In this document: in pieces, positions 1 to 64,000 of the stretch
Layout: each line of letters opens with the position of its first letter
Position numbering within the stretch: position 1 is the first letter of the stretch
NCBI GenBank assembly: GCA_964291265.2
Contig: OZ219747.1
Location: forward strand, 1,792,001-1,856,000
Length of the DNA stretch: 64,000 nt
Direction: 5' to 3'
Origin: Alphaproteobacteria bacterium
Lineage (GTDB): Bacteria; Pseudomonadota; Alphaproteobacteria; SP197
Program-made: the position numbers and the translations under genes
Notes under the pieces: generated by a model
Seen by the model: the letters and a program-made list of their open reading frames with translations, nothing else
Databases searched by the model: none
Told to the model about the DNA's origin: nothing

Positions 1-800
1 AAGGAGCGATTCATGCCCTTGCACATGATGTAGCTCAGGATGGCGCCGGAAGAACCGACGAGGGCGCCGGTGATGATGAGAAGCTCGTTCTCCAGGGTGA
101 AGCCGATGCCGGCTGCCGCCCAACCGGAGTAGCTGTTGAGCATGGAAACAACCACCGGCATGTCCGCGCCACCGATCGGGACGATGAGGGTGACACCGAT
201 CAGGAAAGCCAGGGCGGCGACAATCCAGAAGGCGTCCGCGTTGCCGTCGGCAGCAAACCACGCGCCGGCGGCGGCCATGGCGAGGCCGATCAGCAGGTTG
301 AGAAGATGCTGTCCCCGGAAGATGACCGGTGCGCCGGACACCAGTCCCTGGAGTTTGGCGAAGGCGACCACGGAACCGGAAAAGGTCACGGCGCCGATCG
401 CCATGCCGAGGATCATCTCGATCCTGCTGGCGAGCCGGATGGCGCCGTCGGCGCCGACGATGCCGTAGGCTTCGGGAGAAAGAAGTGCAGCGGCGGCAAC
501 GAGGACGGCAGCCAGGCCCACCAGGCTGTGGAAGGCCGCCACCAGTTGCGGCATCGCCGTCATCCGGATGTTGAAGGCGATGGCCATGCCGATGGCGCCG
601 CCGATGACAAGACCGCCGACGATCCACCAGTAGGACATGACGGTGGGATCGGCCATCGTCACCGCCACGGCCATGACCATGCCGATCATGCCGATGAGAT
701 TGCCCCGGCGCGATGATCCCGGCGCCGAGAGGCCCTTCAGCGCCAGGATGAAGCAGACCGCGGCCACCAGATAGGCAAGGGCCGCCAGGTCCGCGGTCAT
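1..800 (-). CDS. pntB: NAD(P) transhydrogenase subunit beta (5' part; runs off window)
   Basis: Reverse strand from ATG at 800 reads [25 protein letters not shown]...GNLIGMIGM, later HSLVGLAAV and [21 protein letters not shown]; ATGA overlap with upstream pntA part 2. Confidence 0.95.
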
Positions 801-1111
801 GGATCCCGCCCCCTGGCGCCGTCCTTCCTGCGGAACATCTCCAGCATGCGCTGGGTCACGGCAAAGCCGCCGAAGATGTTGATGGCCGCCAGGGTGACGG
901 CGATGAAACCAAGGACTCCCGAGAGATCCATTCCCTCCGGGCCGGCGGCGATCAGCGCGCCGACGATGATGACGCTGGAAATCGCGTTGGTGACCGACAT
1001 CAGGGGCGTATGAAGCGCCGGAGTTACGGCCCAGACCACGTGGTACCCGACAAAGATGGCGAGCACGAAGATCGTCAGACGGAAGAAAAGCGGATCGACA
1101 GCGGCTTCCAT
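797..1111 (-). CDS. pntA: NAD(P) transhydrogenase subunit alpha part 2
   Basis: [18 protein letters not shown] and [17 protein letters not shown] motifs; start trimmed to MEAAVDP. Confidence 0.93.
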
Positions 1112-1115
1112 GGGC

Positions 1116-2264
1116 TCAGCTCCCCTTCGCATCGCAGAGCAGGGGATGGACAAGCACGCCGCTGCGCATCACGCACATGCCGCTGATCACCTCGTCTTCG
1201 TGATCAAGCGCAAGGCGCCCGGTTTCGGCATCGATGAAGGGCGCAATGAGATTGAACAGGTTGCGTGCATAGAAGGTCGAGGCATCGGCCGCCAGGCGTC
1301 CCGCCACGTTGGAGAATCCGACAAGGGTGACACCGTCGACATCCACCACCTCGTCGCGAATGCTGCCGTCGCAATTGCCGCCGTCCTCCACTGCGAGATC
1401 GACGATGACGGAACCGCGTTTCATGTTCCGGACCATGGCGTCGGTCACGAGCCGCGGCGCCGGTCGCCCGGGGATGCGGGCGGTGGTGATGCAGATGTCG
1501 GCCTTCTTCAGGGCGCCCGCGATCGCCTCGCCCTGCCGGGCGAGATAGGCATCATCCATCTCCCGGGCATAACCTGCCCGGGTCTCGGCGTCATCGGCGC
1601 CTGGAACCTCCACGAAGCTGGCGCCGAGACTCTCCACCTCCTCCTTCACGGCTGCCCGGACATCGAAGACCTCGACCACGGCGCCCAGTCGCCGTGCGGT
1701 CGCAATGGCCTGGAGCCCCGCCACACCGGCGCCAAGAATCAACACCCGCGCCGGCGCGATGGTGCCGGCGGCCGTCATCATCATGGGCATGGCGCGGCCG
1801 AAGAACATGCAGGCGTCCAGCACCGCCTTGTAGCCGGCCAGACTCGCCTGGGATGTCAGGGCGTCCATGGCCTGGGCGCGGCTGATTCGGGGAATCAGCT
1901 CCATGGCCAGCACGGTGAGCCGTCTGGCGGCGTAGCCGGCGTACTGTTCGCGGTCGCCGAGGGGGTTGATGAGACCGACGACGACACATCCTTCGGGGAT
2001 GTGGGTCACCTCGTCGATGTCATCCGCGGTGACCGGCCGGTTGACCTTGAAGACGACATCGGCGCCAGACAGGACATCGTCGACATCGCTGGACACGATG
2101 GCGCCGGCCTGGCGGAACGTGTCGTCCGTCCATCCGGCAGCTTCGCCTGCTCCCGCTTCGATGGCGACCGCGACACCCTTGTTCTTCAGCCTTGTGACCA
2201 TGTCAGGGGAGGCGGCCACCCTGGTCTCGGCAGGATGACGCTCCCGCAATACTGCACACTTCAT
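1116..2264 (-). CDS. pntA: NAD(P) transhydrogenase subunit alpha part 1
   Basis: [29 protein letters not shown] Rossmann motif, [11 protein letters not shown]. Confidence 0.95.
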
Positions 2265-2361
2265 CGGCTGTCCGGATGACTGGATGACGGGTGCCGCATC
2301 TTGGCGAAGACACCGGACAATGTGAAGGGCAGGGCGGCGATACTGTCAGGTTCCATCGGAC

Positions 2362-3036
2362 TTATCCCGCACCCCCGCTTCTCGACCGCGTTGTCGAGGG
2401 CACCAGAGTCCTCCCGTGGTAGGCGAGAACGCCGGACCAGGCCGAGCTGTCGACTGGAATTCCTTCATCCAGCGCCGTCCTTCTTCCCTCCTCGATGACA
2501 TGCCGGGGACCGGTTGAGGACATGGTGGCGCCCGGAGCATGCGCCGCGACTGTCACCGCTGCCCGGCCCCGGGAGGTGTCGCCCTCCAGGGCTGCCAGCC
2601 CCCCGGCCATCTCGATGACCGTCGCGGCGCCTCCATGCCAGGAAAGGCGGGCGTGGCCGTGCGCGGCAACGGCGACGGCCCCTGCGAGCAGAAGCGGCAC
2701 GTCCACCCTGTCGACATGGAGCGTCGCGGGCTCGGCCGGCGTCATGGAGAGCCGGTCGGTGACGACAGGGCCGGCGAAGAGCGCCGACACCATCCCGCCG
2801 TCGCGACAGGCGAGGCGACTGTCGCGGATCACGAGATCGCCGCTGCTTTGACCTGTGGCCAGGGCATCGAGCGCCGGCAGCGCCGCCCGGGCCGGGTCCA
2901 TGTCGATGAAGGCAAGCCACGCCGCAGCGGCGGCAAACTCCTCACAGATGCCGACGGGGGCGCCGGCACCGGCGGCGGCACGGGCGAAGTGGAAGAGAAT
3001 CTCGTTGAGCGAGAGAAGGACAGGAGATGTGGCCAT
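2362..3036 (-). CDS. DUF3726-like protein
   Basis: N-terminal SLNEI...RAAAGAG and C-terminal GIPVD..W...TLVPST..SR.GGAG pattern. Confidence 0.7.
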   Translation of the reverse strand: MATSPVLLSLNEILFHFARAAAGAGAPVGICEEFAAAAAWLAFIDMDPARAALPALDALATGQSSGDLVIRDSRLACRDGGMVSALFAGPVVTDRLSMTPAEPATLHVDRVDVPLLLAGAVAVAAHGHARLSWHGGAATVIEMAGGLAALEGDTSRGRAAVTVAAHAPGATMSSTGPRHVIEEGRRTALDEGIPVDSSAWSGVLAYHGRTLVPSTTRSRSGGAG

Positions 3037-3045
3037 GCCGGAAGT

Positions 3046-4719
3046 TCAAGGATGGGGAAAGAGCCACTGCGACTCCGTGCCGCCGGTGATGTCTCCCGGC
3101 AGCGGCGCCCCCCGGTAGAGGGTCACGCGGGTCCAGAGATCCGACCTGGGGTCGAATCCGTTGGCGCCGAAGAAGGCCAGCTTGAATCGCAGGATGTCGA
3201 GAGGACGTCGGTCAGCCGCCAGGAGATTGTCGCGAATCTCCGCGTAGGGAAGGTGGGCGAGATGCTGAACACGACGCACCGTGCTTCGCCATTCCGGCGC
3301 CGCGACGAGAAAATCGGCAACGCTTTCCAGGCGATCACGATCTGCGAGCCGTGCTTTCAGCATGGCGACATCACGGCCGATGGCCACGGCCATTTCCATG
3401 TCGGCGCCGGGCTCGGCGTAGCGATCGCCCACACGCGGTTCGAGCTTTTCATCGGAGTAGTACCAGAAGCGCTGGCGGGAATCCCGGGCGGCGTGGTCGA
3501 TGGCGAGAGCCCAGCCGTAGTGGTCGTCGATGAGGTCGATGAGGTCTGCGAGCGGCATGGCTGGCTTCACGGCAGGCAGACTGCCGCCGGAACTCATGCC
3601 CTCGCACAGGCCGTCGATCAACGTTCCCTGGTTCTCGAGCAACAGGGCCACCACCATCTCCTGTCCTTCCAGGGAGAACCGCCTGGACGCCAGGCGCCAG
3701 AGAGCATCCCATGGCCGTTCGCTGTCGAGCCCGTCGTCGCACCAGGCTTCGAGGTATGCGAGATCGTCGCCAAGCCCCGAGATGCGTGCCGACTGTACCG
3801 GATCGTCCACCTCCCAGGCAGCGACATGGCGCCGTGCGTCGCCCAGAAGGTCGCGGAACTCCCCGATGGCGTCCGGGGTGGCCCGTTCCACCTTCCGCAC
3901 GCGCAGGAGGGCGCGTTCGCGAGCCATGACCCAGTTGTTGATCAGCAGCGGGTGCTTGACGAGAAACGGCGCCATGCCGAGGCCCGTGGCGTTGCCGATG
4001 CCGAGCGCTCTCGCAAACTCCTCGGACAGTTTCGCTGCGCGGTGTCCCGACCGTTGCCGGGCCATGTGGTTGACGAGGTCGACGCTCATCCAGCGAATGA
4101 GATAGACGGCGAGAAGTTCCGCCTGGAAGGGGGCGCGCAACTCGTCGCGCCCGGCGATCCGGCCGCGGTCGGCGCAGCCGAACTTGCCGCTTCCGTAGAC
4201 CGCCGTGGTGCGCATCAGATAGCCGACATCCTCCATGAGATCGCGGCATGGCTGCCGGCCACCGGCCAGCCTCTCCACCACATGATCGAAGATCCTGCCG
4301 CTCCTGTTGGCGCGCGCCAGGACCAGTTCACTGGCCGTGAAACGCCCGGCCTCCTGGCGGGGCGTGTTCACGGCGAGGCGTTCGATGTCTGCGGCGCCGG
4401 GGATGCCGTCAAAGAGCGAGAACGTGGCGTCCCAGGCCCTGGCGATGACGCGGTCCGTTCTCTCCCGGGGATCGATGAGCCCTGAAAATCCCACCAGGCT
4501 GTAGGTCCGGCGGGAGCCGTGGACAGCGTGGATGGTGTGGCCAACCCCGTTGTGATCGAGATCGATGCGCATTCTCTCGAAACGCCAGCGCTCGCGGATC
4601 ATGCGACGGATCAACTGGCGCACGAAACTCAGTCGTGTGGGGAAGGATGCCCCCATGCGCTCGAGGCGCATGATCTCGCCGGGAGGGCGCAGCTGCGGCA
4701 TGCCTTCGGTTGCTGTCAT
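3046..4719 (-). CDS. conserved hypothetical protein (557 aa)
   Basis: Long intact ORF with typical codon usage; motifs MRLERMGASFPTRLSF, RTTAVYGSGKFG, GIGNATGLGMAPFL, FWYYSDEKLEPR; ATGA overlap with the BVMO gene. Confidence 0.8.
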   Translation of the reverse strand: MTATEGMPQLRPPGEIMRLERMGASFPTRLSFVRQLIRRMIRERWRFERMRIDLDHNGVGHTIHAVHGSRRTYSLVGFSGLIDPRERTDRVIARAWDATFSLFDGIPGAADIERLAVNTPRQEAGRFTASELVLARANRSGRIFDHVVERLAGGRQPCRDLMEDVGYLMRTTAVYGSGKFGCADRGRIAGRDELRAPFQAELLAVYLIRWMSVDLVNHMARQRSGHRAAKLSEEFARALGIGNATGLGMAPFLVKHPLLINNWVMARERALLRVRKVERATPDAIGEFRDLLGDARRHVAAWEVDDPVQSARISGLGDDLAYLEAWCDDGLDSERPWDALWRLASRRFSLEGQEMVVALLLENQGTLIDGLCEGMSSGGSLPAVKPAMPLADLIDLIDDHYGWALAIDHAARDSRQRFWYYSDEKLEPRVGDRYAEPGADMEMAVAIGRDVAMLKARLADRDRLESVADFLVAAPEWRSTVRRVQHLAHLPYAEIRDNLLAADRRPLDILRFKLAFFGANGFDPRSDLWTRVTLYRGAPLPGDITGGTESQWLFPHP

Positions 4720-6200
4720 CGCGTGCCGGTGAGCTCGAGTGTCCCGTCCTCGATCGGCGAGCGCTTCACCAGGCGGACATCAAGGGCGTAGTCCTGGGTG
4801 TTGCGCCAGGGATCGCGGTCTCCCTGCCGGGGCAGGTGGTCAAGGGCGCGCAGGATGTAGCCCGCCGGAAAGTCGTCGATCCAGGGCCGTGGTGTCATGT
4901 CCCGGTGTGCGTCGCCGAGCCGGGGTGTGGCCTGCCGCTTGCCTGTCTTGTCCATCGTGTTGATCAGCCTGCATGCGTAGCCGGCTGTCAGGTCGGCGCG
5001 CAGGGTCCAGCTGGCATTGACGTAGCCGAATGTCTGGACGAGATTGGGGACATCCGAGAGCATCATGCCCTTGTAGGACCAGTGCTCGGGCGGATGCACG
5101 GCGGCACCGTCGACGGAAAGCCTGACGCCGTTGAGGATCTTCATCCTGAGGCCCGTGGCGACGACGATGATGTCGGCCTTGATGGTCTCGCCGCTGGCGA
5201 GCGCCAGGCCGTCATGGGTGAATCGTTCGATGGTGTCGGTGCGAACGGTCGCCTGACCGCTGTTGAGGACATGGTAGAGATCGTCGTCAGGAATCAGACA
5301 CAGGCGCTGGTCCCAGGGACCGTAGCTCGGCGTGAAGTGCCTGGCGACATCGATTTCGGGCTTGAGTGCCTGGCGCACGAGGCCGATGAATTCGGCCTTC
5401 ACCTTCTCCGGTTCGGTCCGGGTCCTGCGGTAGAGTTCCAAGTCCCGCCTGACGTTGCGCCTCCGCGTGATGGCATAGGCCAGGCGGTTCGGCAGGAATC
5501 TGGCGAGGAGGTTTGCGGTTTTGTCCTCGCTCGGCCAGGAAACGACATATGTCGGGGAACGCTGGACCATGATGACGTGAGAGGCTCCGGCCATCGCCAG
5601 GGCCGGCACCAGGGTCATGGCCGTGGCGCCGGAACCGATGACGGCAAACCGCTTGTCCCGGCACTCCAGGTTCTCGGGCCAGAACTGCGGATGCACGATG
5701 GCGCCGGAAAACAGGTCCTCTCCTTCCCAGGTCGGCCGGTACGGTTCTTCGTAGTCGTAGTACCCGCCGCACAGCAGCAGCATGGTGCACGTCAGGCGAA
5801 CGGTCTCACCCTCGTGTTCCGCCTCGACGGTCCAGAGCGCTTCGCTGCTTGACCAGGATGCCGCCGTGACGCGGTGGTCGAAGCGGACATGGCGCCTGAT
5901 GTCGTGTTCGTCCGCCGTCTCGTTGATGTAACGCAGGATCGACGGGCCATCGGCGATGGCACGGGCTTCCAGCCACGGCTTGAAGGCATAGCCCAGCGTG
6001 TGCATGTCACTGTCGGAGCGCACCCCCGGGTAGCGGAAGAGATCCCAGGTGCCGCCGATGGTCCGGCGGCTCTCGAGAATGGTGAAACTCTTCGACGGGC
6101 AATGGTGCATGAGGTGCCACGCACTGCCGATTCCGGACAGCCCGGCGCCGACGATGACGACATCGACGCGGTGGCTCGCCCGACCCGCCCTCTCTCTCAT
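4716..6200 (-). CDS. EthA-type flavin-containing (Baeyer-Villiger) monooxygenase
   Basis: GAGLSG, GGTWDLFRYPGVRSDSD, FSGAIVHPQFWP, GSGATA, YGPWDQRLC, ATG motifs. Confidence 0.9.
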   Translation of the reverse strand: MRERAGRASHRVDVVIVGAGLSGIGSAWHLMHHCPSKSFTILESRRTIGGTWDLFRYPGVRSDSDMHTLGYAFKPWLEARAIADGPSILRYINETADEHDIRRHVRFDHRVTAASWSSSEALWTVEAEHEGETVRLTCTMLLLCGGYYDYEEPYRPTWEGEDLFSGAIVHPQFWPENLECRDKRFAVIGSGATAMTLVPALAMAGASHVIMVQRSPTYVVSWPSEDKTANLLARFLPNRLAYAITRRRNVRRDLELYRRTRTEPEKVKAEFIGLVRQALKPEIDVARHFTPSYGPWDQRLCLIPDDDLYHVLNSGQATVRTDTIERFTHDGLALASGETIKADIIVVATGLRMKILNGVRLSVDGAAVHPPEHWSYKGMMLSDVPNLVQTFGYVNASWTLRADLTAGYACRLINTMDKTGKRQATPRLGDAHRDMTPRPWIDDFPAGYILRALDHLPRQGDRDPWRNTQDYALDVRLVKRSPIEDGTLELTGTR

Positions 6201-7087
6201 GGAGGAGCCGCCGCCAGGGCCCCGGCAAGGACCCGCCCGCAGTCTTCGCGGGCTCGTTCCACCTCGGCGCCGATGATCCGGGGCATCAGGAGACATCCGT
6301 GAAGCCTGTCCGCGTGCCGGATGAGTTCGACGGTGACGCCGGCGTCCCCTTGTTTTCGGGCACGGGCCCGATCCTCGTCACGCAGCGGGTCGAGCCCGTC
6401 CACGATGACGGTGGCCGGTGGCTGGCCGGCAAGGTCATCGGCGGCGGGCACGGGCGGGTTGTCGAAACCCGTCTCGTCGCGGGTGCGGCAGACAACATGG
6501 AACACCATGAGATCGAGGGAGAAGCCCTTCGAACAAGGGCGCGGTGGACCGTGTGTCGGCTCCCATGTCGACGGGGAGATGGATGAGGAACAGGTGGCGG
6601 TACCCCGGTCCACCTCGCCCCTTCGCGAGTCGGTTGCCGCCGGCACTGTCGCCTCCCATGGCCGTGTGCCCGGGGTCGCAACCGAAATCCCCGGCCCGGG
6701 CATGGATGGAGACAGCGGCGTCATGGCAATCCTCGAGAGGTTCCGGGAACTTCGCCTCGGGCGACAAAGTTCACCGCCACGCCGGCCTTCAGGGAAAGAA
6801 TGCGGCGCATCGAATCGTCGGCGCCGATCGAGCGCCTGACGTGACCGCCGCCATGGAAGAAGGCGAGGGCCGGACATCCGGCGCCCGGCTCCGGTTCGCA
6901 GACGCGGACATGCCGGCCGGTATCGAGCGGGGCTGTCCGGAGCCTCGATGTCGAGTTCCGCCAGTTCGCGTTCAAGAGCTCGCCGTGAAGGGTCCGGGTC
7001 ACTCGGGTCGATCGGCTGGTCGGCGTCTCTCGAGGCCTGTGCCAGGAAGCACCTGAGACGTGGGTGGAGGTCGGCTTTGTCGTCCAA
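6197..7087 (-). pseudogene. frameshifted HSL-family alpha/beta hydrolase (esterase)
   Basis: HGGG, PEAKFPEPLEDC/GDSAGGN and DPLRDE...HG motifs are spread over three reading frames. Confidence 0.8.
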
Positions 7088-7102
7088 GGAGCCGTGCCAG
7101 GA

Positions 7103-8309
7103 TCAGAAGTTCCCGATACAACGATCGATCTCGACTGTGGTGATGTCGTCGGCCACCGGATCCAATTCCGCCAGGCTGATCAGGATGGCGAGCCGGTCGT
7201 TGCCCGGGAGGTCGGCCAGAAACGCCGATACTTGCGCCTTTCCGATTGCATCGTCGATGGTGGTGGACAACGGCTCGCGGTCGGACGATTCGGACGCGTT
7301 GCCCATGCAGGGCTGAGTCGGTTCCAGTTGCCGCTCGATGCCGTCGAGAGCGGCGGCGACAAGGCAGCAGGGGTTGCAGTCGGCCGCTCCGTCGCGCACC
7401 TCGATCCGCATGGTCCGGGGCGAGTGTCCGATGACCCGCAGGGCTGCGGACCTGTTGTCGCATCCCCAGGCGGTGTTGATGGGAGAGAAGCTGTCGGGCC
7501 GCCGCCTTCGGTAGGCGTTGGGCGTCGTCGCGCCGACGAGTGACTTTTCAGTCATCCTGGCCATGGAACACCGATTCACCGTCCCGCCACAAGGAGTGAT
7601 GGAGGCGGAGTCCGTTGCCCGCCTCCCCCTGGAGCGGATTGGCCATGAACGTCGCCAGATATCCGTGCGCGTGGGCAATCTGCTTCACCATGCTTCTGGA
7701 CACGACGGTCCTGTCGGCTGACACCAGGGCCTCGTCATGGGCCATGTTCACCTCGACCTGCCCGGCGGCGCACTGCGGATTGGACTGCTCGATGGGAATG
7801 CCGACGGCATCGAGATGGTGGCGAATCGGGCCGACGACATGGTCCGGCTCGGCGGCGCGGTTCAGGCTGTAGACCTGGATGCCGGTGTCCCGCGGCCGCC
7901 TGCTCTGCGGATCAAGGAGATGGAACTCGAGTTCGCTGCCGATGGTGACCCCGAATCCCATGGCCGAGGCTCGTTCGAGAACGTCGATGAGGACGTCGCG
8001 CGAATCGATGGGAACGGGTATGCCGTGGCTCTCCTCGACCCTGCCGAAACAGAAACCGACACCATCCTCCCAGGGCATCGGCACGACATCACCGACCGGA
8101 AACATGTGGCAGTCGTGATAGCCGGTTTCCATGTTGCAGCAGGGCGTGTCCCAGATGTCGCTGGTCATGTCGATGGCGAACATGGCGGCCGACAGAGCGA
8201 TGCCGTGTTCGCTTGCCTGCTGCCAGCGGGTGGCCGGGATCCTCTTGCCCCTGAAGATTCCGTTGAAGTTTCCGGCTCCCAGGGCCACGCTGTGCATCCC
8301 GTCCGACAA
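7103..8309 (-). pseudogene. glutamine-synthetase-like (gamma-glutamyl-amine ligase) gene, frameshifted with internal deletion
   Basis: GIFRGK, GSELEF, GQVEVN and ATFMANP..GNG in 7548-8309; NAYRR, WGCDNRSAALRV and RIEVR in another frame (7103-7560). Confidence 0.82.
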
Positions 8310-8365
8310 TCGTCAGAATCCACTCTTCGTCATGGTGGCAACCGTAGTGGAGGGGCCGTGGCCAA

Positions 8366-9583
8366 TCAACCGCCAGGCCGCGCCCGCCGCCGCATCCATG
8401 CCGCAAGCGGCAGGGGAAGAAGCAGGAGATGAAAGAGCAGCACGGCGCCGGCCAGGCCGTGCGGGTCCCAGAGATCCATGGCGAGGCCGCTGATGGCCGG
8501 TCCCATGATGGATCCCGTACAGAACATCATGCCGAACACCGTGGTGGCGGAAGGAAGGTCGGCGCCACGGAAACGGTCGCCCACCAGCATCACCGCGATG
8601 CCGTAGTGCGCTGACCGCAGGCCGCCGAAGACCATGAGATAGCCGATCAGGAGCAGTCCCCCGATGTCGTCGAACCATGGCAGGGCAGGTGTCGCGACAT
8701 CGCGCATCCATGGAATGAAGGGAAGGGCGAGGGACGCCAGCGCGCCGGCGACGGTGAATGCGGCGAGCAGCAGGGTGCGATCGAACCTGGACGCCAGCCA
8801 GGCGAGAAGGAAGGTCATGATGGCGCCTCCCCAGCCCTGCCAGCCGAGCATGCGCGCCGAGAGGGCCTCGTCGAGACCGAGACGCAGACCGTAGACCGCC
8901 AGCAGCGCCATGAAGGCGCTGCCGGTCATGCCGAACATGAGGTTGGCCATCATGGGAACAGGCGCCATGCGGATGTACTGGTGCAAGCGTGCCGACGGCT
9001 GGTCGTCGCGTGCGATGCGGACCTGAAGACTGGCGGTGAGCGGGATCATGACCGCGATGACCATCACGCCAGCCGCGATGAAGGGCCCGGCGCCCGCCGA
9101 ACCGGTTTCGGCGAGGATGAAGGGGCCAGCGGCGAACCCGATGGCGATGGCGAACATGAAGAGACTGATGGTGCGGCCGCGGCTGCGATCGTCCGACTGG
9201 TGATTGAGCCAGGTCTCGCCCGTCGTCCACATCATGGACTGGGACGCACCCAGCGCCAGGCGCAGCGGGAACCAGGCCCAGACGTCGACCAGAATCGCCA
9301 TGGCGATGATGGACGTGAGGCAGAGGACGGCGCCCGCCATCATGAGCCGCGCCGGTCCCAGGCGCCGCATGAGTCGTGGCAGCACCGGCATGATGACGAA
9401 GATGCCGGCCATCTGCACGGCGCCCGAAAGACCGATCAGGGATCCGCTTTCTCCCTCGTTCTCCAGGACGAACGACAGCAGCTGGCCCGAGAATCCATAG
9501 AAGGTGGCAATCGCCGCCATGCTGGCGATGACCGCGGCCAGCCCGGCTCGGCGTTCACCGGTTCCGGACCTGTCCGCCATCAC
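8366..9583 (-). CDS. MFS transporter
   Basis: About 12 hydrophobic helices; ETWLN...SRGR motif of YcaD-like MFS. Confidence 0.88.
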   Translation of the reverse strand: MMADRSGTGERRAGLAAVIASMAAIATFYGFSGQLLSFVLENEGESGSLIGLSGAVQMAGIFVIMPVLPRLMRRLGPARLMMAGAVLCLTSIIAMAILVDVWAWFPLRLALGASQSMMWTTGETWLNHQSDDRSRGRTISLFMFAIAIGFAAGPFILAETGSAGAGPFIAAGVMVIAVMIPLTASLQVRIARDDQPSARLHQYIRMAPVPMMANLMFGMTGSAFMALLAVYGLRLGLDEALSARMLGWQGWGGAIMTFLLAWLASRFDRTLLLAAFTVAGALASLALPFIPWMRDVATPALPWFDDIGGLLLIGYLMVFGGLRSAHYGIAVMLVGDRFRGADLPSATTVFGMMFCTGSIMGPAISGLAMDLWDPHGLAGAVLLFHLLLLPLPLAAWMRRRARPGG

Positions 9584-9709
9584 CGTTCAGGATGCCCGGT
9601 GGTGACAGGTGGACCGGGTTTCAGAAGCCGGCCCCTGCGTCATCGGCAGGGCGGGCCGGGACGCGCCTCTCCACGTCATGCCCCGTCACGAGACTTCCCG
9701 AGCGCATCG

Positions 9710-10558
9710 TCATCGGGTCCGACGTCGAGGGCCGGCCCTGTCGTTCTCGCGGTGCATCATGAAGACCGAGATCAGGATGAGCGTGATCGAGACGATGACG
9801 ATGATCGTGCCCACCGCATTGATTTCCGGGGTGATGCCGCGGCGGATGACCGACCAGATGTACATCGGCAGCGTGTTGTCGCGGCCGGTCAGGAAGAACG
9901 TCACCGGAATCTCGTCGAACGAGAGCGTGAACGAGATCAGCGAGGAACCGATGATGGCCGAACGGATGTTGGGCAGCGTGACATGACGGAAGGTCTGCCA
10001 GGGCCGGGCTCCGAGATCGGCCGAGGCTTCCTCGATGCGGCGGTCGAATCGCTGCAGCCGGGCAAAGACATTGGTGACGACGATCGCCGTCAAGGCCGTC
10101 CCGTGGCCGACGATGACGGTCCAGATGCCGAGATCCACCCCCACCGAACGGAAGAACGTCAGCATTGACACGCCGGTAATCAGCCCCGGCAGGGTGATGG
10201 GAAGGATGACGAGACGGCGAAACACCGTCTTGCCGGGAAAGTCGTGGCGATCCAGCGCCAGTGCCGTCGGAATGCCGATGGCAAGGCAGATCATCACGGC
10301 CGACACGCCGACAAGGATCGAGTTCCAGACGGCTGTCATGAGATCGGGATTGCCCAGCGCCCGGGTGTACCAGGCAAGGGTGAAGTCCTCGAGCGGCAGG
10401 CGCGTGATGGGGTTCGAGTTGAAACTGAACACGATCAGGGTGGCAATCGGGGTGTAGAGGAAGGCCAGGACGCACAGCGCGGCGACACCCAGCCCCGCGG
10501 TGCCGGCATCGATCGGCTTCCTGCGTGTCCCGCCGTCGTGCAGGGTGACGGTCGCCAT
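9710..10558 (-). CDS. polyamine/amine ABC transporter permease (PotC-like)
   Basis: EAA motif IEEASADLGA, SFTLSFDE, GITPEINA. Confidence 0.9.
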   Translation of the reverse strand: MATVTLHDGGTRRKPIDAGTAGLGVAALCVLAFLYTPIATLIVFSFNSNPITRLPLEDFTLAWYTRALGNPDLMTAVWNSILVGVSAVMICLAIGIPTALALDRHDFPGKTVFRRLVILPITLPGLITGVSMLTFFRSVGVDLGIWTVIVGHGTALTAIVVTNVFARLQRFDRRIEEASADLGARPWQTFRHVTLPNIRSAIIGSSLISFTLSFDEIPVTFFLTGRDNTLPMYIWSVIRRGITPEINAVGTIIVIVSITLILISVFMMHRENDRAGPRRRTR

Positions 10559-10568
10559 CGGAGGCCTC

Positions 10569-11438
10569 CTAGCCGAGGTTGATGCGGCCGACCCGTTCCA
10601 GCTTGTCGGAGGCCGTGATGATGCCGAGGACGATGACGAGGAGAACGACACCCAGTGCCGACCCCAGGGGCCAGTTCATCGCCATGCCGAACTGTGTCGC
10701 CACGACGTTGGCGATCATGTTGGAATAGGGACCGCCGACCAGGATCGGCGAGATGAAGTCGCCGATCGAAAGCCCGAACGTGAAGGTGAATCCGGCCAGC
10801 ACGCCAGGCATCGAGAGCGGCAGCGTGATCTTGCGGAATGTCGTGAATCGCGGAGCGCCGAGGTCCTTCGAGGCCTCGATGAGACTGGTCGGAATCTTCT
10901 CGAGGGAGGCATAGATCGGCATCACCATGAAGGGCGTGAAGATGTAGGCCATGGTCACCACCATCGCGCCCTGGTTGTAGAGGAAGATGGTGGAGGGCTC
11001 GTCGATGATTCCGAGCCACATGAGGAAGGAGTTGAGGATGCCCTCGCTGCCGAGGATCGTCTTCCAGGTGTAGGCCCGAAGCAGGTAGCTCACCCAGAGC
11101 GGTACGATGGCTGCCGTGTAGAGAAGGAGACGCAGACGAGGGGAGCGCACCTTGAAGGCCAGGAAATAGGCGAGGGGGTAGCTCAGGCAGAACGCGGTGA
11201 CGGACACCGCCAGCGCGATCCACAGGCTGCGCAGGAGCACCGTGAAGTACTGGGAATCCACGATCAGCGTGACGTAGTTGCCGAACTGGAAGTCCGGCAC
11301 GTGGAAGGGAAACTGGCGGGTGTAGAAGCTGATCGCCAGCATGATGAGGTAGGGAACCAGCAGGACCGTGCCCCACCAGAGGGCCGGTCCCGTGAAGAGG
11401 GACCAGAAGCCGAGGACCTGTCTGGTGCGTGGCTTCAT
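10569..11438 (-). CDS. polyamine/amine ABC transporter permease (PotB-like)
   Basis: LIEASKDLGA, PFMVMPIY, NWPLGSAL. Confidence 0.9.
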   Translation of the reverse strand: MKPRTRQVLGFWSLFTGPALWWGTVLLVPYLIMLAISFYTRQFPFHVPDFQFGNYVTLIVDSQYFTVLLRSLWIALAVSVTAFCLSYPLAYFLAFKVRSPRLRLLLYTAAIVPLWVSYLLRAYTWKTILGSEGILNSFLMWLGIIDEPSTIFLYNQGAMVVTMAYIFTPFMVMPIYASLEKIPTSLIEASKDLGAPRFTTFRKITLPLSMPGVLAGFTFTFGLSIGDFISPILVGGPYSNMIANVVATQFGMAMNWPLGSALGVVLLVIVLGIITASDKLERVGRINLG

Positions 11439-12559
11439 GCCGCGGCCTTCTCTGCCTTCATGGCGGCGACCTCGGCGGTGTCGAACAGTCTCAGGGACTC
11501 GGGATGGACCGCGCAGGTGACGGTGTCACCGACACCCGGCAGGCCTGCCGCGGCGAGTTCGGTATCGAGCTGCCGGTGGACGATGACCGGTCGTTCGGCT
11601 CCCACATCGAGGTCGATGCGGACCATGTTGCCGCTGAAGAAAAGCTCTTTCACGGTTCCCTGGAACGTGCTTGAACCCTCTCCGGCCGCGTCCTCCCCGG
11701 GCACCAGCCGGATCTTCTCGGGGCGCATGAACAGCGCTCGCGTGCCGCCTTCATCGGTGTTGCGGTCGAGCCGCAGGGTCATGGAGCCGGCGCATGCCAC
11801 GACATCGCCACGATCACGTCTGACCGTGGCAGGGATCATGTTCGAGGCGCCGAGGAACTCGGCCACGTAGGCCGTCCGGGGATGATCGTAGAGATCGGTC
11901 GGGGTGCCGATCTGTTCGATGCGGCCCGCATGCATCACCATGATGCGATCCGACATGATCATCGCTTCTGTCTGGTCGTGGGTCACCATCACGAAGGTGA
12001 TCCCCACCCGGTCGTGGATGTGACGCAGTTCGACCTGCATCGATTCCTTCAGTTTCGCGTCGAGTGCCGACATCGGTTCGTCAAGCAGCAGGATGCGTGG
12101 ATTGTTGACGAGCGCGCGGGCGAGCGCCACCCGCTGTTGCTGGCCCACCGAGAGTTCCGATGGAAAACGCGCGCCCATGCCCGAAAGCTCGATCATGTCG
12201 AGCATGGCGCGAACCCTCTCGGTGGTCGGCGCCTTACCGACGCCGACGATCTTCAGCCCGTACCCTATGTTCTCCTCGGCCGTCATGTGGGGGAACAGGG
12301 CAAAGTCCTGGAACATCATGTTCACCGGCCGACTGTACGGTGGATCGTTCGTGATGTCGCGGCCGTCGAGCATGACCGAACCGGCGTCGGGATATTCGAA
12401 TCCGCCGATCATGCGCAGTGTCGTCGTCTTGCCGCAGCCCGAGGGGCCGAGCATGGTCAGGAACTCGCCCTCGCGGATATCGAGCGAGAGGTTGTCGACC
12501 GCCAGGACGCCTCCCCGGAAGGTTCTGGAGAGGCCATGGAGTTCCAGGATGCTGGTCAT
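11435..12559 (-). CDS. ABC transporter ATP-binding protein (PotA-like)
   Basis: Walker A GPSGCGKTT, signature LSVGQQQR, LLLDEP, C-terminal TOBE-like region. Confidence 0.93.
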   Translation of the reverse strand: MTSILELHGLSRTFRGGVLAVDNLSLDIREGEFLTMLGPSGCGKTTTLRMIGGFEYPDAGSVMLDGRDITNDPPYSRPVNMMFQDFALFPHMTAEENIGYGLKIVGVGKAPTTERVRAMLDMIELSGMGARFPSELSVGQQQRVALARALVNNPRILLLDEPMSALDAKLKESMQVELRHIHDRVGITFVMVTHDQTEAMIMSDRIMVMHAGRIEQIGTPTDLYDHPRTAYVAEFLGASNMIPATVRRDRGDVVACAGSMTLRLDRNTDEGGTRALFMRPEKIRLVPGEDAAGEGSSTFQGTVKELFFSGNMVRIDLDVGAERPVIVHRQLDTELAAAGLPGVGDTVTCAVHPESLRLFDTAEVAAMKAEKAAA

Positions 12560-12580
12560 GTCTCGTGCTTCATGTCATCG

Positions 12581-12617
12581 GGCGGGCGGCCTCCTTCACC
12601 GGAAGGCCCGCCCGCCG
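12581..12617 (-). terminator. GC-rich stem-loop between SBP and ATPase genes
   Basis: GGCGGGCGG-CCTCC...GGAAGG-CCCGCCCGCC imperfect inverted repeat; typical SBP mRNA stabiliser/attenuator position. Confidence 0.5.
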
Positions 12618-12634
12618 TGGCGATGGACAGGTGA

Positions 12635-13690
12635 TCACTGGGCTGCCTTGATGGCGTTCCAGGTGTTGATGTAGGCGTCGACACGTGCCGGTTCCTCCCA
12701 CAGGACGAGCCCGTCGATGTACTTGAAGTCGGCCTGGTTCAACGCTTCGAAGGTCGCTTCATCGAGACATTCGCGGAGCACGACGGGGTTCGATCCGGAA
12801 TAGCCGGTCACGCCGACCACGCCGCACTGGCCACCGGATGACGTCGCGTAGTCGAGCCATGCGTAGGCACAATCAGCGTTCGGCGTGCCCTTGACGATCT
12901 GCCATGCATCAGCCCAGCCATCGGCCTTCTCGACCGGAATGAACTCGACCATCTCGATATCCTGTTCGGCCAGCAGAGAGGACTGGTATCCTCCCCAGGT
13001 GTTGGAAATCGTCACCTCGCCGTTGGCATAGAGGTTCACGAGTTCGCCTGCGGTCGACCAGAACTTGCGGATATGGGGCTTCAGGGCGACGAGCTTGTCG
13101 CGCACCGCGGCCAGCTGATCATCCGAGAGGTCGTAGACATTGACATCCGTGCCGAACAGCAGGCGGGCGACGATGTAGATGTTGGTCTTGTCGTCCCACA
13201 GGCTGATCCCGCCTGACAGGGACTCATCCTCCCAGAAGGAGGCGATGCTGTCGGGCGCCTGGTCGAACCGGTCCGCACGATACATGAACGGGATCGACCC
13301 CCATGTGAACGGAACGGCATAGACCCCGCCCTCGTGGTTGACGCCGACATGGTTGCGGAACTGTTCGTAGATGTTGTCCCACTGCTCGAGACGGCCGACA
13401 TCGATTTCCTCGACGAGTTCCGCCTTCATCAGGATCGTGGTGGTGTCAACCGATGGCGAGACGAGGTCGTAGACTCCGCCGCCCCCGGCAAGCTTGGCCG
13501 GGAACTCGTCGTTGGAGCCGACGTAGGTCGGTGTCACCACGCATCCCGTGGCCTCGGTGAACGGTTCGACAAAGCCGGGGTCGGTGTAACCTTCCCAGGT
13601 GAGGACACTGAGCTCGCCTTCGGCATGGGCCGTTGCCGCAAGGCCGATGACGAGGGCCGCGGCCGCGCGCTTGATGTTGGTCACGTCCAT
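12635..13690 (-). CDS. polyamine-type ABC substrate-binding protein (PotD/PotF family)
   Basis: Signal peptide ending AHA-EGE, LTWEGY, YDLVSPS, YAVPFTWG. Confidence 0.88.
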   Translation of the reverse strand: MDVTNIKRAAAALVIGLAATAHAEGELSVLTWEGYTDPGFVEPFTEATGCVVTPTYVGSNDEFPAKLAGGGGVYDLVSPSVDTTTILMKAELVEEIDVGRLEQWDNIYEQFRNHVGVNHEGGVYAVPFTWGSIPFMYRADRFDQAPDSIASFWEDESLSGGISLWDDKTNIYIVARLLFGTDVNVYDLSDDQLAAVRDKLVALKPHIRKFWSTAGELVNLYANGEVTISNTWGGYQSSLLAEQDIEMVEFIPVEKADGWADAWQIVKGTPNADCAYAWLDYATSSGGQCGVVGVTGYSGSNPVVLRECLDEATFEALNQADFKYIDGLVLWEEPARVDAYINTWNAIKAAQ

Positions 13691-13992
13691 GGGTCTTGAG
13701 TCTTCTCCGCTTGCTGAGTGTCCGGGGTGCCGGGGCGGCGCCCGCAGGATCCGCCCTCCATCTTGGAGCATGGATGCTTGTACCAGCAAGGCGAGTGGAA
13801 CGATACAGTGTCGTGGCCTGCCAGACCGCCCGGATTCCACGGGTCTCGGAGAGGATTCGGCCATCACCCCCCGCGCGCCGCTTGCCGGATGCTCCGCCAG
13901 GCCTTATGGATCGCCTGCGTCACGTACCGTCCCGTGTTCCGTCACGAGGCCCTTGGCGCTAGACTCGAAACCGGCGTGTGCGGATGGGTTCG

Positions 13993-14325
13993 ATGCCGAA
14001 AGTGACCTTCATCGTGCAGAGCGGGGAGCGCATCGAGATCGATGCGCCCGAAGGACTCTCCCTTCTCGAGGTCGCAAGGCGCTACGACATCGACATCGAG
14101 GGCGCCTGCGAGGGGTCGCTGGCCTGTTCCACGTGCCACGTCATCGTCGATGCGGAGGACTTCGAGCGCCTCGAGGAGCCCGGTGAGGACGAGGAAGACA
14201 TGCTTGATCTTGCCTTCGGCCTGACCCGCACCTCCCGTCTGGGATGCCAGATCCTGCTGACAGAGGAACTCGACGGACTGACCGTGACCTTGCCCCATGA
14301 AACCCGCAACATGCTCTTCGAGTGA
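13993..14325 (+). CDS. fdx: adrenodoxin/ISC-type 2Fe-2S ferredoxin
   Basis: [15 protein letters not shown] ... [18 protein letters not shown]. Confidence 0.95.
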
Positions 14326-14335
14326 CGTGCCGACG

Positions 14336-15475
14336 ATGATTGCGGACCGTTCCAGGGGCAGCCGGACCATCGTCGCCATGTCCGGGGGAGTCGACAGTTC
14401 GGTGGTCGCTGCCCTCCTCAAGGACGGGGGCCACGAGACCATCGGCGTGACGCTGCAGCTCTACGATCATGGCAGGACGGTCTCACGTCCCGGCGCCTGC
14501 TGTGCCGGCGCCGACATCCGCGACGCCCGTCGCGTGGCGGCGACGCTCGACATACCGCACTATGTCCTCGACTACCAGGCGCGGTTCCGCACGTCCGTGA
14601 TGGAGGCGTTCGCCGACAGCTACCTTGCCGGTGAAACGCCGGTCCCGTGCGTGCTCTGCAACCAGGGAGTCAAGTTCTCCGACCTGCTGACGACGGCGCG
14701 TGATCTCGGTGGAGACTGCCTGGCGACCGGGCACTATGTGCGGCGTGTCGAGGGGCGCGACGGACCGGAGCTCCACTGCGGCGCCGAAACCGGCCGCGAC
14801 CAGAGCTACTTTCTCTTCCGCACGACCCGGCGCCAGTTGCAGGACCTGAGGTTCCCCCTGGGCGGCATGACCAAGGACGAGGTTCGGTCCTGCGCCAGGC
14901 GGTTCGGATTGCCGGTGTCTGACAAGCCGGACAGCCAGGACATCTGCTTCGTGCCGCAGGGGCGCTACACGGATGTCGTCGACCGCCTGCGCCCCGGCGC
15001 CATGGAGGCGGGCACGATCGTCGATCGTGCCGGCCGCTTTCTGGGTCACCATGACGGAATCGCCCACTACACCGTCGGGCAGAGACGGCGGCTCGGCATC
15101 GCGACGGGTGAGCCGCTCTTTGTCGTTCACCTGGATCCGGAACGCCGCCAGGTGACTGTCGGTCCCCGCGAGGCCCTTCTCTCGTCGGCCCTGACCATGC
15201 GCGACGTCAACTGGCTCGGCCGGGAAACCTTGCCGCGTGACGGCGTGGAATGCCGTGTCCAGCTGCGTTCGCGCCAGGAGCGCCTGCCGGCGCGCGTGCT
15301 GCCTCTTGCAGACAATCGCGCCAGGGTCGAGCTCGCCCGGCCCGCCGAGGCCATCGCCCCGGGCCAGGCCTGTGTCATGTACGATGGCAGCCGCCTGCTC
15401 GGCGGCGGCTGGATCGAAAGGCAGGGAGATCACGGTACCGTTCCACGTTGCGCAGGCGCCGATGTCTGCTCCTGA
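14336..15475 (+). CDS. mnmA: tRNA 2-thiouridine(34) synthase
   Basis: [53 protein letters not shown]. Confidence 0.95.
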
Positions 15476-16195
15476 CGGGAGGGGCCGGACATGGTGGTCA
15501 CCGGCAGGGTCCGCCGCCTGACCGGTCATGTCGGCATCGATGTCGCCTGGGATCCATCTGCGGCGCCCTGACGACGGCGTGGTCGCCGCCCAGGCGCCAG
15601 GCATGGTCCGAGCACGGGGTCGGGTGGAAAGTCGCCGGTCCCGTTCCCGAACGTGAACGTCTGATACCGAGGTGACGGATAGCCCCGGAAGTCCACGCCC
15701 ATGCAGAACGTTTGGACGCCCCGCATGGCAACGCGGAAGCTTCCGGAATGCGTTGCTGCCGGAGGGCAGATCAGCACTCGTCCGTGCCGGTCTGATCGTC
15801 GGCGCGTGACGACCGGCAGGAGGCTTCTCGATTTCCCCACGCCCCTGTCTTCCCGGTGTGTCGACGCACTCCACGTTTGGTGCAACCGGCCTTGCGGCCG
15901 GAGAGGAAGGCATGGGGGAGAGGCCCCTGGCAATGCCATCAAGCGCCCTGCGCCGCATCGCTCCCGACACTCTGGCTGCGGCGTGCAGCGCACGTGTTCT
16001 CGACGGCTTCCCTGGTGCGCCCGCGGAAAAGGATCGCTTGAGGCATGGCAGCCCCTGCCGCCACGAGATCGATCGTCTCACCGATCTGGCGGGTCACACC
16101 CCGGACATCGACTGGCAGGAAGGCGGCTCAGCCCGAAGTTGCGAACGACTTCCAGATGATGGTCGCGTCACGTCGTTGACCTTGCGTGGGAAAAT

Positions 16196-16281
16196 GTTCG
16201 GTCAAGGGGTGATGAGGATGACGGTGGCGCCCACGCACCGTCCCGGATCTCGCACGCATGCGCTCAGTTCCACCGTGTCCC
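16196..16281 (+). repeat. dispersed ~90-bp repeat, copy 1
   Basis: GTTCGGTCAAGGGGTGATGAGG is identical (22 nt) to the reverse complement of 57030-57051 and similar to 54465-54560. Confidence 0.75.
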
Positions 16282-16369
16282 TGTCACTGTGTGACCGAAC
16301 GCTTGCAAATGCAGTGCCTGGAGGGCTTATGCATCCCCCTTGATCCCTTATGGAACAGTGTTTTTCGGC

Positions 16370-16630
16370 GGCAAGGCGGCTATCGATACATGGATCGAGG
16401 AGACGGTAGCGCTGTGTCGCGAGCGGTGTGAATTCTTGTTGGACTTGACGGAAGCCGAACGCGACTTCCTCGACGGCGGCCTGGCACGCGGCGAAGTGAA
16501 CAGTGACCTTCTCGATACAAGTTCAGATCTGCGAGCCCGCATTTCCGCCATGCCGATGCTCGCCTGGAAATGTCAGAATGTGCACAGGCACCAAGACCCT
16601 GACCATTACAACAAGACGAGTCTTGCCTGA
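16370..16630 (+). pseudogene. C-terminal remnant of AbiEii-like nucleotidyltransferase toxin
   Basis: CRERCEFLLDLTEAERDFLD...GEVNSDLL...RISAMPMLAWKCQNV resembles an AbiEii C-terminus; no N-terminal part present. Confidence 0.5.
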
Positions 16631-16820
16631 CTGCCCATCGTCGGAAAGCTAGAGGCGGACTCCGCCGCTCATGGTCTGCTGGCGGCCTGGACTTCAACCG
16701 GAATGCACTACGGATCAGCCGCCATGCTTGGCCGGCAAACCGGAACCGCCTCAAGGCACACACTCCCCGCGACCGGGACCTGGGAGAAGGCCCTTGTCGC
16801 GGGGCGAGCGGCGCCATGCG

Positions 16821-18110
16821 TCAGGCGACGACGAAGGAGAAATCGTTCTCGTCGACCGTCGTCACGCTCCACAGGACAATCACGTCATCGCCGTCCCCGT
16901 AGCGCACATCGGTTCCAAGGCCATCGTCCCTCTGCCGGATGTCGAGCCCGTCGAACCCGCCGCTCACGCCGCGCAACTCGATGATGTCGCCGTCCCCGAA
17001 GCCGGAGACATGGTCGCTTCCATCCCCGATCGAGAACACGAGCGTGTCATTGCCGAGTCCCCCATAGTAGCAGTCGTATCCCTCGCCGCCGATGAGGCGG
17101 TCGTCGCCCTGGCCGCCCTCGAGATGGTCCACGCCCTTGCCGCCATAGAGGGTGTCGTCGCCCATGCCGCCGAAGAGCTTGTCCTTGCCCTTGCCGCCAT
17201 GGAGCGTGTCGTCGCCCATGCCGCCGTCGATGAAATCGTCTCCCCGCTTGCCGTGGATCAAGTCGTCGTCGGTGACATCCTCCATCTCATGGCGCACCTG
17301 ATCGGCAGAGGCATTGCTCGTCCCGCCATAGAGCTGGTCGTTGCCGCTGCCGCCCCGCAGCGTGTCGTTGCCCATGCCGCCGGACAGCAGATCGTTGGCC
17401 TTGCTGCCCCTGAGAGTGTCGTCGCCGTCGCCGCCGGTGAGCGTGCGGCCGTCGACCGGGCCGCCATGCTCTTCCGCTGGGGAGAGCGGCACAGATCCGG
17501 CGCTCTGCTGCTGCGCCTGTTCGCCGTGGTCATGTTCCGGCGCACCCTGCGCGGGCACGGCGGTCTGCAGCGCATCACCGGACGGCATGCCGTCGTCCTC
17601 GCAGTCCTCGCAGTCCTCCATGAACCGGAAGTCGCTTTCGTCCAGATCGGCGGGGGCGACGCCCCACAGGATGATCATGTCACCGCCGTCGCCATAGTGG
17701 ACCTCGGTGCCGAAGGCTTCGTCGTGCGCCCGGATTTCAAGCCCGGCGAACCCGCCCTCGATCCCGCGGAACTCGATGATGTCGCCGTCGCCGAAGTCGG
17801 AGACCTGATTCCAGTTCCCGTCGCCGGCCATGAACACGAAGGTGTCCGCACCCAGCCCGCCGTAGAGGTTGTCGTTGCCCCGGCCACCGATGAGTCTGTC
17901 GTTGCCCTGACCGCCGTAGATGCAGTCCTTGCCATCAAGGCCGAACAGGATGTCGTCGCCATCGTCGCCGTAGAGGGTGTCGCTCAACTGGCTGCCCGTC
18001 AGGGTGTCGTCGCCCTTGCCGCCATCGAGCTCACTGTCGAGCGGGCCGGCGGCATGCGTGTCGTCGCCGTCGGTGCCTTTCCAGTGGACCTGTCTTTCGT
18101 CCTGGGCCAT
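16821..18110 (-). CDS. RTX Ca-binding repeat protein (T1SS substrate) with two duplicated modules
   Basis: Many GGxGxDxL nonapeptides; C-terminal ..DFSF.. Confidence 0.9.
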   Translation of the reverse strand: MAQDERQVHWKGTDGDDTHAAGPLDSELDGGKGDDTLTGSQLSDTLYGDDGDDILFGLDGKDCIYGGQGNDRLIGGRGNDNLYGGLGADTFVFMAGDGNWNQVSDFGDGDIIEFRGIEGGFAGLEIRAHDEAFGTEVHYGDGGDMIILWGVAPADLDESDFRFMEDCEDCEDDGMPSGDALQTAVPAQGAPEHDHGEQAQQQSAGSVPLSPAEEHGGPVDGRTLTGGDGDDTLRGSKANDLLSGGMGNDTLRGGSGNDQLYGGTSNASADQVRHEMEDVTDDDLIHGKRGDDFIDGGMGDDTLHGGKGKDKLFGGMGDDTLYGGKGVDHLEGGQGDDRLIGGEGYDCYYGGLGNDTLVFSIGDGSDHVSGFGDGDIIELRGVSGGFDGLDIRQRDDGLGTDVRYGDGDDVIVLWSVTTVDENDFSFVVA

Positions 18111-18243
18111 CAGTGCTTTCCTCTCTTCATGAATCTGTCATGGGGCTGTCGAACATGCTTCAATATGGCAACCCTGCCTCATGAACCCTGGGAGTGTCAA
18201 CTGCCGCCATCATGCGTCAATGAGGATCCGGCCGGGCCATGGC

Positions 18244-18290
18244 CTGCAACGATGCTCTGCAACGATGCTCTGCAACGATGGTCTGCAACG
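18244..18290. repeat. 13-bp tandem repeat (CTGCAACGATGCT) x ~3.6
   Basis: Units start at 18244, 18257, 18270 (one mismatch) and 18283 (partial). Confidence 0.9.
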
Positions 18291-18596
18291 GATTGTGCCG
18301 ACAATCCGTCCCGTGAGCCATGATCAACCAGGTGAAGGACATGGCCGCGATCCTTGTGACAGCGGCAGGCTGCCGGGGCAGTGTGCTGTATCCTGCATGC
18401 CCGAGAGCCAACCTGCCTGTTCATCGTATTCGGCTCGAAGCCGCGTGTTCCGGGCCTCACCGCTTGCGATATCGGGTGCGCCACGAGACCGCCCAGGCCG
18501 TCATGAACGGCGGTTCCCGCCGGCCAGGCGGTGCGTGGCCTGACGGCGCCGTCCCCCGGACCGGGCGCACGTTGTGCCCCCTTTCCCCGGGGGGCT

Positions 18597-19898
18597 TCAC
18601 TCCTCGCGGAAGGCGTGCCGGACATAGTCCGTGAAGGGGTCGAGCAGAAAGGCAAGGGGGGTGCGGGCGCGGGTCTGGATGAAGGCCTCGACCGGCATGC
18701 CGGGGACGATGCCGCGCGCCCGGGCCGCGGCCTCGGAATCCTCGCTCAGGACGATGTCTGCAGTGTAGTAGCGTGCGCCGCTGACCTCGTCGACCAGCGC
18801 GTCGGCCGACACCGTGCGCAACCGCCCGGTGAACTCCGGCGCGTTGCGCAGGTTGAAGGCGGGGAACACCACCGTCACCTCCTGCCCGGCCCAGACCTCG
18901 TCGATCCGCCCCGCCTCGACCCGGACCCTGGGCGCCAGCGGCACCCCTTCGGGCACGATCGCCGCCACCTCGGTCCCCGCCGGGATCACTCCGCCCACGG
19001 TGAACACCCGCAGCCCGTGCACCACGCCCGCCATCGGCGCCCGCAGCACGAGTCGGGACAGGCGGGTCTCCACCACCCGGAGGCGCTCGGCGAGTTCGGC
19101 CTCGCGTGGCTGCAGCGTGCGCATCTCGCCCTGGGCCTGCTCGCGGTGCTCCGCCAGCAGGCGCAGACGCTCGATCTCGTAGGAGGCCAGCGCGCTGCCG
19201 CCCCGAGCGGTCTCCGCCTCCAGTTCGCCGAGCACGCCCCTGAGATGAGCCTCCTCCCGGAGCAGACGCGACAGTTCCGGTTTCCGGGCCAGGCCCTTCT
19301 CGAGCAGCCACTGCTGGTCCTGGACCTCCGCCCCGATCAGGGTCAGCTGGTCCTGCACGGCCTTCGTCTGCAGCCGAAGCGCTTCGATGAGGGCCGTGGT
19401 CTGCGCCTTGCGTTCCCCGATCTGCGCCACCGTCTGCATCAGCAACTCGCGCCCGTTCTCGAACAGACGCCGCTCGCCGGCCAGCAGGGACGCCAGCACC
19501 GGGTTGCCCTCGGCCGCCGCCGCGTCCCGGAACGAGACCTCGTCAGCGGACCGGGCCTGCGACGCCAGACGGTCGATGCGCGCCCGCGTCTCCTGCAACT
19601 GCCGCACCAGGATCGCCCGCTCGGCCGCAAGCCCCGTGGCGTCGAGCTCCATGATCGCTTCCCCCGCCTCGACACGCGATCCGTCGCGCACCAGCAAGGC
19701 CGCCACGACACCCCCGTCGGGATGCTGGATCGCCTGGCGCCGCGATTCCAGCTCCATGCTGCCCGAGGCGATCACCGCACCGTGAATCTCCGCCAGGGAG
19801 GCCCACACCAGCGCCCCCGCAAAACCCACGCCAAGCATCACAAGCCCAAGCCGAACCGGACCGCGTACCGGCCAGGACCGCTGTCCCGCCTCACTCAC
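18597..19898 (-). CDS. HlyD/PrtE-family T1SS membrane fusion protein
   Basis: GAVIASG, IQHPDGGVV, coiled-coil, LRAPMAGVV, PGMPVEAFI, AFREE end; GTG start overlaps the ATPase stop. Confidence 0.92.
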   Translation of the reverse strand: MSEAGQRSWPVRGPVRLGLVMLGVGFAGALVWASLAEIHGAVIASGSMELESRRQAIQHPDGGVVAALLVRDGSRVEAGEAIMELDATGLAAERAILVRQLQETRARIDRLASQARSADEVSFRDAAAAEGNPVLASLLAGERRLFENGRELLMQTVAQIGERKAQTTALIEALRLQTKAVQDQLTLIGAEVQDQQWLLEKGLARKPELSRLLREEAHLRGVLGELEAETARGGSALASYEIERLRLLAEHREQAQGEMRTLQPREAELAERLRVVETRLSRLVLRAPMAGVVHGLRVFTVGGVIPAGTEVAAIVPEGVPLAPRVRVEAGRIDEVWAGQEVTVVFPAFNLRNAPEFTGRLRTVSADALVDEVSGARYYTADIVLSEDSEAAARARGIVPGMPVEAFIQTRARTPLAFLLDPFTDYVRHAFREE

Positions 19899-21681
19899 CG
19901 CCCGACGCCCCTTCCCGGTCCCCGGCATCCGCAACCGCCCGCGGCGACCCCTCGCCGCGCTCCACGACCAACCGCGGCTGCGGCCCCGGAAGGCGCGCCA
20001 GAACCGATGCCACCGAACCGAACATCTGCAGGCGACCATCCTCCAGAACCGCGATCCGGGCGCACTCGGCCAGCATCGCGCGGCGGTGCGCCACCACCAC
20101 GACCGCACACCCCAGCGCCTTTGCCCCGGCGATCGCACGGTTGAGCGCCTGGGTGCCCGTATCGTCCAGCCCCGCGTCCGGTTCGTCCAGCACCAGGAGC
20201 ACGGGATTGCCGTATAGCGCCCGCGCCAGACCGATGCGCTGGCGCTGCCCGCCCGACACGCCGCCGTCGCCGCCCGTCAGCATCGTGTCGTAGGCGTCCG
20301 GCAGCGACAGGATCATCTCGTGCGCCCCGGCCGCCTTGGCTGCCCGCACCACCGCCTCCTCGCCCCCGTCGGGGACGAAACGCGAAATGTTCTCCGCCAC
20401 GCTGCCGGGGAACAGGACCACATCCTGAGGCAGGTAGCCCAGATGCTCCCGCCACAGCGTCTCTCCCCAGGCCGCGAGTTTCGCCCCGCCAAGCCGGACC
20501 TCGCCCTGCGCCGGCAGCCACAGGCCGGCAAGCGCCTTCACAAGCGTCGACTTGCCCGCACCGCTCGGACCCACGACCGCCACCGCCTCGCCCGGCGTCA
20601 CGTCGAAGGTCACACCGCGCAGCAGCACATCCCGCCGCGTCGGGGACAGCACCGTCAGGTCGCGCACCACCAGATGCGCCGCGGGACGCGGCAGCGCCAT
20701 GGGCGCAATCTCCGGCGGCACCTCCGCCAGGAGCCGCGACACCGACAGCCAGCCCGCCCGCGCCCGCTGGATCAGCGCCGACTGCGCGATCGTCTGCTCC
20801 AGGGGCTGCAAGGCCCGGCCCAGCAGGATCGAGGCCGCGATCATCGCCCCCGCCGTCAACTGGCCCTGCAGAACCAGCCAGGCGCCGAGACCGAGCATCC
20901 CCGACTGCAGCAGAAGACGGAACGCACGGCTCGCCGCCGTGTACCCGCCGCCCGCGTCCGCCGCCCGCATCGACTGGTTGAGGGACGCGCCGCGCAACTC
21001 CTTCCAGCGCGACCGAAGCGGTCCCGCCATGCCGAGGCCCGTCACCGTCTCCAGCTCGCGCCGGACATCCTCGGCCCGGCGGGAGGCCTCCGCGGAGAGA
21101 CCGGCTGCCTGATCCTGCGGCTTGCGAGTCGCCCACCGGTTCGCCAGCGCCAGCGCCACCAGGACGACTGCGCCGGCAACCGCCAGCCACCCCAGAAGCG
21201 TATGGAAGATGAAGATGATCGCCACGAAGAACGGCGTCCAGGGCAGGTCCATGATGGCGCCGGGCGCCGGAGACGCGAGAAACGCGCGCACCGTCTCCAG
21301 GTGCTGGAGCGCCTGTCCCGGATGGCCGCGCCGGGACGGGTCGCGCGCCGCCTTGCCGGCGGCATCGAACACCCGTTCGTCGAGTGCCTCCTGAAACCCC
21401 GCGCCGACCCGCGACAGGATGCGCCCGCGAAGACTGTCGAGCAGGCCCTTCAACCCGTAGAGATACACCACGAGGGCCAGCAGCATCACGAGCGTCGCCT
21501 CCGACCGGCTGGTCAGGATGCGATCGTAGATCTGCAGCATGAAGAGCGGGCCGGTGAGCATGAGGAGGTTCACCACCGCGCTCAGCATCACCACAACGAC
21601 CAGAGCGCCGCGATACCGCAGGAGCGCCGCGCGGGGCTGCAATCCCGATCGCAGGGAGGGCTCGGAACGTCCAGTCTTCAT
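19891..21681 (-). CDS. PrtD-family T1SS ABC permease/ATPase
   Basis: NLLMLTGPLFMLQIYDRIL, DLPWTP, GPSGAGKST, SGGQRQRIGLARA, LDEP. Confidence 0.93.
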   Translation of the reverse strand: MKTGRSEPSLRSGLQPRAALLRYRGALVVVVMLSAVVNLLMLTGPLFMLQIYDRILTSRSEATLVMLLALVVYLYGLKGLLDSLRGRILSRVGAGFQEALDERVFDAAGKAARDPSRRGHPGQALQHLETVRAFLASPAPGAIMDLPWTPFFVAIIFIFHTLLGWLAVAGAVVLVALALANRWATRKPQDQAAGLSAEASRRAEDVRRELETVTGLGMAGPLRSRWKELRGASLNQSMRAADAGGGYTAASRAFRLLLQSGMLGLGAWLVLQGQLTAGAMIAASILLGRALQPLEQTIAQSALIQRARAGWLSVSRLLAEVPPEIAPMALPRPAAHLVVRDLTVLSPTRRDVLLRGVTFDVTPGEAVAVVGPSGAGKSTLVKALAGLWLPAQGEVRLGGAKLAAWGETLWREHLGYLPQDVVLFPGSVAENISRFVPDGGEEAVVRAAKAAGAHEMILSLPDAYDTMLTGGDGGVSGGQRQRIGLARALYGNPVLLVLDEPDAGLDDTGTQALNRAIAGAKALGCAVVVVAHRRAMLAECARIAVLEDGRLQMFGSVASVLARLPGPQPRLVVERGEGSPRAVADAGDREGASGGE

Positions 21682-21697
21682 GATGAGTGAAACTTGT

Positions 21698-21735
21698 GAG
21701 TGCGGCCGCCCTTCACCCGAGGGGCGGCCGCACTC
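21698..21735 (-). terminator. strong hairpin between RTX gene and T1SS ATPase
   Basis: GAGTGCGGCCGCCC...GGGCGGCCGCACTC perfect 14-bp arms. Confidence 0.7.
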
Positions 21736-21754
21736 TTCCGGCTGGCCGGTCGGC

Positions 21755-23968
21755 TCAGCCGTTCAGGAGTTCGTTGTAGTCGTCCACCGTCACGATGCTG
21801 AAGCTGTCGACCGACAGCTGCTCGAACGTCACGCCCTTGAGAATGATCTCGTTGTCGAGCTTGTTCGACGTGATCCTGACGCCGCCGGCATCGTAGTCAT
21901 CGACGATCTTCAGGTCGGAGACATCGAGGAACATCTCCCCGTTTCCGGCCGTCGCCTGGGCCTCGGTCTGCCCCAGGAAGATGATGGTGTCGTTGTCCTC
22001 GACCGAGAAGTCGGTGATGACATCGACGCCGTCGCCGGCGCGGAAGAGGAACTCGTCGGCGCCCTCGCCGCCACGCAGACGGTCGGAGCCTTCGCCGCCC
22101 TCCAGGCGGTCGTTGCCGCCGTCGCCGAACAGCCGGTCCTCGCCTGCGCCGCCGGCCAGCACGTCGAGATCGCCCTCGCCGCCTTCCAGGCGGTCGTTGC
22201 CGTCCCCGCCGTCCAGCTTGTCGTTGCCGGCGCCGCCATAGAGCATGTCGTGGCCGTTGCCGCCGTTCAGCTCGTCGTCGCCGTCCTCGCCATAGAGCCG
22301 GTCGGCGCTGTTCCCGCCGTTCAGCGTGTCGTCGCCGGCGCCACCGTGGAGGATGTCGTTGTTGTTATCCCCGAAGAGCCGGTCGTTGCCGTTGTCGCCG
22401 TAGAGCGTGTCCTTGCCGCGCCCGCCGTAGAGCGTGTCGTCACCGCCGCGCCCGTAGAGCACATCCGCCGCGCCCAGGCCCTTGATGGTATCGTTGCCGC
22501 TGTCGCCGACGAGCAGATCCTTCTTGTTCGTGCCCTTGAGTTTCTTCCCGGTCTGCTGGTGCGGATACTCCTTGTTCGGATCGAAGTCCCAGATGAACTC
22601 GACCTTCGACAGGTCCTCCGCATCGAGACCCTGGAACGCGGCGAGCTGCTTCTTCGACTCGCCCTCACCGGTGACGAGGAACTGCACCGTCTCGCCTGCG
22701 ATGCCCCACCTATCGGCGTCGAGGGTGCCCGCCTCGAACCGTACATCGTCCCATGCAAGGCCGAACGGCAACCGGACATAGTCCTCATCCACGTTGAAGT
22801 CCGCGATGATGTCGGGAGCCTCGTCAGTCGTGCTGATGACGAAGATGTCCCGGCCGCTGTCGCCCCAGAGCCGGTCCTGGCCGGCGCCGCCGTCGAGACG
22901 GTCGTGGCCATGGCCACCGTAGAGCTGGTCCTCGCCGGCGCCGCCGTAGAGCAGGTCGTTGCCTTCGACGCCAACAAGCGCGTCTCTGTCCGCGCCGCCG
23001 TAAAGCGTGTCGTTGCCGCGACCACCAATCAGGGTGTCGTAACCGTCCCCGCCGCGGAGGATGTCGTTGCCGCGGCCGCCATCAATATAATCACCGCCTG
23101 CGCCGCCTTGGAGCCGGTCATCGCCGCCATGGCCATGGAGCTGGTCTTCCCAGGCGGTGCCCGAGAGGGTATCGCCCGCCTGCGTACCGTAGATCCACTC
23201 CCCGCGCTGCGTCGAGAGGCTCTGGCCGATCCAGTCGATCGCGGCATCGATAGCCTCCCCGGAGACGTCCTCCCCGTAGTTGAGCTCGGCGAGCACCTTG
23301 TTGCCCAGCATGATGCGGAAATGGGCATTCCCGTAGACGCCATCGGGGTGGTGAACGATCGTGGGCCTCGGCCCGTCCCCGAGACCGGTGACAATGATGA
23401 CGTCCCTGGTGTTGTACGATCCCCACGGACGCTCGTAGTCCTCGATGTAGACGTAGCTGTCGGGGTTCAGGATGAATTTGTCCAACCCCCTGCCGCCGTT
23501 GAGGATGTTTCCCCGCGGGTTTTCGACGTCCTGGTCGCTCTGCGGACCCCTGCCCCTCGTCGTGCCGGTGAGCGCGCCGGTGCCGTCGTCCACCCGGCTG
23601 CTGTCCTTGACCCGGCCTGCAATCAGGTAGTCGCCGTCGGCGCCGCCGTAGAGACGGTCGGAGAACGCGTCCTCCTGGTTGCCGACCAGGGTGTCGCCGC
23701 CCCGGCCGCCATGGAGGACATTCATGCCGTAGCCGCCTTCGAGATAGTCTCGCCCCTCGCCGCCTTTCGCAAGGCTGCCGCCGCCGCCGGCATCCTTGAA
23801 CCAGTCGTCGCCCCAGCCGCCGGTGAAGGCATCGTGGCCCTGACCGCCGAGGACGTGCATCGAGCCGTAGTGCCCCTCCGCGTTCGAGATGTGGTTCACC
23901 CCGGTCGTGCGGGAGAGATCCAGGGTCTCCTCGCTGTCAACAAGATACTCCGTGGGTTTCGTTGTCAT
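21755..23968 (-). CDS. large RTX Ca-binding repeat protein (T1SS substrate)
   Basis: Three blocks of GGxGxD repeats, each followed by an I(T/A/E)D(F/Y) cap; GGAGG RBS before ATG at 23968. Confidence 0.9.
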   Translation of the reverse strand: MTTKPTEYLVDSEETLDLSRTTGVNHISNAEGHYGSMHVLGGQGHDAFTGGWGDDWFKDAGGGGSLAKGGEGRDYLEGGYGMNVLHGGRGGDTLVGNQEDAFSDRLYGGADGDYLIAGRVKDSSRVDDGTGALTGTTRGRGPQSDQDVENPRGNILNGGRGLDKFILNPDSYVYIEDYERPWGSYNTRDVIIVTGLGDGPRPTIVHHPDGVYGNAHFRIMLGNKVLAELNYGEDVSGEAIDAAIDWIGQSLSTQRGEWIYGTQAGDTLSGTAWEDQLHGHGGDDRLQGGAGGDYIDGGRGNDILRGGDGYDTLIGGRGNDTLYGGADRDALVGVEGNDLLYGGAGEDQLYGGHGHDRLDGGAGQDRLWGDSGRDIFVISTTDEAPDIIADFNVDEDYVRLPFGLAWDDVRFEAGTLDADRWGIAGETVQFLVTGEGESKKQLAAFQGLDAEDLSKVEFIWDFDPNKEYPHQQTGKKLKGTNKKDLLVGDSGNDTIKGLGAADVLYGRGGDDTLYGGRGKDTLYGDNGNDRLFGDNNNDILHGGAGDDTLNGGNSADRLYGEDGDDELNGGNGHDMLYGGAGNDKLDGGDGNDRLEGGEGDLDVLAGGAGEDRLFGDGGNDRLEGGEGSDRLRGGEGADEFLFRAGDGVDVITDFSVEDNDTIIFLGQTEAQATAGNGEMFLDVSDLKIVDDYDAGGVRITSNKLDNEIILKGVTFEQLSVDSFSIVTVDDYNELLNG

Positions 23969-24662
23969 GTTGAACTCCTCCGTTTGCCAGATCACCATTT
24001 CGTATGTCGTAACCGTAACCCTGTATCGCAGAGGGAGGGTGACGTCAACAACGATGGAATTCGGGAAAGCTGAAGCGGGCGCCGGGATGACGCCGGCCCT
24101 CGTTGTGCGGGGTGCTCCCTGTTCGGCGAGCTGATCTTTCGCGGAGCTGTCGTCGGCAGACGGGCCCGGAAACCCGTTCGGCAGGGGACGCGGTTGTCAG
24201 TCTGCCGATTCAGGCTTCGGGAAAGGCGTCATCAACGTCAGGCCCCTCCGCTGCGACAACGCTCGCCCGCCGCCGAGGAGTGCTGACGGCAGGGCACACC
24301 GCACTGGGCCTCTCCTTCATGCACACCTGGATCGTGCCCGCAGCCGATAGTCCGCAGACGCGTGGCCTCGGGGTGTTGCCGCCCGGCGGTGCGCAAGGCG
24401 CCGGGACATGCAACACGGTCTGCCGAGGGAACCTCCGCTTCACCCGGGCGCCGCGCTGACCGCCGAGGAAACGCCGCCTCGTGAAGGGTATCAGGGCGAC
24501 ATGTTCCTCGGACCATGGGGTTGAGATCCTTGGACTTGCGGCGGCGCCGGGCGACTTCGAACAGCACGGGCGCAGACAACACGACGTCGGTCGGGTTCGG
24601 CATGTCCGGCGGGTTCCGGACTACGCGGCGTTCGTCGCGCCTCACCGGGGCACGGACGGGCT

Positions 24663-25901
24663 TCATGGGGATGGCCTGCGGCAGGTGATCCGGACCACGT
24701 CCGTGGTTCCTGCGGTGAAGCCTGCGGCGCTTGCCGCGAGGTAGAAGTTCCACATGCGACGGAAGCGTTCGTCGAAGCCGAGGGCCGCAATCTGTTGCCA
24801 TCGGGCATTGAACCGCCGGCGCCAGGCGCGCAGGCTGCGCGCGTAGCTGTCGGCGAAGGTCTCCTTGCCGATCGTCTCGAGACCGGCTGCCGAGATCCGC
24901 TTGCCGAGGGCCGCCGGGCTCGGCAGCATCCCGCCCGGGAAGATGTGCTTCTGGATGAAGTCGGCCCGGGTGCGGTACTGGGCGAAGAGACGATCCGCGA
25001 TCGTGATCGCCTGGAGTACGGCGACGCCTCCCGGGCGCAGCCGGTCGTGGAGCGCCCCGAAATAGACCGGCCAGTACTTCTCTCCGACCGCCTCGACCAT
25101 CTCGATGGATGCAACCCCGTCATAGACGCCGCGTTCCTCGCGGTAGTCGCGCAGCAGGATTTCCGCCCGATCAGCGAGTCCCGCCTCGAACAACCGCTTC
25201 CGCGCATAGTCCTGCTGTTCGCGCGAGACCGTGAGTCCCGTGACCTTCACATGGCACTCCCGAATGGCGAACTCGGCGAAACCGCCCCAGCCGCAGCCGA
25301 TTTCGAGTATCCGGTCATCCGGCGCCGGCGCGAGCTGCTCGCAGATCGCCGCGTACTTGTTCCGCTGCGCTTCGGCGAGACTCTCGCCGGCGTTGCGGAA
25401 CAGGGCGGACGAGTAGGTCATGGTCTCGTCGAGCCAGAGGCCGTAGAAGTCGTTTCCGAGATCGTAGTGATGCGCGACGTTGCGCCGCGACCCCCTTCTG
25501 CTGTTGACGTTCAGGCAATGGCGAAGGCGCTCCCGGAGGCGGAACAGCCCGGCGCCCGGGAAGCTCCGCGCGATGTTCTCGTTGTTGAGCATGATGACGT
25601 CCATGAGATCCTCGAGGTCAGGCGTCGTCCACCAGCCGTCCATGAACATCTCGCCAAAACCGAGATCGCCTTCCGCGAGCAATCGCGCGACAAACCCCGG
25701 ATCGAGAACGACGATCTTGCCGTGGGGGCCGGGCGCATCGCCGCTTGCCCTGATGGGCCTGCAGTGCGGCAGCTCGACTTCGATCGTGCCGCGTTCGATG
25801 CGACTGAGCACCGTCTGAAAGATCCGCATCCGCCGCGGCAGCGCCGCGCCGGTTCCTCCCGACACGGGGGAAGCGGCCGACCCGCTGACCGGCGCGGTCA
25901 C
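24663..25901 (-). CDS. cyclopropane-fatty-acyl-phospholipid synthase family SAM methylase (UfaM/CfaS-like)
   Basis: NVAHHYDLGNDFY, TYSSALF, LEIGCGWGG, SIEMVEAVG, IFPGGMLP; GTGA overlap with the SDR gene. Confidence 0.92.
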   Translation of the reverse strand: MTAPVSGSAASPVSGGTGAALPRRMRIFQTVLSRIERGTIEVELPHCRPIRASGDAPGPHGKIVVLDPGFVARLLAEGDLGFGEMFMDGWWTTPDLEDLMDVIMLNNENIARSFPGAGLFRLRERLRHCLNVNSRRGSRRNVAHHYDLGNDFYGLWLDETMTYSSALFRNAGESLAEAQRNKYAAICEQLAPAPDDRILEIGCGWGGFAEFAIRECHVKVTGLTVSREQQDYARKRLFEAGLADRAEILLRDYREERGVYDGVASIEMVEAVGEKYWPVYFGALHDRLRPGGVAVLQAITIADRLFAQYRTRADFIQKHIFPGGMLPSPAALGKRISAAGLETIGKETFADSYARSLRAWRRRFNARWQQIAALGFDERFRRMWNFYLAASAAGFTAGTTDVVRITCRRPSP

Positions 25902-26677
25902 GAGGTCTCGCCCGGCCTGCCGGCGGCGAGCGCCAGCAGTGCGAAGAACACCGGTCGCGGCAGGGCTGCCAGACACCTGATCGCAGCCGTCATGGCGAAG
26001 GGGAAGGCGATCTCGAACCGCCCGCGCGCCATGCCGCGCACGATGCGGTCGGCCGCTGCTTCGGGAGTCATGATGAACGGCATCCTGAAATCGTTCTTCC
26101 CGGTCAGTCGGGTGGCCACGAAACCGGGATTGCAGATCTGCACCAGGATTCCTGATCCACGCAGATCGCAACGCAGGTTCTCGGCCAGGTGCATCAGGGC
26201 CGCCTTGGTCGCGCCGTATCCCCAGGCGTCGGGCAGCCCGCGATACCCGGAGAGAGAGCCAAGCAGCACGATGTGCCCGGCGCCGCGCTGGCGGAACACC
26301 GGCACGCAGGCCGCCAGGACGCGGAGTGCGCCGGTCAGGTTGACGTCGACCATGGTCTCCAGCGCGTCGACATCGGGCCTGCGCGCCGACATCGGCTCGT
26401 AGGCGCCGGCGCAGTAGATGACGCCGTCCACCTCACCGGCGCGGTCCAGGGCTTTGAACGTGGCGGAGCTGTCGGCGACGTCGAACGGCACGGCCACATG
26501 GCCTCCACGGGCCGTCCGCGCCGGCTCCATCTCGTCGATCAGGCTGCCGAGAGCCGCGCCGTCCCGGGCGGAGACAGCGACGGCGGACCCCTCCTGCGCG
26601 AGCCTCAGGGCGAGCCGCCGACCGATGCCGGCGCTGGCGCCGACCAGCCAGAAACGCCTGCCGGCGAGCCGGCTCAT
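25898..26677 (-). CDS. SDR oxidoreductase (RSP_1087-like)
   Basis: GASAGIG, YGATKAA, NPGFVAT. Confidence 0.88.
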   Translation of the reverse strand: MSRLAGRRFWLVGASAGIGRRLALRLAQEGSAVAVSARDGAALGSLIDEMEPARTARGGHVAVPFDVADSSATFKALDRAGEVDGVIYCAGAYEPMSARRPDVDALETMVDVNLTGALRVLAACVPVFRQRGAGHIVLLGSLSGYRGLPDAWGYGATKAALMHLAENLRCDLRGSGILVQICNPGFVATRLTGKNDFRMPFIMTPEAAADRIVRGMARGRFEIAFPFAMTAAIRCLAALPRPVFFALLALAAGRPGETS

Positions 26678-27225
26678 GGCGAGGACGCCGGCGCGTCATC
26701 GCCGGCGGCGGTCTTGCGGAAGGAGACGAAAAGCTCGCCGACCTTGAGGCCGAACTTGGACATGCGCGCCCGGTTGATCAGCGTGCCGTCGTCCATCAGG
26801 TAGAACCAGTCCTCCATGCCGACGACGATGTCGCCCCTGGTCCTCGACACTCGCAGCCGGTAGCGCATCGCGGCCGCGTTGCCGCGCTGCACACCTGCCG
26901 CCACGCCTTCGACATCGTGTGCGGTCGCGGAGAATGACCTGTCATCGGCGAAGGTCAGCTTCCAGCATCGCTCACCCGTCTCGCCGTTGTCGTAGCGGAA
27001 CAGCTCCTCCAGCGTGCCCTTCTCGCCGCACCATCGGCCGGTCATGTCGGCTGCGAAGCGCCGTTCAACACGTCCCGAAAGACCGAAGAAGACGCCGGAG
27101 GCGGTCAGCGGACCGTTCAGATAGTCCCGAAGGTCCAGGATCGGCGTTCCGCCTGCATAGTCGTCGACGCCCTGCGCGCCGAGATCGAACAGCAGGCCGG
27201 AACCTGGAAAGTGCTTCGTTCTCAA
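26674..27225 (-). CDS. DUF3833 family protein
   Basis: LDLRDYLNG...SGRVERRF...EDWFYLMD...NRARMSKFG; probable TTG start overlapping the MFS stop. Confidence 0.8.
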   Translation of the reverse strand: MRTKHFPGSGLLFDLGAQGVDDYAGGTPILDLRDYLNGPLTASGVFFGLSGRVERRFAADMTGRWCGEKGTLEELFRYDNGETGERCWKLTFADDRSFSATAHDVEGVAAGVQRGNAAAMRYRLRVSRTRGDIVVGMEDWFYLMDDGTLINRARMSKFGLKVGELFVSFRKTAAGDDAPASSP

Positions 27226-28472
27226 CCCTCGTCTCCCGTTTCTTTGACGCATATCCAGAGCACCGGGACCGCGGCCAGCTTGAGGACGCAAGGAACCAGT
27301 GCGTAGGCCGTGGCAAGCGACGCGAGGCCCGCCCGTCCGGACGTTCCCGGCTCGTATCCGGCGAGGGCGAGCATCGGCAGCGTGGCGCCCGCCGCGACGG
27401 CAAGAGCGGTTTTCTGCAGGAACGTCCAGAGTGCAAACACCCGTCCTCCGCCCCGCTCTACCCGCGCCGCCAGCATCGCCGGCGCCAGCGTCATGTCGGC
27501 GCCGAGCGCCGCGCCTGACGCGGCGGCGATCGCATAGAAGGCCCGGATGTCGCCGGAGCCCAGAGTCCAGGCCCAGAAGAAGACCGGTACCGACAGCACC
27601 ATGCCCGTCGCCAGGGCAGCCTTGCGTCCGAGCCTGCCGGCGAGCCGCGCCCAGAGAGGCGCGGCCGCCGCGGCCGCCGAGAAGAAGACCAGAAGCATGG
27701 GACCGGCATGGGCTTCCGCGTTCAGGATATCGGAAACGAAGAACAAGAAGAGTGTCGACGTCACGGCGGTCGGCAGGGCGTTGACGAAACCGAAGGCAAG
27801 GATCGGCACGACGCCGGGTACGCGCAGGGCCTCGGCAAAGCTGCTGTCGGGGACCGACCTGCCTGACGACAGCCATCGACCGTGCATTCGCCCGAGCGCG
27901 AAGAAGGCGAAGAGACAGAAGGCGGCGGCGTAGCCGGCATGGGCGAAGGCCGCGCCGAGGACCGATCCAAGCAAGGTCGGCGCCGTGGCGGCGAGGCAGA
28001 TGCCGGCCAGTCCTCCGGCCTCGCGCCAGAGGGCGATCCTCGTGTATCCCCCGCCCGCCGCCCCTGCCTGCGCCAGCCCATGGTCGTAGAGCGCGATCTG
28101 GAGCGCACTGAAGCCGGTGAAGGAGGCCAGCAGGCCGACGCCGAGGCGCGGCAAGGGTTCGCCCCACCCCGGCGGAGCGAAGAGAAGCCCGAGACCGCCG
28201 ACCAGAAGGACGCCGGCGCCCAGTGCCCACGCTTCACGGCGGCGCGGCCAGCGGTCGGCGAGTCGGCCGATCAGCGGATCCTGGAGGCTGTCCACCGCCC
28301 GTGCCGCCAGCAGCACGCCGCCCAGAGTGCCAAGGCCCATCCCCATCTCTTCCGCGTAGTAGCGCGGCGCGTGGATGTAGAGCGGCACGCCGGCAAAGGC
28401 GAGCATGGCCGCCACCGCGGCAGGCGGCACCAGGTCGCGCCGCAGCGGATTGCGCGAGGGAGAATCAGTCAT
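27222..28472 (-). CDS. MFS/GPH-type transporter (RSP_1089-like)
   Basis: PLYIHAP, DSLQDPLIGRLAD, LGADMTL, YALVPCVLKL. Confidence 0.85.
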   Translation of the reverse strand: MTDSPSRNPLRRDLVPPAAVAAMLAFAGVPLYIHAPRYYAEEMGMGLGTLGGVLLAARAVDSLQDPLIGRLADRWPRRREAWALGAGVLLVGGLGLLFAPPGWGEPLPRLGVGLLASFTGFSALQIALYDHGLAQAGAAGGGYTRIALWREAGGLAGICLAATAPTLLGSVLGAAFAHAGYAAAFCLFAFFALGRMHGRWLSSGRSVPDSSFAEALRVPGVVPILAFGFVNALPTAVTSTLFLFFVSDILNAEAHAGPMLLVFFSAAAAAAPLWARLAGRLGRKAALATGMVLSVPVFFWAWTLGSGDIRAFYAIAAASGAALGADMTLAPAMLAARVERGGGRVFALWTFLQKTALAVAAGATLPMLALAGYEPGTSGRAGLASLATAYALVPCVLKLAAVPVLWICVKETGDEG

Positions 28473-28983
28473 CACAGCTCCCGGAGAGCAAGGTGTCCCT
28501 CCTTTGCGGGTCACGGCTTTGCGGACCGAGCCAGATATCGAGAAACAGATCGGCGTCCTCGGTGAGCGCTCCGGTCGGACTGCCGTTGAGGAAGAACTCG
28601 ACGTGGTCAGGCCCGTTGCGCCAGGCCGTGTAGCGGTCGCCTTCGGCCACGTCTCGCATGGCCTTCCAGAGTTCCGCGCGCACTTCTGCGAAACTTGTCT
28701 CCGGCCGGCCCGACATGCGCGCCATCTCCGATATCGAACTCGAGACCAGTTCGTCGCGGCTGAAGTCGCGGCGGTAGGTGAGGGACAGCCCGAATCTCTC
28801 GCCCGCCTCGGCGTCCGTCCACAGTTCCGCCCTGTAGAGGTCGAAGAACAGGAAACCGTAGTCGGCGCAGCCGGCAGGTCGCGCGGACGCGACCCGGTCT
28901 GCCAGCTCCGGCGGCGCCGCGAGGGCGCCGCTCTCGGCTCCGAGCAGGAACAGTACCAGAAGGATCACCCGGCGCGTCATCAT
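28465..28983 (-). CDS. chalcone-isomerase-like (fatty-acid-binding) exported protein
   Basis: Signal peptide, FFDLYRAELW, LSLTYRRDF, DVAEGD, FLDIWLGP..RDTLL. Confidence 0.75.
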   Translation of the reverse strand: MMTRRVILLVLFLLGAESGALAAPPELADRVASARPAGCADYGFLFFDLYRAELWTDAEAGERFGLSLTYRRDFSRDELVSSSISEMARMSGRPETSFAEVRAELWKAMRDVAEGDRYTAWRNGPDHVEFFLNGSPTGALTEDADLFLDIWLGPQSRDPQRRDTLLSGSCDD

Positions 28984-29738
28984 GTCACGCTCTTCTCGGG
29001 CGGCGGCGGGCGGCGGCGGTAGGACGCTCCCTTCCACCACAGCCGGAGTGCCTGCCAGTGGATCAGCGCCGTCGTCCTTGCGGCGCCAGGTGGCCGTCGA
29101 AGGAGTGCCCTTGCGAGTTCTCGGTCGTTGAAGGGGCGGCGCGTGCCGGCGATCGCCGTGTCGAGCCCTCCACCCCTGCCATCGTCATAGATGATGCGCA
29201 CAGCGACGTTGGCCTCGTTCAGCAGGAACCGGAACCGGTACTCGCCGGCGACGTCAAGGAATGGCGAGACGTGGAAACGCTTGGCCGTCACGGTCCAGCA
29301 GTTGCGGGTGAGGTCGGAACCGTTCTCGTTCCTGCAGAGATAGCCGTGGCGGTCGCCAAAGGTGTTGTGGACCTCGGCGAGCACCGCACGAAGATTGCCG
29401 GCGGCGCCGAGGAGGAACCAGAAGCTGACCGGGTTGAACGCATAGCCCCAGTAGCGCGGATGGGTCAGCAGGAGCACGCGGTCAACGCCGCCGATCCCTT
29501 CTTCCCGCGCCAGACGGCGAAGGTCCTCGATGCCGTTGCACCCCGCAATGCCGTGATCGCTTGGCTGGAGGGAGACAATGTTGGGCCGACCGTAGGAGAA
29601 GAGTCTGGGGGTCCTCCGGGTTCCCGCGAGCTGCGCCTCGTCGAGCAAGAGGTAGTCGATGCCGTAGACGAAGCGGTTGTCCACAGGCACGCGCCGGACA
29701 TGGCTGACCCTGGCCTTGACGACCGAAGATCCCGTCAC
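28980..29738 (-). CDS. DUF1365 protein (UfaO-like)
   Basis: H.R..P...F.Y, PRYWGYAFNPVSFW, AEVHNTFGDRH, KRFHVSPF, IHWQALRLW. Confidence 0.9.
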   Translation of the reverse strand: MTGSSVVKARVSHVRRVPVDNRFVYGIDYLLLDEAQLAGTRRTPRLFSYGRPNIVSLQPSDHGIAGCNGIEDLRRLAREEGIGGVDRVLLLTHPRYWGYAFNPVSFWFLLGAAGNLRAVLAEVHNTFGDRHGYLCRNENGSDLTRNCWTVTAKRFHVSPFLDVAGEYRFRFLLNEANVAVRIIYDDGRGGGLDTAIAGTRRPFNDRELARALLRRPPGAARTTALIHWQALRLWWKGASYRRRPPPPEKSVT

Positions 29739-31030
29739 GCCCATGGCGGCGAGACCCCGAGACTTTCGGCGACCCGGACCGCGCTGGCGAGGCCATCCTC
29801 GTGAAACCCGTTGCCGGTCCACGCGCCGCAGTACCATGTGCCCGCACGGCCCTGGATCGACGGCAACGCCGCCTGGGCGGCGATCGTTGCGAAATCGTAT
29901 TGCGGATGGTCAAATGAATGTTCGTCGAGGATTCGGGAGTCATCGACAGGCGTCGAAGGGTTGAGCGTTGCGAAGAGCGGTGTTGCACGCGGGATGCTCT
30001 GGAGCGAGTTCATCCAGTAGGTGACCGACGCGCGGTCCTCGTTGGTTCGCGATGTCGCCAGGTAGACCCAGCTCGACCAGCAGGCCCTGCGCCGCGGCAT
30101 CAGCCGGGCATCGGTATGGAGCACGATGCGGTTGCGCCGGAACGGAATGCACCCGAGAACGCTCCGTTCTTCCGGTTGGGCGTCCTTGAGAATGTCCAGC
30201 ACCGTGTCGGCATGACAGGCGAACACGACACCTTCGAAACGCTCCGGCTCCTCTCCGGCCGCCTTGACGTCGACCCGGTCCGGACCCCGAGTCACCGCTT
30301 CGACAGGCGTTCGCAGTCTCAGTTCGGCTTCCATGTCGGCCGCCATCCGCGTCACGTAGCTGCGCGACCCGCCGTCGACCGTCCACCAGCGATGCTGGCC
30401 GGTAAACGAGAGCAGGCCATGATGGGCGAAGAAGCGGGTGAGGACATGGGCTGGAAAATTCAGCATCCGGGAGCGCGGCGTCGACCAGATCGCACCGCTC
30501 ATCGGCAGGAGGTAGTAGCGCTCGAACCAGGTGCCGAGCCGCCGCTTGCGAATCAGCTCGCCCAGTGTCAGGTCGGGGTCACCGCTCGCATCCGCCAGCG
30601 CGGTCCGGTTGAAAACCGCGATGTCGCGGAACATGCGCCAGAAGCCCGGCTTCAACGCATTCGACGGCTGAGCCAGTGCCGCGGTGGCGTTGCGGCACCC
30701 GTACTCCATGGCGCCCCCGTCGACGGAGACGGCGAAGGACATGTCGCTCTCCCGCACCGGCACATCGAGACGCTCGAAGAGTTGGCAGAGACTGGGATAG
30801 TTGACCCGGTTGAAGACGATGAAGCCGGTGTCGACCGACACGTCGCGCCCCTTGGTCCTGACCGTGACGGTGCGGGCATGGCCGCCTGGGCGATCCGCGG
30901 ACTCGAAGAGCACGACATCGTGGGCGCGCGACAGCAACCACGCCGCACCGAGGCCCGATATTCCAGCTCCGATCACCGCAATCCTGCGCCGCCGAGCCCC
31001 ATTGTGTGCCGAATGTCCTGTTCGCTTCAT
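29735..31030 (-). CDS. FAD-dependent oxidoreductase (UfaD-like fatty acyl desaturase)
   Basis: GAGISGL, GGHART, VDTGFIVFN, TYWMNSLQ, GAWTGNGFHEDG. Confidence 0.9.
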   Translation of the reverse strand: MKRTGHSAHNGARRRRIAVIGAGISGLGAAWLLSRAHDVVLFESADRPGGHARTVTVRTKGRDVSVDTGFIVFNRVNYPSLCQLFERLDVPVRESDMSFAVSVDGGAMEYGCRNATAALAQPSNALKPGFWRMFRDIAVFNRTALADASGDPDLTLGELIRKRRLGTWFERYYLLPMSGAIWSTPRSRMLNFPAHVLTRFFAHHGLLSFTGQHRWWTVDGGSRSYVTRMAADMEAELRLRTPVEAVTRGPDRVDVKAAGEEPERFEGVVFACHADTVLDILKDAQPEERSVLGCIPFRRNRIVLHTDARLMPRRRACWSSWVYLATSRTNEDRASVTYWMNSLQSIPRATPLFATLNPSTPVDDSRILDEHSFDHPQYDFATIAAQAALPSIQGRAGTWYCGAWTGNGFHEDGLASAVRVAESLGVSPPWA

Positions 31031-31039
31031 GGTCTGCAA

Positions 31040-31065
31040 TACGCATCAACCGCCCGGGCGGATCA
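31040..31065 (-). promoter_or_regulatory. sigmaE (ECF11) promoter for the ufaD-like operon
   Basis: Minus strand TGATCC-N16-CGTA, 9 nt before ATG at 31030. Confidence 0.85.
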
Positions 31066-31085
31066 CTGCAGGGGAGAGAAAATTG

Positions 31086-31111
31086 TGATCCGAAGCGGCG
31101 CAGGGACCGTA
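31086..31111 (+). promoter_or_regulatory. sigmaE (ECF11) autoregulatory promoter for rpoE-chrR
   Basis: TGATCC-N16-CGTA, 9 nt before ATG at 31121. Confidence 0.85.
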
Positions 31112-31120
31112 TAGAGATCC

Positions 31121-31798
31121 ATGGCACGCGCCCCGAAGGTCATCGACTTCCCCAGGAGCCCGCCTTTGCGGGGTAACGCTGCATTGGCGCCCGGGCATGC
31201 GAAAGTGGATGCAGCGCTTGATGACGAGCGGATCACCGATCCGACCGACGCCATGTCGGCCTGCCTGGTTGCGGTCGCGGAGCGGGGAGACCGCGAAGCG
31301 TTCGCGGATCTGTTCCGCCATTTCGGCCCGCGGATCAAGGGCTGGCTGCTGCGCGGCGGCGGCGAACCGGGCAAGGTTGACGATGTGCTTCAGGAGATCT
31401 TCGCCACGGTCTGGTCCAGAGCGAAGCTCTATGACAGCCGGCGGGCGAGCGCAGCCACCTGGATTTTCACCATCGCACGCAACCGGCGCATCGATGCGTT
31501 CCGTCGCGACCGCCGGCCAGAATTCGATCCCGGCGATCCGGCCTTCATGGCCGAGCCCCTGCCCGACGGCGAACAGGCGCTCGCCGGACGGCAGCGCGTG
31601 GATGCTGTTCAGGCTGCACTCGCCGCCTTGAGCGAGGAACAGCGCGAAGTTCTGCGGTTGTCGTTCGTGGACGGCGAGAGCTATGCGGCGATCGCGATCC
31701 GGCTGGGCATTCCGCTCGGCACCGTCAAGTCGCGTGCACGCCTCGCGTTCGCTCGCCTGCGCGCCGAACTCGACTCGCGAAGGGAGGAGTTGCGATGA
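31121..31798 (+). CDS. rpoE: ECF sigma factor RpoE (ECF11)
   Basis: DREAFADLF, ATWIFTIARNRRID, PLGTVKSR; directly upstream of chrR. Confidence 0.92.
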   Translation: MARAPKVIDFPRSPPLRGNAALAPGHAKVDAALDDERITDPTDAMSACLVAVAERGDREAFADLFRHFGPRIKGWLLRGGGEPGKVDDVLQEIFATVWSRAKLYDSRRASAATWIFTIARNRRIDAFRRDRRPEFDPGDPAFMAEPLPDGEQALAGRQRVDAVQAALAALSEEQREVLRLSFVDGESYAAIAIRLGIPLGTVKSRARLAFARLRAELDSRREELR

Positions 31799-32451
31799 GA
31801 ATCCGGCACCATGTCGGTGATGATCTGCTGCTCGCCTACGGGGCGGGCACCCTGGACGAGGCCATGTCGCTCATGGTCGCCACACACCTGGCGCTGTGCC
31901 CGCTCTGCCGGGCCGGTCTCGACCTGGCCGAGGCCATCGGCAGCGCCCTGATCGACAGTGCGCCGGCCGGGTCCGGGGTGGATGAGACCATGCTGGAAGC
32001 CCTCATGGAGGGTGCGGAACGCGACGACGATGCCGGTACTGCCGACCGCCCGACGCCGGTGGGACCTTGCGTGCTGCCGCAACCGCTGCGCAGCTATGCC
32101 GGCGGCGACGCCCCCGGACTCGGATGGCGCGCAGTGGGCGGCGGCATCCGGCAGTTTCCTCTCAAGACGGACCCCACAGGCGCGACGGCGCGACTCCTGT
32201 CGATTCCCGCCGGCAAAGGTGTTCCCGAACACGGCCATCGCGGGTTCGAGGCGACGCTGGTCCTCGCCGGGTCGTTCTATGACCGGGGCTCATGGTATCG
32301 GCGCGGCGATGTCGCGGTCGCCGACCCTTCGGTGATGCACCGCCCCGTGGCAGGGCCCGAGGAGGACTGCATCTGTCTTGCGGTGGCCGATGCGCGGCTC
32401 AGATTCAGGGCGCCGATCCCGCGTCTGCTGCAACCGTTTCACGGCATCTAG
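31795..32451 (+). CDS. chrR: anti-sigma factor ChrR
   Basis: N-terminal HH...HLALCPLC ZAS motif plus cupin HGHRG.E..LVL.GSF. Confidence 0.93.
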   Translation: MRIRHHVGDDLLLAYGAGTLDEAMSLMVATHLALCPLCRAGLDLAEAIGSALIDSAPAGSGVDETMLEALMEGAERDDDAGTADRPTPVGPCVLPQPLRSYAGGDAPGLGWRAVGGGIRQFPLKTDPTGATARLLSIPAGKGVPEHGHRGFEATLVLAGSFYDRGSWYRRGDVAVADPSVMHRPVAGPEEDCICLAVADARLRFRAPIPRLLQPFHGI

Positions 32452-32479
32452 CTCGAGCCCACGTGCTGTCGACGACGGT

Positions 32480-32953
32480 CGAGATGCGAAGCCGCATCGT
32501 TCGGCCCTCGGGGTTGCCTTTGCCAAGGAGGTGCTCCCCGAGCTTCTGGACGCGATAACGGGCGGGCCGGTTGCGGGGAGCGCGTTCGAGCATCATATTG
32601 TGCGCTATATGACCGAGCACAAAGGCCTGACGCCGGCCATGCTGGAGGCGTCACTGCGCCGGACGAAGCCGGACCACTGGGAGGGTCTGATGGGCACGAT
32701 CGCACAATCCTGGATAGAAGAGGGAAGAGCCGAGGGACTCAAGAGGGGAAGAGCCGAGGGTATCGAACGAGGCCGGAGCGAAGCCCTCGCGGAACTTCTT
32801 CTTCGTCAACTGTCCTTGCGCTTCGGTGATGTGCCGGATGCGGTCCGCGAGCGGGTCCGCGGCGCGTCGTCCGCCGAACTGGTGGCCTGGGCGGATGCGG
32901 TGCTGGTGGCCACGAGCCTTGATGATGTGCTGGCCGCCAGGCCTAGGCACTGA
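32480..32953 (+). pseudogene. truncated Rpn (YhgA-like) gene retaining the C-terminal RpnS/DUF4351 part
   Basis: MGTIAQSWIEEG(RAEG)n...LRQLSLRFG...W...L..L.DVL; PD-(D/E)XK N-terminus missing. Confidence 0.75.
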
Positions 32954-33236
32954 GCCCGTCGCGCCACGCGCACCGGCCTATCATGGTGCCCGGGCGAGAT
33001 GCTTGCCGTTGAGCCCCCTGCGGACGGGCAGGCCGCATGTGCTGCGCGCCCCTGCCCCCCTGTCGCGTCCGTCCCCGGCACACACAGGAGGGGTGAGCGA
33101 AACGGACGGCTGCGCAGGTTCTGATCGCAGGCAACCGGAACCATGCTCCATCGTCATCCGGTTCAGATCGTTTGACCTGCCAAAGTCGGACGACAGACCC
33201 GGATCGCATCCAGACCATGCCGAGGTTCCCTCTGAT

Positions 33237-35174
33237 CTCAGCAGCAGTATCACGACAAGCAATTGATTGTGTTGGCAAAACGGTACGATGATGGCTTGAG
33301 AACATTGCCATGTAACGGTGAATTTTCCCTTGACACGGTGGGCTTACGCCCCCATATACGTTGCCATGTACGTAGACATCGTCCCCAACCGTAACTCACC
33401 CCCCGCCGTCCTCCTGCGAGAGGGATGGCGCGAGAACGGCAAGGTCAAGAAGCGCACCATCGCCAATCTCTCCTCCTGGCCCATGGAAAAGGTCGAGACC
33501 CTGCGGCGGTTCTTGAAGAACGAACCCCTCGTCGGTCGTGACGACGCCTTCGACATCGTCCGCTCCCTCCCCCATGGGCATGTCGCCGCGGTGCTGGGAA
33601 CCCTGAAGAAGCTGGGACTGGACAGGTTGATCGACCCGAAGCCCTCGGCACGGCGCGATCAGGTCCTGGCCATGATCGTGGCACGCATCCTCGAGCCCGC
33701 CTCGAAGCTGGCCACGGCCAGGGGGCTGGCCGAGGCCACGGCGGTCAGCACCCTGGGCGAGGTCCTCGATGCGGAGATGGACGAGGACGCCCTCTACGGC
33801 GCCATGGACTGGCTCCTGGAGCGTCAGGAGAGGATCGAGCGGTCCCTGGCGAAGCGGCGCCTCGAAGAGGGCTGCCTGGTGCTCTATGACCTGACCTCGG
33901 TATGGATGGAGGGGAGAGCGTGTCCCCTGGCAAGGAGGGGTCATTCCCGGGATGGCAAGAAGGGCAAGCTGCAGATCGAGTTCGGCCTTCTGTGCGATCG
34001 GGACGGCTGTCCAGTGTCGGTGGAAGTGTTCCCCGGCAACACGGCGGACCCCGGGACGGTGGCATCACAGATCACCACGCTGCAGGAGCGCTTCTCCCTG
34101 GCGAAGGTGGTGCTGGTGGGAGACCGGGGGATGCTGACCGAGGCGCGCATACGCGAGGAGGTGAAGCCTGCGGGCCTGGACTGGATCAGCGCCTTGAGGG
34201 GACCGGCCATCCGCGCCCTTGTGGAGGCCGGCGACGTCGAGATGTCGCTCTTCGACGAGAGGGACCTGGTGGAGATCACCAGCGATGCGTATCCCGGCGA
34301 ACGCCTCATGGTCTGCCGCAACCCCCTGCTGGCCGAGGACCGGGCCCGCAAGCGCCAGGAGCTGCTCGAGGCCACCGAGGCCCTGCTTGAACCGATCGCC
34401 GCAGCGACACGGCGCGACAAGCGCCGTCTCAAGGGTGCCGACAAGATCGGGGAGAGGGTCGGCAAGGTCATCGGCAAGTACAAGATGGCGAAGCACTTCA
34501 CGTGGTCCATCGACGACGAGGGTGTCTTCACCTATGGGCGCGATGAGGCTGCCATCGCCGCCGAGGCCAGGCTCGACGGCCTCTACGTGATCCGCACCAG
34601 CCTGCCGCAGAGCGAGCTCGACGGTCCCGGCACGGTGCGCGCCTACAAGCGGCTGAGTTCGGTGGAACGGGCCTTCCGCAGCCTGAAGACCGTGGATCTG
34701 AAGGTCCGTCCCGTCTGTCACCGCACCGAACCCCGGGTCCGCGCCCATGTCTTCCTGTGCATGCTCGCCTACTACGTTGAATGGCACATGCGCCAGAAAC
34801 TGAAGCCCATGCTGTTCGACGACGAGGATGCCGAAGGCGCCGAGGCCCGCCGGCCGTCCGTCGTGGCGCCGGCAGAAGTCTCGGCGAGCGCCCGGGCCAA
34901 GGCGGCAACGAAGAGGACGCCCGGGGGTGATCCGGTGCACAGTTTCCGCACCCTCCTCGATGATCTCGCGACCATCACCCGCAACACCGTGGCGCCCCGC
35001 CTTGCGGGCGCCAAACCCTTCCAGGTCACCACGCGGCCCACGCCGCTCCAGAGAAGGGCGCTCAAGCTTCTGGGCGTGGAGCCGTAGTGTACTCAGTCAG
35101 ATGCTTCTGAGATCCATCGAATGTCATTCATATCAGGTACTTGCACTTGATCGGCGCTGCAACTTCGGGCTGAG
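33237..35174 (+). mobile_element. IS1634-family insertion sequence
   Basis: Transposase plus short imperfect ends CTCAGC.../...GCTGAG; no clear TSD. Confidence 0.75.
33366..35087 (+). CDS. IS1634-family DDE transposase (intact)
   Basis: LLREGWRENGKVKKRTIANLS, LYDLTS, GHSRD, VGDRGM, DGLYVIRT, VERAFRSLK, RVRAHVFLCML. Confidence 0.93.
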   Translation: MYVDIVPNRNSPPAVLLREGWRENGKVKKRTIANLSSWPMEKVETLRRFLKNEPLVGRDDAFDIVRSLPHGHVAAVLGTLKKLGLDRLIDPKPSARRDQVLAMIVARILEPASKLATARGLAEATAVSTLGEVLDAEMDEDALYGAMDWLLERQERIERSLAKRRLEEGCLVLYDLTSVWMEGRACPLARRGHSRDGKKGKLQIEFGLLCDRDGCPVSVEVFPGNTADPGTVASQITTLQERFSLAKVVLVGDRGMLTEARIREEVKPAGLDWISALRGPAIRALVEAGDVEMSLFDERDLVEITSDAYPGERLMVCRNPLLAEDRARKRQELLEATEALLEPIAAATRRDKRRLKGADKIGERVGKVIGKYKMAKHFTWSIDDEGVFTYGRDEAAIAAEARLDGLYVIRTSLPQSELDGPGTVRAYKRLSSVERAFRSLKTVDLKVRPVCHRTEPRVRAHVFLCMLAYYVEWHMRQKLKPMLFDDEDAEGAEARRPSVVAPAEVSASARAKAATKRTPGGDPVHSFRTLLDDLATITRNTVAPRLAGAKPFQVTTRPTPLQRRALKLLGVEP

Positions 35175-35284
35175 GTAAACGCAATGTTGCGATGCCTCGG
35201 CAACCGACCCTGCCTGATGCCTCTCCGGGCGTGATCCGCCATCGCCAGGTTCGGCAGGGGACGACGTGCAGCCCCGTGGCATTT

Positions 35285-35390
35285 TCTGCATCAGCTGGAT
35301 GCTGCGCACCAGCGAGGGCGACGTCACCGCCATCGACGCCCTTGAGATCGTCCCCTTCCACGAGAGGCGATGGCTGATCGAAGGTCAGCG
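35285..35390 (+). pseudogene. IS4/Tn5-like transposase fragment
   Basis: SWMLRTSEG...DALEIV.FHERRWLIE resembles the W.L.T...Y..RW.IE motif. Confidence 0.5.
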
Positions 35391-35510
35391 TTCGGTCACG
35401 GTGCAGCGAGGCATCTGGAACCGAGAGAATACGGGCGAGACCCGGGACATGTGCGCGGTTGCCATCGTCATCCTCATCATCGTCACCCTGTGAGCGAACG
35501 CTTGCGATGC

Positions 35511-38500
35511 TCAAGCTTCCCGGCGCCCTTCGACGAACATCACGAGCGCCGGCAGCATGAACAGCGTAAAGGCGCCGGCAGCGACAAGCCCGCCGAGCAT
35601 GCTGACGACGAACGGCACGAGAGCGATGAGTCCATCGCCGCGCTCGTAGAGAAGGGGCGAGAGCCCGAGCACGGTGGTGAGCGTGGTCAGGAACACGGCG
35701 CGGAACCGGTCGCGCGTGGCACCCACCGCAGCGGCAATGGCCGGGATCCCTTCATTGTCCCGGCGAATCACGTTGTAGCGATCGAGCAACACCAGAGCGT
35801 CGTTCACGACAACGCCTCCGACACCAACGATACCGAAGACCGATGTGGCGGTCAGATTCCAGCCGAGAATCCAGTGACCGAAGATGGCCCCGGCGCAGGC
35901 GATCGGAAGGCCGACAATCACCACAACGGGTTTCCAGTAGCTGCGCAGGAAGGCCGCCATCAGGCCGTAGATCACGAGCAGGACGATGGGAACGAGGGTT
36001 CCCATCGTGGCAAGCGTGGTGCGCTCGTCCCGGGCTCCTGCGTCGAGTGAGACCGAGAGCCCGGGATACCGCGCCATCAAGTCGGGAAGGAAACTCTCGG
36101 CGATGAACCGCCGCGCCTGAATGGGCGTGATCCTGCCGATGTCCGCCCGGGCGTTGACGAGCGCCGCCCGGCGACCGTCGATCCGGGTCAGCGAGGCAAG
36201 TTCCCGCTGTTCCGTGATGTGTGCCGCGATGGACAGGGGCATGTTGCCTCCGCCAGGGATCGCAATCCGCTCGCTCGCGAGCTCCCGCAGGCTTTGCCGC
36301 CGTTCGGCCGGATATCGGACAACGACCCTGATTTCATCGCGGCCGCGTTGAATTCTCTGGACTTCAAGGCCAAGAAGATTGGCGCGCAACTGCCTGCCGA
36401 TCATCGCCGGCGTCAGCCCGGCGGCTTCACCGGCTGGGGTCAGCTGGATTTCGAGATGCCGCTTGCCGGTCGCGAGGCTGTCCGAAACCTCGTAGAGACC
36501 CGGGATCCCGGCCATGAAGGCCCTGAGTTCACCGGCTGCCTTGTGCAGGTCTTGCGGATCGTCGTGAAGGAGCGCATAGGCGACCGATGGCTGGGTCTGG
36601 ATTCGTGATGTCTCGACGGACACCGATTCCAGACCTGTGACGTGGCCGACGGCCTCGCGCCACACCCGCGCGATGACCTCCGGCGACGCTTCGCGAAACG
36701 GTCGTTCATGGAGATGCAGCCTGACCGATGCAAGGTGGCTCTTGCTCGCCTCGTGCTCGCTGGTCCGCGACAGACCGCCATCCCCCAGCCTTCCGACCAT
36801 GAGGCTGATCGATGCGATCGATGTTCCTTCGAGCTGATCGTTGATGTGCGAAGCGGCCGCAGCGAAGTGGCGGGCGGCGGCAACACTCGCCTCGAAGGGG
36901 GCTCCGGCCGGCAATCTGAGGTCCGCCTGTATGGAGTCGCTGAATGCGGCGTTCGGGTCGAGAACGACGACGCGCACCATTTCCGAACGTATCAGCGCGA
37001 GGGAAGCGATCACGAAAAGAAGGCCGAGAAGAAGGGTCAGGAAAACATGACGGATGGCCCACGAGGCCGCGGGCACCACGATCGCATCCCGCAAGTCGTT
37101 GATCCAGGCGCGTGCCCGATCCTGAATCTCGCGCAGAGGCGAAAGGCTCCAGCGTCCTTCATGCGAAAGATGCGAAGGAAGGACCCAGAACGCTTCGACG
37201 AGGGAGACGATGAGAACAAGAATGGCGACCCAGGGGATGACTTTCAGAACCTGGTAGTTTCCCGTCGTTACGTACATGAGCGGAAAGAGCGCCACGATGG
37301 TCGTGATCACGCCGACCGTCACCGGGCCGACCACGGCCCTGGCGCCTGCGATCGCCGCCTCGAGCGCGCTCCTTCCCCGTTCCCGTTCCGTCGCAATGCT
37401 CTCACCGACGACCACGGCATCGTCGACCACGATGCCGATCAACAGGAAGAGCGCGAAGACCGTTCCCATGTTGAGTGTCAGGTCCGCGACATTGAAGAAC
37501 ATCAGGGCGCCGACGAAGGAGAGGGGAATCCCGACCGTGATCCAGACTGCGACACGCAGATCGAAGGCGAGAACGAGACAGAAGAACACCAGGATCGCTC
37601 CGACGACGCCGTTGCGCACGATTTCCGAGAGCCTCTCGAAGGTCGGCTCCGCCCTGTCGTTCCAGATGTCCACATCGACACCCGCCGGAGGCCTGTAGTC
37701 CGCGAGCCATTCCTTGACGCTGTCCGAGATCACGGCCAGAGACTGCTCGTCGGTGGCCTCGACACGAACGAGTATCGACGGTCTCCCGTCAACCTCAAGC
37801 AGCAGCTCCTCATCGACAAAGCCGTCGCGAATTGTCGCAAGCTCGCCGAGCCTCAGGGTTGTGCCGTCGCGCCGGGTGATGATGGCGATGTCCTCGAACT
37901 CCTCGCCATGTCTGCGCTTGTCGACCGCATGGAGGACCACACCGCCGGCGCCGGTGCGCAGCTCGCCGAACGTGAGGTTGAGGGAAGACCGCCGCACCTT
38001 GCTTGCGACCTCGGCGAGAGACAGGTCGTTGCGGCGCAACTCCTCTTCATTCAGTTCAATGGCGACCTCCCGGTCGCGGGCGCCTCTCAGCCGGATCTGG
38101 GAGACGGCCGGCAGAGCCAGAAGATCGTCGCGAATGCCCTCCGTCACGTGACGCAATGCGTCCTCGGACAGAGTCGACGACGACACCGAGAGCGTCAGCA
38201 CCTCGGGCGTGAGTTCCTTGAGCTCGACCTCGGGCGGTTCGGCGCTCACGGGCGGAAAGTTCTCGATACCGTCGATTGCGTTTCGGACACTGTCCAGCAC
38301 GGCGGCTATATCGGCGAAGGTGTCGACCTCGACCTCGACCCGGGAGAGACCTTCCGACGCGACGCCCACCACCCGGGCCACACCCGGGAGTCCGACCACG
38401 CTTTCCTCGATGCGGCGATTGATGTCCTCCTCGACCTCCGCGGGAGAGGATCCCGGCGATGACACGGTGACGCTGATCGTGCGCAAGTCGATGTTCGGAA

Positions 38501-38615
38501 AGTACTGGACGGGAAGATCGAAACCCGCGAGGACGCCTCCCAGGATCAGGAACATCATCAGGACCGTGGAGGCGACCGGGTTGCCGGCAAAGTAGGCAAT
38601 GGCTCCGTTTTTCAC
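35511..38615 (-). CDS. AcrB/AcrD/AcrF-family RND permease
   Basis: 1034 aa; GIVVDDAVVVGE (TM4), GVVVNDALV, RFRAVFLTTLTT. Confidence 0.93.
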   Translation of the reverse strand: MKNGAIAYFAGNPVASTVLMMFLILGGVLAGFDLPVQYFPNIDLRTISVTVSSPGSSPAEVEEDINRRIEESVVGLPGVARVVGVASEGLSRVEVEVDTFADIAAVLDSVRNAIDGIENFPPVSAEPPEVELKELTPEVLTLSVSSSTLSEDALRHVTEGIRDDLLALPAVSQIRLRGARDREVAIELNEEELRRNDLSLAEVASKVRRSSLNLTFGELRTGAGGVVLHAVDKRRHGEEFEDIAIITRRDGTTLRLGELATIRDGFVDEELLLEVDGRPSILVRVEATDEQSLAVISDSVKEWLADYRPPAGVDVDIWNDRAEPTFERLSEIVRNGVVGAILVFFCLVLAFDLRVAVWITVGIPLSFVGALMFFNVADLTLNMGTVFALFLLIGIVVDDAVVVGESIATERERGRSALEAAIAGARAVVGPVTVGVITTIVALFPLMYVTTGNYQVLKVIPWVAILVLIVSLVEAFWVLPSHLSHEGRWSLSPLREIQDRARAWINDLRDAIVVPAASWAIRHVFLTLLLGLLFVIASLALIRSEMVRVVVLDPNAAFSDSIQADLRLPAGAPFEASVAAARHFAAAASHINDQLEGTSIASISLMVGRLGDGGLSRTSEHEASKSHLASVRLHLHERPFREASPEVIARVWREAVGHVTGLESVSVETSRIQTQPSVAYALLHDDPQDLHKAAGELRAFMAGIPGLYEVSDSLATGKRHLEIQLTPAGEAAGLTPAMIGRQLRANLLGLEVQRIQRGRDEIRVVVRYPAERRQSLRELASERIAIPGGGNMPLSIAAHITEQRELASLTRIDGRRAALVNARADIGRITPIQARRFIAESFLPDLMARYPGLSVSLDAGARDERTTLATMGTLVPIVLLVIYGLMAAFLRSYWKPVVVIVGLPIACAGAIFGHWILGWNLTATSVFGIVGVGGVVVNDALVLLDRYNVIRRDNEGIPAIAAAVGATRDRFRAVFLTTLTTVLGLSPLLYERGDGLIALVPFVVSMLGGLVAAGAFTLFMLPALVMFVEGRREA

Positions 38616-38659
38616 GACTGCTCCCCGCTATGGCGCATACCCTTCATCCCGGGTGGGTC

Positions 38660-39832
38660 CTAATCCGCAGCCGGTGCGGCTGAGACCTCGAGACCCTCTC
38701 GCGCATCCGGCAGGGGACCGACCACCACGCCTTCGCCCGCGTCGAACGCCTCGACGATCCAGCCGTCCGAGGTGCGCCCCACCGTGTCGGGAACCGTCGC
38801 TCGCAGAACGCCATCCCTGACGGTCCAGACCGCGCCGTGTTCCCGGGCGGCCGACTCAGGTAGCACATAGACATCGCCAAGCACGGGCCCCGTGATGGCA
38901 ACCTCGGCGAAGGCGCCCGGCAGCGGAAGGGAATCCTGCTGCGAGACCTCAGAGAACTCGAGAAACAGAGAAGCAAGACGAGTCCGGGGCGCCACCACCG
39001 ACGATACACGCACCACGGTGGCCCGGTGTGTGCCTGCGTCCGTGCGGATCGACGCGGATCGGCCAATCACGGGAGCGAGATCGTCCAGGACAGCCTGCTC
39101 GACCGGTGCGCGAACCTGCAGTGCGGAGGGCTGATAGACGACACCCAGAAGCGCGGCCGGCCCGACTGTTTCCTCGGGGCCTGCCAGGGCGCCGACATCG
39201 AGTTCCGACGACACCACCCGGCTCGCATAGGGTAGAGAGATGTTCGTGCGCGACAACCGGAGCTCCGCCAGCGCCAGAGCCGCCCGCGCCCCGCCGAGCA
39301 TGGCCTCCGCCGCGGCGACCGAAGGCGGATTCCGGACATGATCGGGGACATCCATCTCCGGGCCCTCCCGCTCGACAGACCTCGCGGCTTCCTCCGCCCG
39401 GGCCATCTCGGACCTCAGCCGGGCCTCGGCTTCCGAGACTGCCATGGCGGCGGCCTCGACTTCTATCATGAATTCGGCCGGATCGATTCTGACGAAGGTC
39501 TCATTGGCCGGAATCGATCCCCCGTCAATGAAGTCGGGGGACACCCACACCACCCGGCCGACGACATCGGACACCACTCCCACCTTTCTTCCCAGGGTCA
39601 CCGAACCTGTCAGATCGAACGTGAGGGCATGCTCGGTCGATACCGGCTGGATGACGTTCACGACGGGTGTGGCCCGCTCCGGCCCCGAGATGGTTTCGCG
39701 CGGGGCCCGATCGGGCGACCTGGCGAAATAGAGGGCCATCGCGACTACGGCAAGGATCACGGCCAGTTGAACGAGGCCAAGCCAGCGTGGCTTCCGGGAA
39801 CGGGCGGTGGATTTCGTGGAGTCCTGTGACAT
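38660..39832 (-). CDS. RND periplasmic adaptor (MFP)
   Basis: N-terminal TM, V.G.V lipoyl half, alpha-hairpin, LSRTNI..P, RVSSVVAPRTR. Confidence 0.88.
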   Translation of the reverse strand: MSQDSTKSTARSRKPRWLGLVQLAVILAVVAMALYFARSPDRAPRETISGPERATPVVNVIQPVSTEHALTFDLTGSVTLGRKVGVVSDVVGRVVWVSPDFIDGGSIPANETFVRIDPAEFMIEVEAAAMAVSEAEARLRSEMARAEEAARSVEREGPEMDVPDHVRNPPSVAAAEAMLGGARAALALAELRLSRTNISLPYASRVVSSELDVGALAGPEETVGPAALLGVVYQPSALQVRAPVEQAVLDDLAPVIGRSASIRTDAGTHRATVVRVSSVVAPRTRLASLFLEFSEVSQQDSLPLPGAFAEVAITGPVLGDVYVLPESAAREHGAVWTVRDGVLRATVPDTVGRTSDGWIVEAFDAGEGVVVGPLPDAREGLEVSAAPAAD

Positions 39833-40031
39833 CGCTCTTTCCGGTCTCAAGTTCAGCTGGTGCGCCACCGATTTGGCGAGGATACGGGCAGGCTTGCGCT
39901 ACGCGCCGACGACAACGCTTCATCGATCTGTGAATCCGGACGCTTCCGGGAGCTGTTCATCCCTGCCGCAGTACTCCGGCGAGCAACGGCGAACCGGTCG
40001 CAGACGGCTGACCCGGGAGCGCGGCGCTGCA

Positions 40032-42530
40032 TCAGGCGGCCTCCATCAGAGCATCGATATGCGCGGCGGTCCGCCTGGCCGTTTCCATCGCCAATACCTG
40101 AAGTTCGTCGATACTGCCGGCATCGCAGGCGCGTGCGATCATCGCCCGGCAGGAGTCATCGAGACCGCTCTCTTCCAGGTCGCCGTCGACCACCAGAGGG
40201 CGGACACCGTCCAGATTCAGCCACAACCGCGCCGCATCGACCAGGTCATCCGCCACGCTCGTGTCGACTGCCTTGAGCTCACCCGCCGCCTTGAAGACCT
40301 CGGAGACCCCCTCGGCCTTCAGAATCGGGGGATGCTCTTCGGCGGAGCGCAGGCGCAGCAGCAGGGTGGCCAGCAGGATGTCCGCGAGACCGCCGGGTCC
40401 GTTCAGGATGGAGGATAGTGACGGGTCGCCGGCTCCGGGCTGCGGGCGCTGGCCGGGGAGTTCGTGTACTGCGGCGTCCGCATGACGCATCAGGACGGTT
40501 CGCCTTGCACGGTGGAAGTGCCGCTCGAGTCCTGCCGCGCCTTCTCCCGTGACATGGACAAGCCGCGCGGACGCGACCTCCGCCAGGGTATCGGCGTCGC
40601 GCTTCTCGCCGGCCAGCGCCTCCAGCTGGGCACCGGCGTTGCCCCGCTGTCCGCATGGCGGGCGCATCGCGACCGATCGAAGAAGCAGGCTCTCCTCCGC
40701 CAGGTCGGCGAGAAGCGCGTTGAGCTTCCCGCACATCGCTGCGGCATGGTCATCCGGCGCGAACCTGCCATCTCCAGGCTCCGTTCCTTCGTAGAGGAGA
40801 AGGAGCTCGACATCCGACCTCATCGTCATGCGGCGGTCGCCGAGCCTGCCGAGCGCCGCGATGGCAACCCCGCTGGCGGCGACCGGGCCGTAGCGGCTCT
40901 TGAGGTCGTCGAGGACACTTCTTGCGACTGCAGAGATGGCCACCTCCGCCATGTTGGAAAGCGGCAGTCCGGCATCGACGGGGAGGATGTCCCCCCGCAT
41001 GGTTCTGACCCCCGCCTGAAACGCACAGGCGTTGCTCCAGAACTGCACGGACTCGACGACATCCTCGCTGGTTTCGACGCCGGAGAGGGCGAGTTCCGCG
41101 GTCATCTCCTCGCGGCCGAACTCGCGGGTATAGTATAGCCGCAGGAGGCCGCGCTGAGCGGCCAGCGCCACGTCGGGCTCCAGTCCGATGTTCTCCGGAA
41201 TGATCAGTTGCTGGAACTCCCGGCCTTCTATTCCATCGAGCAGGAGGGGCCGCCTTTCCATCCAGTCAGCAAGTCGGGGAGTGCTGCGAAACGTCTCGGC
41301 GATGACCGGGAGCGAAGCCGGCCGTTCCCGGTATGCACGGCTGCAAAGGGCACGCCAGTCCTCGCTGCCCATGTTCGGATAGAATCTGCTCCGCCATTCG
41401 TCGATCAGCGGGTCCATCTTCCGGAACCAGGCGGAAGGACGATGCGCAAGAAGGGCCATCGCCCGGTAGTCCGCCGGAAACCGTGGAGCGACTTCCTCGG
41501 GGTAGTCCTGCAGCAGCGGGTACGGTCGCGCCGGATGCTGGTGATGGTCGGAATGACGCTGGCTGCAAAACAGGAGGTAATCCATCGAATCGGAAAAACT
41601 CCAGGAATGGTGAGGTCTGACCTGTTCGTACCGCCCGTTCGGCAACCGGCAGCGTTGCAGCCCGTAGTGCTGCATGTAGTCGAGGACGCGCACCGTGTAC
41701 ATGCCGTGCAGAGCCTGGAGCACCCAGACGGCGAGACCCAGCCACCCGGCGATCGTCAGTGAGAGGCCGATCCAAAGGGCCAGTTTGGCCGCCCAGCGCC
41801 AACAGGGATTCGACAGGTGCCAGACCGGAAGGCCGCGGCGGGCCAGGCGTCCGCATTGAAGGCGCGCCGCCTCGACATAGCTGATCAGGCTGGTCTTGAG
41901 AAAGAAGTCGTGGAAGCTCTGTCCTTGCGCCGGGCGCGTGTAGTCCAGCGGCGTGGCCACATGGGGATGATGGACATAGAGATGTTCTGTGTACCAGTGC
42001 GGCATCGCTATCACGCTCATCAGAACGTCGCCCAGACGCCGCGTCCACTTGTCGCGCCGGTGCAGCATCTCATGGCCGACGCTGACACAAAAGACGGAGA
42101 CCTGGACCAGGATGGCAACCAAAGCGATCCGCTCGTAGACGGTCAGGCTCGGCGAGTTGGCGACCGACCAGATCGTCAGGATGACCACCGACGGATAGGA
42201 GAGCATCCACGCCCACAAGACAGCCGTGTGCCAGAACAGCCGCGAGCGCGGCGTGTGCGTGTCGAGCACCGGGACGCCGCGCTTCACCAGCAGGCCGGTG
42301 AGCGTCATGTACGGCAGCAGGGGAAGCACGACCCAGGGAATGACCCAGGGGATGAACTCGGGCACCGCGTCGAGGGCCATTGCCGCCAGGACCGGCACGA
42401 TGAGCAGCGACCATGCGAACGGAAGAGCGCCGAAGAAGCCGACACTCCTTGCACCGGGACCGTTCAGGGCCGGCGTCCGGACCGTGCGTTCGCCTGACTG
42501 CGATGCAGTCACCGGCAGGCCATGCCCCAT
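40032..42530 (-). CDS. AlkB-type membrane di-iron hydroxylase fused to a GlnE adenylyltransferase-like C-terminal domain
   Basis: His boxes HEMLH, EHLYVHH, QHYGL, QRHSDHH; then PRLADWMERRPLLLD, LSNMAE, LGRLGDRRMTMRSDVELLLLY, GPGGLADI; one continuous frame; start uncertain (42530 or 42572). Confidence 0.85.
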   Translation of the reverse strand: MGHGLPVTASQSGERTVRTPALNGPGARSVGFFGALPFAWSLLIVPVLAAMALDAVPEFIPWVIPWVVLPLLPYMTLTGLLVKRGVPVLDTHTPRSRLFWHTAVLWAWMLSYPSVVILTIWSVANSPSLTVYERIALVAILVQVSVFCVSVGHEMLHRRDKWTRRLGDVLMSVIAMPHWYTEHLYVHHPHVATPLDYTRPAQGQSFHDFFLKTSLISYVEAARLQCGRLARRGLPVWHLSNPCWRWAAKLALWIGLSLTIAGWLGLAVWVLQALHGMYTVRVLDYMQHYGLQRCRLPNGRYEQVRPHHSWSFSDSMDYLLFCSQRHSDHHQHPARPYPLLQDYPEEVAPRFPADYRAMALLAHRPSAWFRKMDPLIDEWRSRFYPNMGSEDWRALCSRAYRERPASLPVIAETFRSTPRLADWMERRPLLLDGIEGREFQQLIIPENIGLEPDVALAAQRGLLRLYYTREFGREEMTAELALSGVETSEDVVESVQFWSNACAFQAGVRTMRGDILPVDAGLPLSNMAEVAISAVARSVLDDLKSRYGPVAASGVAIAALGRLGDRRMTMRSDVELLLLYEGTEPGDGRFAPDDHAAAMCGKLNALLADLAEESLLLRSVAMRPPCGQRGNAGAQLEALAGEKRDADTLAEVASARLVHVTGEGAAGLERHFHRARRTVLMRHADAAVHELPGQRPQPGAGDPSLSSILNGPGGLADILLATLLLRLRSAEEHPPILKAEGVSEVFKAAGELKAVDTSVADDLVDAARLWLNLDGVRPLVVDGDLEESGLDDSCRAMIARACDAGSIDELQVLAMETARRTAAHIDALMEAA

Positions 42531-42619
42531 GTCCTGGGCTGCCGCCCGTGCCGGCGGCACGGCTTCAAGCATCCCGACCCCGGCCAGGGTTGGCCCGGCA
42601 GTGCGCAGGCAGGACGCAT

Positions 42620-43330
42620 GTCAGCTCCGGGACAGACGGTGCGCGAATCGCCAGGATGCTCGATCAGTGGCAGCCGCCGACGACGGATGGCACACAAGGA
42701 AGGACGGGAAGAGCGGAACATGGCAGAGCGTTGCCGTGCCGGAAGCCGGTTCGCCCAGCCAACCGAATGCCGCAGGAAAGGTGCGCCGTCCTGTCTGACC
42801 TTGACGGGCGTCCAGCCAGGCGCTTCGTGGTCGGGATTCGGGATGCGCCTGGTGCGCGTCTGCACTGCGTTCCCGGCCGTGTCGAGCGACAGTTCGGCAT
42901 CGTCGTCAGGCGTGAGGAACACCCGCAGGACAAGGGCCGGTGAACTCCGAGTTCCCGACGCATTGGATCGGACCGTCATCCGTGCCCGCCTTCTTGCCGA
43001 GCGGATCGTTCGATCCGCGAACGCGCTCAACCTCAAGACGATACCATGAACCGGAGCGAAAACGCGCATTGGCCTCACTCGCAAGTGAATCGGACCAATC
43101 GAACCGCATGAGGATGCCCGAACAGACCTGCCGACGTCAAGGCGCGGTGCATCCTCCACGTGTTGGCGTATCCTGCACGTGGATGCGGCGGAAGTCCACG
43201 ACCGCCGCGAGTTCGTCATTGAGGGAGCGGATGCTCGGGGTCGCCGGGCGGACCACGTCACGGCGCAGCAGCAGGGGGCTTGACACCGGGCGTCGGACGT
43301 CACGCCTGAGCGGCATGACGAAGACCTGCC
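42620..43330 (-). pseudogene. highly degraded IS1182-like transposase remnant
   Basis: Fragments QVFVMP..., RSLNDELAAVVDFRRIH and RRRRLPLIEHP in different frames. Confidence 0.4.
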
Positions 43331-43692
43331 CGGGTTGCCGTGGGGATCGTGTCGCGCCCGCCGGTACGGGAGTATCTCTTGGTTGAGCCCGGCGCCCGCC
43401 TGGCGTCCGCCTTGCAAGGTTCAGGTGTCCCGGGATCGGCGAGGGCCGCAAGCCCGGTGTTGCTGGCGATCGGATGATACCGCTGGAACTGCTGTCGAGG
43501 CTTCCAGCCGATCCAGCCGTCGCGCGTCCTGCACTTGAGGGCGCCGTTCTGCCACCAACCGGAATCAAGAGCGAGAAACCCCGGGCCAATTGTGTCGGAA
43601 GCGCTCATGGATTAGTATGGTGGGGTGTCATGCAACATGGGTGTCACGAATACTCCTGACAGTGCTTGCGCAGTGAAATCAGTCGGGCGTCA

Positions 43693-44961
43693 ATGAGCTC
43701 CTTCGACATAGAGTGGATCCTGAAGTCCCTCGCCGTCCATGTCATGACGGCTCGCGATCGCCGGAGATACGGCTTTCGCTACAATCCGCTCTCAATGCGG
43801 ACGATCCAGGATCCTTATCCGGTCTACGACCGCATCAGGCAGACGGCCCGGGCATTTGTCGCGCGAGGGCTGCATGACAACACGATTCTCACCCACCATG
43901 CCGACGTCCGCGCCTTCTCCAGCCAGGACAGGCTGTTGTCTCACGACCCCAGCAAGTTCGGGCTGAAAGACAGCAGGGTCTCCGATCCCGACAACAAGAG
44001 CCTGCTCAACCTCGACCCACCCGAGCACACACGCCTGCGCAAGCTCGTCGCCAGGGCATTCACGCCACGGACCATAGCGGCGCTGGAGCCCGAAATCCGC
44101 CGCACTGCACACGGCCTTCTGGATGGGATCGACGATCCTTCGAGCTTCGATTTCGTCCGCGCCTTCGCGCTTCCTCTGCCGATTCACACGATCGCGATCA
44201 TGCTCGGGGTCCCCAGGGACGACTACGCGAGATTCACCGCCTGGACGCTCGCCCGCGCACGGTTTGTCGAACCCATGCTCAGTTCCCGCGAGCGCCGAGC
44301 CGCGGATCGGGCGGGGCAGGAACTGTTCGACTATTTCCAGCCCATCGTCCGCGACCGGAAGGCCAATCCGCAGGCGGACATCGTCACCGAACTGGCGCGG
44401 GCCGAAGAGGAAGGTGACAAACTGACCGAGCGCGAAGTTCTCAGCCTGTTGCGCCAGCTGCTGGTGGCGGGCAGCGAGACCACCGTCAGTCTCCTCGGCA
44501 ACGGACTGCTCGCGCTCCTGCAACACCCTGAGCAGCAGGAGCAGCTTGGCAGCAATCTCGACCTGGTTCCGGGAGCGGTCGAGGAAATGCTGCGCTATGA
44601 CGCTCCGGTGCAGTTGTCGATGCGCATGGCCTACCAGGACTGCACGATCAACGGACTGCACGTGAAGGCCCGGCAGAGATTTCTCGTCATGCTGGGCGCT
44701 GCCAACCGCGACCCCGCCGCGTTTCCCGAGCCGGAGCGTTTCGATATCCATCGCAAGATGGACGCAGGAATCATGTCATTCGGAGGCGGCATGCACCATT
44801 GCCTGGGCGCGGCACTGGCTCGCATGGAAGCACGCATCGCGTTCGAGGTGCTCTATGAGAGATTCAGCGGCTTTCGGCTTCTCACGGACCGTCCGAAGTA
44901 CAGGCGAGGCCTCAACCTGAGGAGTCTGGAATCGCTCCCGGTCCGGGCGATTCCTGCATGA
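43693..44961 (+). CDS. cytochrome P450
   Basis: DPPEHTRLR, AGSETT, EEMLR, FGGGMHHCLG. Confidence 0.95.
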   Translation: MSSFDIEWILKSLAVHVMTARDRRRYGFRYNPLSMRTIQDPYPVYDRIRQTARAFVARGLHDNTILTHHADVRAFSSQDRLLSHDPSKFGLKDSRVSDPDNKSLLNLDPPEHTRLRKLVARAFTPRTIAALEPEIRRTAHGLLDGIDDPSSFDFVRAFALPLPIHTIAIMLGVPRDDYARFTAWTLARARFVEPMLSSRERRAADRAGQELFDYFQPIVRDRKANPQADIVTELARAEEEGDKLTEREVLSLLRQLLVAGSETTVSLLGNGLLALLQHPEQQEQLGSNLDLVPGAVEEMLRYDAPVQLSMRMAYQDCTINGLHVKARQRFLVMLGAANRDPAAFPEPERFDIHRKMDAGIMSFGGGMHHCLGAALARMEARIAFEVLYERFSGFRLLTDRPKYRRGLNLRSLESLPVRAIPA

Positions 44962-45071
44962 TCCGGCGAGCGGGGTCGTCAGGCACGGACCCGCCGGCAG
45001 CAACCCTGTCGTGAACCCGCTGCTCATGAAGGGCCGGCCGGGACGGCGAGCATGCGAGAGTTGTTGTCCCG

Positions 45072-46118
45072 ATGGCTGAAGATGCCGGACACGCGTCGCC
45101 GGTATTCGTATTGAACTCCGGGCGCTGCGGATCGACCATGTTGTCGAACATTCTGAACTCCCACCCCGGCATTCTCAGCCTGTCCGAGTTCTTCGCGTTC
45201 CACGGCACGGCCATGTTTCGCCGCCGCCGACTGACGGGAGACCGCATGTGGGACACCCTCAGCCGGCAATCGGGGTGGACCCGCTTCATGTTGAGAGGGC
45301 GGATCGACGAGATCCTGTATCCGCTGGACGCTCCGCAGAGCCGCTATTCGCACGTGGATGTGCCTCCCATCCTGTGCACGACGCTTCCGCACATCACGAA
45401 CCGCTGCGAAGAACTCTTCGACGAAATGGAGCCGGTCGTCCGGGGCCTGCCCCGCCGGACGACCGAGGAGCAGCTGCGCGCCGTGTTCGATTGGCTGCGC
45501 CAACGGACCGGCGCCAGGGTCTGGGTCGAGCGTTCCGGTGGCTCTGCAACCTACGCAGGCACCCTGCTCAACCGGTTCCCGGATGCCCGGATCGTGCACC
45601 TCTTCCGTGACGGGCGCGAAACCGCCCTCTCGATGATGGACCACGCCAGCTTCCGCAACGCCATGGTCTATCTCCTCGCCCTGCGCAAACGCGGCTACGA
45701 CCCGCTGAAGCGTAAGGCGTGGAACAGCCCATTCTGGGATATGGTCTCGCTGAATCTGGATCCTGTGATCTATGTGCTTCTCCTGCCGAAACCGGTTCCC
45801 TGCGACCAGTTGAGGCTGACCGATTTTGGAACGATGTGGAGCGATCTGGTCGTCCGCTCGCTCGACGTCATCGACCGTCTGCCTGCCGAGAGGGTGCTGA
45901 ACCTCTCCCTCGAGAATGTCGTGACGCAGCCCGAGAGGGAATTGAGACGACTCATTCGCTTCATCGATCCAGGGCTGGAAGACGACGAGTGGGTCGCCGA
46001 GGCAGCGAAGAGACCGCGGCAGGAACGCTCCGCAGCAGGGGACCTGGATCCGGCGGAGCGCGAGGCGCTGACCCAGGCGTGCCGTCCCGGCCTCGAACGC
46101 CTCGGCTATGACGTCTAG
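45072..46118 (+). CDS. PAPS-dependent sulfotransferase
   Basis: 5'-PSB GRCGSTML and 3'-PB HLFRDGRETALS. Confidence 0.88.
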   Translation: MAEDAGHASPVFVLNSGRCGSTMLSNILNSHPGILSLSEFFAFHGTAMFRRRRLTGDRMWDTLSRQSGWTRFMLRGRIDEILYPLDAPQSRYSHVDVPPILCTTLPHITNRCEELFDEMEPVVRGLPRRTTEEQLRAVFDWLRQRTGARVWVERSGGSATYAGTLLNRFPDARIVHLFRDGRETALSMMDHASFRNAMVYLLALRKRGYDPLKRKAWNSPFWDMVSLNLDPVIYVLLLPKPVPCDQLRLTDFGTMWSDLVVRSLDVIDRLPAERVLNLSLENVVTQPERELRRLIRFIDPGLEDDEWVAEAAKRPRQERSAAGDLDPAEREALTQACRPGLERLGYDV

Positions 46119-46169
46119 GTGGACGTGCGAAAGACGCACCATGTCGTCAAGCCTGGTGGTGGGCCGGTC

Positions 46170-46299
46170 CTTGTCGAGAGGCGATGTCGCGCTCTGGGAC
46201 AACCGCTTTACCTTGTACTGCGCCGCCTTTGACCATGGTCACCACGACCGGATCATGCATCGTGTGACGCTGAAAGGGTCACGTCCTTTCGCTGCCTGA
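46170..46299 (+). pseudogene. TauD/TfdA dioxygenase C-terminal fragment
   Basis: GDVALWDNRFT......RIMHRVTLKG. Confidence 0.75.
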
Positions 46300-47129
46300 C
46301 GCCGACGAGCCCGGGCCTGGCGGCAGCGGGTCGCCGCTGGCCTCCAGGGTGCCCTCGGCGTCGCGCTGTTCGTCTCCCGTCAACGCCGGGCAGAAGACGG
46401 ACAGGGGGTGAAGATCGCTTCGGGCATGCATGCTGTGGCGGTCTTCGGGGCCGACGCAGTACATCATTCCCGGTTCCATGCTCCAGGTTTCCCCGGAGCC
46501 AAGGTCCTTCACCTCTCGCGTGCCGTCGAGAACGTAGTTTGCCTCCCGGTGGTGCCTGTACCACAGGATGTTGCGATTGCCCGCCGCGAGGCGGACGTCA
46601 CTGAGGGAGAACCCGACACGGTCCTCACGCAAGAGCATGCGCACCGTCGTTGCGCTGCCGCTGGCGACGACGAGCTGGCGTCCCTGGCCAACGAGTTCGT
46701 CGACGGTCCTCACGAACATGCACTCCCGGCCTTCGGGAACGGGGCCGGTCGGCGGATAGGCACCGTCGCTGTCGTGAGATTCGTCTCCGGCAAGGGGCGG
46801 ATTGAAGACGCTGACGACATGGAGCGCATCGTCGACGACGAGGCGCCGGTCGGTCGGTCCAACCGTATAGAGGGTGCCCGGAGCCAGCCGCCAGCTCCGG
46901 TCCCGTTCAAGGTCTCGCACCGTGCCCGTGCCGGCGACAACGTAGTTCGCTTCCCAGTGATTCCTGTACCACAGGACGCCGGACGTGCCGTCGGCGAGGC
47001 GTACGTCCGACATGGTGAAACCCATGCCGTCGAGGATGGTGAGAAACCGTGTCGAGCGGACCCTGCCGTCGCTCAGGACCTTTTTTCGGCGCCGACGCGG
47101 CGCCGTTCGTCAAGGGTGCGGATGAACAT
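46279..47129 (-). pseudogene. tandem (two-domain) ectoine-synthase EctC-like cupin, frameshifted near the 5' end
   Basis: Two units MF(I/V)RT..., GF...., WY.(N/H)H.EANYV, VF(N/C)P.L.GDE....G; GAGGAGG RBS; frameshift at or near the A6 tract 47081-47086. Confidence 0.78.
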
Positions 47130-47139
47130 GTCAGCCTCC

Positions 47140-48303
47140 TCACGAGGAAACGGGTTCGTCCGGCAGGGCGTTGCTGCCGGTGATGCGGCGGGCGAGATAC
47201 TGGCAGAACTCGAAGTTGGGACGTTCCAGATAACTCAGGTGTCCGGGGCGTGCCAGGCCGGACCTGGCGCCGTTGAACACGGCTTCGGTTCCCAACCGAT
47301 CCTCCTCGTTGACGGCATCGAGAATCCTCTTGGTCTCGGCGATGTGTTCGGCTCCCAGCGGATCGTTGATGAAATCGGGCGCCATGCCGCCGCCGTAGAG
47401 AATCCTCACCCTGCCGGCGCCTTCCGGCTGCAGTGACAGATACCAGAAGTACCCCGGAGTCAGGGTGATCATGTGGCTGGGGTAGATGGTGATCAGCGCC
47501 GTGGTCCTGCGCCACTCGCCCTCAAGATAGGTGCAGTCGGGATGGGCGTTGGCAAGGGGGAAGTCGGATTCCTTGGTGATCCAGTGATAGTTGAACACCG
47601 CGCCTCCCGCCGGCATTTCCATCTCTCCGACTTTTGACCGGTTGCCGATGGTGCCGCGGTGGAGCTGGAAGAGGTGATAGCTCTCCATGAAGTTCTCGGC
47701 CAGAATCTTCCAGTTGGTCTCCCAGACATGCTCTTCGCGGAAGGTCTCGATGTAGTCGGCGAAGCGGTAGCGTCCCGTGACGATTTCCCCCACCGGCCGA
47801 AACAGGACTTCCGGCGGCGGAATGTCGGGATCGAGCGTGACGTAGATCCAGCCATCCCAGACATCGCAGCGTACGCGGGCAAGGCAGTAGTCGCGCTTGT
47901 CGAAGGCCGGGCTTGCATCCATCCACGGGGCATGGCGCAGGCGGCCGTCGAGGCCGTAGGACCAGGCATGGTAGGGGCAGGTAATGACCTTGCGGTTGCC
48001 GCGTCCGGCAAGGAGCAGGCTCATCCGGTGCAGGCAGACGTTGGAGAAGGCCCTGACCTCTCCGGCATGGTCGCGCACGATGAAGATCGGCTCGTCGACG
48101 AGCCTGAAGGTGAGAAAGTCGCCCCTTTCCGGAATGGCATCGGCCCGGCCGGCACAGATCCATTCCCTGGAGAACACCCGCTCCCTTTCCAGGGCCAGGA
48201 ACGCCTCGCTGGAATAGATGCCGGGAGGTGCGGCCCGCGCTTCGGCGAAGGAACGTTCCGCGTTGGTCTTCAGTTCGCCAAGGAGTGTCGCGATTGCCGC
48301 CAT
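47140..48303 (-). CDS. Rieske non-heme iron oxygenase alpha subunit (choline/betaine-type)
   Basis: NVCLHR...CPYHAWSY Rieske motif; NWKILAENFMESYHL...H; EED. Confidence 0.92.
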   Translation of the reverse strand: MAAIATLLGELKTNAERSFAEARAAPPGIYSSEAFLALERERVFSREWICAGRADAIPERGDFLTFRLVDEPIFIVRDHAGEVRAFSNVCLHRMSLLLAGRGNRKVITCPYHAWSYGLDGRLRHAPWMDASPAFDKRDYCLARVRCDVWDGWIYVTLDPDIPPPEVLFRPVGEIVTGRYRFADYIETFREEHVWETNWKILAENFMESYHLFQLHRGTIGNRSKVGEMEMPAGGAVFNYHWITKESDFPLANAHPDCTYLEGEWRRTTALITIYPSHMITLTPGYFWYLSLQPEGAGRVRILYGGGMAPDFINDPLGAEHIAETKRILDAVNEEDRLGTEAVFNGARSGLARPGHLSYLERPNFEFCQYLARRITGSNALPDEPVSS

Positions 48304-48639
48304 CTGATGAGAAACAGTGCCGTTGTCCCCAGGCATCATTGCCAAATCGCAGTGACTGGACAACCACGCGCTGTGCGATGGGCCTGCCCACTCGGCTCTC
48401 ATGGCTCCGGGCGGCCAGCCTGATGAGGGGGGCCTCGACATGGAGAGGACAAGGTCTCTCACCACTGCGCCTGGCTTTGCGAGTCCGCGGAGATTCCCAC
48501 GGGCCGGGAGATCGCTCGCGAACTGATCCATGAGTTGTGCGAGAGCGGCGCAGTTTCCATGATCGAAGGCGTCCGTGTGACCGGAACGCGCCCGGGGGAA
48601 CTCCGGTGAACGTCTGTCCGCAGACTGATGACGAGTGCC

Positions 48640-49160
48640 GGATTTCCGTGAACAGGATGTTGCGCACCTGCCCGGTTTCGCCGATTCGCAGACAGCGGGG
48701 GATTTCTCGAAGCGGCATGGCGCCGCGCGGAAACGCCAGGCGAGGCAGGTTGCGATATGAGCGACGGTGGCTGCCTTCCCTACCGACCGGAACCTCCATG
48801 AAAGCGAGGACGCGTTTCGCGCCTTCGCGACCTTGATCGCAGAACAGGCCGGGAAGGTCCTCGGCGTCGACCGGGTCCGCCCCCGTTCGATCGGATCTTC
48901 GTCCGCGGGCCCATGACGACGATCGACCACTCTTGGCACCAGGACACCGCCTGCCGCTTGATCTGACCCAGCCTGACCGACTGTACGCCCGGCAGCAGTG
49001 CATTCGAGTTCGTCAGGGGAACCGATCGCTCATCGATCTCCATTCTCGGTCCATGTTCGGCGACGGCAACGACGTTACCGGGGCCGTGCCCGATGACCCG
49101 GAACGGGACGGGGTGCCGCTCTGCCACCTGTTGAGGACTGTCCACTTACGGGCGGCCTGC
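48640..49160 (+). pseudogene. degraded PhyH (phytanoyl-CoA dioxygenase)-family gene
   Basis: Plus-strand fragments NLHESEDAFRAFA..IAEQAGKVLG and FDRIFVRGP...SWHQD...SLTDCTPGSSAFEFVRG, with stop and frameshifts. Confidence 0.55.
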
Positions 49161-49250
49161 ACGTCGGGGATGTGGTCGCCGGCGAGGCGTCGTTCTGTTG
49201 CTGCGCATCTGCGGTTCTTTCGGCGCGGGCATCAGCGATTGACGGGTGCG

Positions 49251-49766
49251 CTAACTGGTACCTCTGTCCTCCGCCAGAACCATGCGGCCGACGGCCCTGT
49301 TGTGCCAGCTTCTTGTGTATGCATCTCTCAGAACCGGGTTGGACCGGTGACCGGCTTCTTCGAGCAATTTTTCCAGGGACACCAGCCGGTCGCGGAATCC
49401 GAGCCGGACCCCGCAGCGCAGGCTGGCACTGTCCGGTCCGCATAGCAGCCAGGCATCGTCCCGATGGATCGCGTGCGCCCAAAGCGAGGCCTCGCCGCGG
49501 TCCAGCGCGATGTCGGGCACCCGCACGCCCAGTTCGGTACGCTGGCGAGCCCCGACGGTGTGAACCGTCTTCAGCGATGCGCGCAACTCCAGGATGTCGA
49601 TCCGCCGCTGCGGCCGTCGGCGCTGAAATCCGGTCTGGGTTTCCGTCACGCAGTCCTCGACGGTTTCGACCGGATAGCCGCCCGTCAGAGCCCGCCACGA
49701 ACCCGTGCGGTGGCATTCGAGAATGACGTTCGTGTCCACCAGCACCGGGCCGTGGTGTCGCGCCAT
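49251..49766 (-). CDS. PIN-domain-like protein (putative toxin)
   Basis: VLVDTNVIL, E in ETQTG, LDRGEAS, LCGPD acidic tetrad. Confidence 0.7.
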   Translation of the reverse strand: MARHHGPVLVDTNVILECHRTGSWRALTGGYPVETVEDCVTETQTGFQRRRPQRRIDILELRASLKTVHTVGARQRTELGVRVPDIALDRGEASLWAHAIHRDDAWLLCGPDSASLRCGVRLGFRDRLVSLEKLLEEAGHRSNPVLRDAYTRSWHNRAVGRMVLAEDRGTS

Positions 49767-49772
49767 CGCCGT

Positions 49773-50879
49773 TCACAGCTCGACAGGAATTTCGACCCCG
49801 TGCGTTGCGCACAAGTCTCCGAACTCGTCGATTGTCGAACCGAGCAATTCCGCCACGCGCCGCATCGAGACATGGCCGTCCAGGATGGCAAGGCAGAGAA
49901 CCTCCACGAACGGCCTGGAATACAGGGCAGGCGTTACGCCCCCCGCCACTTCCCGGCCGTTGTTGCGCAAGGCCGCCTCGGGCACGGCGCGCGCCACGGA
50001 CGGTTTCAGTTGGCCGAGCGCAACCAGCCGCCAGCGCAGCGCCGAGGACGTCACGCGCAGCTCGTCCGCCACGGCGTTCAGCCGGTCGATCAACCCTTCC
50101 TCGCCCAGAGACGTCCAGCCTCCGCGCCGCTGAAGCGTCGCCGCCGGCATCAGCACCGCCGCGGCGAAATTGTTGGCGAGCTGCTCCACCCGATTGCCGC
50201 CGGTCTCCCGTGCCTCTTCGGAATGCTCCGGCGGCATCGCATCCCACGTCAGGATATGAAACAGTTCGTGCGCCAGATCGAAATGACGGCGCCCTTCGAC
50301 TTCTCGGCGCGCGATCAGGACCGTGTCCAGTTCGGGCAGGCGGCAGGCCGCCCCGGAAATCCCTTCGCTGGCATCCACCATGAGGACCAGAATGCCCAAT
50401 TCCTGCTCCATGACCCCGGCCAGGCCGGTTGCCGGGGCTTCGCCGAGGCCGAACTCGGACACAAAACGCTCCCCGGCCGACATGGCGTCCTCGAAGCGCG
50501 AAGTGCGAGCCAGGCCCAGCGCCCGGCGCATCAGCGGGAGCTCGCGCCCGACCTTCGGCGCCAGCGCGCGAAACGCCGCGATCCAACGGCCGGCGCTGAG
50601 CTCGTATTTGCCGAGCTGCGCAGCGCCGGTCCCCGTATGCCTCCACGAGAAACGGCCTTCGCCGACGAGCCGGAACGGGTCCGTGAAATAGTCGAGCGGC
50701 ACCTCCAGCCTTTCCAGTACGCGCACCAGTTCATCCGCCGAGACACGCCGCGCGCCGGTTTCGATGGCCGAAACAGTCTGTCGGTCGTTGAAACCGAACA
50801 GCTGCGCAAGATCGTCTTGGGAGAACTTGCGCTCCTCGCGCAGCGCCCTGAGTCGCGTACCGATCAGTGGTGTGGACAT
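49773..50879 (-). CDS. XRE HTH + ImmA/IrrE (COG2856) Zn metallopeptidase
   Basis: IGTRLRALRE..SQDDLA...TVSAIETG; RRHFDLAHELFH; EQLANNFAAAVLMP. Confidence 0.92.
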   Translation of the reverse strand: MSTPLIGTRLRALREERKFSQDDLAQLFGFNDRQTVSAIETGARRVSADELVRVLERLEVPLDYFTDPFRLVGEGRFSWRHTGTGAAQLGKYELSAGRWIAAFRALAPKVGRELPLMRRALGLARTSRFEDAMSAGERFVSEFGLGEAPATGLAGVMEQELGILVLMVDASEGISGAACRLPELDTVLIARREVEGRRHFDLAHELFHILTWDAMPPEHSEEARETGGNRVEQLANNFAAAVLMPAATLQRRGGWTSLGEEGLIDRLNAVADELRVTSSALRWRLVALGQLKPSVARAVPEAALRNNGREVAGGVTPALYSRPFVEVLCLAILDGHVSMRRVAELLGSTIDEFGDLCATHGVEIPVEL

Positions 50880-50891
50880 GATGGCCTCCCG

Positions 50892-50927
50892 ATTGCAATA
50901 TATTCTTGCACCCTGCGAATTGCAATA
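50892..50927. promoter_or_regulatory. two palindromic ATTGCAAT boxes, putative XRE operators
   Basis: ATTGCAATA at 50892 and 50919, AT-rich, just upstream of the XRE gene. Confidence 0.55.
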
Positions 50928-51014
50928 CAACCAGGCTGGTCCCAGGCCAAGGTCGAGGTTCGCCCAGCGGCCCGGTACCCGCCCGCCTGGCGCAGGGCCC
51001 GCTGGCGGCCTTGA

Positions 51015-51147
51015 AGGCAACGCCTTCGCGTCGTCGGTGACGAGTTCCGCCCGGTCGCGCGCCCGGCTGATCTCGACGTGGAAGCTCTTCTGCGTGGTGA
51101 AATGCGGAAGGTTCGCCTCCATGGCGACGATCACATTGTCGACGGAT
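51015..51147 (-). pseudogene. TrwC/TraI relaxase-helicase C-terminal fragment
   Basis: VDNVIVAMEANLPHFTTQKSFHVEISRARDRAELVTDD (helicase motif VI). Confidence 0.75.
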
Positions 51148-51419
51148 CACCCACCGCCTCCATGCCGCGCATACGCGGCTGGGTGCGCGTCACCTCGAGA
51201 AACGCTTCGACCTCATGCCGGAAGACATTGTCGAGCGGCGCCTCGGCCATGAAGGCCAGCACCCTGTCGGCGGTACCCAGGCGCGGCTCGCGCCCGGGCT
51301 TCAGCCGGTGCACGAAGGACGGATCGCCCAGCGTCCATGCCGAGCCGCGCGGGCGCGGTCCCGGTGGTTTCGAGCCAAACCTCAAGGTTGTTGCGGAAAC
51401 GGCCGGCCAGCCCGGTCAT
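51148..51419 (-). pseudogene. frameshifted small tandem Cro-like HTH protein
   Basis: Repeated unit F...E.(W/F)LE.T...P...G..A.GDPS; GREPRLGTADRVLAFM. Confidence 0.5.
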
Positions 51420-51440
51420 GGCGCAGACGATGCAGCCTGG

Positions 51441-51729
51441 TCAGGCTGAGGCGAACTTGCGGACCTTGATTGGGTCGCGGTGGTGCTGCGCGTGCCAGAG
51501 ATCGTACTGCATCTGCTGCGTCAGCCAACTCTCGGGGCTGCCGCCGAAGGCCTCGGACAGCCGGATCGCCATCTCGGGCGAGATGCCGAGGCGGCCGTTG
51601 AGCAGCATCGACAGCGTGTTGCGCGAGACCGAAAGCCCCTTCGCGGCCTCGGTCACGGTCAGACCCAGGGGGGGCGAGGCACTGGCGTCGGATGAACAAG
51701 CCGGGATGGGGCGGGTCATGCATGAGCAT
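51441..51729 (-). pseudogene. higA: HigA antitoxin, frameshifted
   Basis: MHDPPHPG in one frame, [29 protein letters not shown]...W...Q..YD in another; break at the G7 tract 51668-51674. Confidence 0.8.
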
Positions 51730-51739
51730 GGGTGTTACC

Positions 51740-51890
51740 TCATTGGTGGTCGTCCAGATAGTCGACATCGGCGACATGGCCGTCCTCGAAATGGAAGATC
51801 ACCCGCCAGTTGGCACGGACCGTGACCACCCGGCATACGTACCCCTGAGCGGGTGCAGCCGAAAACCGGGCAGGTCCATATGGCGGGCTC
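51740..51890 (-). pseudogene. higB: HigB (RelE-like) toxin 3' remnant
   Basis: MDLPGFRLHPLRG and NWRVIFHFEDGHVADVDYLD fragments upstream of higA. Confidence 0.7.
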
Positions 51891-52023
51891 AACTACTGCG
51901 CCGTCCCGGGAAGCAGTCAGTCCCTGCAGGAGTTCATGTGTCAATGCAAACGGCTGCTCATGCGTGCCCTTCGGCGACGCTCCCAGAAGGACTGCACCGA
52001 ATGGAGGGACATCGACACTCTTA

Positions 52024-53278
52024 GGATACTCGCCAAAATAATTGGACTATTTTGTGTCGCTACGCCATGCGTATATCATGGACGGGGTGGCGAACACGAT
52101 TCGATCCAAATATGTGGCGCTGGAGGCGGTCCTGGACGAGCGCTCGGCCGCGGCGGCATCGCCCGGGTCGTCGAGGTGACGGGGATGTCCCGCAACACGG
52201 TCCGTACCGGCCTGAGCGAACTGGACCAAGGCGCGGCGGTGCCGGAACCGGCCAGGCGGACCCGCCGTCCCGGCGGCGGCCGCAAGCGCCTGTCCGACCA
52301 GGACCCGGACCTGGTGAAGGCGCTGGAGTTCCATCTCGAACCGGCGACGCGCGGAGATCCGGAACGTCCGCTGCGCTGGACATCGCTGAGCGCGCGTCGC
52401 CTTGCCGACGCCCTCAGCGCCGAAGGCCATCCGGTCAGCGAGCGTACGATCAACCGGCTGCTCCACTCTCTCGGCTACAGCCTGCAGTCCAACCGCAAGA
52501 CGGTGGAGGGCCGCCAGCATCCGGACCGCGACGCGCAGTTCCGGCGCATCGATCGCAGGGTGCGGGCCTTCCAGAAGCTGGGCCAGCCGGTCATCTCGGT
52601 CGACACGAAGAAGAAGGAGCTTGTCGGCCCCTATCACAACGGCGGCAGGGAATGGCGTCCGAAGGGGGCCCCCGAGGAGGTCAACGTCCACGACTTTCCC
52701 GACCCGGCGCTCGGCAAGGCGATACCCTACGGCGTCTACGACATGACGGCCGACAAGGGCTGGGTCAGCGTCGGAACCGACCACGACACCGCGTCGTTCG
52801 CAGTGGAGAGCGTGCGGCGGTGGTGGCGGAGCATGGGCCGCTCCCTGTACCAGGACGCCCGCAGGCTCCTGATCACAGCCGATGGCGGCGGCTCCAACAG
52901 CAGCCGCAACCGGCTGTGGAAGGTCGAGCTGCAGCGCCTTGCCGTCGAACTTGGCCTGAAGATCTCTGTCTGCCACTTTCCGCCGGGTACGAGCAAGTGG
53001 AACAGGATCGAGCACCGCATGGTCTGCCACATCACCCGGAACTGGCGCGGACGGCCCCTGGTCAGCTGCCAGGTCATCGTTGACCTCATCGCCGCAACCA
53101 CGACCCGCTCCGGCCTGAAGATCCGGTCGAGGATCGATGACAACGAGTATCCTCTCGGCGTCAAGGTTTCCGACAAGCAGATGAAGGCCCTGAACATTCG
53201 CCGCGACGGCTTCCATGGCGAATGGAACTACACCCTGATCAACAAATCGCATTGATCAAGTTTTATTGTCGAGAACCC
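52024..53278 (+). mobile_element. ISAzo13-family IS with 3-bp TTA target duplication
   Basis: Imperfect IRs GGATACTCGCCAAAATAA / GGGTTCTCGACAATAAAA; TTA on both sides (52021-23, 53279-81). Confidence 0.85.
52078..53255 (+). pseudogene. ISAzo13 transposase with a 5' deletion/frameshift
   Basis: VISVDTKKKELVG, TADGGGSN, HFPPGTSKWNRIEHR, HGEWNY; after LDER (~52142) the frame jumps directly to LGRGG. Confidence 0.85.
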
Positions 53279-53591
53279 TTATTGCAGCCCACTGGCCCAG
53301 GATTCTGGTTGGTGACGGCCGGAGCACCGTCACCAAGCGGGTTTGGAACGTCAGCATCCGCCACCCGCGGCCAGGCCAGCGCCTTGACGTCAGGACCTGA
53401 AGGAGGAGCCGGACGCGACCAGCGCACGTCGGGACCTGTGCGGGGGGGGGGGGACCGGGGTAACCCGGTTCCCTGCCGCGATGGCAGGCAGACGCTCGTG
53501 AACCGGCAGAACATGACTCTCGAACATGGGGGCCAATGGGTCCCGTTCTCCGGTATGTCATGCCGCCACTGCCTGTGCCATGATCCAGGTC

Positions 53592-54317
53592 ATGAGCGAC
53601 CGTCCAGTCTGTGTCATTGTCGGAGCCGGTGAGGGCCTTGGGCGCTCGCTGGCGGCGCGGTTCGCTGCCGGTGGCTGTGACATCGCCCTGGTGTCGCGGA
53701 CACGCGCAGGCAGCGCGTCGGCTCACGAGCATGCACGGGCCGCCAACGGCACCGTGGACGTGCGCTTCTTTGCCGCGGACGCCACCCGTCCGGTCACCGT
53801 GGAGGATGCCGTGGCGCAGGTGGCAGGGGAGATGGGCACCATCGAGGTCCTCATCTACAACGCCCGGGGAGACTTCACCCGTTGCGCTCCGCTGGACATG
53901 ACCTACGCCCAGCTCGAGGAGGTTCTCCATGTGGAGGTGATGGGTGCCTTCGCGGCGGCCCGCGCGGTGTTGCCGGCCATGCGCACCAGAGGGAGCGGTA
54001 CCATCATGTTCTCCAGTGCCACCGCCGCCTTTCGTGGTTCCGCCACCCATCCGCTCTATGCCATCGGCAAGTTCGCTCTGAGGGGGCTGGCGCAATGCCT
54101 GGCCAAGGCCCATGCACAAGACGGCGTCCACGTCGTCCACATGAGACTCGACTGTGACCTCGACGTGCCGGTCATGCGGGAGGTCTACGATGACCTGGCT
54201 GGTCTGGCCGATCCCGATGGCGTGGCCGACACCTACTGGTGGGTGCATCGCCAGCCGCCTTCGGCATGGAGCAACGAGGTGGAACTGAGACCCTTCAGCG
54301 AGACATGGACCATCTGA
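53592..54317 (+). CDS. SDR oxidoreductase
   Basis: GAGEGLG, IYNA, SSATA..RG, Y..GKFALRGLAQ. Confidence 0.88.
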   Translation: MSDRPVCVIVGAGEGLGRSLAARFAAGGCDIALVSRTRAGSASAHEHARAANGTVDVRFFAADATRPVTVEDAVAQVAGEMGTIEVLIYNARGDFTRCAPLDMTYAQLEEVLHVEVMGAFAAARAVLPAMRTRGSGTIMFSSATAAFRGSATHPLYAIGKFALRGLAQCLAKAHAQDGVHVVHMRLDCDLDVPVMREVYDDLAGLADPDGVADTYWWVHRQPPSAWSNEVELRPFSETWTI

Positions 54318-54464
54318 CGTGCGGTGGACTGAAGACGTGAACACCGGATGATGCCTGTGCGTCCGGTACTCATGCTTCCCGCTCCTCCCGTTCCATGTTC
54401 GTCGCCGGTCACACTCGCGCCCTGAGACCCGTCAGAGAAGTGCCACGACAATGAGGGAATGGTA

Positions 54465-54560
54465 AGCGTTCGATCAAGGGGTGACGAAGGTAAGGATGAC
54501 AGTGACAACTGCGCACTGCTCCGGAACTCGCCTGCATGCGCTCGGTGCTGTCATCGTCCC
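54465..54560 (+). repeat. dispersed ~90-bp repeat, copy 2
   Basis: AGCGTTCGATCAAGGGGTGA...CAACTGCGCA...CGCCTGCAT similar to copies at 16196 and 57054. Confidence 0.7.
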
Positions 54561-54562
54561 AA

Positions 54563-54720
54563 TCACCGCGTGACCGAACGCTTACCGAGAAGGTGCCTCA
54601 TCCGGCTGCGCACAGTCTTCTCGGCAAGGCCTGTTGACCGGGCGATTCGCGCCAGGGACCGCCGGCCATCCTCCTGGAGGTGTTCGACGATGGCGCGGTC
54701 GGCAGGATCGAGGGCCGGCG
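54563..54720 (-). pseudogene. Lrp/AsnC HTH fragment
   Basis: LDPADRAIVEHLQEDGRRSLARIARSTGLAEKTVRSRM; C-terminal RAM domain absent. Confidence 0.65.
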
Positions 54721-54761
54721 CCTGTCTGAGAAAGGCGCCCGGAAGCGGGGACGTCTCCAGC

Positions 54762-55619
54762 CTAGCGATCGACAAGCTTCAGTGAACGGGCGAACACCTC
54801 GCTCGTGGACTCTGCCAGGCGTTCGAGTTCGCCAAAGTGGTTTTCACCGGGAACGTCGTAACGTTCCATTGTTCGCTGCTCGGTGCGAAATGTGGCGCAG
54901 TAGGCGTCCGACTGGCGGGTGAATTCCGGGGTCTCGCCGCCACCGGCAATGACGAGGTGGGGCGCGTTGCCGTGCATCTCCATGAACAGGGGGCTCTGGC
55001 GCCGTGCCTCGGCGATGTCCATCTGTGGTCCGGCATTGATCGAGGTGTGAACCAGGGGTTCGAGTTCGAAGACTCCCGAGATCGGCACGGCGGCCCGGAC
55101 GAGGTCACAAGGCAGGGTGGAATCGAAGGCCGGCCAGTCCGTCGCCATCATCATCGCCGTCAGGTGTCCGCCGGCGGAGTGCCCCATGACCGACAGACGC
55201 TCGCGATCGAATCGAAGGTCGCCGGCATGGTGCCACAGCCAGGCCATGCACCGCCGCGCCTGGCGCGCGATGTCACCTATGCGGCATGCCGGTGTCAGCG
55301 TGTAGTTGATCACCGCGACGTTGACTCCGGCGTCCAGGAAGGGCTCCGCGACGAAGCTGTATATGTCCTTGTCGCCGCATTGCCAGTAGCCGCCGTGGAA
55401 ATAGACGAGAAGCGGACCGTCCGCGGCGGCGCGAAAGAGATCGAGCCTGTCGCGGTCCCCGCTGCCATAGGCGAGATCGATCGCCACATCGCGTGAGTCA
55501 CGGAGTGCCGCGCTGCGCTTGAGCCAGCGCACTACCACGGCATCGAAGTCGGCTTCCTTGCTGCGCAGTTCGTACTGGTGCTCCAGCTCTTCGGCATTCA
55601 TGCCGCGGTAGAGGTCCAT
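54762..55619 (-). CDS. alpha/beta hydrolase (arylformamidase-like)
   Basis: FHGGYWQ, GHSAGGHL, SGVFELEPL, NHF. Confidence 0.88.
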   Translation of the reverse strand: MDLYRGMNAEELEHQYELRSKEADFDAVVVRWLKRSAALRDSRDVAIDLAYGSGDRDRLDLFRAAADGPLLVYFHGGYWQCGDKDIYSFVAEPFLDAGVNVAVINYTLTPACRIGDIARQARRCMAWLWHHAGDLRFDRERLSVMGHSAGGHLTAMMMATDWPAFDSTLPCDLVRAAVPISGVFELEPLVHTSINAGPQMDIAEARRQSPLFMEMHGNAPHLVIAGGGETPEFTRQSDAYCATFRTEQRTMERYDVPGENHFGELERLAESTSEVFARSLKLVDR

Positions 55620-55734
55620 CGTCGCTGCCTTGGCGCATGGAGACAGGACCGTATGACGAAAATGGACATTGACGCAAGGCAATTCGGCGAATTACGCTAG
55701 TATTGTCAGGAACATTCGTGAAATCAGGAAACCC

Positions 55735-56823
55735 ATGCTGGTTGGCCTCCTGCAGGAAGCGGAGTTGATGGAGGGTGTCGACGTCGCCCAGCGCTACTGG
55801 GAGATGATCGAGGAGGTGGCGCTCGCCGACAGGCTCGGTTTTTCCTGTTGGGGAACGTCCGAACAGCACTTCTCTGCGCCGCGATTTGCCGTGGCCGCGC
55901 CCGAGGTGCTCTATGCCGCGGTGGCGCAGCACACCCGGAACATCAGACTGCGTGTCATGTGCGCGGTGCTGCTGGCGTGGAACCATCCGATCCTGGTGGC
56001 CGAGAGGCTGGCGACTCTCGACATCGTTTCGAAGGGGCGGGCGGAACTGGCGACGGCGCGCTCGAACAATGTCCATACCCTTGAAGCCTTCGGTGTCGAT
56101 CCCGCCGCCACCCGCCAGCAGTGGGCTGATTCCATCGAGGTCATCGTCAAGGCGTTCTGTGACGACATGCTGGAACACGATGGTCCGGTGTGGAAGATCC
56201 CGCCGCGGGAAATCGTGCCCAAGCCGGTGCAGAAACCCCATCCCCCGCTGTCGGTGGCGGCCTCCAGTGTCCAGTCCCACGTGGCGGCCGGCGAGCGCGG
56301 CATCGGCGCCCTGTGTTTCGAGAGCTATTTCGGATTTCCCTACCTGCAGGACTGCATCGACGGGTATCGCGCCGGTCTTGCGAAGGGAACCGCCATGGCG
56401 CCGCGGCGAACGGAGCACATGGGTCTCTACGTCGCGACGGCCTTTTGCGCCGAGACGCGCGGGGAAGCCTGCCGCATCGCCCGCGATGTCGCCATGGGTT
56501 ACTACCAGTTCCTTGTCGACATCTACGTGCCCCTGGGCAAGCAGCAGTCCTACGAATACCTCGACGACAAGCTCAAACTCCTCGTCGACCACCGGGACGA
56601 CTTCGATTATCTCCTCACCCAGACGCCGTCGATCATGATCGGCACGCCGGATGACTTCGTTCAGCGCATCGAGCGTCTCGAAGCCATGGGGATCGACGAG
56701 ATTCTGATGAGGATCGACGGCGTCGCTCACGAGGACATCATGCGGAGTCTCCGCCTGATCGGCGCGGAGGTCATCCCGCGCCTCTCGCGAACGCGCCAGC
56801 AGGATGCGGCGCCCGTCCCTTGA
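55735..56823 (+). CDS. LLM-class flavin-dependent oxidoreductase
   Basis: ADRLGF, SEQHF, HPILVAERLATLDIVSKGR, PKPVQKPHPP, IGTPD. Confidence 0.9.
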   Translation: MLVGLLQEAELMEGVDVAQRYWEMIEEVALADRLGFSCWGTSEQHFSAPRFAVAAPEVLYAAVAQHTRNIRLRVMCAVLLAWNHPILVAERLATLDIVSKGRAELATARSNNVHTLEAFGVDPAATRQQWADSIEVIVKAFCDDMLEHDGPVWKIPPREIVPKPVQKPHPPLSVAASSVQSHVAAGERGIGALCFESYFGFPYLQDCIDGYRAGLAKGTAMAPRRTEHMGLYVATAFCAETRGEACRIARDVAMGYYQFLVDIYVPLGKQQSYEYLDDKLKLLVDHRDDFDYLLTQTPSIMIGTPDDFVQRIERLEAMGIDEILMRIDGVAHEDIMRSLRLIGAEVIPRLSRTRQQDAAPVP

Positions 56824-56964
56824 CGACGGCTGGGGCTGCATGGCTCTGTCTTCCTGTCGCGCTTGCGGACAAGCAGTGGAGCGCAGCATGCTGCCTCGGC
56901 GGCTCGATCGGACTTCCCGGCGGACCATGGCGCCGTGTTCCGCGGCCGCGCCATTCGATCGCGT

Positions 56965-57054
56965 GATGACAAGGGGATGATGGGACTGAGAGAAATGCAG
57001 GCGAACACCAGGGCAATGCGCAGTTGCCGCCTCATCACCCCTTGACCGAACGCT
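56965..57054 (-). repeat. dispersed ~90-bp repeat, copy 3 (inverted)
   Basis: Reverse complement AGCGTTCGGTCAAGGGGTGATGAGG..CAACTGCGCA..CGCCTGCAT. Confidence 0.75.
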
Positions 57055-57227
57055 CACGTTGCCTCGGCATCCACCACCTTGCCCGTCGCCAAATGCACCA
57101 CCTCTTCCGGGTTCCCTTTGAGACCCTGCGCGATCCCGAAGGCGCGCGCTCACCGCGGCCTGTTCAATGACGGCATGCAGCGGTTGCCATGCCGGCTGAC
57201 GCCGCGGCGCGTGGCATCGCGAGTGCC

Positions 57228-57256
57228 TTGACTTTGCCGGATGCCGACCGTATACG
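57228..57256 (+). promoter_or_regulatory. sigma70 promoter of tRNA-Met
   Basis: TTGACT-N17-TATACG followed by a GC-rich discriminator. Confidence 0.75.
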
Positions 57257-57271
57257 CACCTCGCCTTCCCG

Positions 57272-57347
57272 GGCGGAGTAGCTCAGTTGGTAGAGCAGGG
57301 GAATCATAATCCCTGGGTCGGGGGTTCAAGTCCCTCCTCCGCTACCA
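57272..57347 (+). tRNA. tRNA-Met(CAT), elongator type
   Basis: Cloverleaf GGCGGAG/CTCCGCT, D-arm GCTC/GAGC, anticodon loop ATCATAA, T-loop TTCAAGT, encoded CCA. Confidence 0.95.
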
Positions 57348-57859
57348 CCTCCCCGTGTCCGAACGTTGTCCGACGCGATGACGGCGCGTCCCAGATCGAG
57401 GAGGGCCTTTTTCAGCGCAGGATCCTGCACGGGTGCGACAAGACGTTCGAGATGGGCCGCCTCCGCGGCATCCAGCGTCCGTGGCTCCCGCCGCCGCTGC
57501 GCCGGTCGGGGAGTGTCGATGTAGCCCTGCTTCAGCCTGATGCGGTCGATGACAGGATCCTCTGCGGTGCCGAGGTATCTGTTGATGCGTTCCAGTATGA
57601 CGGGTTCCTGCAGCTGCATCGTGGGAGCGTGGGACGGTGTGACGAGGACGGTGAGGGTGCTGCCGGATATCCGTGCCGGACGGCTGTTTTCGGCGGTTTC
57701 GCGACTAACGAAACCGACGATGTCGGCCCAGTCGATGAAGACGCGGGCGCGGGCGAAGCCCTTGCGTCGGAAGGCGCGTCCCGCAGCCTGCGGCAGGATC
57801 CTTCCCAGATGGACGAATCGTCCTTGTGCGCTTCGCGCCCGGTTCGTCCTGTCAGGCAT
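57326..57859 (-). CDS. DUF721/DciA family protein
   Basis: KGFA....W.DIVG...P......L.......Q.....ILERINRYLG....I.RIRL.QG; L..AL..LG; divergent from mutY. Confidence 0.8.
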   Translation of the reverse strand: MPDRTNRARSAQGRFVHLGRILPQAAGRAFRRKGFARARVFIDWADIVGFVSRETAENSRPARISGSTLTVLVTPSHAPTMQLQEPVILERINRYLGTAEDPVIDRIRLKQGYIDTPRPAQRRREPRTLDAAEAAHLERLVAPVQDPALKKALLDLGRAVIASDNVRTRGGGSGGGT

Positions 57860-57896
57860 GCCGTGATGACCGTGTGGACAGGGCGCAGGCAAGGCG

Positions 57897-58955
57897 ATGC
57901 CCCCCGCTGACCGCCTGCTGGCGTGGTACGACCGCCACGGCAGGGACCTGCCGTGGCGCGCTGCGGGCATTGGCGACCCCTACCGCGTCTGGCTTGCCGA
58001 AGTCATGCTGCAGCAGACCACGGTGCCGGTCGTCATTCCCTACTATCGCCGATTCCTCGAACGCTGGCCGACGCTCGCCGCCCTGGCCGCCGCGGACCGT
58101 GACGACGTCCTCGCCCTGTGGGCGGGTCTCGGCTACTACGCCCGTGCCACACGGCTTCATGCGTGTGCCAGCGTGATCGTGCGCGACCACGCGGGACGGT
58201 TTCCGGGGACCGCGGCGGAACTGAAGGGTCTGCCGGGGATCGGCGCCTACACCGCCGGAGCGATCGCGGCGATTGCCTTCGATCAGCCGGAAGCCGCGGT
58301 CGATGGCAACGTCGTGCGCGTGATGGCCCGCTACCTTGCGGTTGACGAACCCGCCCACCGCCTCCAGAGAACCGTTGCCGATGCCGTCTCGGATATGGTG
58401 CCGCGTCATCGGCCCGGCGACTTTGCCCAGGCCCTCATGGATCTCGGCTCCATGGTGTGCACGCCCCGCGCGCCCCGCTGCGGAGCGTGTCCCCTCCATG
58501 GGGAGTGCAGGGCGAGGCGTTGCGGTCTTGTCGACAGCCTGCCCCGCCGGGGTCTCCGCAGGCGGCGCCCCCGGCGCCAGGCCATGGCTTTCTGGTTGGA
58601 GAGCGCCGATGGCCGGGTGATGCTGACCAGGCGCAGCGGGGAGTCTCTCCTGAAAGACATGCTTGAGGTTCCGTCGACTCCTTGGCGCGACGATGCCTGG
58701 ACCCTGCAGGACGCGCTCGCTCATGCGCCACGGGCGGACAACTGGTCGCTCCTTGCCGGGTCCGTGGAGCACGCCTTCACCCACGTTGCCGTCACCTTCC
58801 GCGTTGCCTGCCATCGGGGTCCGGCGCCGGCCGCCGGTGACAACTGGCACGCACGGGAAGCGTTCCCGTCCCTGGCTCTGCCCGCCATGACCTGGAAGAT
58901 CATCGATCACGTCGATGCCACAAGGCGGGAGACGGGAGCGAACGAGCGGCGGTGA
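57897..58955 (+). CDS. mutY: A/G-specific adenine glycosylase
   Basis: LLAWYDRHGRDLPWR, EVMLQQT, WAGLGYYARA, LPGIGAYTA, VDGNV, C..R.P.C..CP...C. Confidence 0.95.
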   Translation: MPPADRLLAWYDRHGRDLPWRAAGIGDPYRVWLAEVMLQQTTVPVVIPYYRRFLERWPTLAALAAADRDDVLALWAGLGYYARATRLHACASVIVRDHAGRFPGTAAELKGLPGIGAYTAGAIAAIAFDQPEAAVDGNVVRVMARYLAVDEPAHRLQRTVADAVSDMVPRHRPGDFAQALMDLGSMVCTPRAPRCGACPLHGECRARRCGLVDSLPRRGLRRRRPRRQAMAFWLESADGRVMLTRRSGESLLKDMLEVPSTPWRDDAWTLQDALAHAPRADNWSLLAGSVEHAFTHVAVTFRVACHRGPAPAAGDNWHAREAFPSLALPAMTWKIIDHVDATRRETGANERR

Positions 58956-59512
58956 TGGGGTGTGGGCCCGTGGCGCTCGAGCGCACGCGCGTGCTCGCGC
59001 GTTCCGTAACCGGCATTGCGCTGCCAGCCGTAGTCCGGGAACGAGCGGGCGAGATCGGCCATGATCCCGTCCCGGGTCACCTTGGCGACGATGGACGCCG
59101 CGGCAATGGAAAGGCACACGGCGTCACCCCTCACGACAGCTGTCGCGGCACAGGCCAGCGCCGGGACCCGGTTGCCGTCGATCAGGGCGTGCGCCGGCGC
59201 CACTGGCAACGCATCCACGGCCCTCGCCATGGCGAGCATGGTGGCTTCGAGGATGTTGAGACGATCGATATCCTCGACACTGGCACTGCCGACACCCGTC
59301 AAGGCCGCATCCATCAATCGCGCCATCAAGTCATTCCGGCGCGTCGGCGAGAGCTTCTTCGAGTCATCGAGGCCGTCCGGAATTCTCCTCGGATCAAGGA
59401 TCACCGCCGCCGCGATCACCGGACCGGCCCAGCTCCCGCGGCCGGCTTCGTCGATGCCGGCGACAGGCTGCGGCAACCGTCCTTCCCGGTCGAAGTCAGG
59501 AACCGGGCTCAT
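58907..59512 (-). CDS. rnhB: ribonuclease HII
   Basis: GIDEAGRG, DDSKKL, LIDGN, SIAAASIVAKVTRD, GYGT..H, HRRSF. Confidence 0.95.
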   Translation of the reverse strand: MSPVPDFDREGRLPQPVAGIDEAGRGSWAGPVIAAAVILDPRRIPDGLDDSKKLSPTRRNDLMARLMDAALTGVGSASVEDIDRLNILEATMLAMARAVDALPVAPAHALIDGNRVPALACAATAVVRGDAVCLSIAAASIVAKVTRDGIMADLARSFPDYGWQRNAGYGTREHARALERHGPTPHHRRSFAPVSRLVAST

Positions 59513-60815
59513 CGGACCTCTTGTCCTGGAGTGCCGGAGAACGCCTGCGGCGACGCACGGCAGCTTGCGTCCTGCGCACCCAGCCCAAGCCGCGGTCCGC
59601 GCTGACGGCGGCCAGGGGATAGAGCCGCTCCATGAGTTCGCGCAGTGTCTCGGCGTTGGAGGCGAGAGACTGGATCCTGCGGGCGCTGTTGAGCCACACC
59701 GGCGAGATGATGAGGCTGAGCGCGATGACGGCGATGAACAGGCGGTACCCCTCCTGATCGACGGCCCCCGTCGACAGGCCAAGCGCCATCAGGACGAAGG
59801 AGAATTCCCCGACCTGTCCCAGGGCGACACCGCCCAGCCACGCGCGTGGCCAGGGCTCCTTCAGGAGCCTCAGGATGCCGACGTTCATCGCCGTCTTGCC
59901 CAGGGTCACGAGAAGAAGCATGAGGAAGATGGCCTCGAGGTTCTCGAGGATGAACTTCACGTCGATGAGCAGGCCGATCGACAGGAAGAACACCATGAGC
60001 AGCACGCCCTGGAGGGGCAGGGTGACGTGCAGAAGGGTGGCCCGGTCCGTGCTGGCGCCGAGCACCAGACCGGCAAGGAAGGCGCCATAGGCCGTCGAAA
60101 TGCCGAACAGACCGCTGATCGCGGCCGCCCCGAAGCACAAGGCCATCACGCCGACGGCAATGAGGTCCGCCTGCCCGCGGGCCAGGGCCTCGACGGGAAA
60201 GTTGATGCCGCGCCCGCGGGCGAGGAACCACAGAAGGAGAAGAAGGATCAGGACAGACCCGATCACCGGCATGACGGAGTTGAACGTGATGTCTTCCTCC
60301 GTGCCGATGGCCGATACGAACAGCATCATCGGGATGAACGCCAGATCCTGGGCGATGAGAATTCCAATGGCCCTCCGGCCGGTCTCGCTGTCGATCTCGC
60401 CGACATCCTCGAGGAGCTTGATGGTGACGGCGGTGGACGACAGCGCCACGCCGAATCCGACCAGAACGCTGAGTTCCCACGGCCATCCCAGTGGCCAAGA
60501 GCAGAGCAGGATGACCGCCGTCGCGATGGCGACCTGCAGGCCGGTGACGACGAAGGAGAACCGGATGACGGAGCGGAAATTCGAGACATCGAGTTCCATG
60601 CCGATGCTGAACAGGAGAAGCAGCACGCCGAGTTCGGCGAGGATGTTGATCTGTTCGCGATCCTCGACGAACCCCATCACCGAGGGGCCGAGAACGACAC
60701 CGGCGAGGATGTAGCCGACAATGGCCGGTTGGCGGAATCGTCCCAGCAACAGACCACAGACGAGTGCGACGGTCACGACGATCGTGATGTCGGTCAACTG
60801 GTCTCCATGATCCAT
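59496..60815 (-). CDS. CPA2-family cation:proton antiporter (no KTN domain)
   Basis: AELGVLLLLFSIGMEL, LSSTAV, ILIAQD, FFLSIG, QVGEFSFV. Confidence 0.9.
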   Translation of the reverse strand: MDHGDQLTDITIVVTVALVCGLLLGRFRQPAIVGYILAGVVLGPSVMGFVEDREQINILAELGVLLLLFSIGMELDVSNFRSVIRFSFVVTGLQVAIATAVILLCSWPLGWPWELSVLVGFGVALSSTAVTIKLLEDVGEIDSETGRRAIGILIAQDLAFIPMMLFVSAIGTEEDITFNSVMPVIGSVLILLLLLWFLARGRGINFPVEALARGQADLIAVGVMALCFGAAAISGLFGISTAYGAFLAGLVLGASTDRATLLHVTLPLQGVLLMVFFLSIGLLIDVKFILENLEAIFLMLLLVTLGKTAMNVGILRLLKEPWPRAWLGGVALGQVGEFSFVLMALGLSTGAVDQEGYRLFIAVIALSLIISPVWLNSARRIQSLASNAETLRELMERLYPLAAVSADRGLGWVRRTQAAVRRRRRSPALQDKRSDEPGS

Positions 60816-60876
60816 GGCTCGACTCTACCACGTGACGGACGGCCGGTCAGCCGGGACAACCGCGCTTCGACCGGCC

Positions 60877-61947
60877 TCAGAAGAGCGAGGCCTGGCGGGG
60901 ATCGGCGGATGGGTGAACGAACTGTGTCGTGTCGAGGGACCAGGAGCGGCGATCGAGACCGTATCGTTGGCGCGCCATGGAAATCCTGCGTGACACGAGA
61001 TCCGCAACCGGACCGGTTCCCGTCATTCTCATGCCCCATCCGGAATCGTAGTCCCTGCCGCCGCGGCACTGCCTGATGAGCGTCATGACCCGCCTTGCTC
61101 GGCCTGACTCGTGGGTCATCAGCCATTCCTGGAACAGCTCCCGGATCTCGAGCGGCAGGCGCAACAGGACATGGCTGGCGCTTGTCGCACCGGCGGCGGC
61201 GGCGTCCCTGATGATGTTCTCGATTTCGTGGTCATTCAGTCCCGGGATGACCGGCGCCACCATGACACCGGTGGGAATCCCCACCGCACTCAGGCTTTCG
61301 ATGGCCCTGAGGCGCACCAGGGGCGTGGGTGCGCGGGGTTCCATGCGCCTTGCAAGGGCGCGGTCGAGCGTCGTGATGGAGATGAAGACGCGGACGAGAT
61401 TCATTCCGGCCATGGGAGCCAGCAGATCGAGATCCCGCTCGATGAGGGACGATTTGGTGACGATGCCGCACGGATGCCGACATTCGCTCAAGACCTCGAG
61501 AATCTGGCGCGTGATGCGGTAGCGGCGCTCGATCGGCTGGTAGGGATCCGTGTTGCTGCCAAGGGACATGACCTTCGGCCGGTAGGAAGGGCGTGCGAGG
61601 TGTCGGCGCAACAGGACGGCAGCGTCCGGCTTCATCACGAGTTTCGTTTCGAAGTCAAGGCCGGGAGACAGACCGAGCCAGGCATGGGACGGGCGCGCAT
61701 AGCAGTAGATGCAGCCGTGCTCGCATCCACGATAGGGATTGATCGAATGCTCGAAGGGGATATCCGGCGACGTGTTGCGGGTGATGATGCTGCGGCTCGA
61801 ATCGACGGCCACCTCGGTGCGCAGGGGGGGGAGGTCCTCCTCGACGGTGTTCCAGCCGTCATCGAACGCTTCGCGCTGCAGGGTCTCGAAGCGACCGCTC
61901 CGGTTGGTCACGGCCGCACGGCCCCTGTGCTGGCGGATATCGGACAT
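60877..61947 (-). CDS. PA0069/Rv2578c-family radical SAM protein
   Basis: SINPYRGCEHGCIYCYARP, NTDPYQPIE, APVIPGLNDHE. Confidence 0.92.
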   Translation of the reverse strand: MSDIRQHRGRAAVTNRSGRFETLQREAFDDGWNTVEEDLPPLRTEVAVDSSRSIITRNTSPDIPFEHSINPYRGCEHGCIYCYARPSHAWLGLSPGLDFETKLVMKPDAAVLLRRHLARPSYRPKVMSLGSNTDPYQPIERRYRITRQILEVLSECRHPCGIVTKSSLIERDLDLLAPMAGMNLVRVFISITTLDRALARRMEPRAPTPLVRLRAIESLSAVGIPTGVMVAPVIPGLNDHEIENIIRDAAAAGATSASHVLLRLPLEIRELFQEWLMTHESGRARRVMTLIRQCRGGRDYDSGWGMRMTGTGPVADLVSRRISMARQRYGLDRRSWSLDTTQFVHPSADPRQASLF

Positions 61948-62010
61948 GTCAGAACAATACCAGAACACGCAGGATCCCGGCAACCCCCCGATTGCGCTAT
62001 GATGACGCGG

Positions 62011-62691
62011 ATGAAGAAGCTGTCCGTCATCATTCCCACTCTCGACGCCGCATCCGGTCTGGGAGACGTCATGGACCGGCTGAACCGCGGCGGCGACGTT
62101 CCGGGCGAGATCATCGTCGTCGACGGGGGGTCGGCTGACACGACGACCGACATTGCGCGATCGAGGGGCGCGACAGTGATGTCGGCACAGCGCGGCCGCG
62201 GCATCCAGATGGCGGCGGGCGCCGCCGCGGCACAGGGCGACTGGTTGCTGTTTCTTCATGCCGACACGGTTCCCGGACCCGCCTGGCGAGGGGTTGTTGC
62301 GGACCTGATGACCAGTCCTGACGGCGGTCGGCGAGCCGGTGTGTTTCGCCTTCGTCTCGACGATCCGGCGCCGTGGGCCCGGTGCATCGAGCGGTGTGCC
62401 CGCTTGAGAGGCCGTCTCCTGGGGCTGCCCTATGGCGATCAGGGACTGCTCATCTCCGCGGGCTTCTACGAGTCACTGGGCGGATTCAGGCCCATGGTGA
62501 TCATGGAGGACGTCGACATGGTGCGGCGCATCGGCCGCCGTCGGCTTGTCATCCTGGAGTGCGATGCACACACCAGCGCCGTCCGCTACCGCCGGTCCGG
62601 ATACGGCATCCGCGTGATGAGGAACGTCTTCTGTCTTGCCTGCTATTTCTGTGGTGTGCCGCTGTCGCTGATTGCCAGGATGTACGGATGA
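62011..62691 (+). CDS. GT2 glycosyltransferase (TIGR04283 family)
   Basis: LSVIIPTL, VVDGGS, LFLHADT, PYGDQGL, MEDV. Confidence 0.9.
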   Translation: MKKLSVIIPTLDAASGLGDVMDRLNRGGDVPGEIIVVDGGSADTTTDIARSRGATVMSAQRGRGIQMAAGAAAAQGDWLLFLHADTVPGPAWRGVVADLMTSPDGGRRAGVFRLRLDDPAPWARCIERCARLRGRLLGLPYGDQGLLISAGFYESLGGFRPMVIMEDVDMVRRIGRRRLVILECDAHTSAVRYRRSGYGIRVMRNVFCLACYFCGVPLSLIARMYG

Positions 62692-63290
62692 AGGCGACGC
62701 GCAGCGTTGTCGTGATGGCTCGCCCGGCGGTCGCCGGCGAGGTCAAGACCCGACTGGCCGAGGCCTGTGGCCACCGCTTCGCCCTTGCTCTCTACAGGCT
62801 CATGCTCCGGCGTACGCTCCGGCGCGTGGCCGGAGGGCCCTGGATGACCGTGGTCGCGGTGGCATCCTCGGCAGGAGAACGGCGTCGGCACCGGTTTGGT
62901 GGTCTCGCGACGATAGCCCAGTCCGGTCGTGATCTTGGCGAGAGGATGCACAACGCCCTTGCCGCCATGCCTCCCGGGCCTGTCGTGATGGTCGGCACGG
63001 ACATTCCCGGGCTGCAGCGCCGGCATGTCAGCCGCGCCTTCAGGTCCCTTCGTCGTCATGAGGCGGTCTTCGGGCCGGCGCACGATGGCGGATACTGGCT
63101 GGTCGGGCTGGCTCCAGAACTGCGCGAAGCCGGGATCTTCTCGCCGGTTCGCTGGTCCTCGCGCCATGCCTTGGCCGACACGCTGGAGAACATTCCGGCG
63201 ATGTGCACCACGGCCCTGATCGGGACCCTGGGGGATGTCGACACAATCGAGGATGTCGAGCGGTGGTTTCCCGGACTGCATCCACCGTGA
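62688..63290 (+). CDS. DUF2064/TIGR04282-family glycosyltransferase-like protein
   Basis: P..G.VKTRLA, Q.G.DLGERM, VGTDIP, GPAHDGGYWLVG, DVD; ATGA overlap. Confidence 0.88.
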   Translation: MKATRSVVVMARPAVAGEVKTRLAEACGHRFALALYRLMLRRTLRRVAGGPWMTVVAVASSAGERRRHRFGGLATIAQSGRDLGERMHNALAAMPPGPVVMVGTDIPGLQRRHVSRAFRSLRRHEAVFGPAHDGGYWLVGLAPELREAGIFSPVRWSSRHALADTLENIPAMCTTALIGTLGDVDTIEDVERWFPGLHPP

Positions 63291-63414
63291 TTCGGTTGTT
63301 GAGCACCGCTGGCCTGATTGCGTAGAGTCATGACGCGCCCCCGGTTGCGTCTCGCGAGAAGGGGCTAGTTGGACCCAACGCTCCGATTGCGGGCAGACAT
63401 CAAGGAGGATTCCC

Positions 63415-64000
63415 ATGATTCCAGCGAGAATGACAGGCGCCATTGCCGGCGCCGCTATGGCCCTTGCCTTCGCCGCTCCGGCGTTGGCCGAGCACGGCGA
63501 TACCGTGACAGTGGCGTATTTCCTCGAGTGGCCGACCGCCAACCAGGTGGCCCAGGTCGAGAAGACCTACGACGAAGCGATGGGGGTCGATGTCGAATGG
63601 CGCGCCTTCGGCAACGGCAACGAGATGACCCAGGCCATGGTTTCCGGTGACGTGCAGATCGCCTACAGCCAGGGTTTTGTCCCGTTTGTGGTCGGTGTCT
63701 CCAACGGCGCTCCGCTGAAACTGGTGGGGATTGCCGTGACCTATGCCGAGAACGATCTGTGCATCATCCGCGAGGATGCCGGCATCACCCAGGAGAATGC
63801 CTCCGAACTCGAGGGCATGAAGGTGGCGACGCCCATCGGCAATGTCACCCACTACAAGCTGCTGCGTACCCTTGAACATCTCGGCGTGGATGCATCGAAG
63901 GTCGAACTGGTGCAGATGAATCCGGCCGATGCCGCCATTGCCCTGATCCGTGGCGACGTCGTCATGGGTTGCGCCTTCGGCGGCGCCATCGGGCGCATGA
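63415..64000 (+). CDS. taurine/sulfonate-type ABC substrate-binding protein (partial)
   Basis: AAGGAGG RBS; signal peptide; VAYFLEWPTANQ, VEWRAF..G..M..AM.SGDVQIAYSQG; open to window end. Confidence 0.8.
   Translation, partial: MIPARMTGAIAGAAMALAFAAPALAEHGDTVTVAYFLEWPTANQVAQVEKTYDEAMGVDVEWRAFGNGNEMTQAMVSGDVQIAYSQGFVPFVVGVSNGAPLKLVGIAVTYAENDLCIIREDAGITQENASELEGMKVATPIGNVTHYKLLRTLEHLGVDASKVELVQMNPADAAIALIRGDVVMGCAFGGAIGRM

Follow-up and report, generated by a model that had tools for sequence, protein, structure and literature searches.

A conserved fusion of an AlkB-like membrane oxygenase with a catalytically dead GlnE module that also occurs on RND pumps

The window, a 64,000-nucleotide stretch of an alphaproteobacterial genome, carries on its minus strand a real and conserved gene (40032..42572, 846 aa; translation may instead begin at the ATG at 42530 or further in) in which an AlkB-type membrane iron oxygenase is joined to a catalytically dead GlnE half. 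The AlkB-like membrane di-iron domain comprises residues 45-400 (41373..42440, minus strand), and the module, residues 402-846 (40035..41369, minus strand), corresponds to one whole GlnE structural repeat. The module contains a lineage-specific insertion at residues 452-484 (41121..41219, minus strand), consisting of an acidic loop and a conserved helix, where it is about 25 residues longer than ordinary GlnE. For this fusion the architecture, fold, iron ligands, loss of the catalytic triad, selection and gene context are established. No published account of an AlkB-GlnE fusion, or of glnE in sponge symbionts, was found in a search that did not include the original srp paper, which might label the gene. 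The AlkB-GlnE fusion is a real, unpublished variant architecture, and what is most unexpected about it is that the dead module is portable.

The fusion proposed in an earlier note on this DNA is borne out by its occurrence well beyond one assembly. An initial search found 41 proteins, of which 22 (the query included) have both domains, and pooling gave 84 distinct full fusions, which fell into 45 greedy clusters at 90% identity, 25 at 70% and 11 at 50%. The fusion was present in 12 of the 23 genomes of the genus and in none of the 10 genomes of the family's other four genera. Seven of 400 other genomes sampled across the class carried a match to the module: three had a long fusion, one had both a short fusion and a GlnE-length frame, and three had a GlnE-length frame only; among 400 genomes sampled across the phylum there was no match. 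Named carriers of the fusion belong to Alphaproteobacteria, Rhodobacteraceae, Paracoccaceae, Defluviicoccus and Acidobacteriota MAGs, and this patchy range suggests that the fusion spread horizontally. The query genome has a second copy (C2:4190831-4193257, 45% identity), and its host is, judging from relatives, probably sponge-associated.

The oxygenase half has the AlkB fold with transmembrane helices, three His boxes and the HYG motif, and nine histidines (H167, 171, 197, 201, 202, 302, 340, 343 and 344) were invariant in 50 of 50 fusions. In the available text on FtAlkB, the di-iron centre is formed by nine His and Glu271, six arginines dock rubredoxin, and the conserved Glu has a role in iron binding and proton transfer (PMC10113152); excerpts of a second study describe the same Glu as conserved yet poorly resolved (PMC10110569). 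Structural identity between the oxygenase half and FtAlkB (PDB 8f6t, an AlkB-rubredoxin fusion, and 8sbb) was about 22%. The conserved Glu (NYxEHYG in FtAlkB) was replaced by Gln in 46 of 50 fusions, including the query (Q301, in DYMQHYG), whereas stand-alone relatives had Glu in 72 of 73 motif matches from 76 loci. Gln was also found at this position in several unfused relatives, and XylM presumably carries it too, for which literature searches gave no confirmation. Given the Glu to Gln exchange, the oxygenase activity may be changed or weak.

Four of the six rubredoxin-docking arginines of FtAlkB, mapped by hand, are kept in the query (R173, R178, R245 and R314), while Y199 and Q317 stand in place of the other two. 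Rubredoxin (PF00301) gave no match in the query genome, which is 100% complete (control positive in 7 of 14), and eight Fer2 matches were present. The electron donor would be a soluble acidic carrier other than rubredoxin, for example a 2Fe-2S ferredoxin. A small 2Fe-2S ferredoxin gene at 14020-14259 (plus strand) of the window is a candidate donor for the neighbouring P450 and the oxygenase. AlkB-like chemistry is thus predicted for the oxygenase half, yet it departs from AlkB in two strict marks, the Glu and rubredoxin.

The fused oxygenase halves formed a single clade (support 95), whose sister group was a set of stand-alone Rhodobacterales genes (support 99). These AlkB-like genes share 32-40% identity with the fused halves over most of the domain, but their products end at about 370-380 aa and keep the Glu, and at the loci read they have housekeeping neighbours, unlike the fusions. 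Compared with the AlkB alkane 1-monooxygenase 8f6t, which has a C-terminal electron carrier, the fusion has the dead GlnE repeat instead; in addition, no rubredoxin was found in the query genome, and tailoring and export genes adjoin the query fusion. The accessible part of a survey of AlkB fusions lists rubredoxin and ferredoxin-reductase only (PMC4021335).

The module is not confined to oxygenases. Two RND pumps in the 50% library carried the same GlnE tail. Querying with the module cores of one RND fusion and one short AlkB fusion retrieved 105 proteins, mainly RND fusions of about 1520 aa; together with five found before, they formed 80 full-length clusters. These proteins (P0201, P0143, P0327, P0330-P0332 and P0400-P0490; for example L180:9992-14566) are AcrB-type RND pumps with a dead GlnE cytoplasmic C-terminal tail of 430 residues, and all named carriers are Gammaproteobacteria MAGs. 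The tail begins right after the last membrane helix, at about the same breakpoint as in the AlkB fusions. At L180, the sole RND-module locus read, an adaptor gene precedes the fusion and no AlkB-like gene was recognised among the called genes (judged by their sequences alone), indicating that the two fusion types need not act together. Short AlkB fusions formed six clusters of 606-640 aa in which only the linker, insertion, bundle and first strand are kept. Near one short-form fusion (L175:3198-4351) lie three tandem, near-identical small ORFs of 99-125 aa with an N-terminal hydrophobic helix. In P0123 a peptidase-ABC transporter is joined to the end of a fusion-type oxygenase, probably through a deletion or an assembly join in an srp cluster.

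GlnE proteins with the insertion constitute a large group, and the roughly 25-residue insertion is absent from GlnE of the other genera in the family. In this lineage (L055:7760-10762 and P0222-P0334), both motifs of the de-adenylylating half were intact in 131 of 134 proteins, many of which are near-copies and thus not independent. The adenylylating triad was intact in 61 and broken in 73 of these 134, compared with 21 intact of 21 ordinary GlnE; a broken triad with an intact de-adenylylating half would make them one-way enzymes. A module tree of 86 sequences, thinned at 72% identity from 214 (SH-aLRT supports only, long branches present), placed the AlkB-fused modules in one clade (98) and the RND-fused modules in another (100), the two being sisters (100), a grouping that could partly be a long-branch effect. 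Both clades were nested among insertion-bearing GlnE, adjoining those with a damaged triad, and the query genome's own glnE fell elsewhere. The query genome also holds a second two-domain GlnE-like gene (G000:C1:121792-123885; L003, L004), which has no insertion and whose second domain is also eroded.

In the window, the fusion gene is followed by an adaptor (membrane-fusion protein) gene with an HlyD_3 match (38660..39868, minus strand) and a gene for an AcrB-type RND permease of 1034 aa without module (35511..38615, minus strand); when the genome is compared with the pump portion of P0201, a module-fused RND protein, this permease matches best (32%). Divergent from the fusion are genes for a cytochrome P450 (43693..44961, plus strand) and a Sulfotransfer_3 sulfotransferase (45072..46118, plus strand). 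The order P450, fusion, adaptor, pump recurs in the genome G018 (P450 at 70% identity, likewise divergent), where the genes lie in a 40-kb region that also contains cysDN and another fusion. Comparison of 24 fusion loci (five of the query subfamily from three genomes, 18 of another subfamily and one short-form) showed that the query subfamily is accompanied by a sulfotransferase at 5/5 loci, an RND pump at 4/5, an Ntn acylase at 4/5, MATE at 3/5, P450 at 2/5 and cysNC at 2/5 (two genomes), and by YcaO at 0/5. The single short-form locus had none of the neighbourhood markers.

The other, sister subfamily has a different setting, that of srp (sponge-derived RiPP proteusin) clusters. YcaO was found at 14 of its 18 loci, often adjoining the fusion, and several loci contained NHLP precursors ending in LCCCW, one of them with a Trp halogenase. 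LCCCW is given as the srp core in the available text of two sources (bioRxiv 10.1101/2023.06.09.544420; PMC10858898), and excerpts of another place srp clusters in sponge microbiomes (PMC9426513). By contrast, neither YcaO nor a precursor was found at 30001-52000 of the window or around the second copy, and the query locus has P450, sulfotransferase and RND pump instead; the genome's two YcaO matches both lie on contig C1. Two other genes recur in the srp setting. One (L048:11037-12365 and L176:11627-12970) encodes a 430-450-aa protein with an NHLP-like leader followed by a weak squalene-cyclase/prenyltransferase match. The other (L048:14857-16035, L045:34-2339 and L047:1989-5265) encodes a 370-390-aa protein with no Pfam match, of which 13 of the 18 loci carry one or two copies beside YcaO.

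The explanation that we favour, with somewhat better than even confidence, is that residues 401-545 of the dead repeat form a docking site for a protein partner, by which the membrane protein ahead of the module is positioned or gated. The dead GlnE half would most likely be a cytoplasmic docking module, and its working surface would consist of the helical bundle together with the linker and the insertion. The same surface would serve three N-terminal domains, namely the de-adenylylating half of native insertion-bearing GlnE, the AlkB-like oxygenases and the RND pumps.

A different role, which we consider unlikely, is that of a nitrogen-status sensor which, through retained binding of PII, glutamine synthetase or glutamine, would switch both the oxygenase and the pumps according to nitrogen supply. 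The module does derive from GlnE, which is PII-controlled according to the available text of PMC12409994. It lies C-terminal of an output domain in all three architectures, in insertion-bearing GlnE the dead half has remained full-length beside a second half with intact motifs, and the query genome has glnB-glnA as well as the separate intact glnE (1000 aa, C2:3533921) that the earlier note had wanted looked for. However, no glnA match was found at any of the 24 fusion neighbourhoods, most of the catalytic core is missing from the short forms, and the module begins at about residue 520 of E. coli GlnE, past the PII site, which we take to be at about residues 466-507. The tie to nitrogen status suggested in the earlier note is therefore conceivable, but no positive evidence for it emerged: besides the lack of glnA at the fusion loci, the single PII gene of the query genome is a neighbour of glnA and distant from both fusion genes, and the fusion neighbours are natural-product genes.

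The pattern of selection along the protein bears on whether the module has a specific partner. dN/dS was estimated by the Nei-Gojobori method with codon bootstraps for six disjoint fusion-gene pairs, with dS near saturation in three of the six, and for four native GlnE pairs drawn from eight of the same genomes. In the fusions, dN/dS was 0.05-0.28 for the AlkB domain, 0.06-0.29 for residues 401-545, 0.18-0.46 for the catalytic core and 0.35-0.44 for the C-terminal part. Every bootstrap interval was below 1, confirming the selection that the earlier note had surmised. In native GlnE the core gave 0.04-0.08 and the equivalent of 401-545 gave 0.01-0.08; the latter is the most conserved part, with a tie between the two in one pair. 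After fusion, selection on the catalytic core relaxed, while the insertion-bearing subdomain is about as constrained as the oxygenase. The closest pair, the query and the G018 copy, showed flat values over the first three regions (0.28, 0.29 and 0.29), and the gradient thus rests mainly on the other pairs. This climb of dN/dS with distance from the membrane domain, the deletions and truncations in the distal part and the patchy conservation of the module past residue 545 would suit an entrenched structural appendage that stabilises or solubilises the cytoplasmic face, has no specific partner and is slowly decaying distally. We regard this as improbable, given that two unrelated membrane proteins took the same module at about the same breakpoint, that all four groups, soluble GlnE included, conserve the insertion helix, and that the whole 430 residues are retained in most clusters.

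The catalytic motif of the module's fold is G-x11-D-x-D in the available text of PMC12234641 and PMC12409994. The module has the GlnE repeat fold, but it differs from GlnE, the glutamine synthetase adenylyltransferase (E. coli 3k7d and 1v4a; PRK14108), in its broken triad, the missing de-adenylylating half, the gained insertion and the tether to a membrane protein. It is one repeat, where ordinary GlnE has two over about 950-1000 aa, and scored 99 bits, below the NCBIfam GlnE cut-off of 724. In the query, the motif is eroded to G575...D587-V-E589 (40806..40850, minus strand), and the third catalytic Asp, defined by its conservation in 152 of 155 GlnE, and the RxRP motif are gone from residues 634-639 (40656..40673, minus strand). 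With two residues of alignment slip allowed for the long fusions, the Asp triad was complete in 0/45 long, 0/6 short and 0/80 RND-fused clusters. On these residues, the GlnE half is catalytically dead; the earlier note was right about the eroded signatures and about repurposing, and a repurposed, non-catalytic module is the best reading of this half. Long fusions retained D-x-D in 2 of 45, an acidic-x-acidic pair in 27 and G575 in 41, and the persistence of the acidic pair makes complete loss of the pocket less likely. A binder of small molecules (ATP, AMP, PAP or a pathway product) in the remnant nucleotidyltransferase pocket would agree with these residues, with the predicted pocket fold (pLDDT mostly 84-94) and with the sulfotransferases beside the query subfamily and cysNC in two genomes. 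It is nevertheless very unlikely, as the pocket is the part with the greatest relaxation of selection relative to native GlnE, the RND-fused copies have neither D-x-D (none) nor the acidic pair (0/80), and short forms lack most of it. A module that still AMPylates, but on a new target, as SidM/DrrA of the same fold does, is barely credible in view of the D-x-D and triad counts, and the 'novel AMPylator' of the earlier note is not supported by them. The SidM/DrrA domain, by contrast, keeps the G-x11-D-x-D that the module lacks.

Docking of a partner through residues 401-545 can be set in the context of the neighbouring genes. The oxygenase would likely oxidise, or desaturate, the hydrophobic part of a secondary metabolite, whose product the P450 would oxidise further, the sulfotransferase would sulfate and the RND pump would export; in srp clusters, the oxygenase would act on a lipid or prenyl moiety of the peptide. 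The module is likely a portable docking or control unit of enzymes and pumps predicted to make and export hydrophobic natural products. More tentatively, and with rather less than even confidence, we propose that a GlnE lineage gained the 25-residue insertion, that its adenylylating half died, and that the resulting portable module was grafted onto membrane proteins as unrelated as di-iron oxygenases and RND pumps and reached different phyla of bacteria that are probably sponge-associated, providing one shared docking signal for natural-product tailoring and export, srp peptides included. A textbook signalling enzyme would thereby have become a mobile pseudoenzyme module, with intermediates visible in the insertion, the loss of catalysis in full-length GlnE, the fusions to two membrane families and the truncation. 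An unstudied membrane oxygenase family is also named as one regularly encoded in srp peptide clusters and in the sulfotransferase-P450-RND cluster, and the missing tailoring step and end products of both become testable.

Several other genes were noted in the window. A tandem two-domain ectoine-synthase-like cupin adjoins a Rieske oxygenase alpha subunit (46279-47025 and 47140-48303, both minus strand). By resemblance, we take two genes near the cluster to be transposases (33318-35087 and 51936-53255, both plus strand) and a short fragment to be Rpn-like (32531-32953, plus strand). A gene at 49251-51134 (minus strand) encodes an HTH domain with an IrrE/ImmA-type peptidase and is followed by a small, presumably PIN-like gene. 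A glutamine-synthetase-family gene at 7127-8006 (minus strand) is split into two frames with a stop, in a genome with 15 Gln-synt_C matches. At 29735-32451, an FAD amine-oxidase-like gene lies opposite two genes that we assume to encode an ECF sigma factor and a ChrR-like anti-sigma factor.
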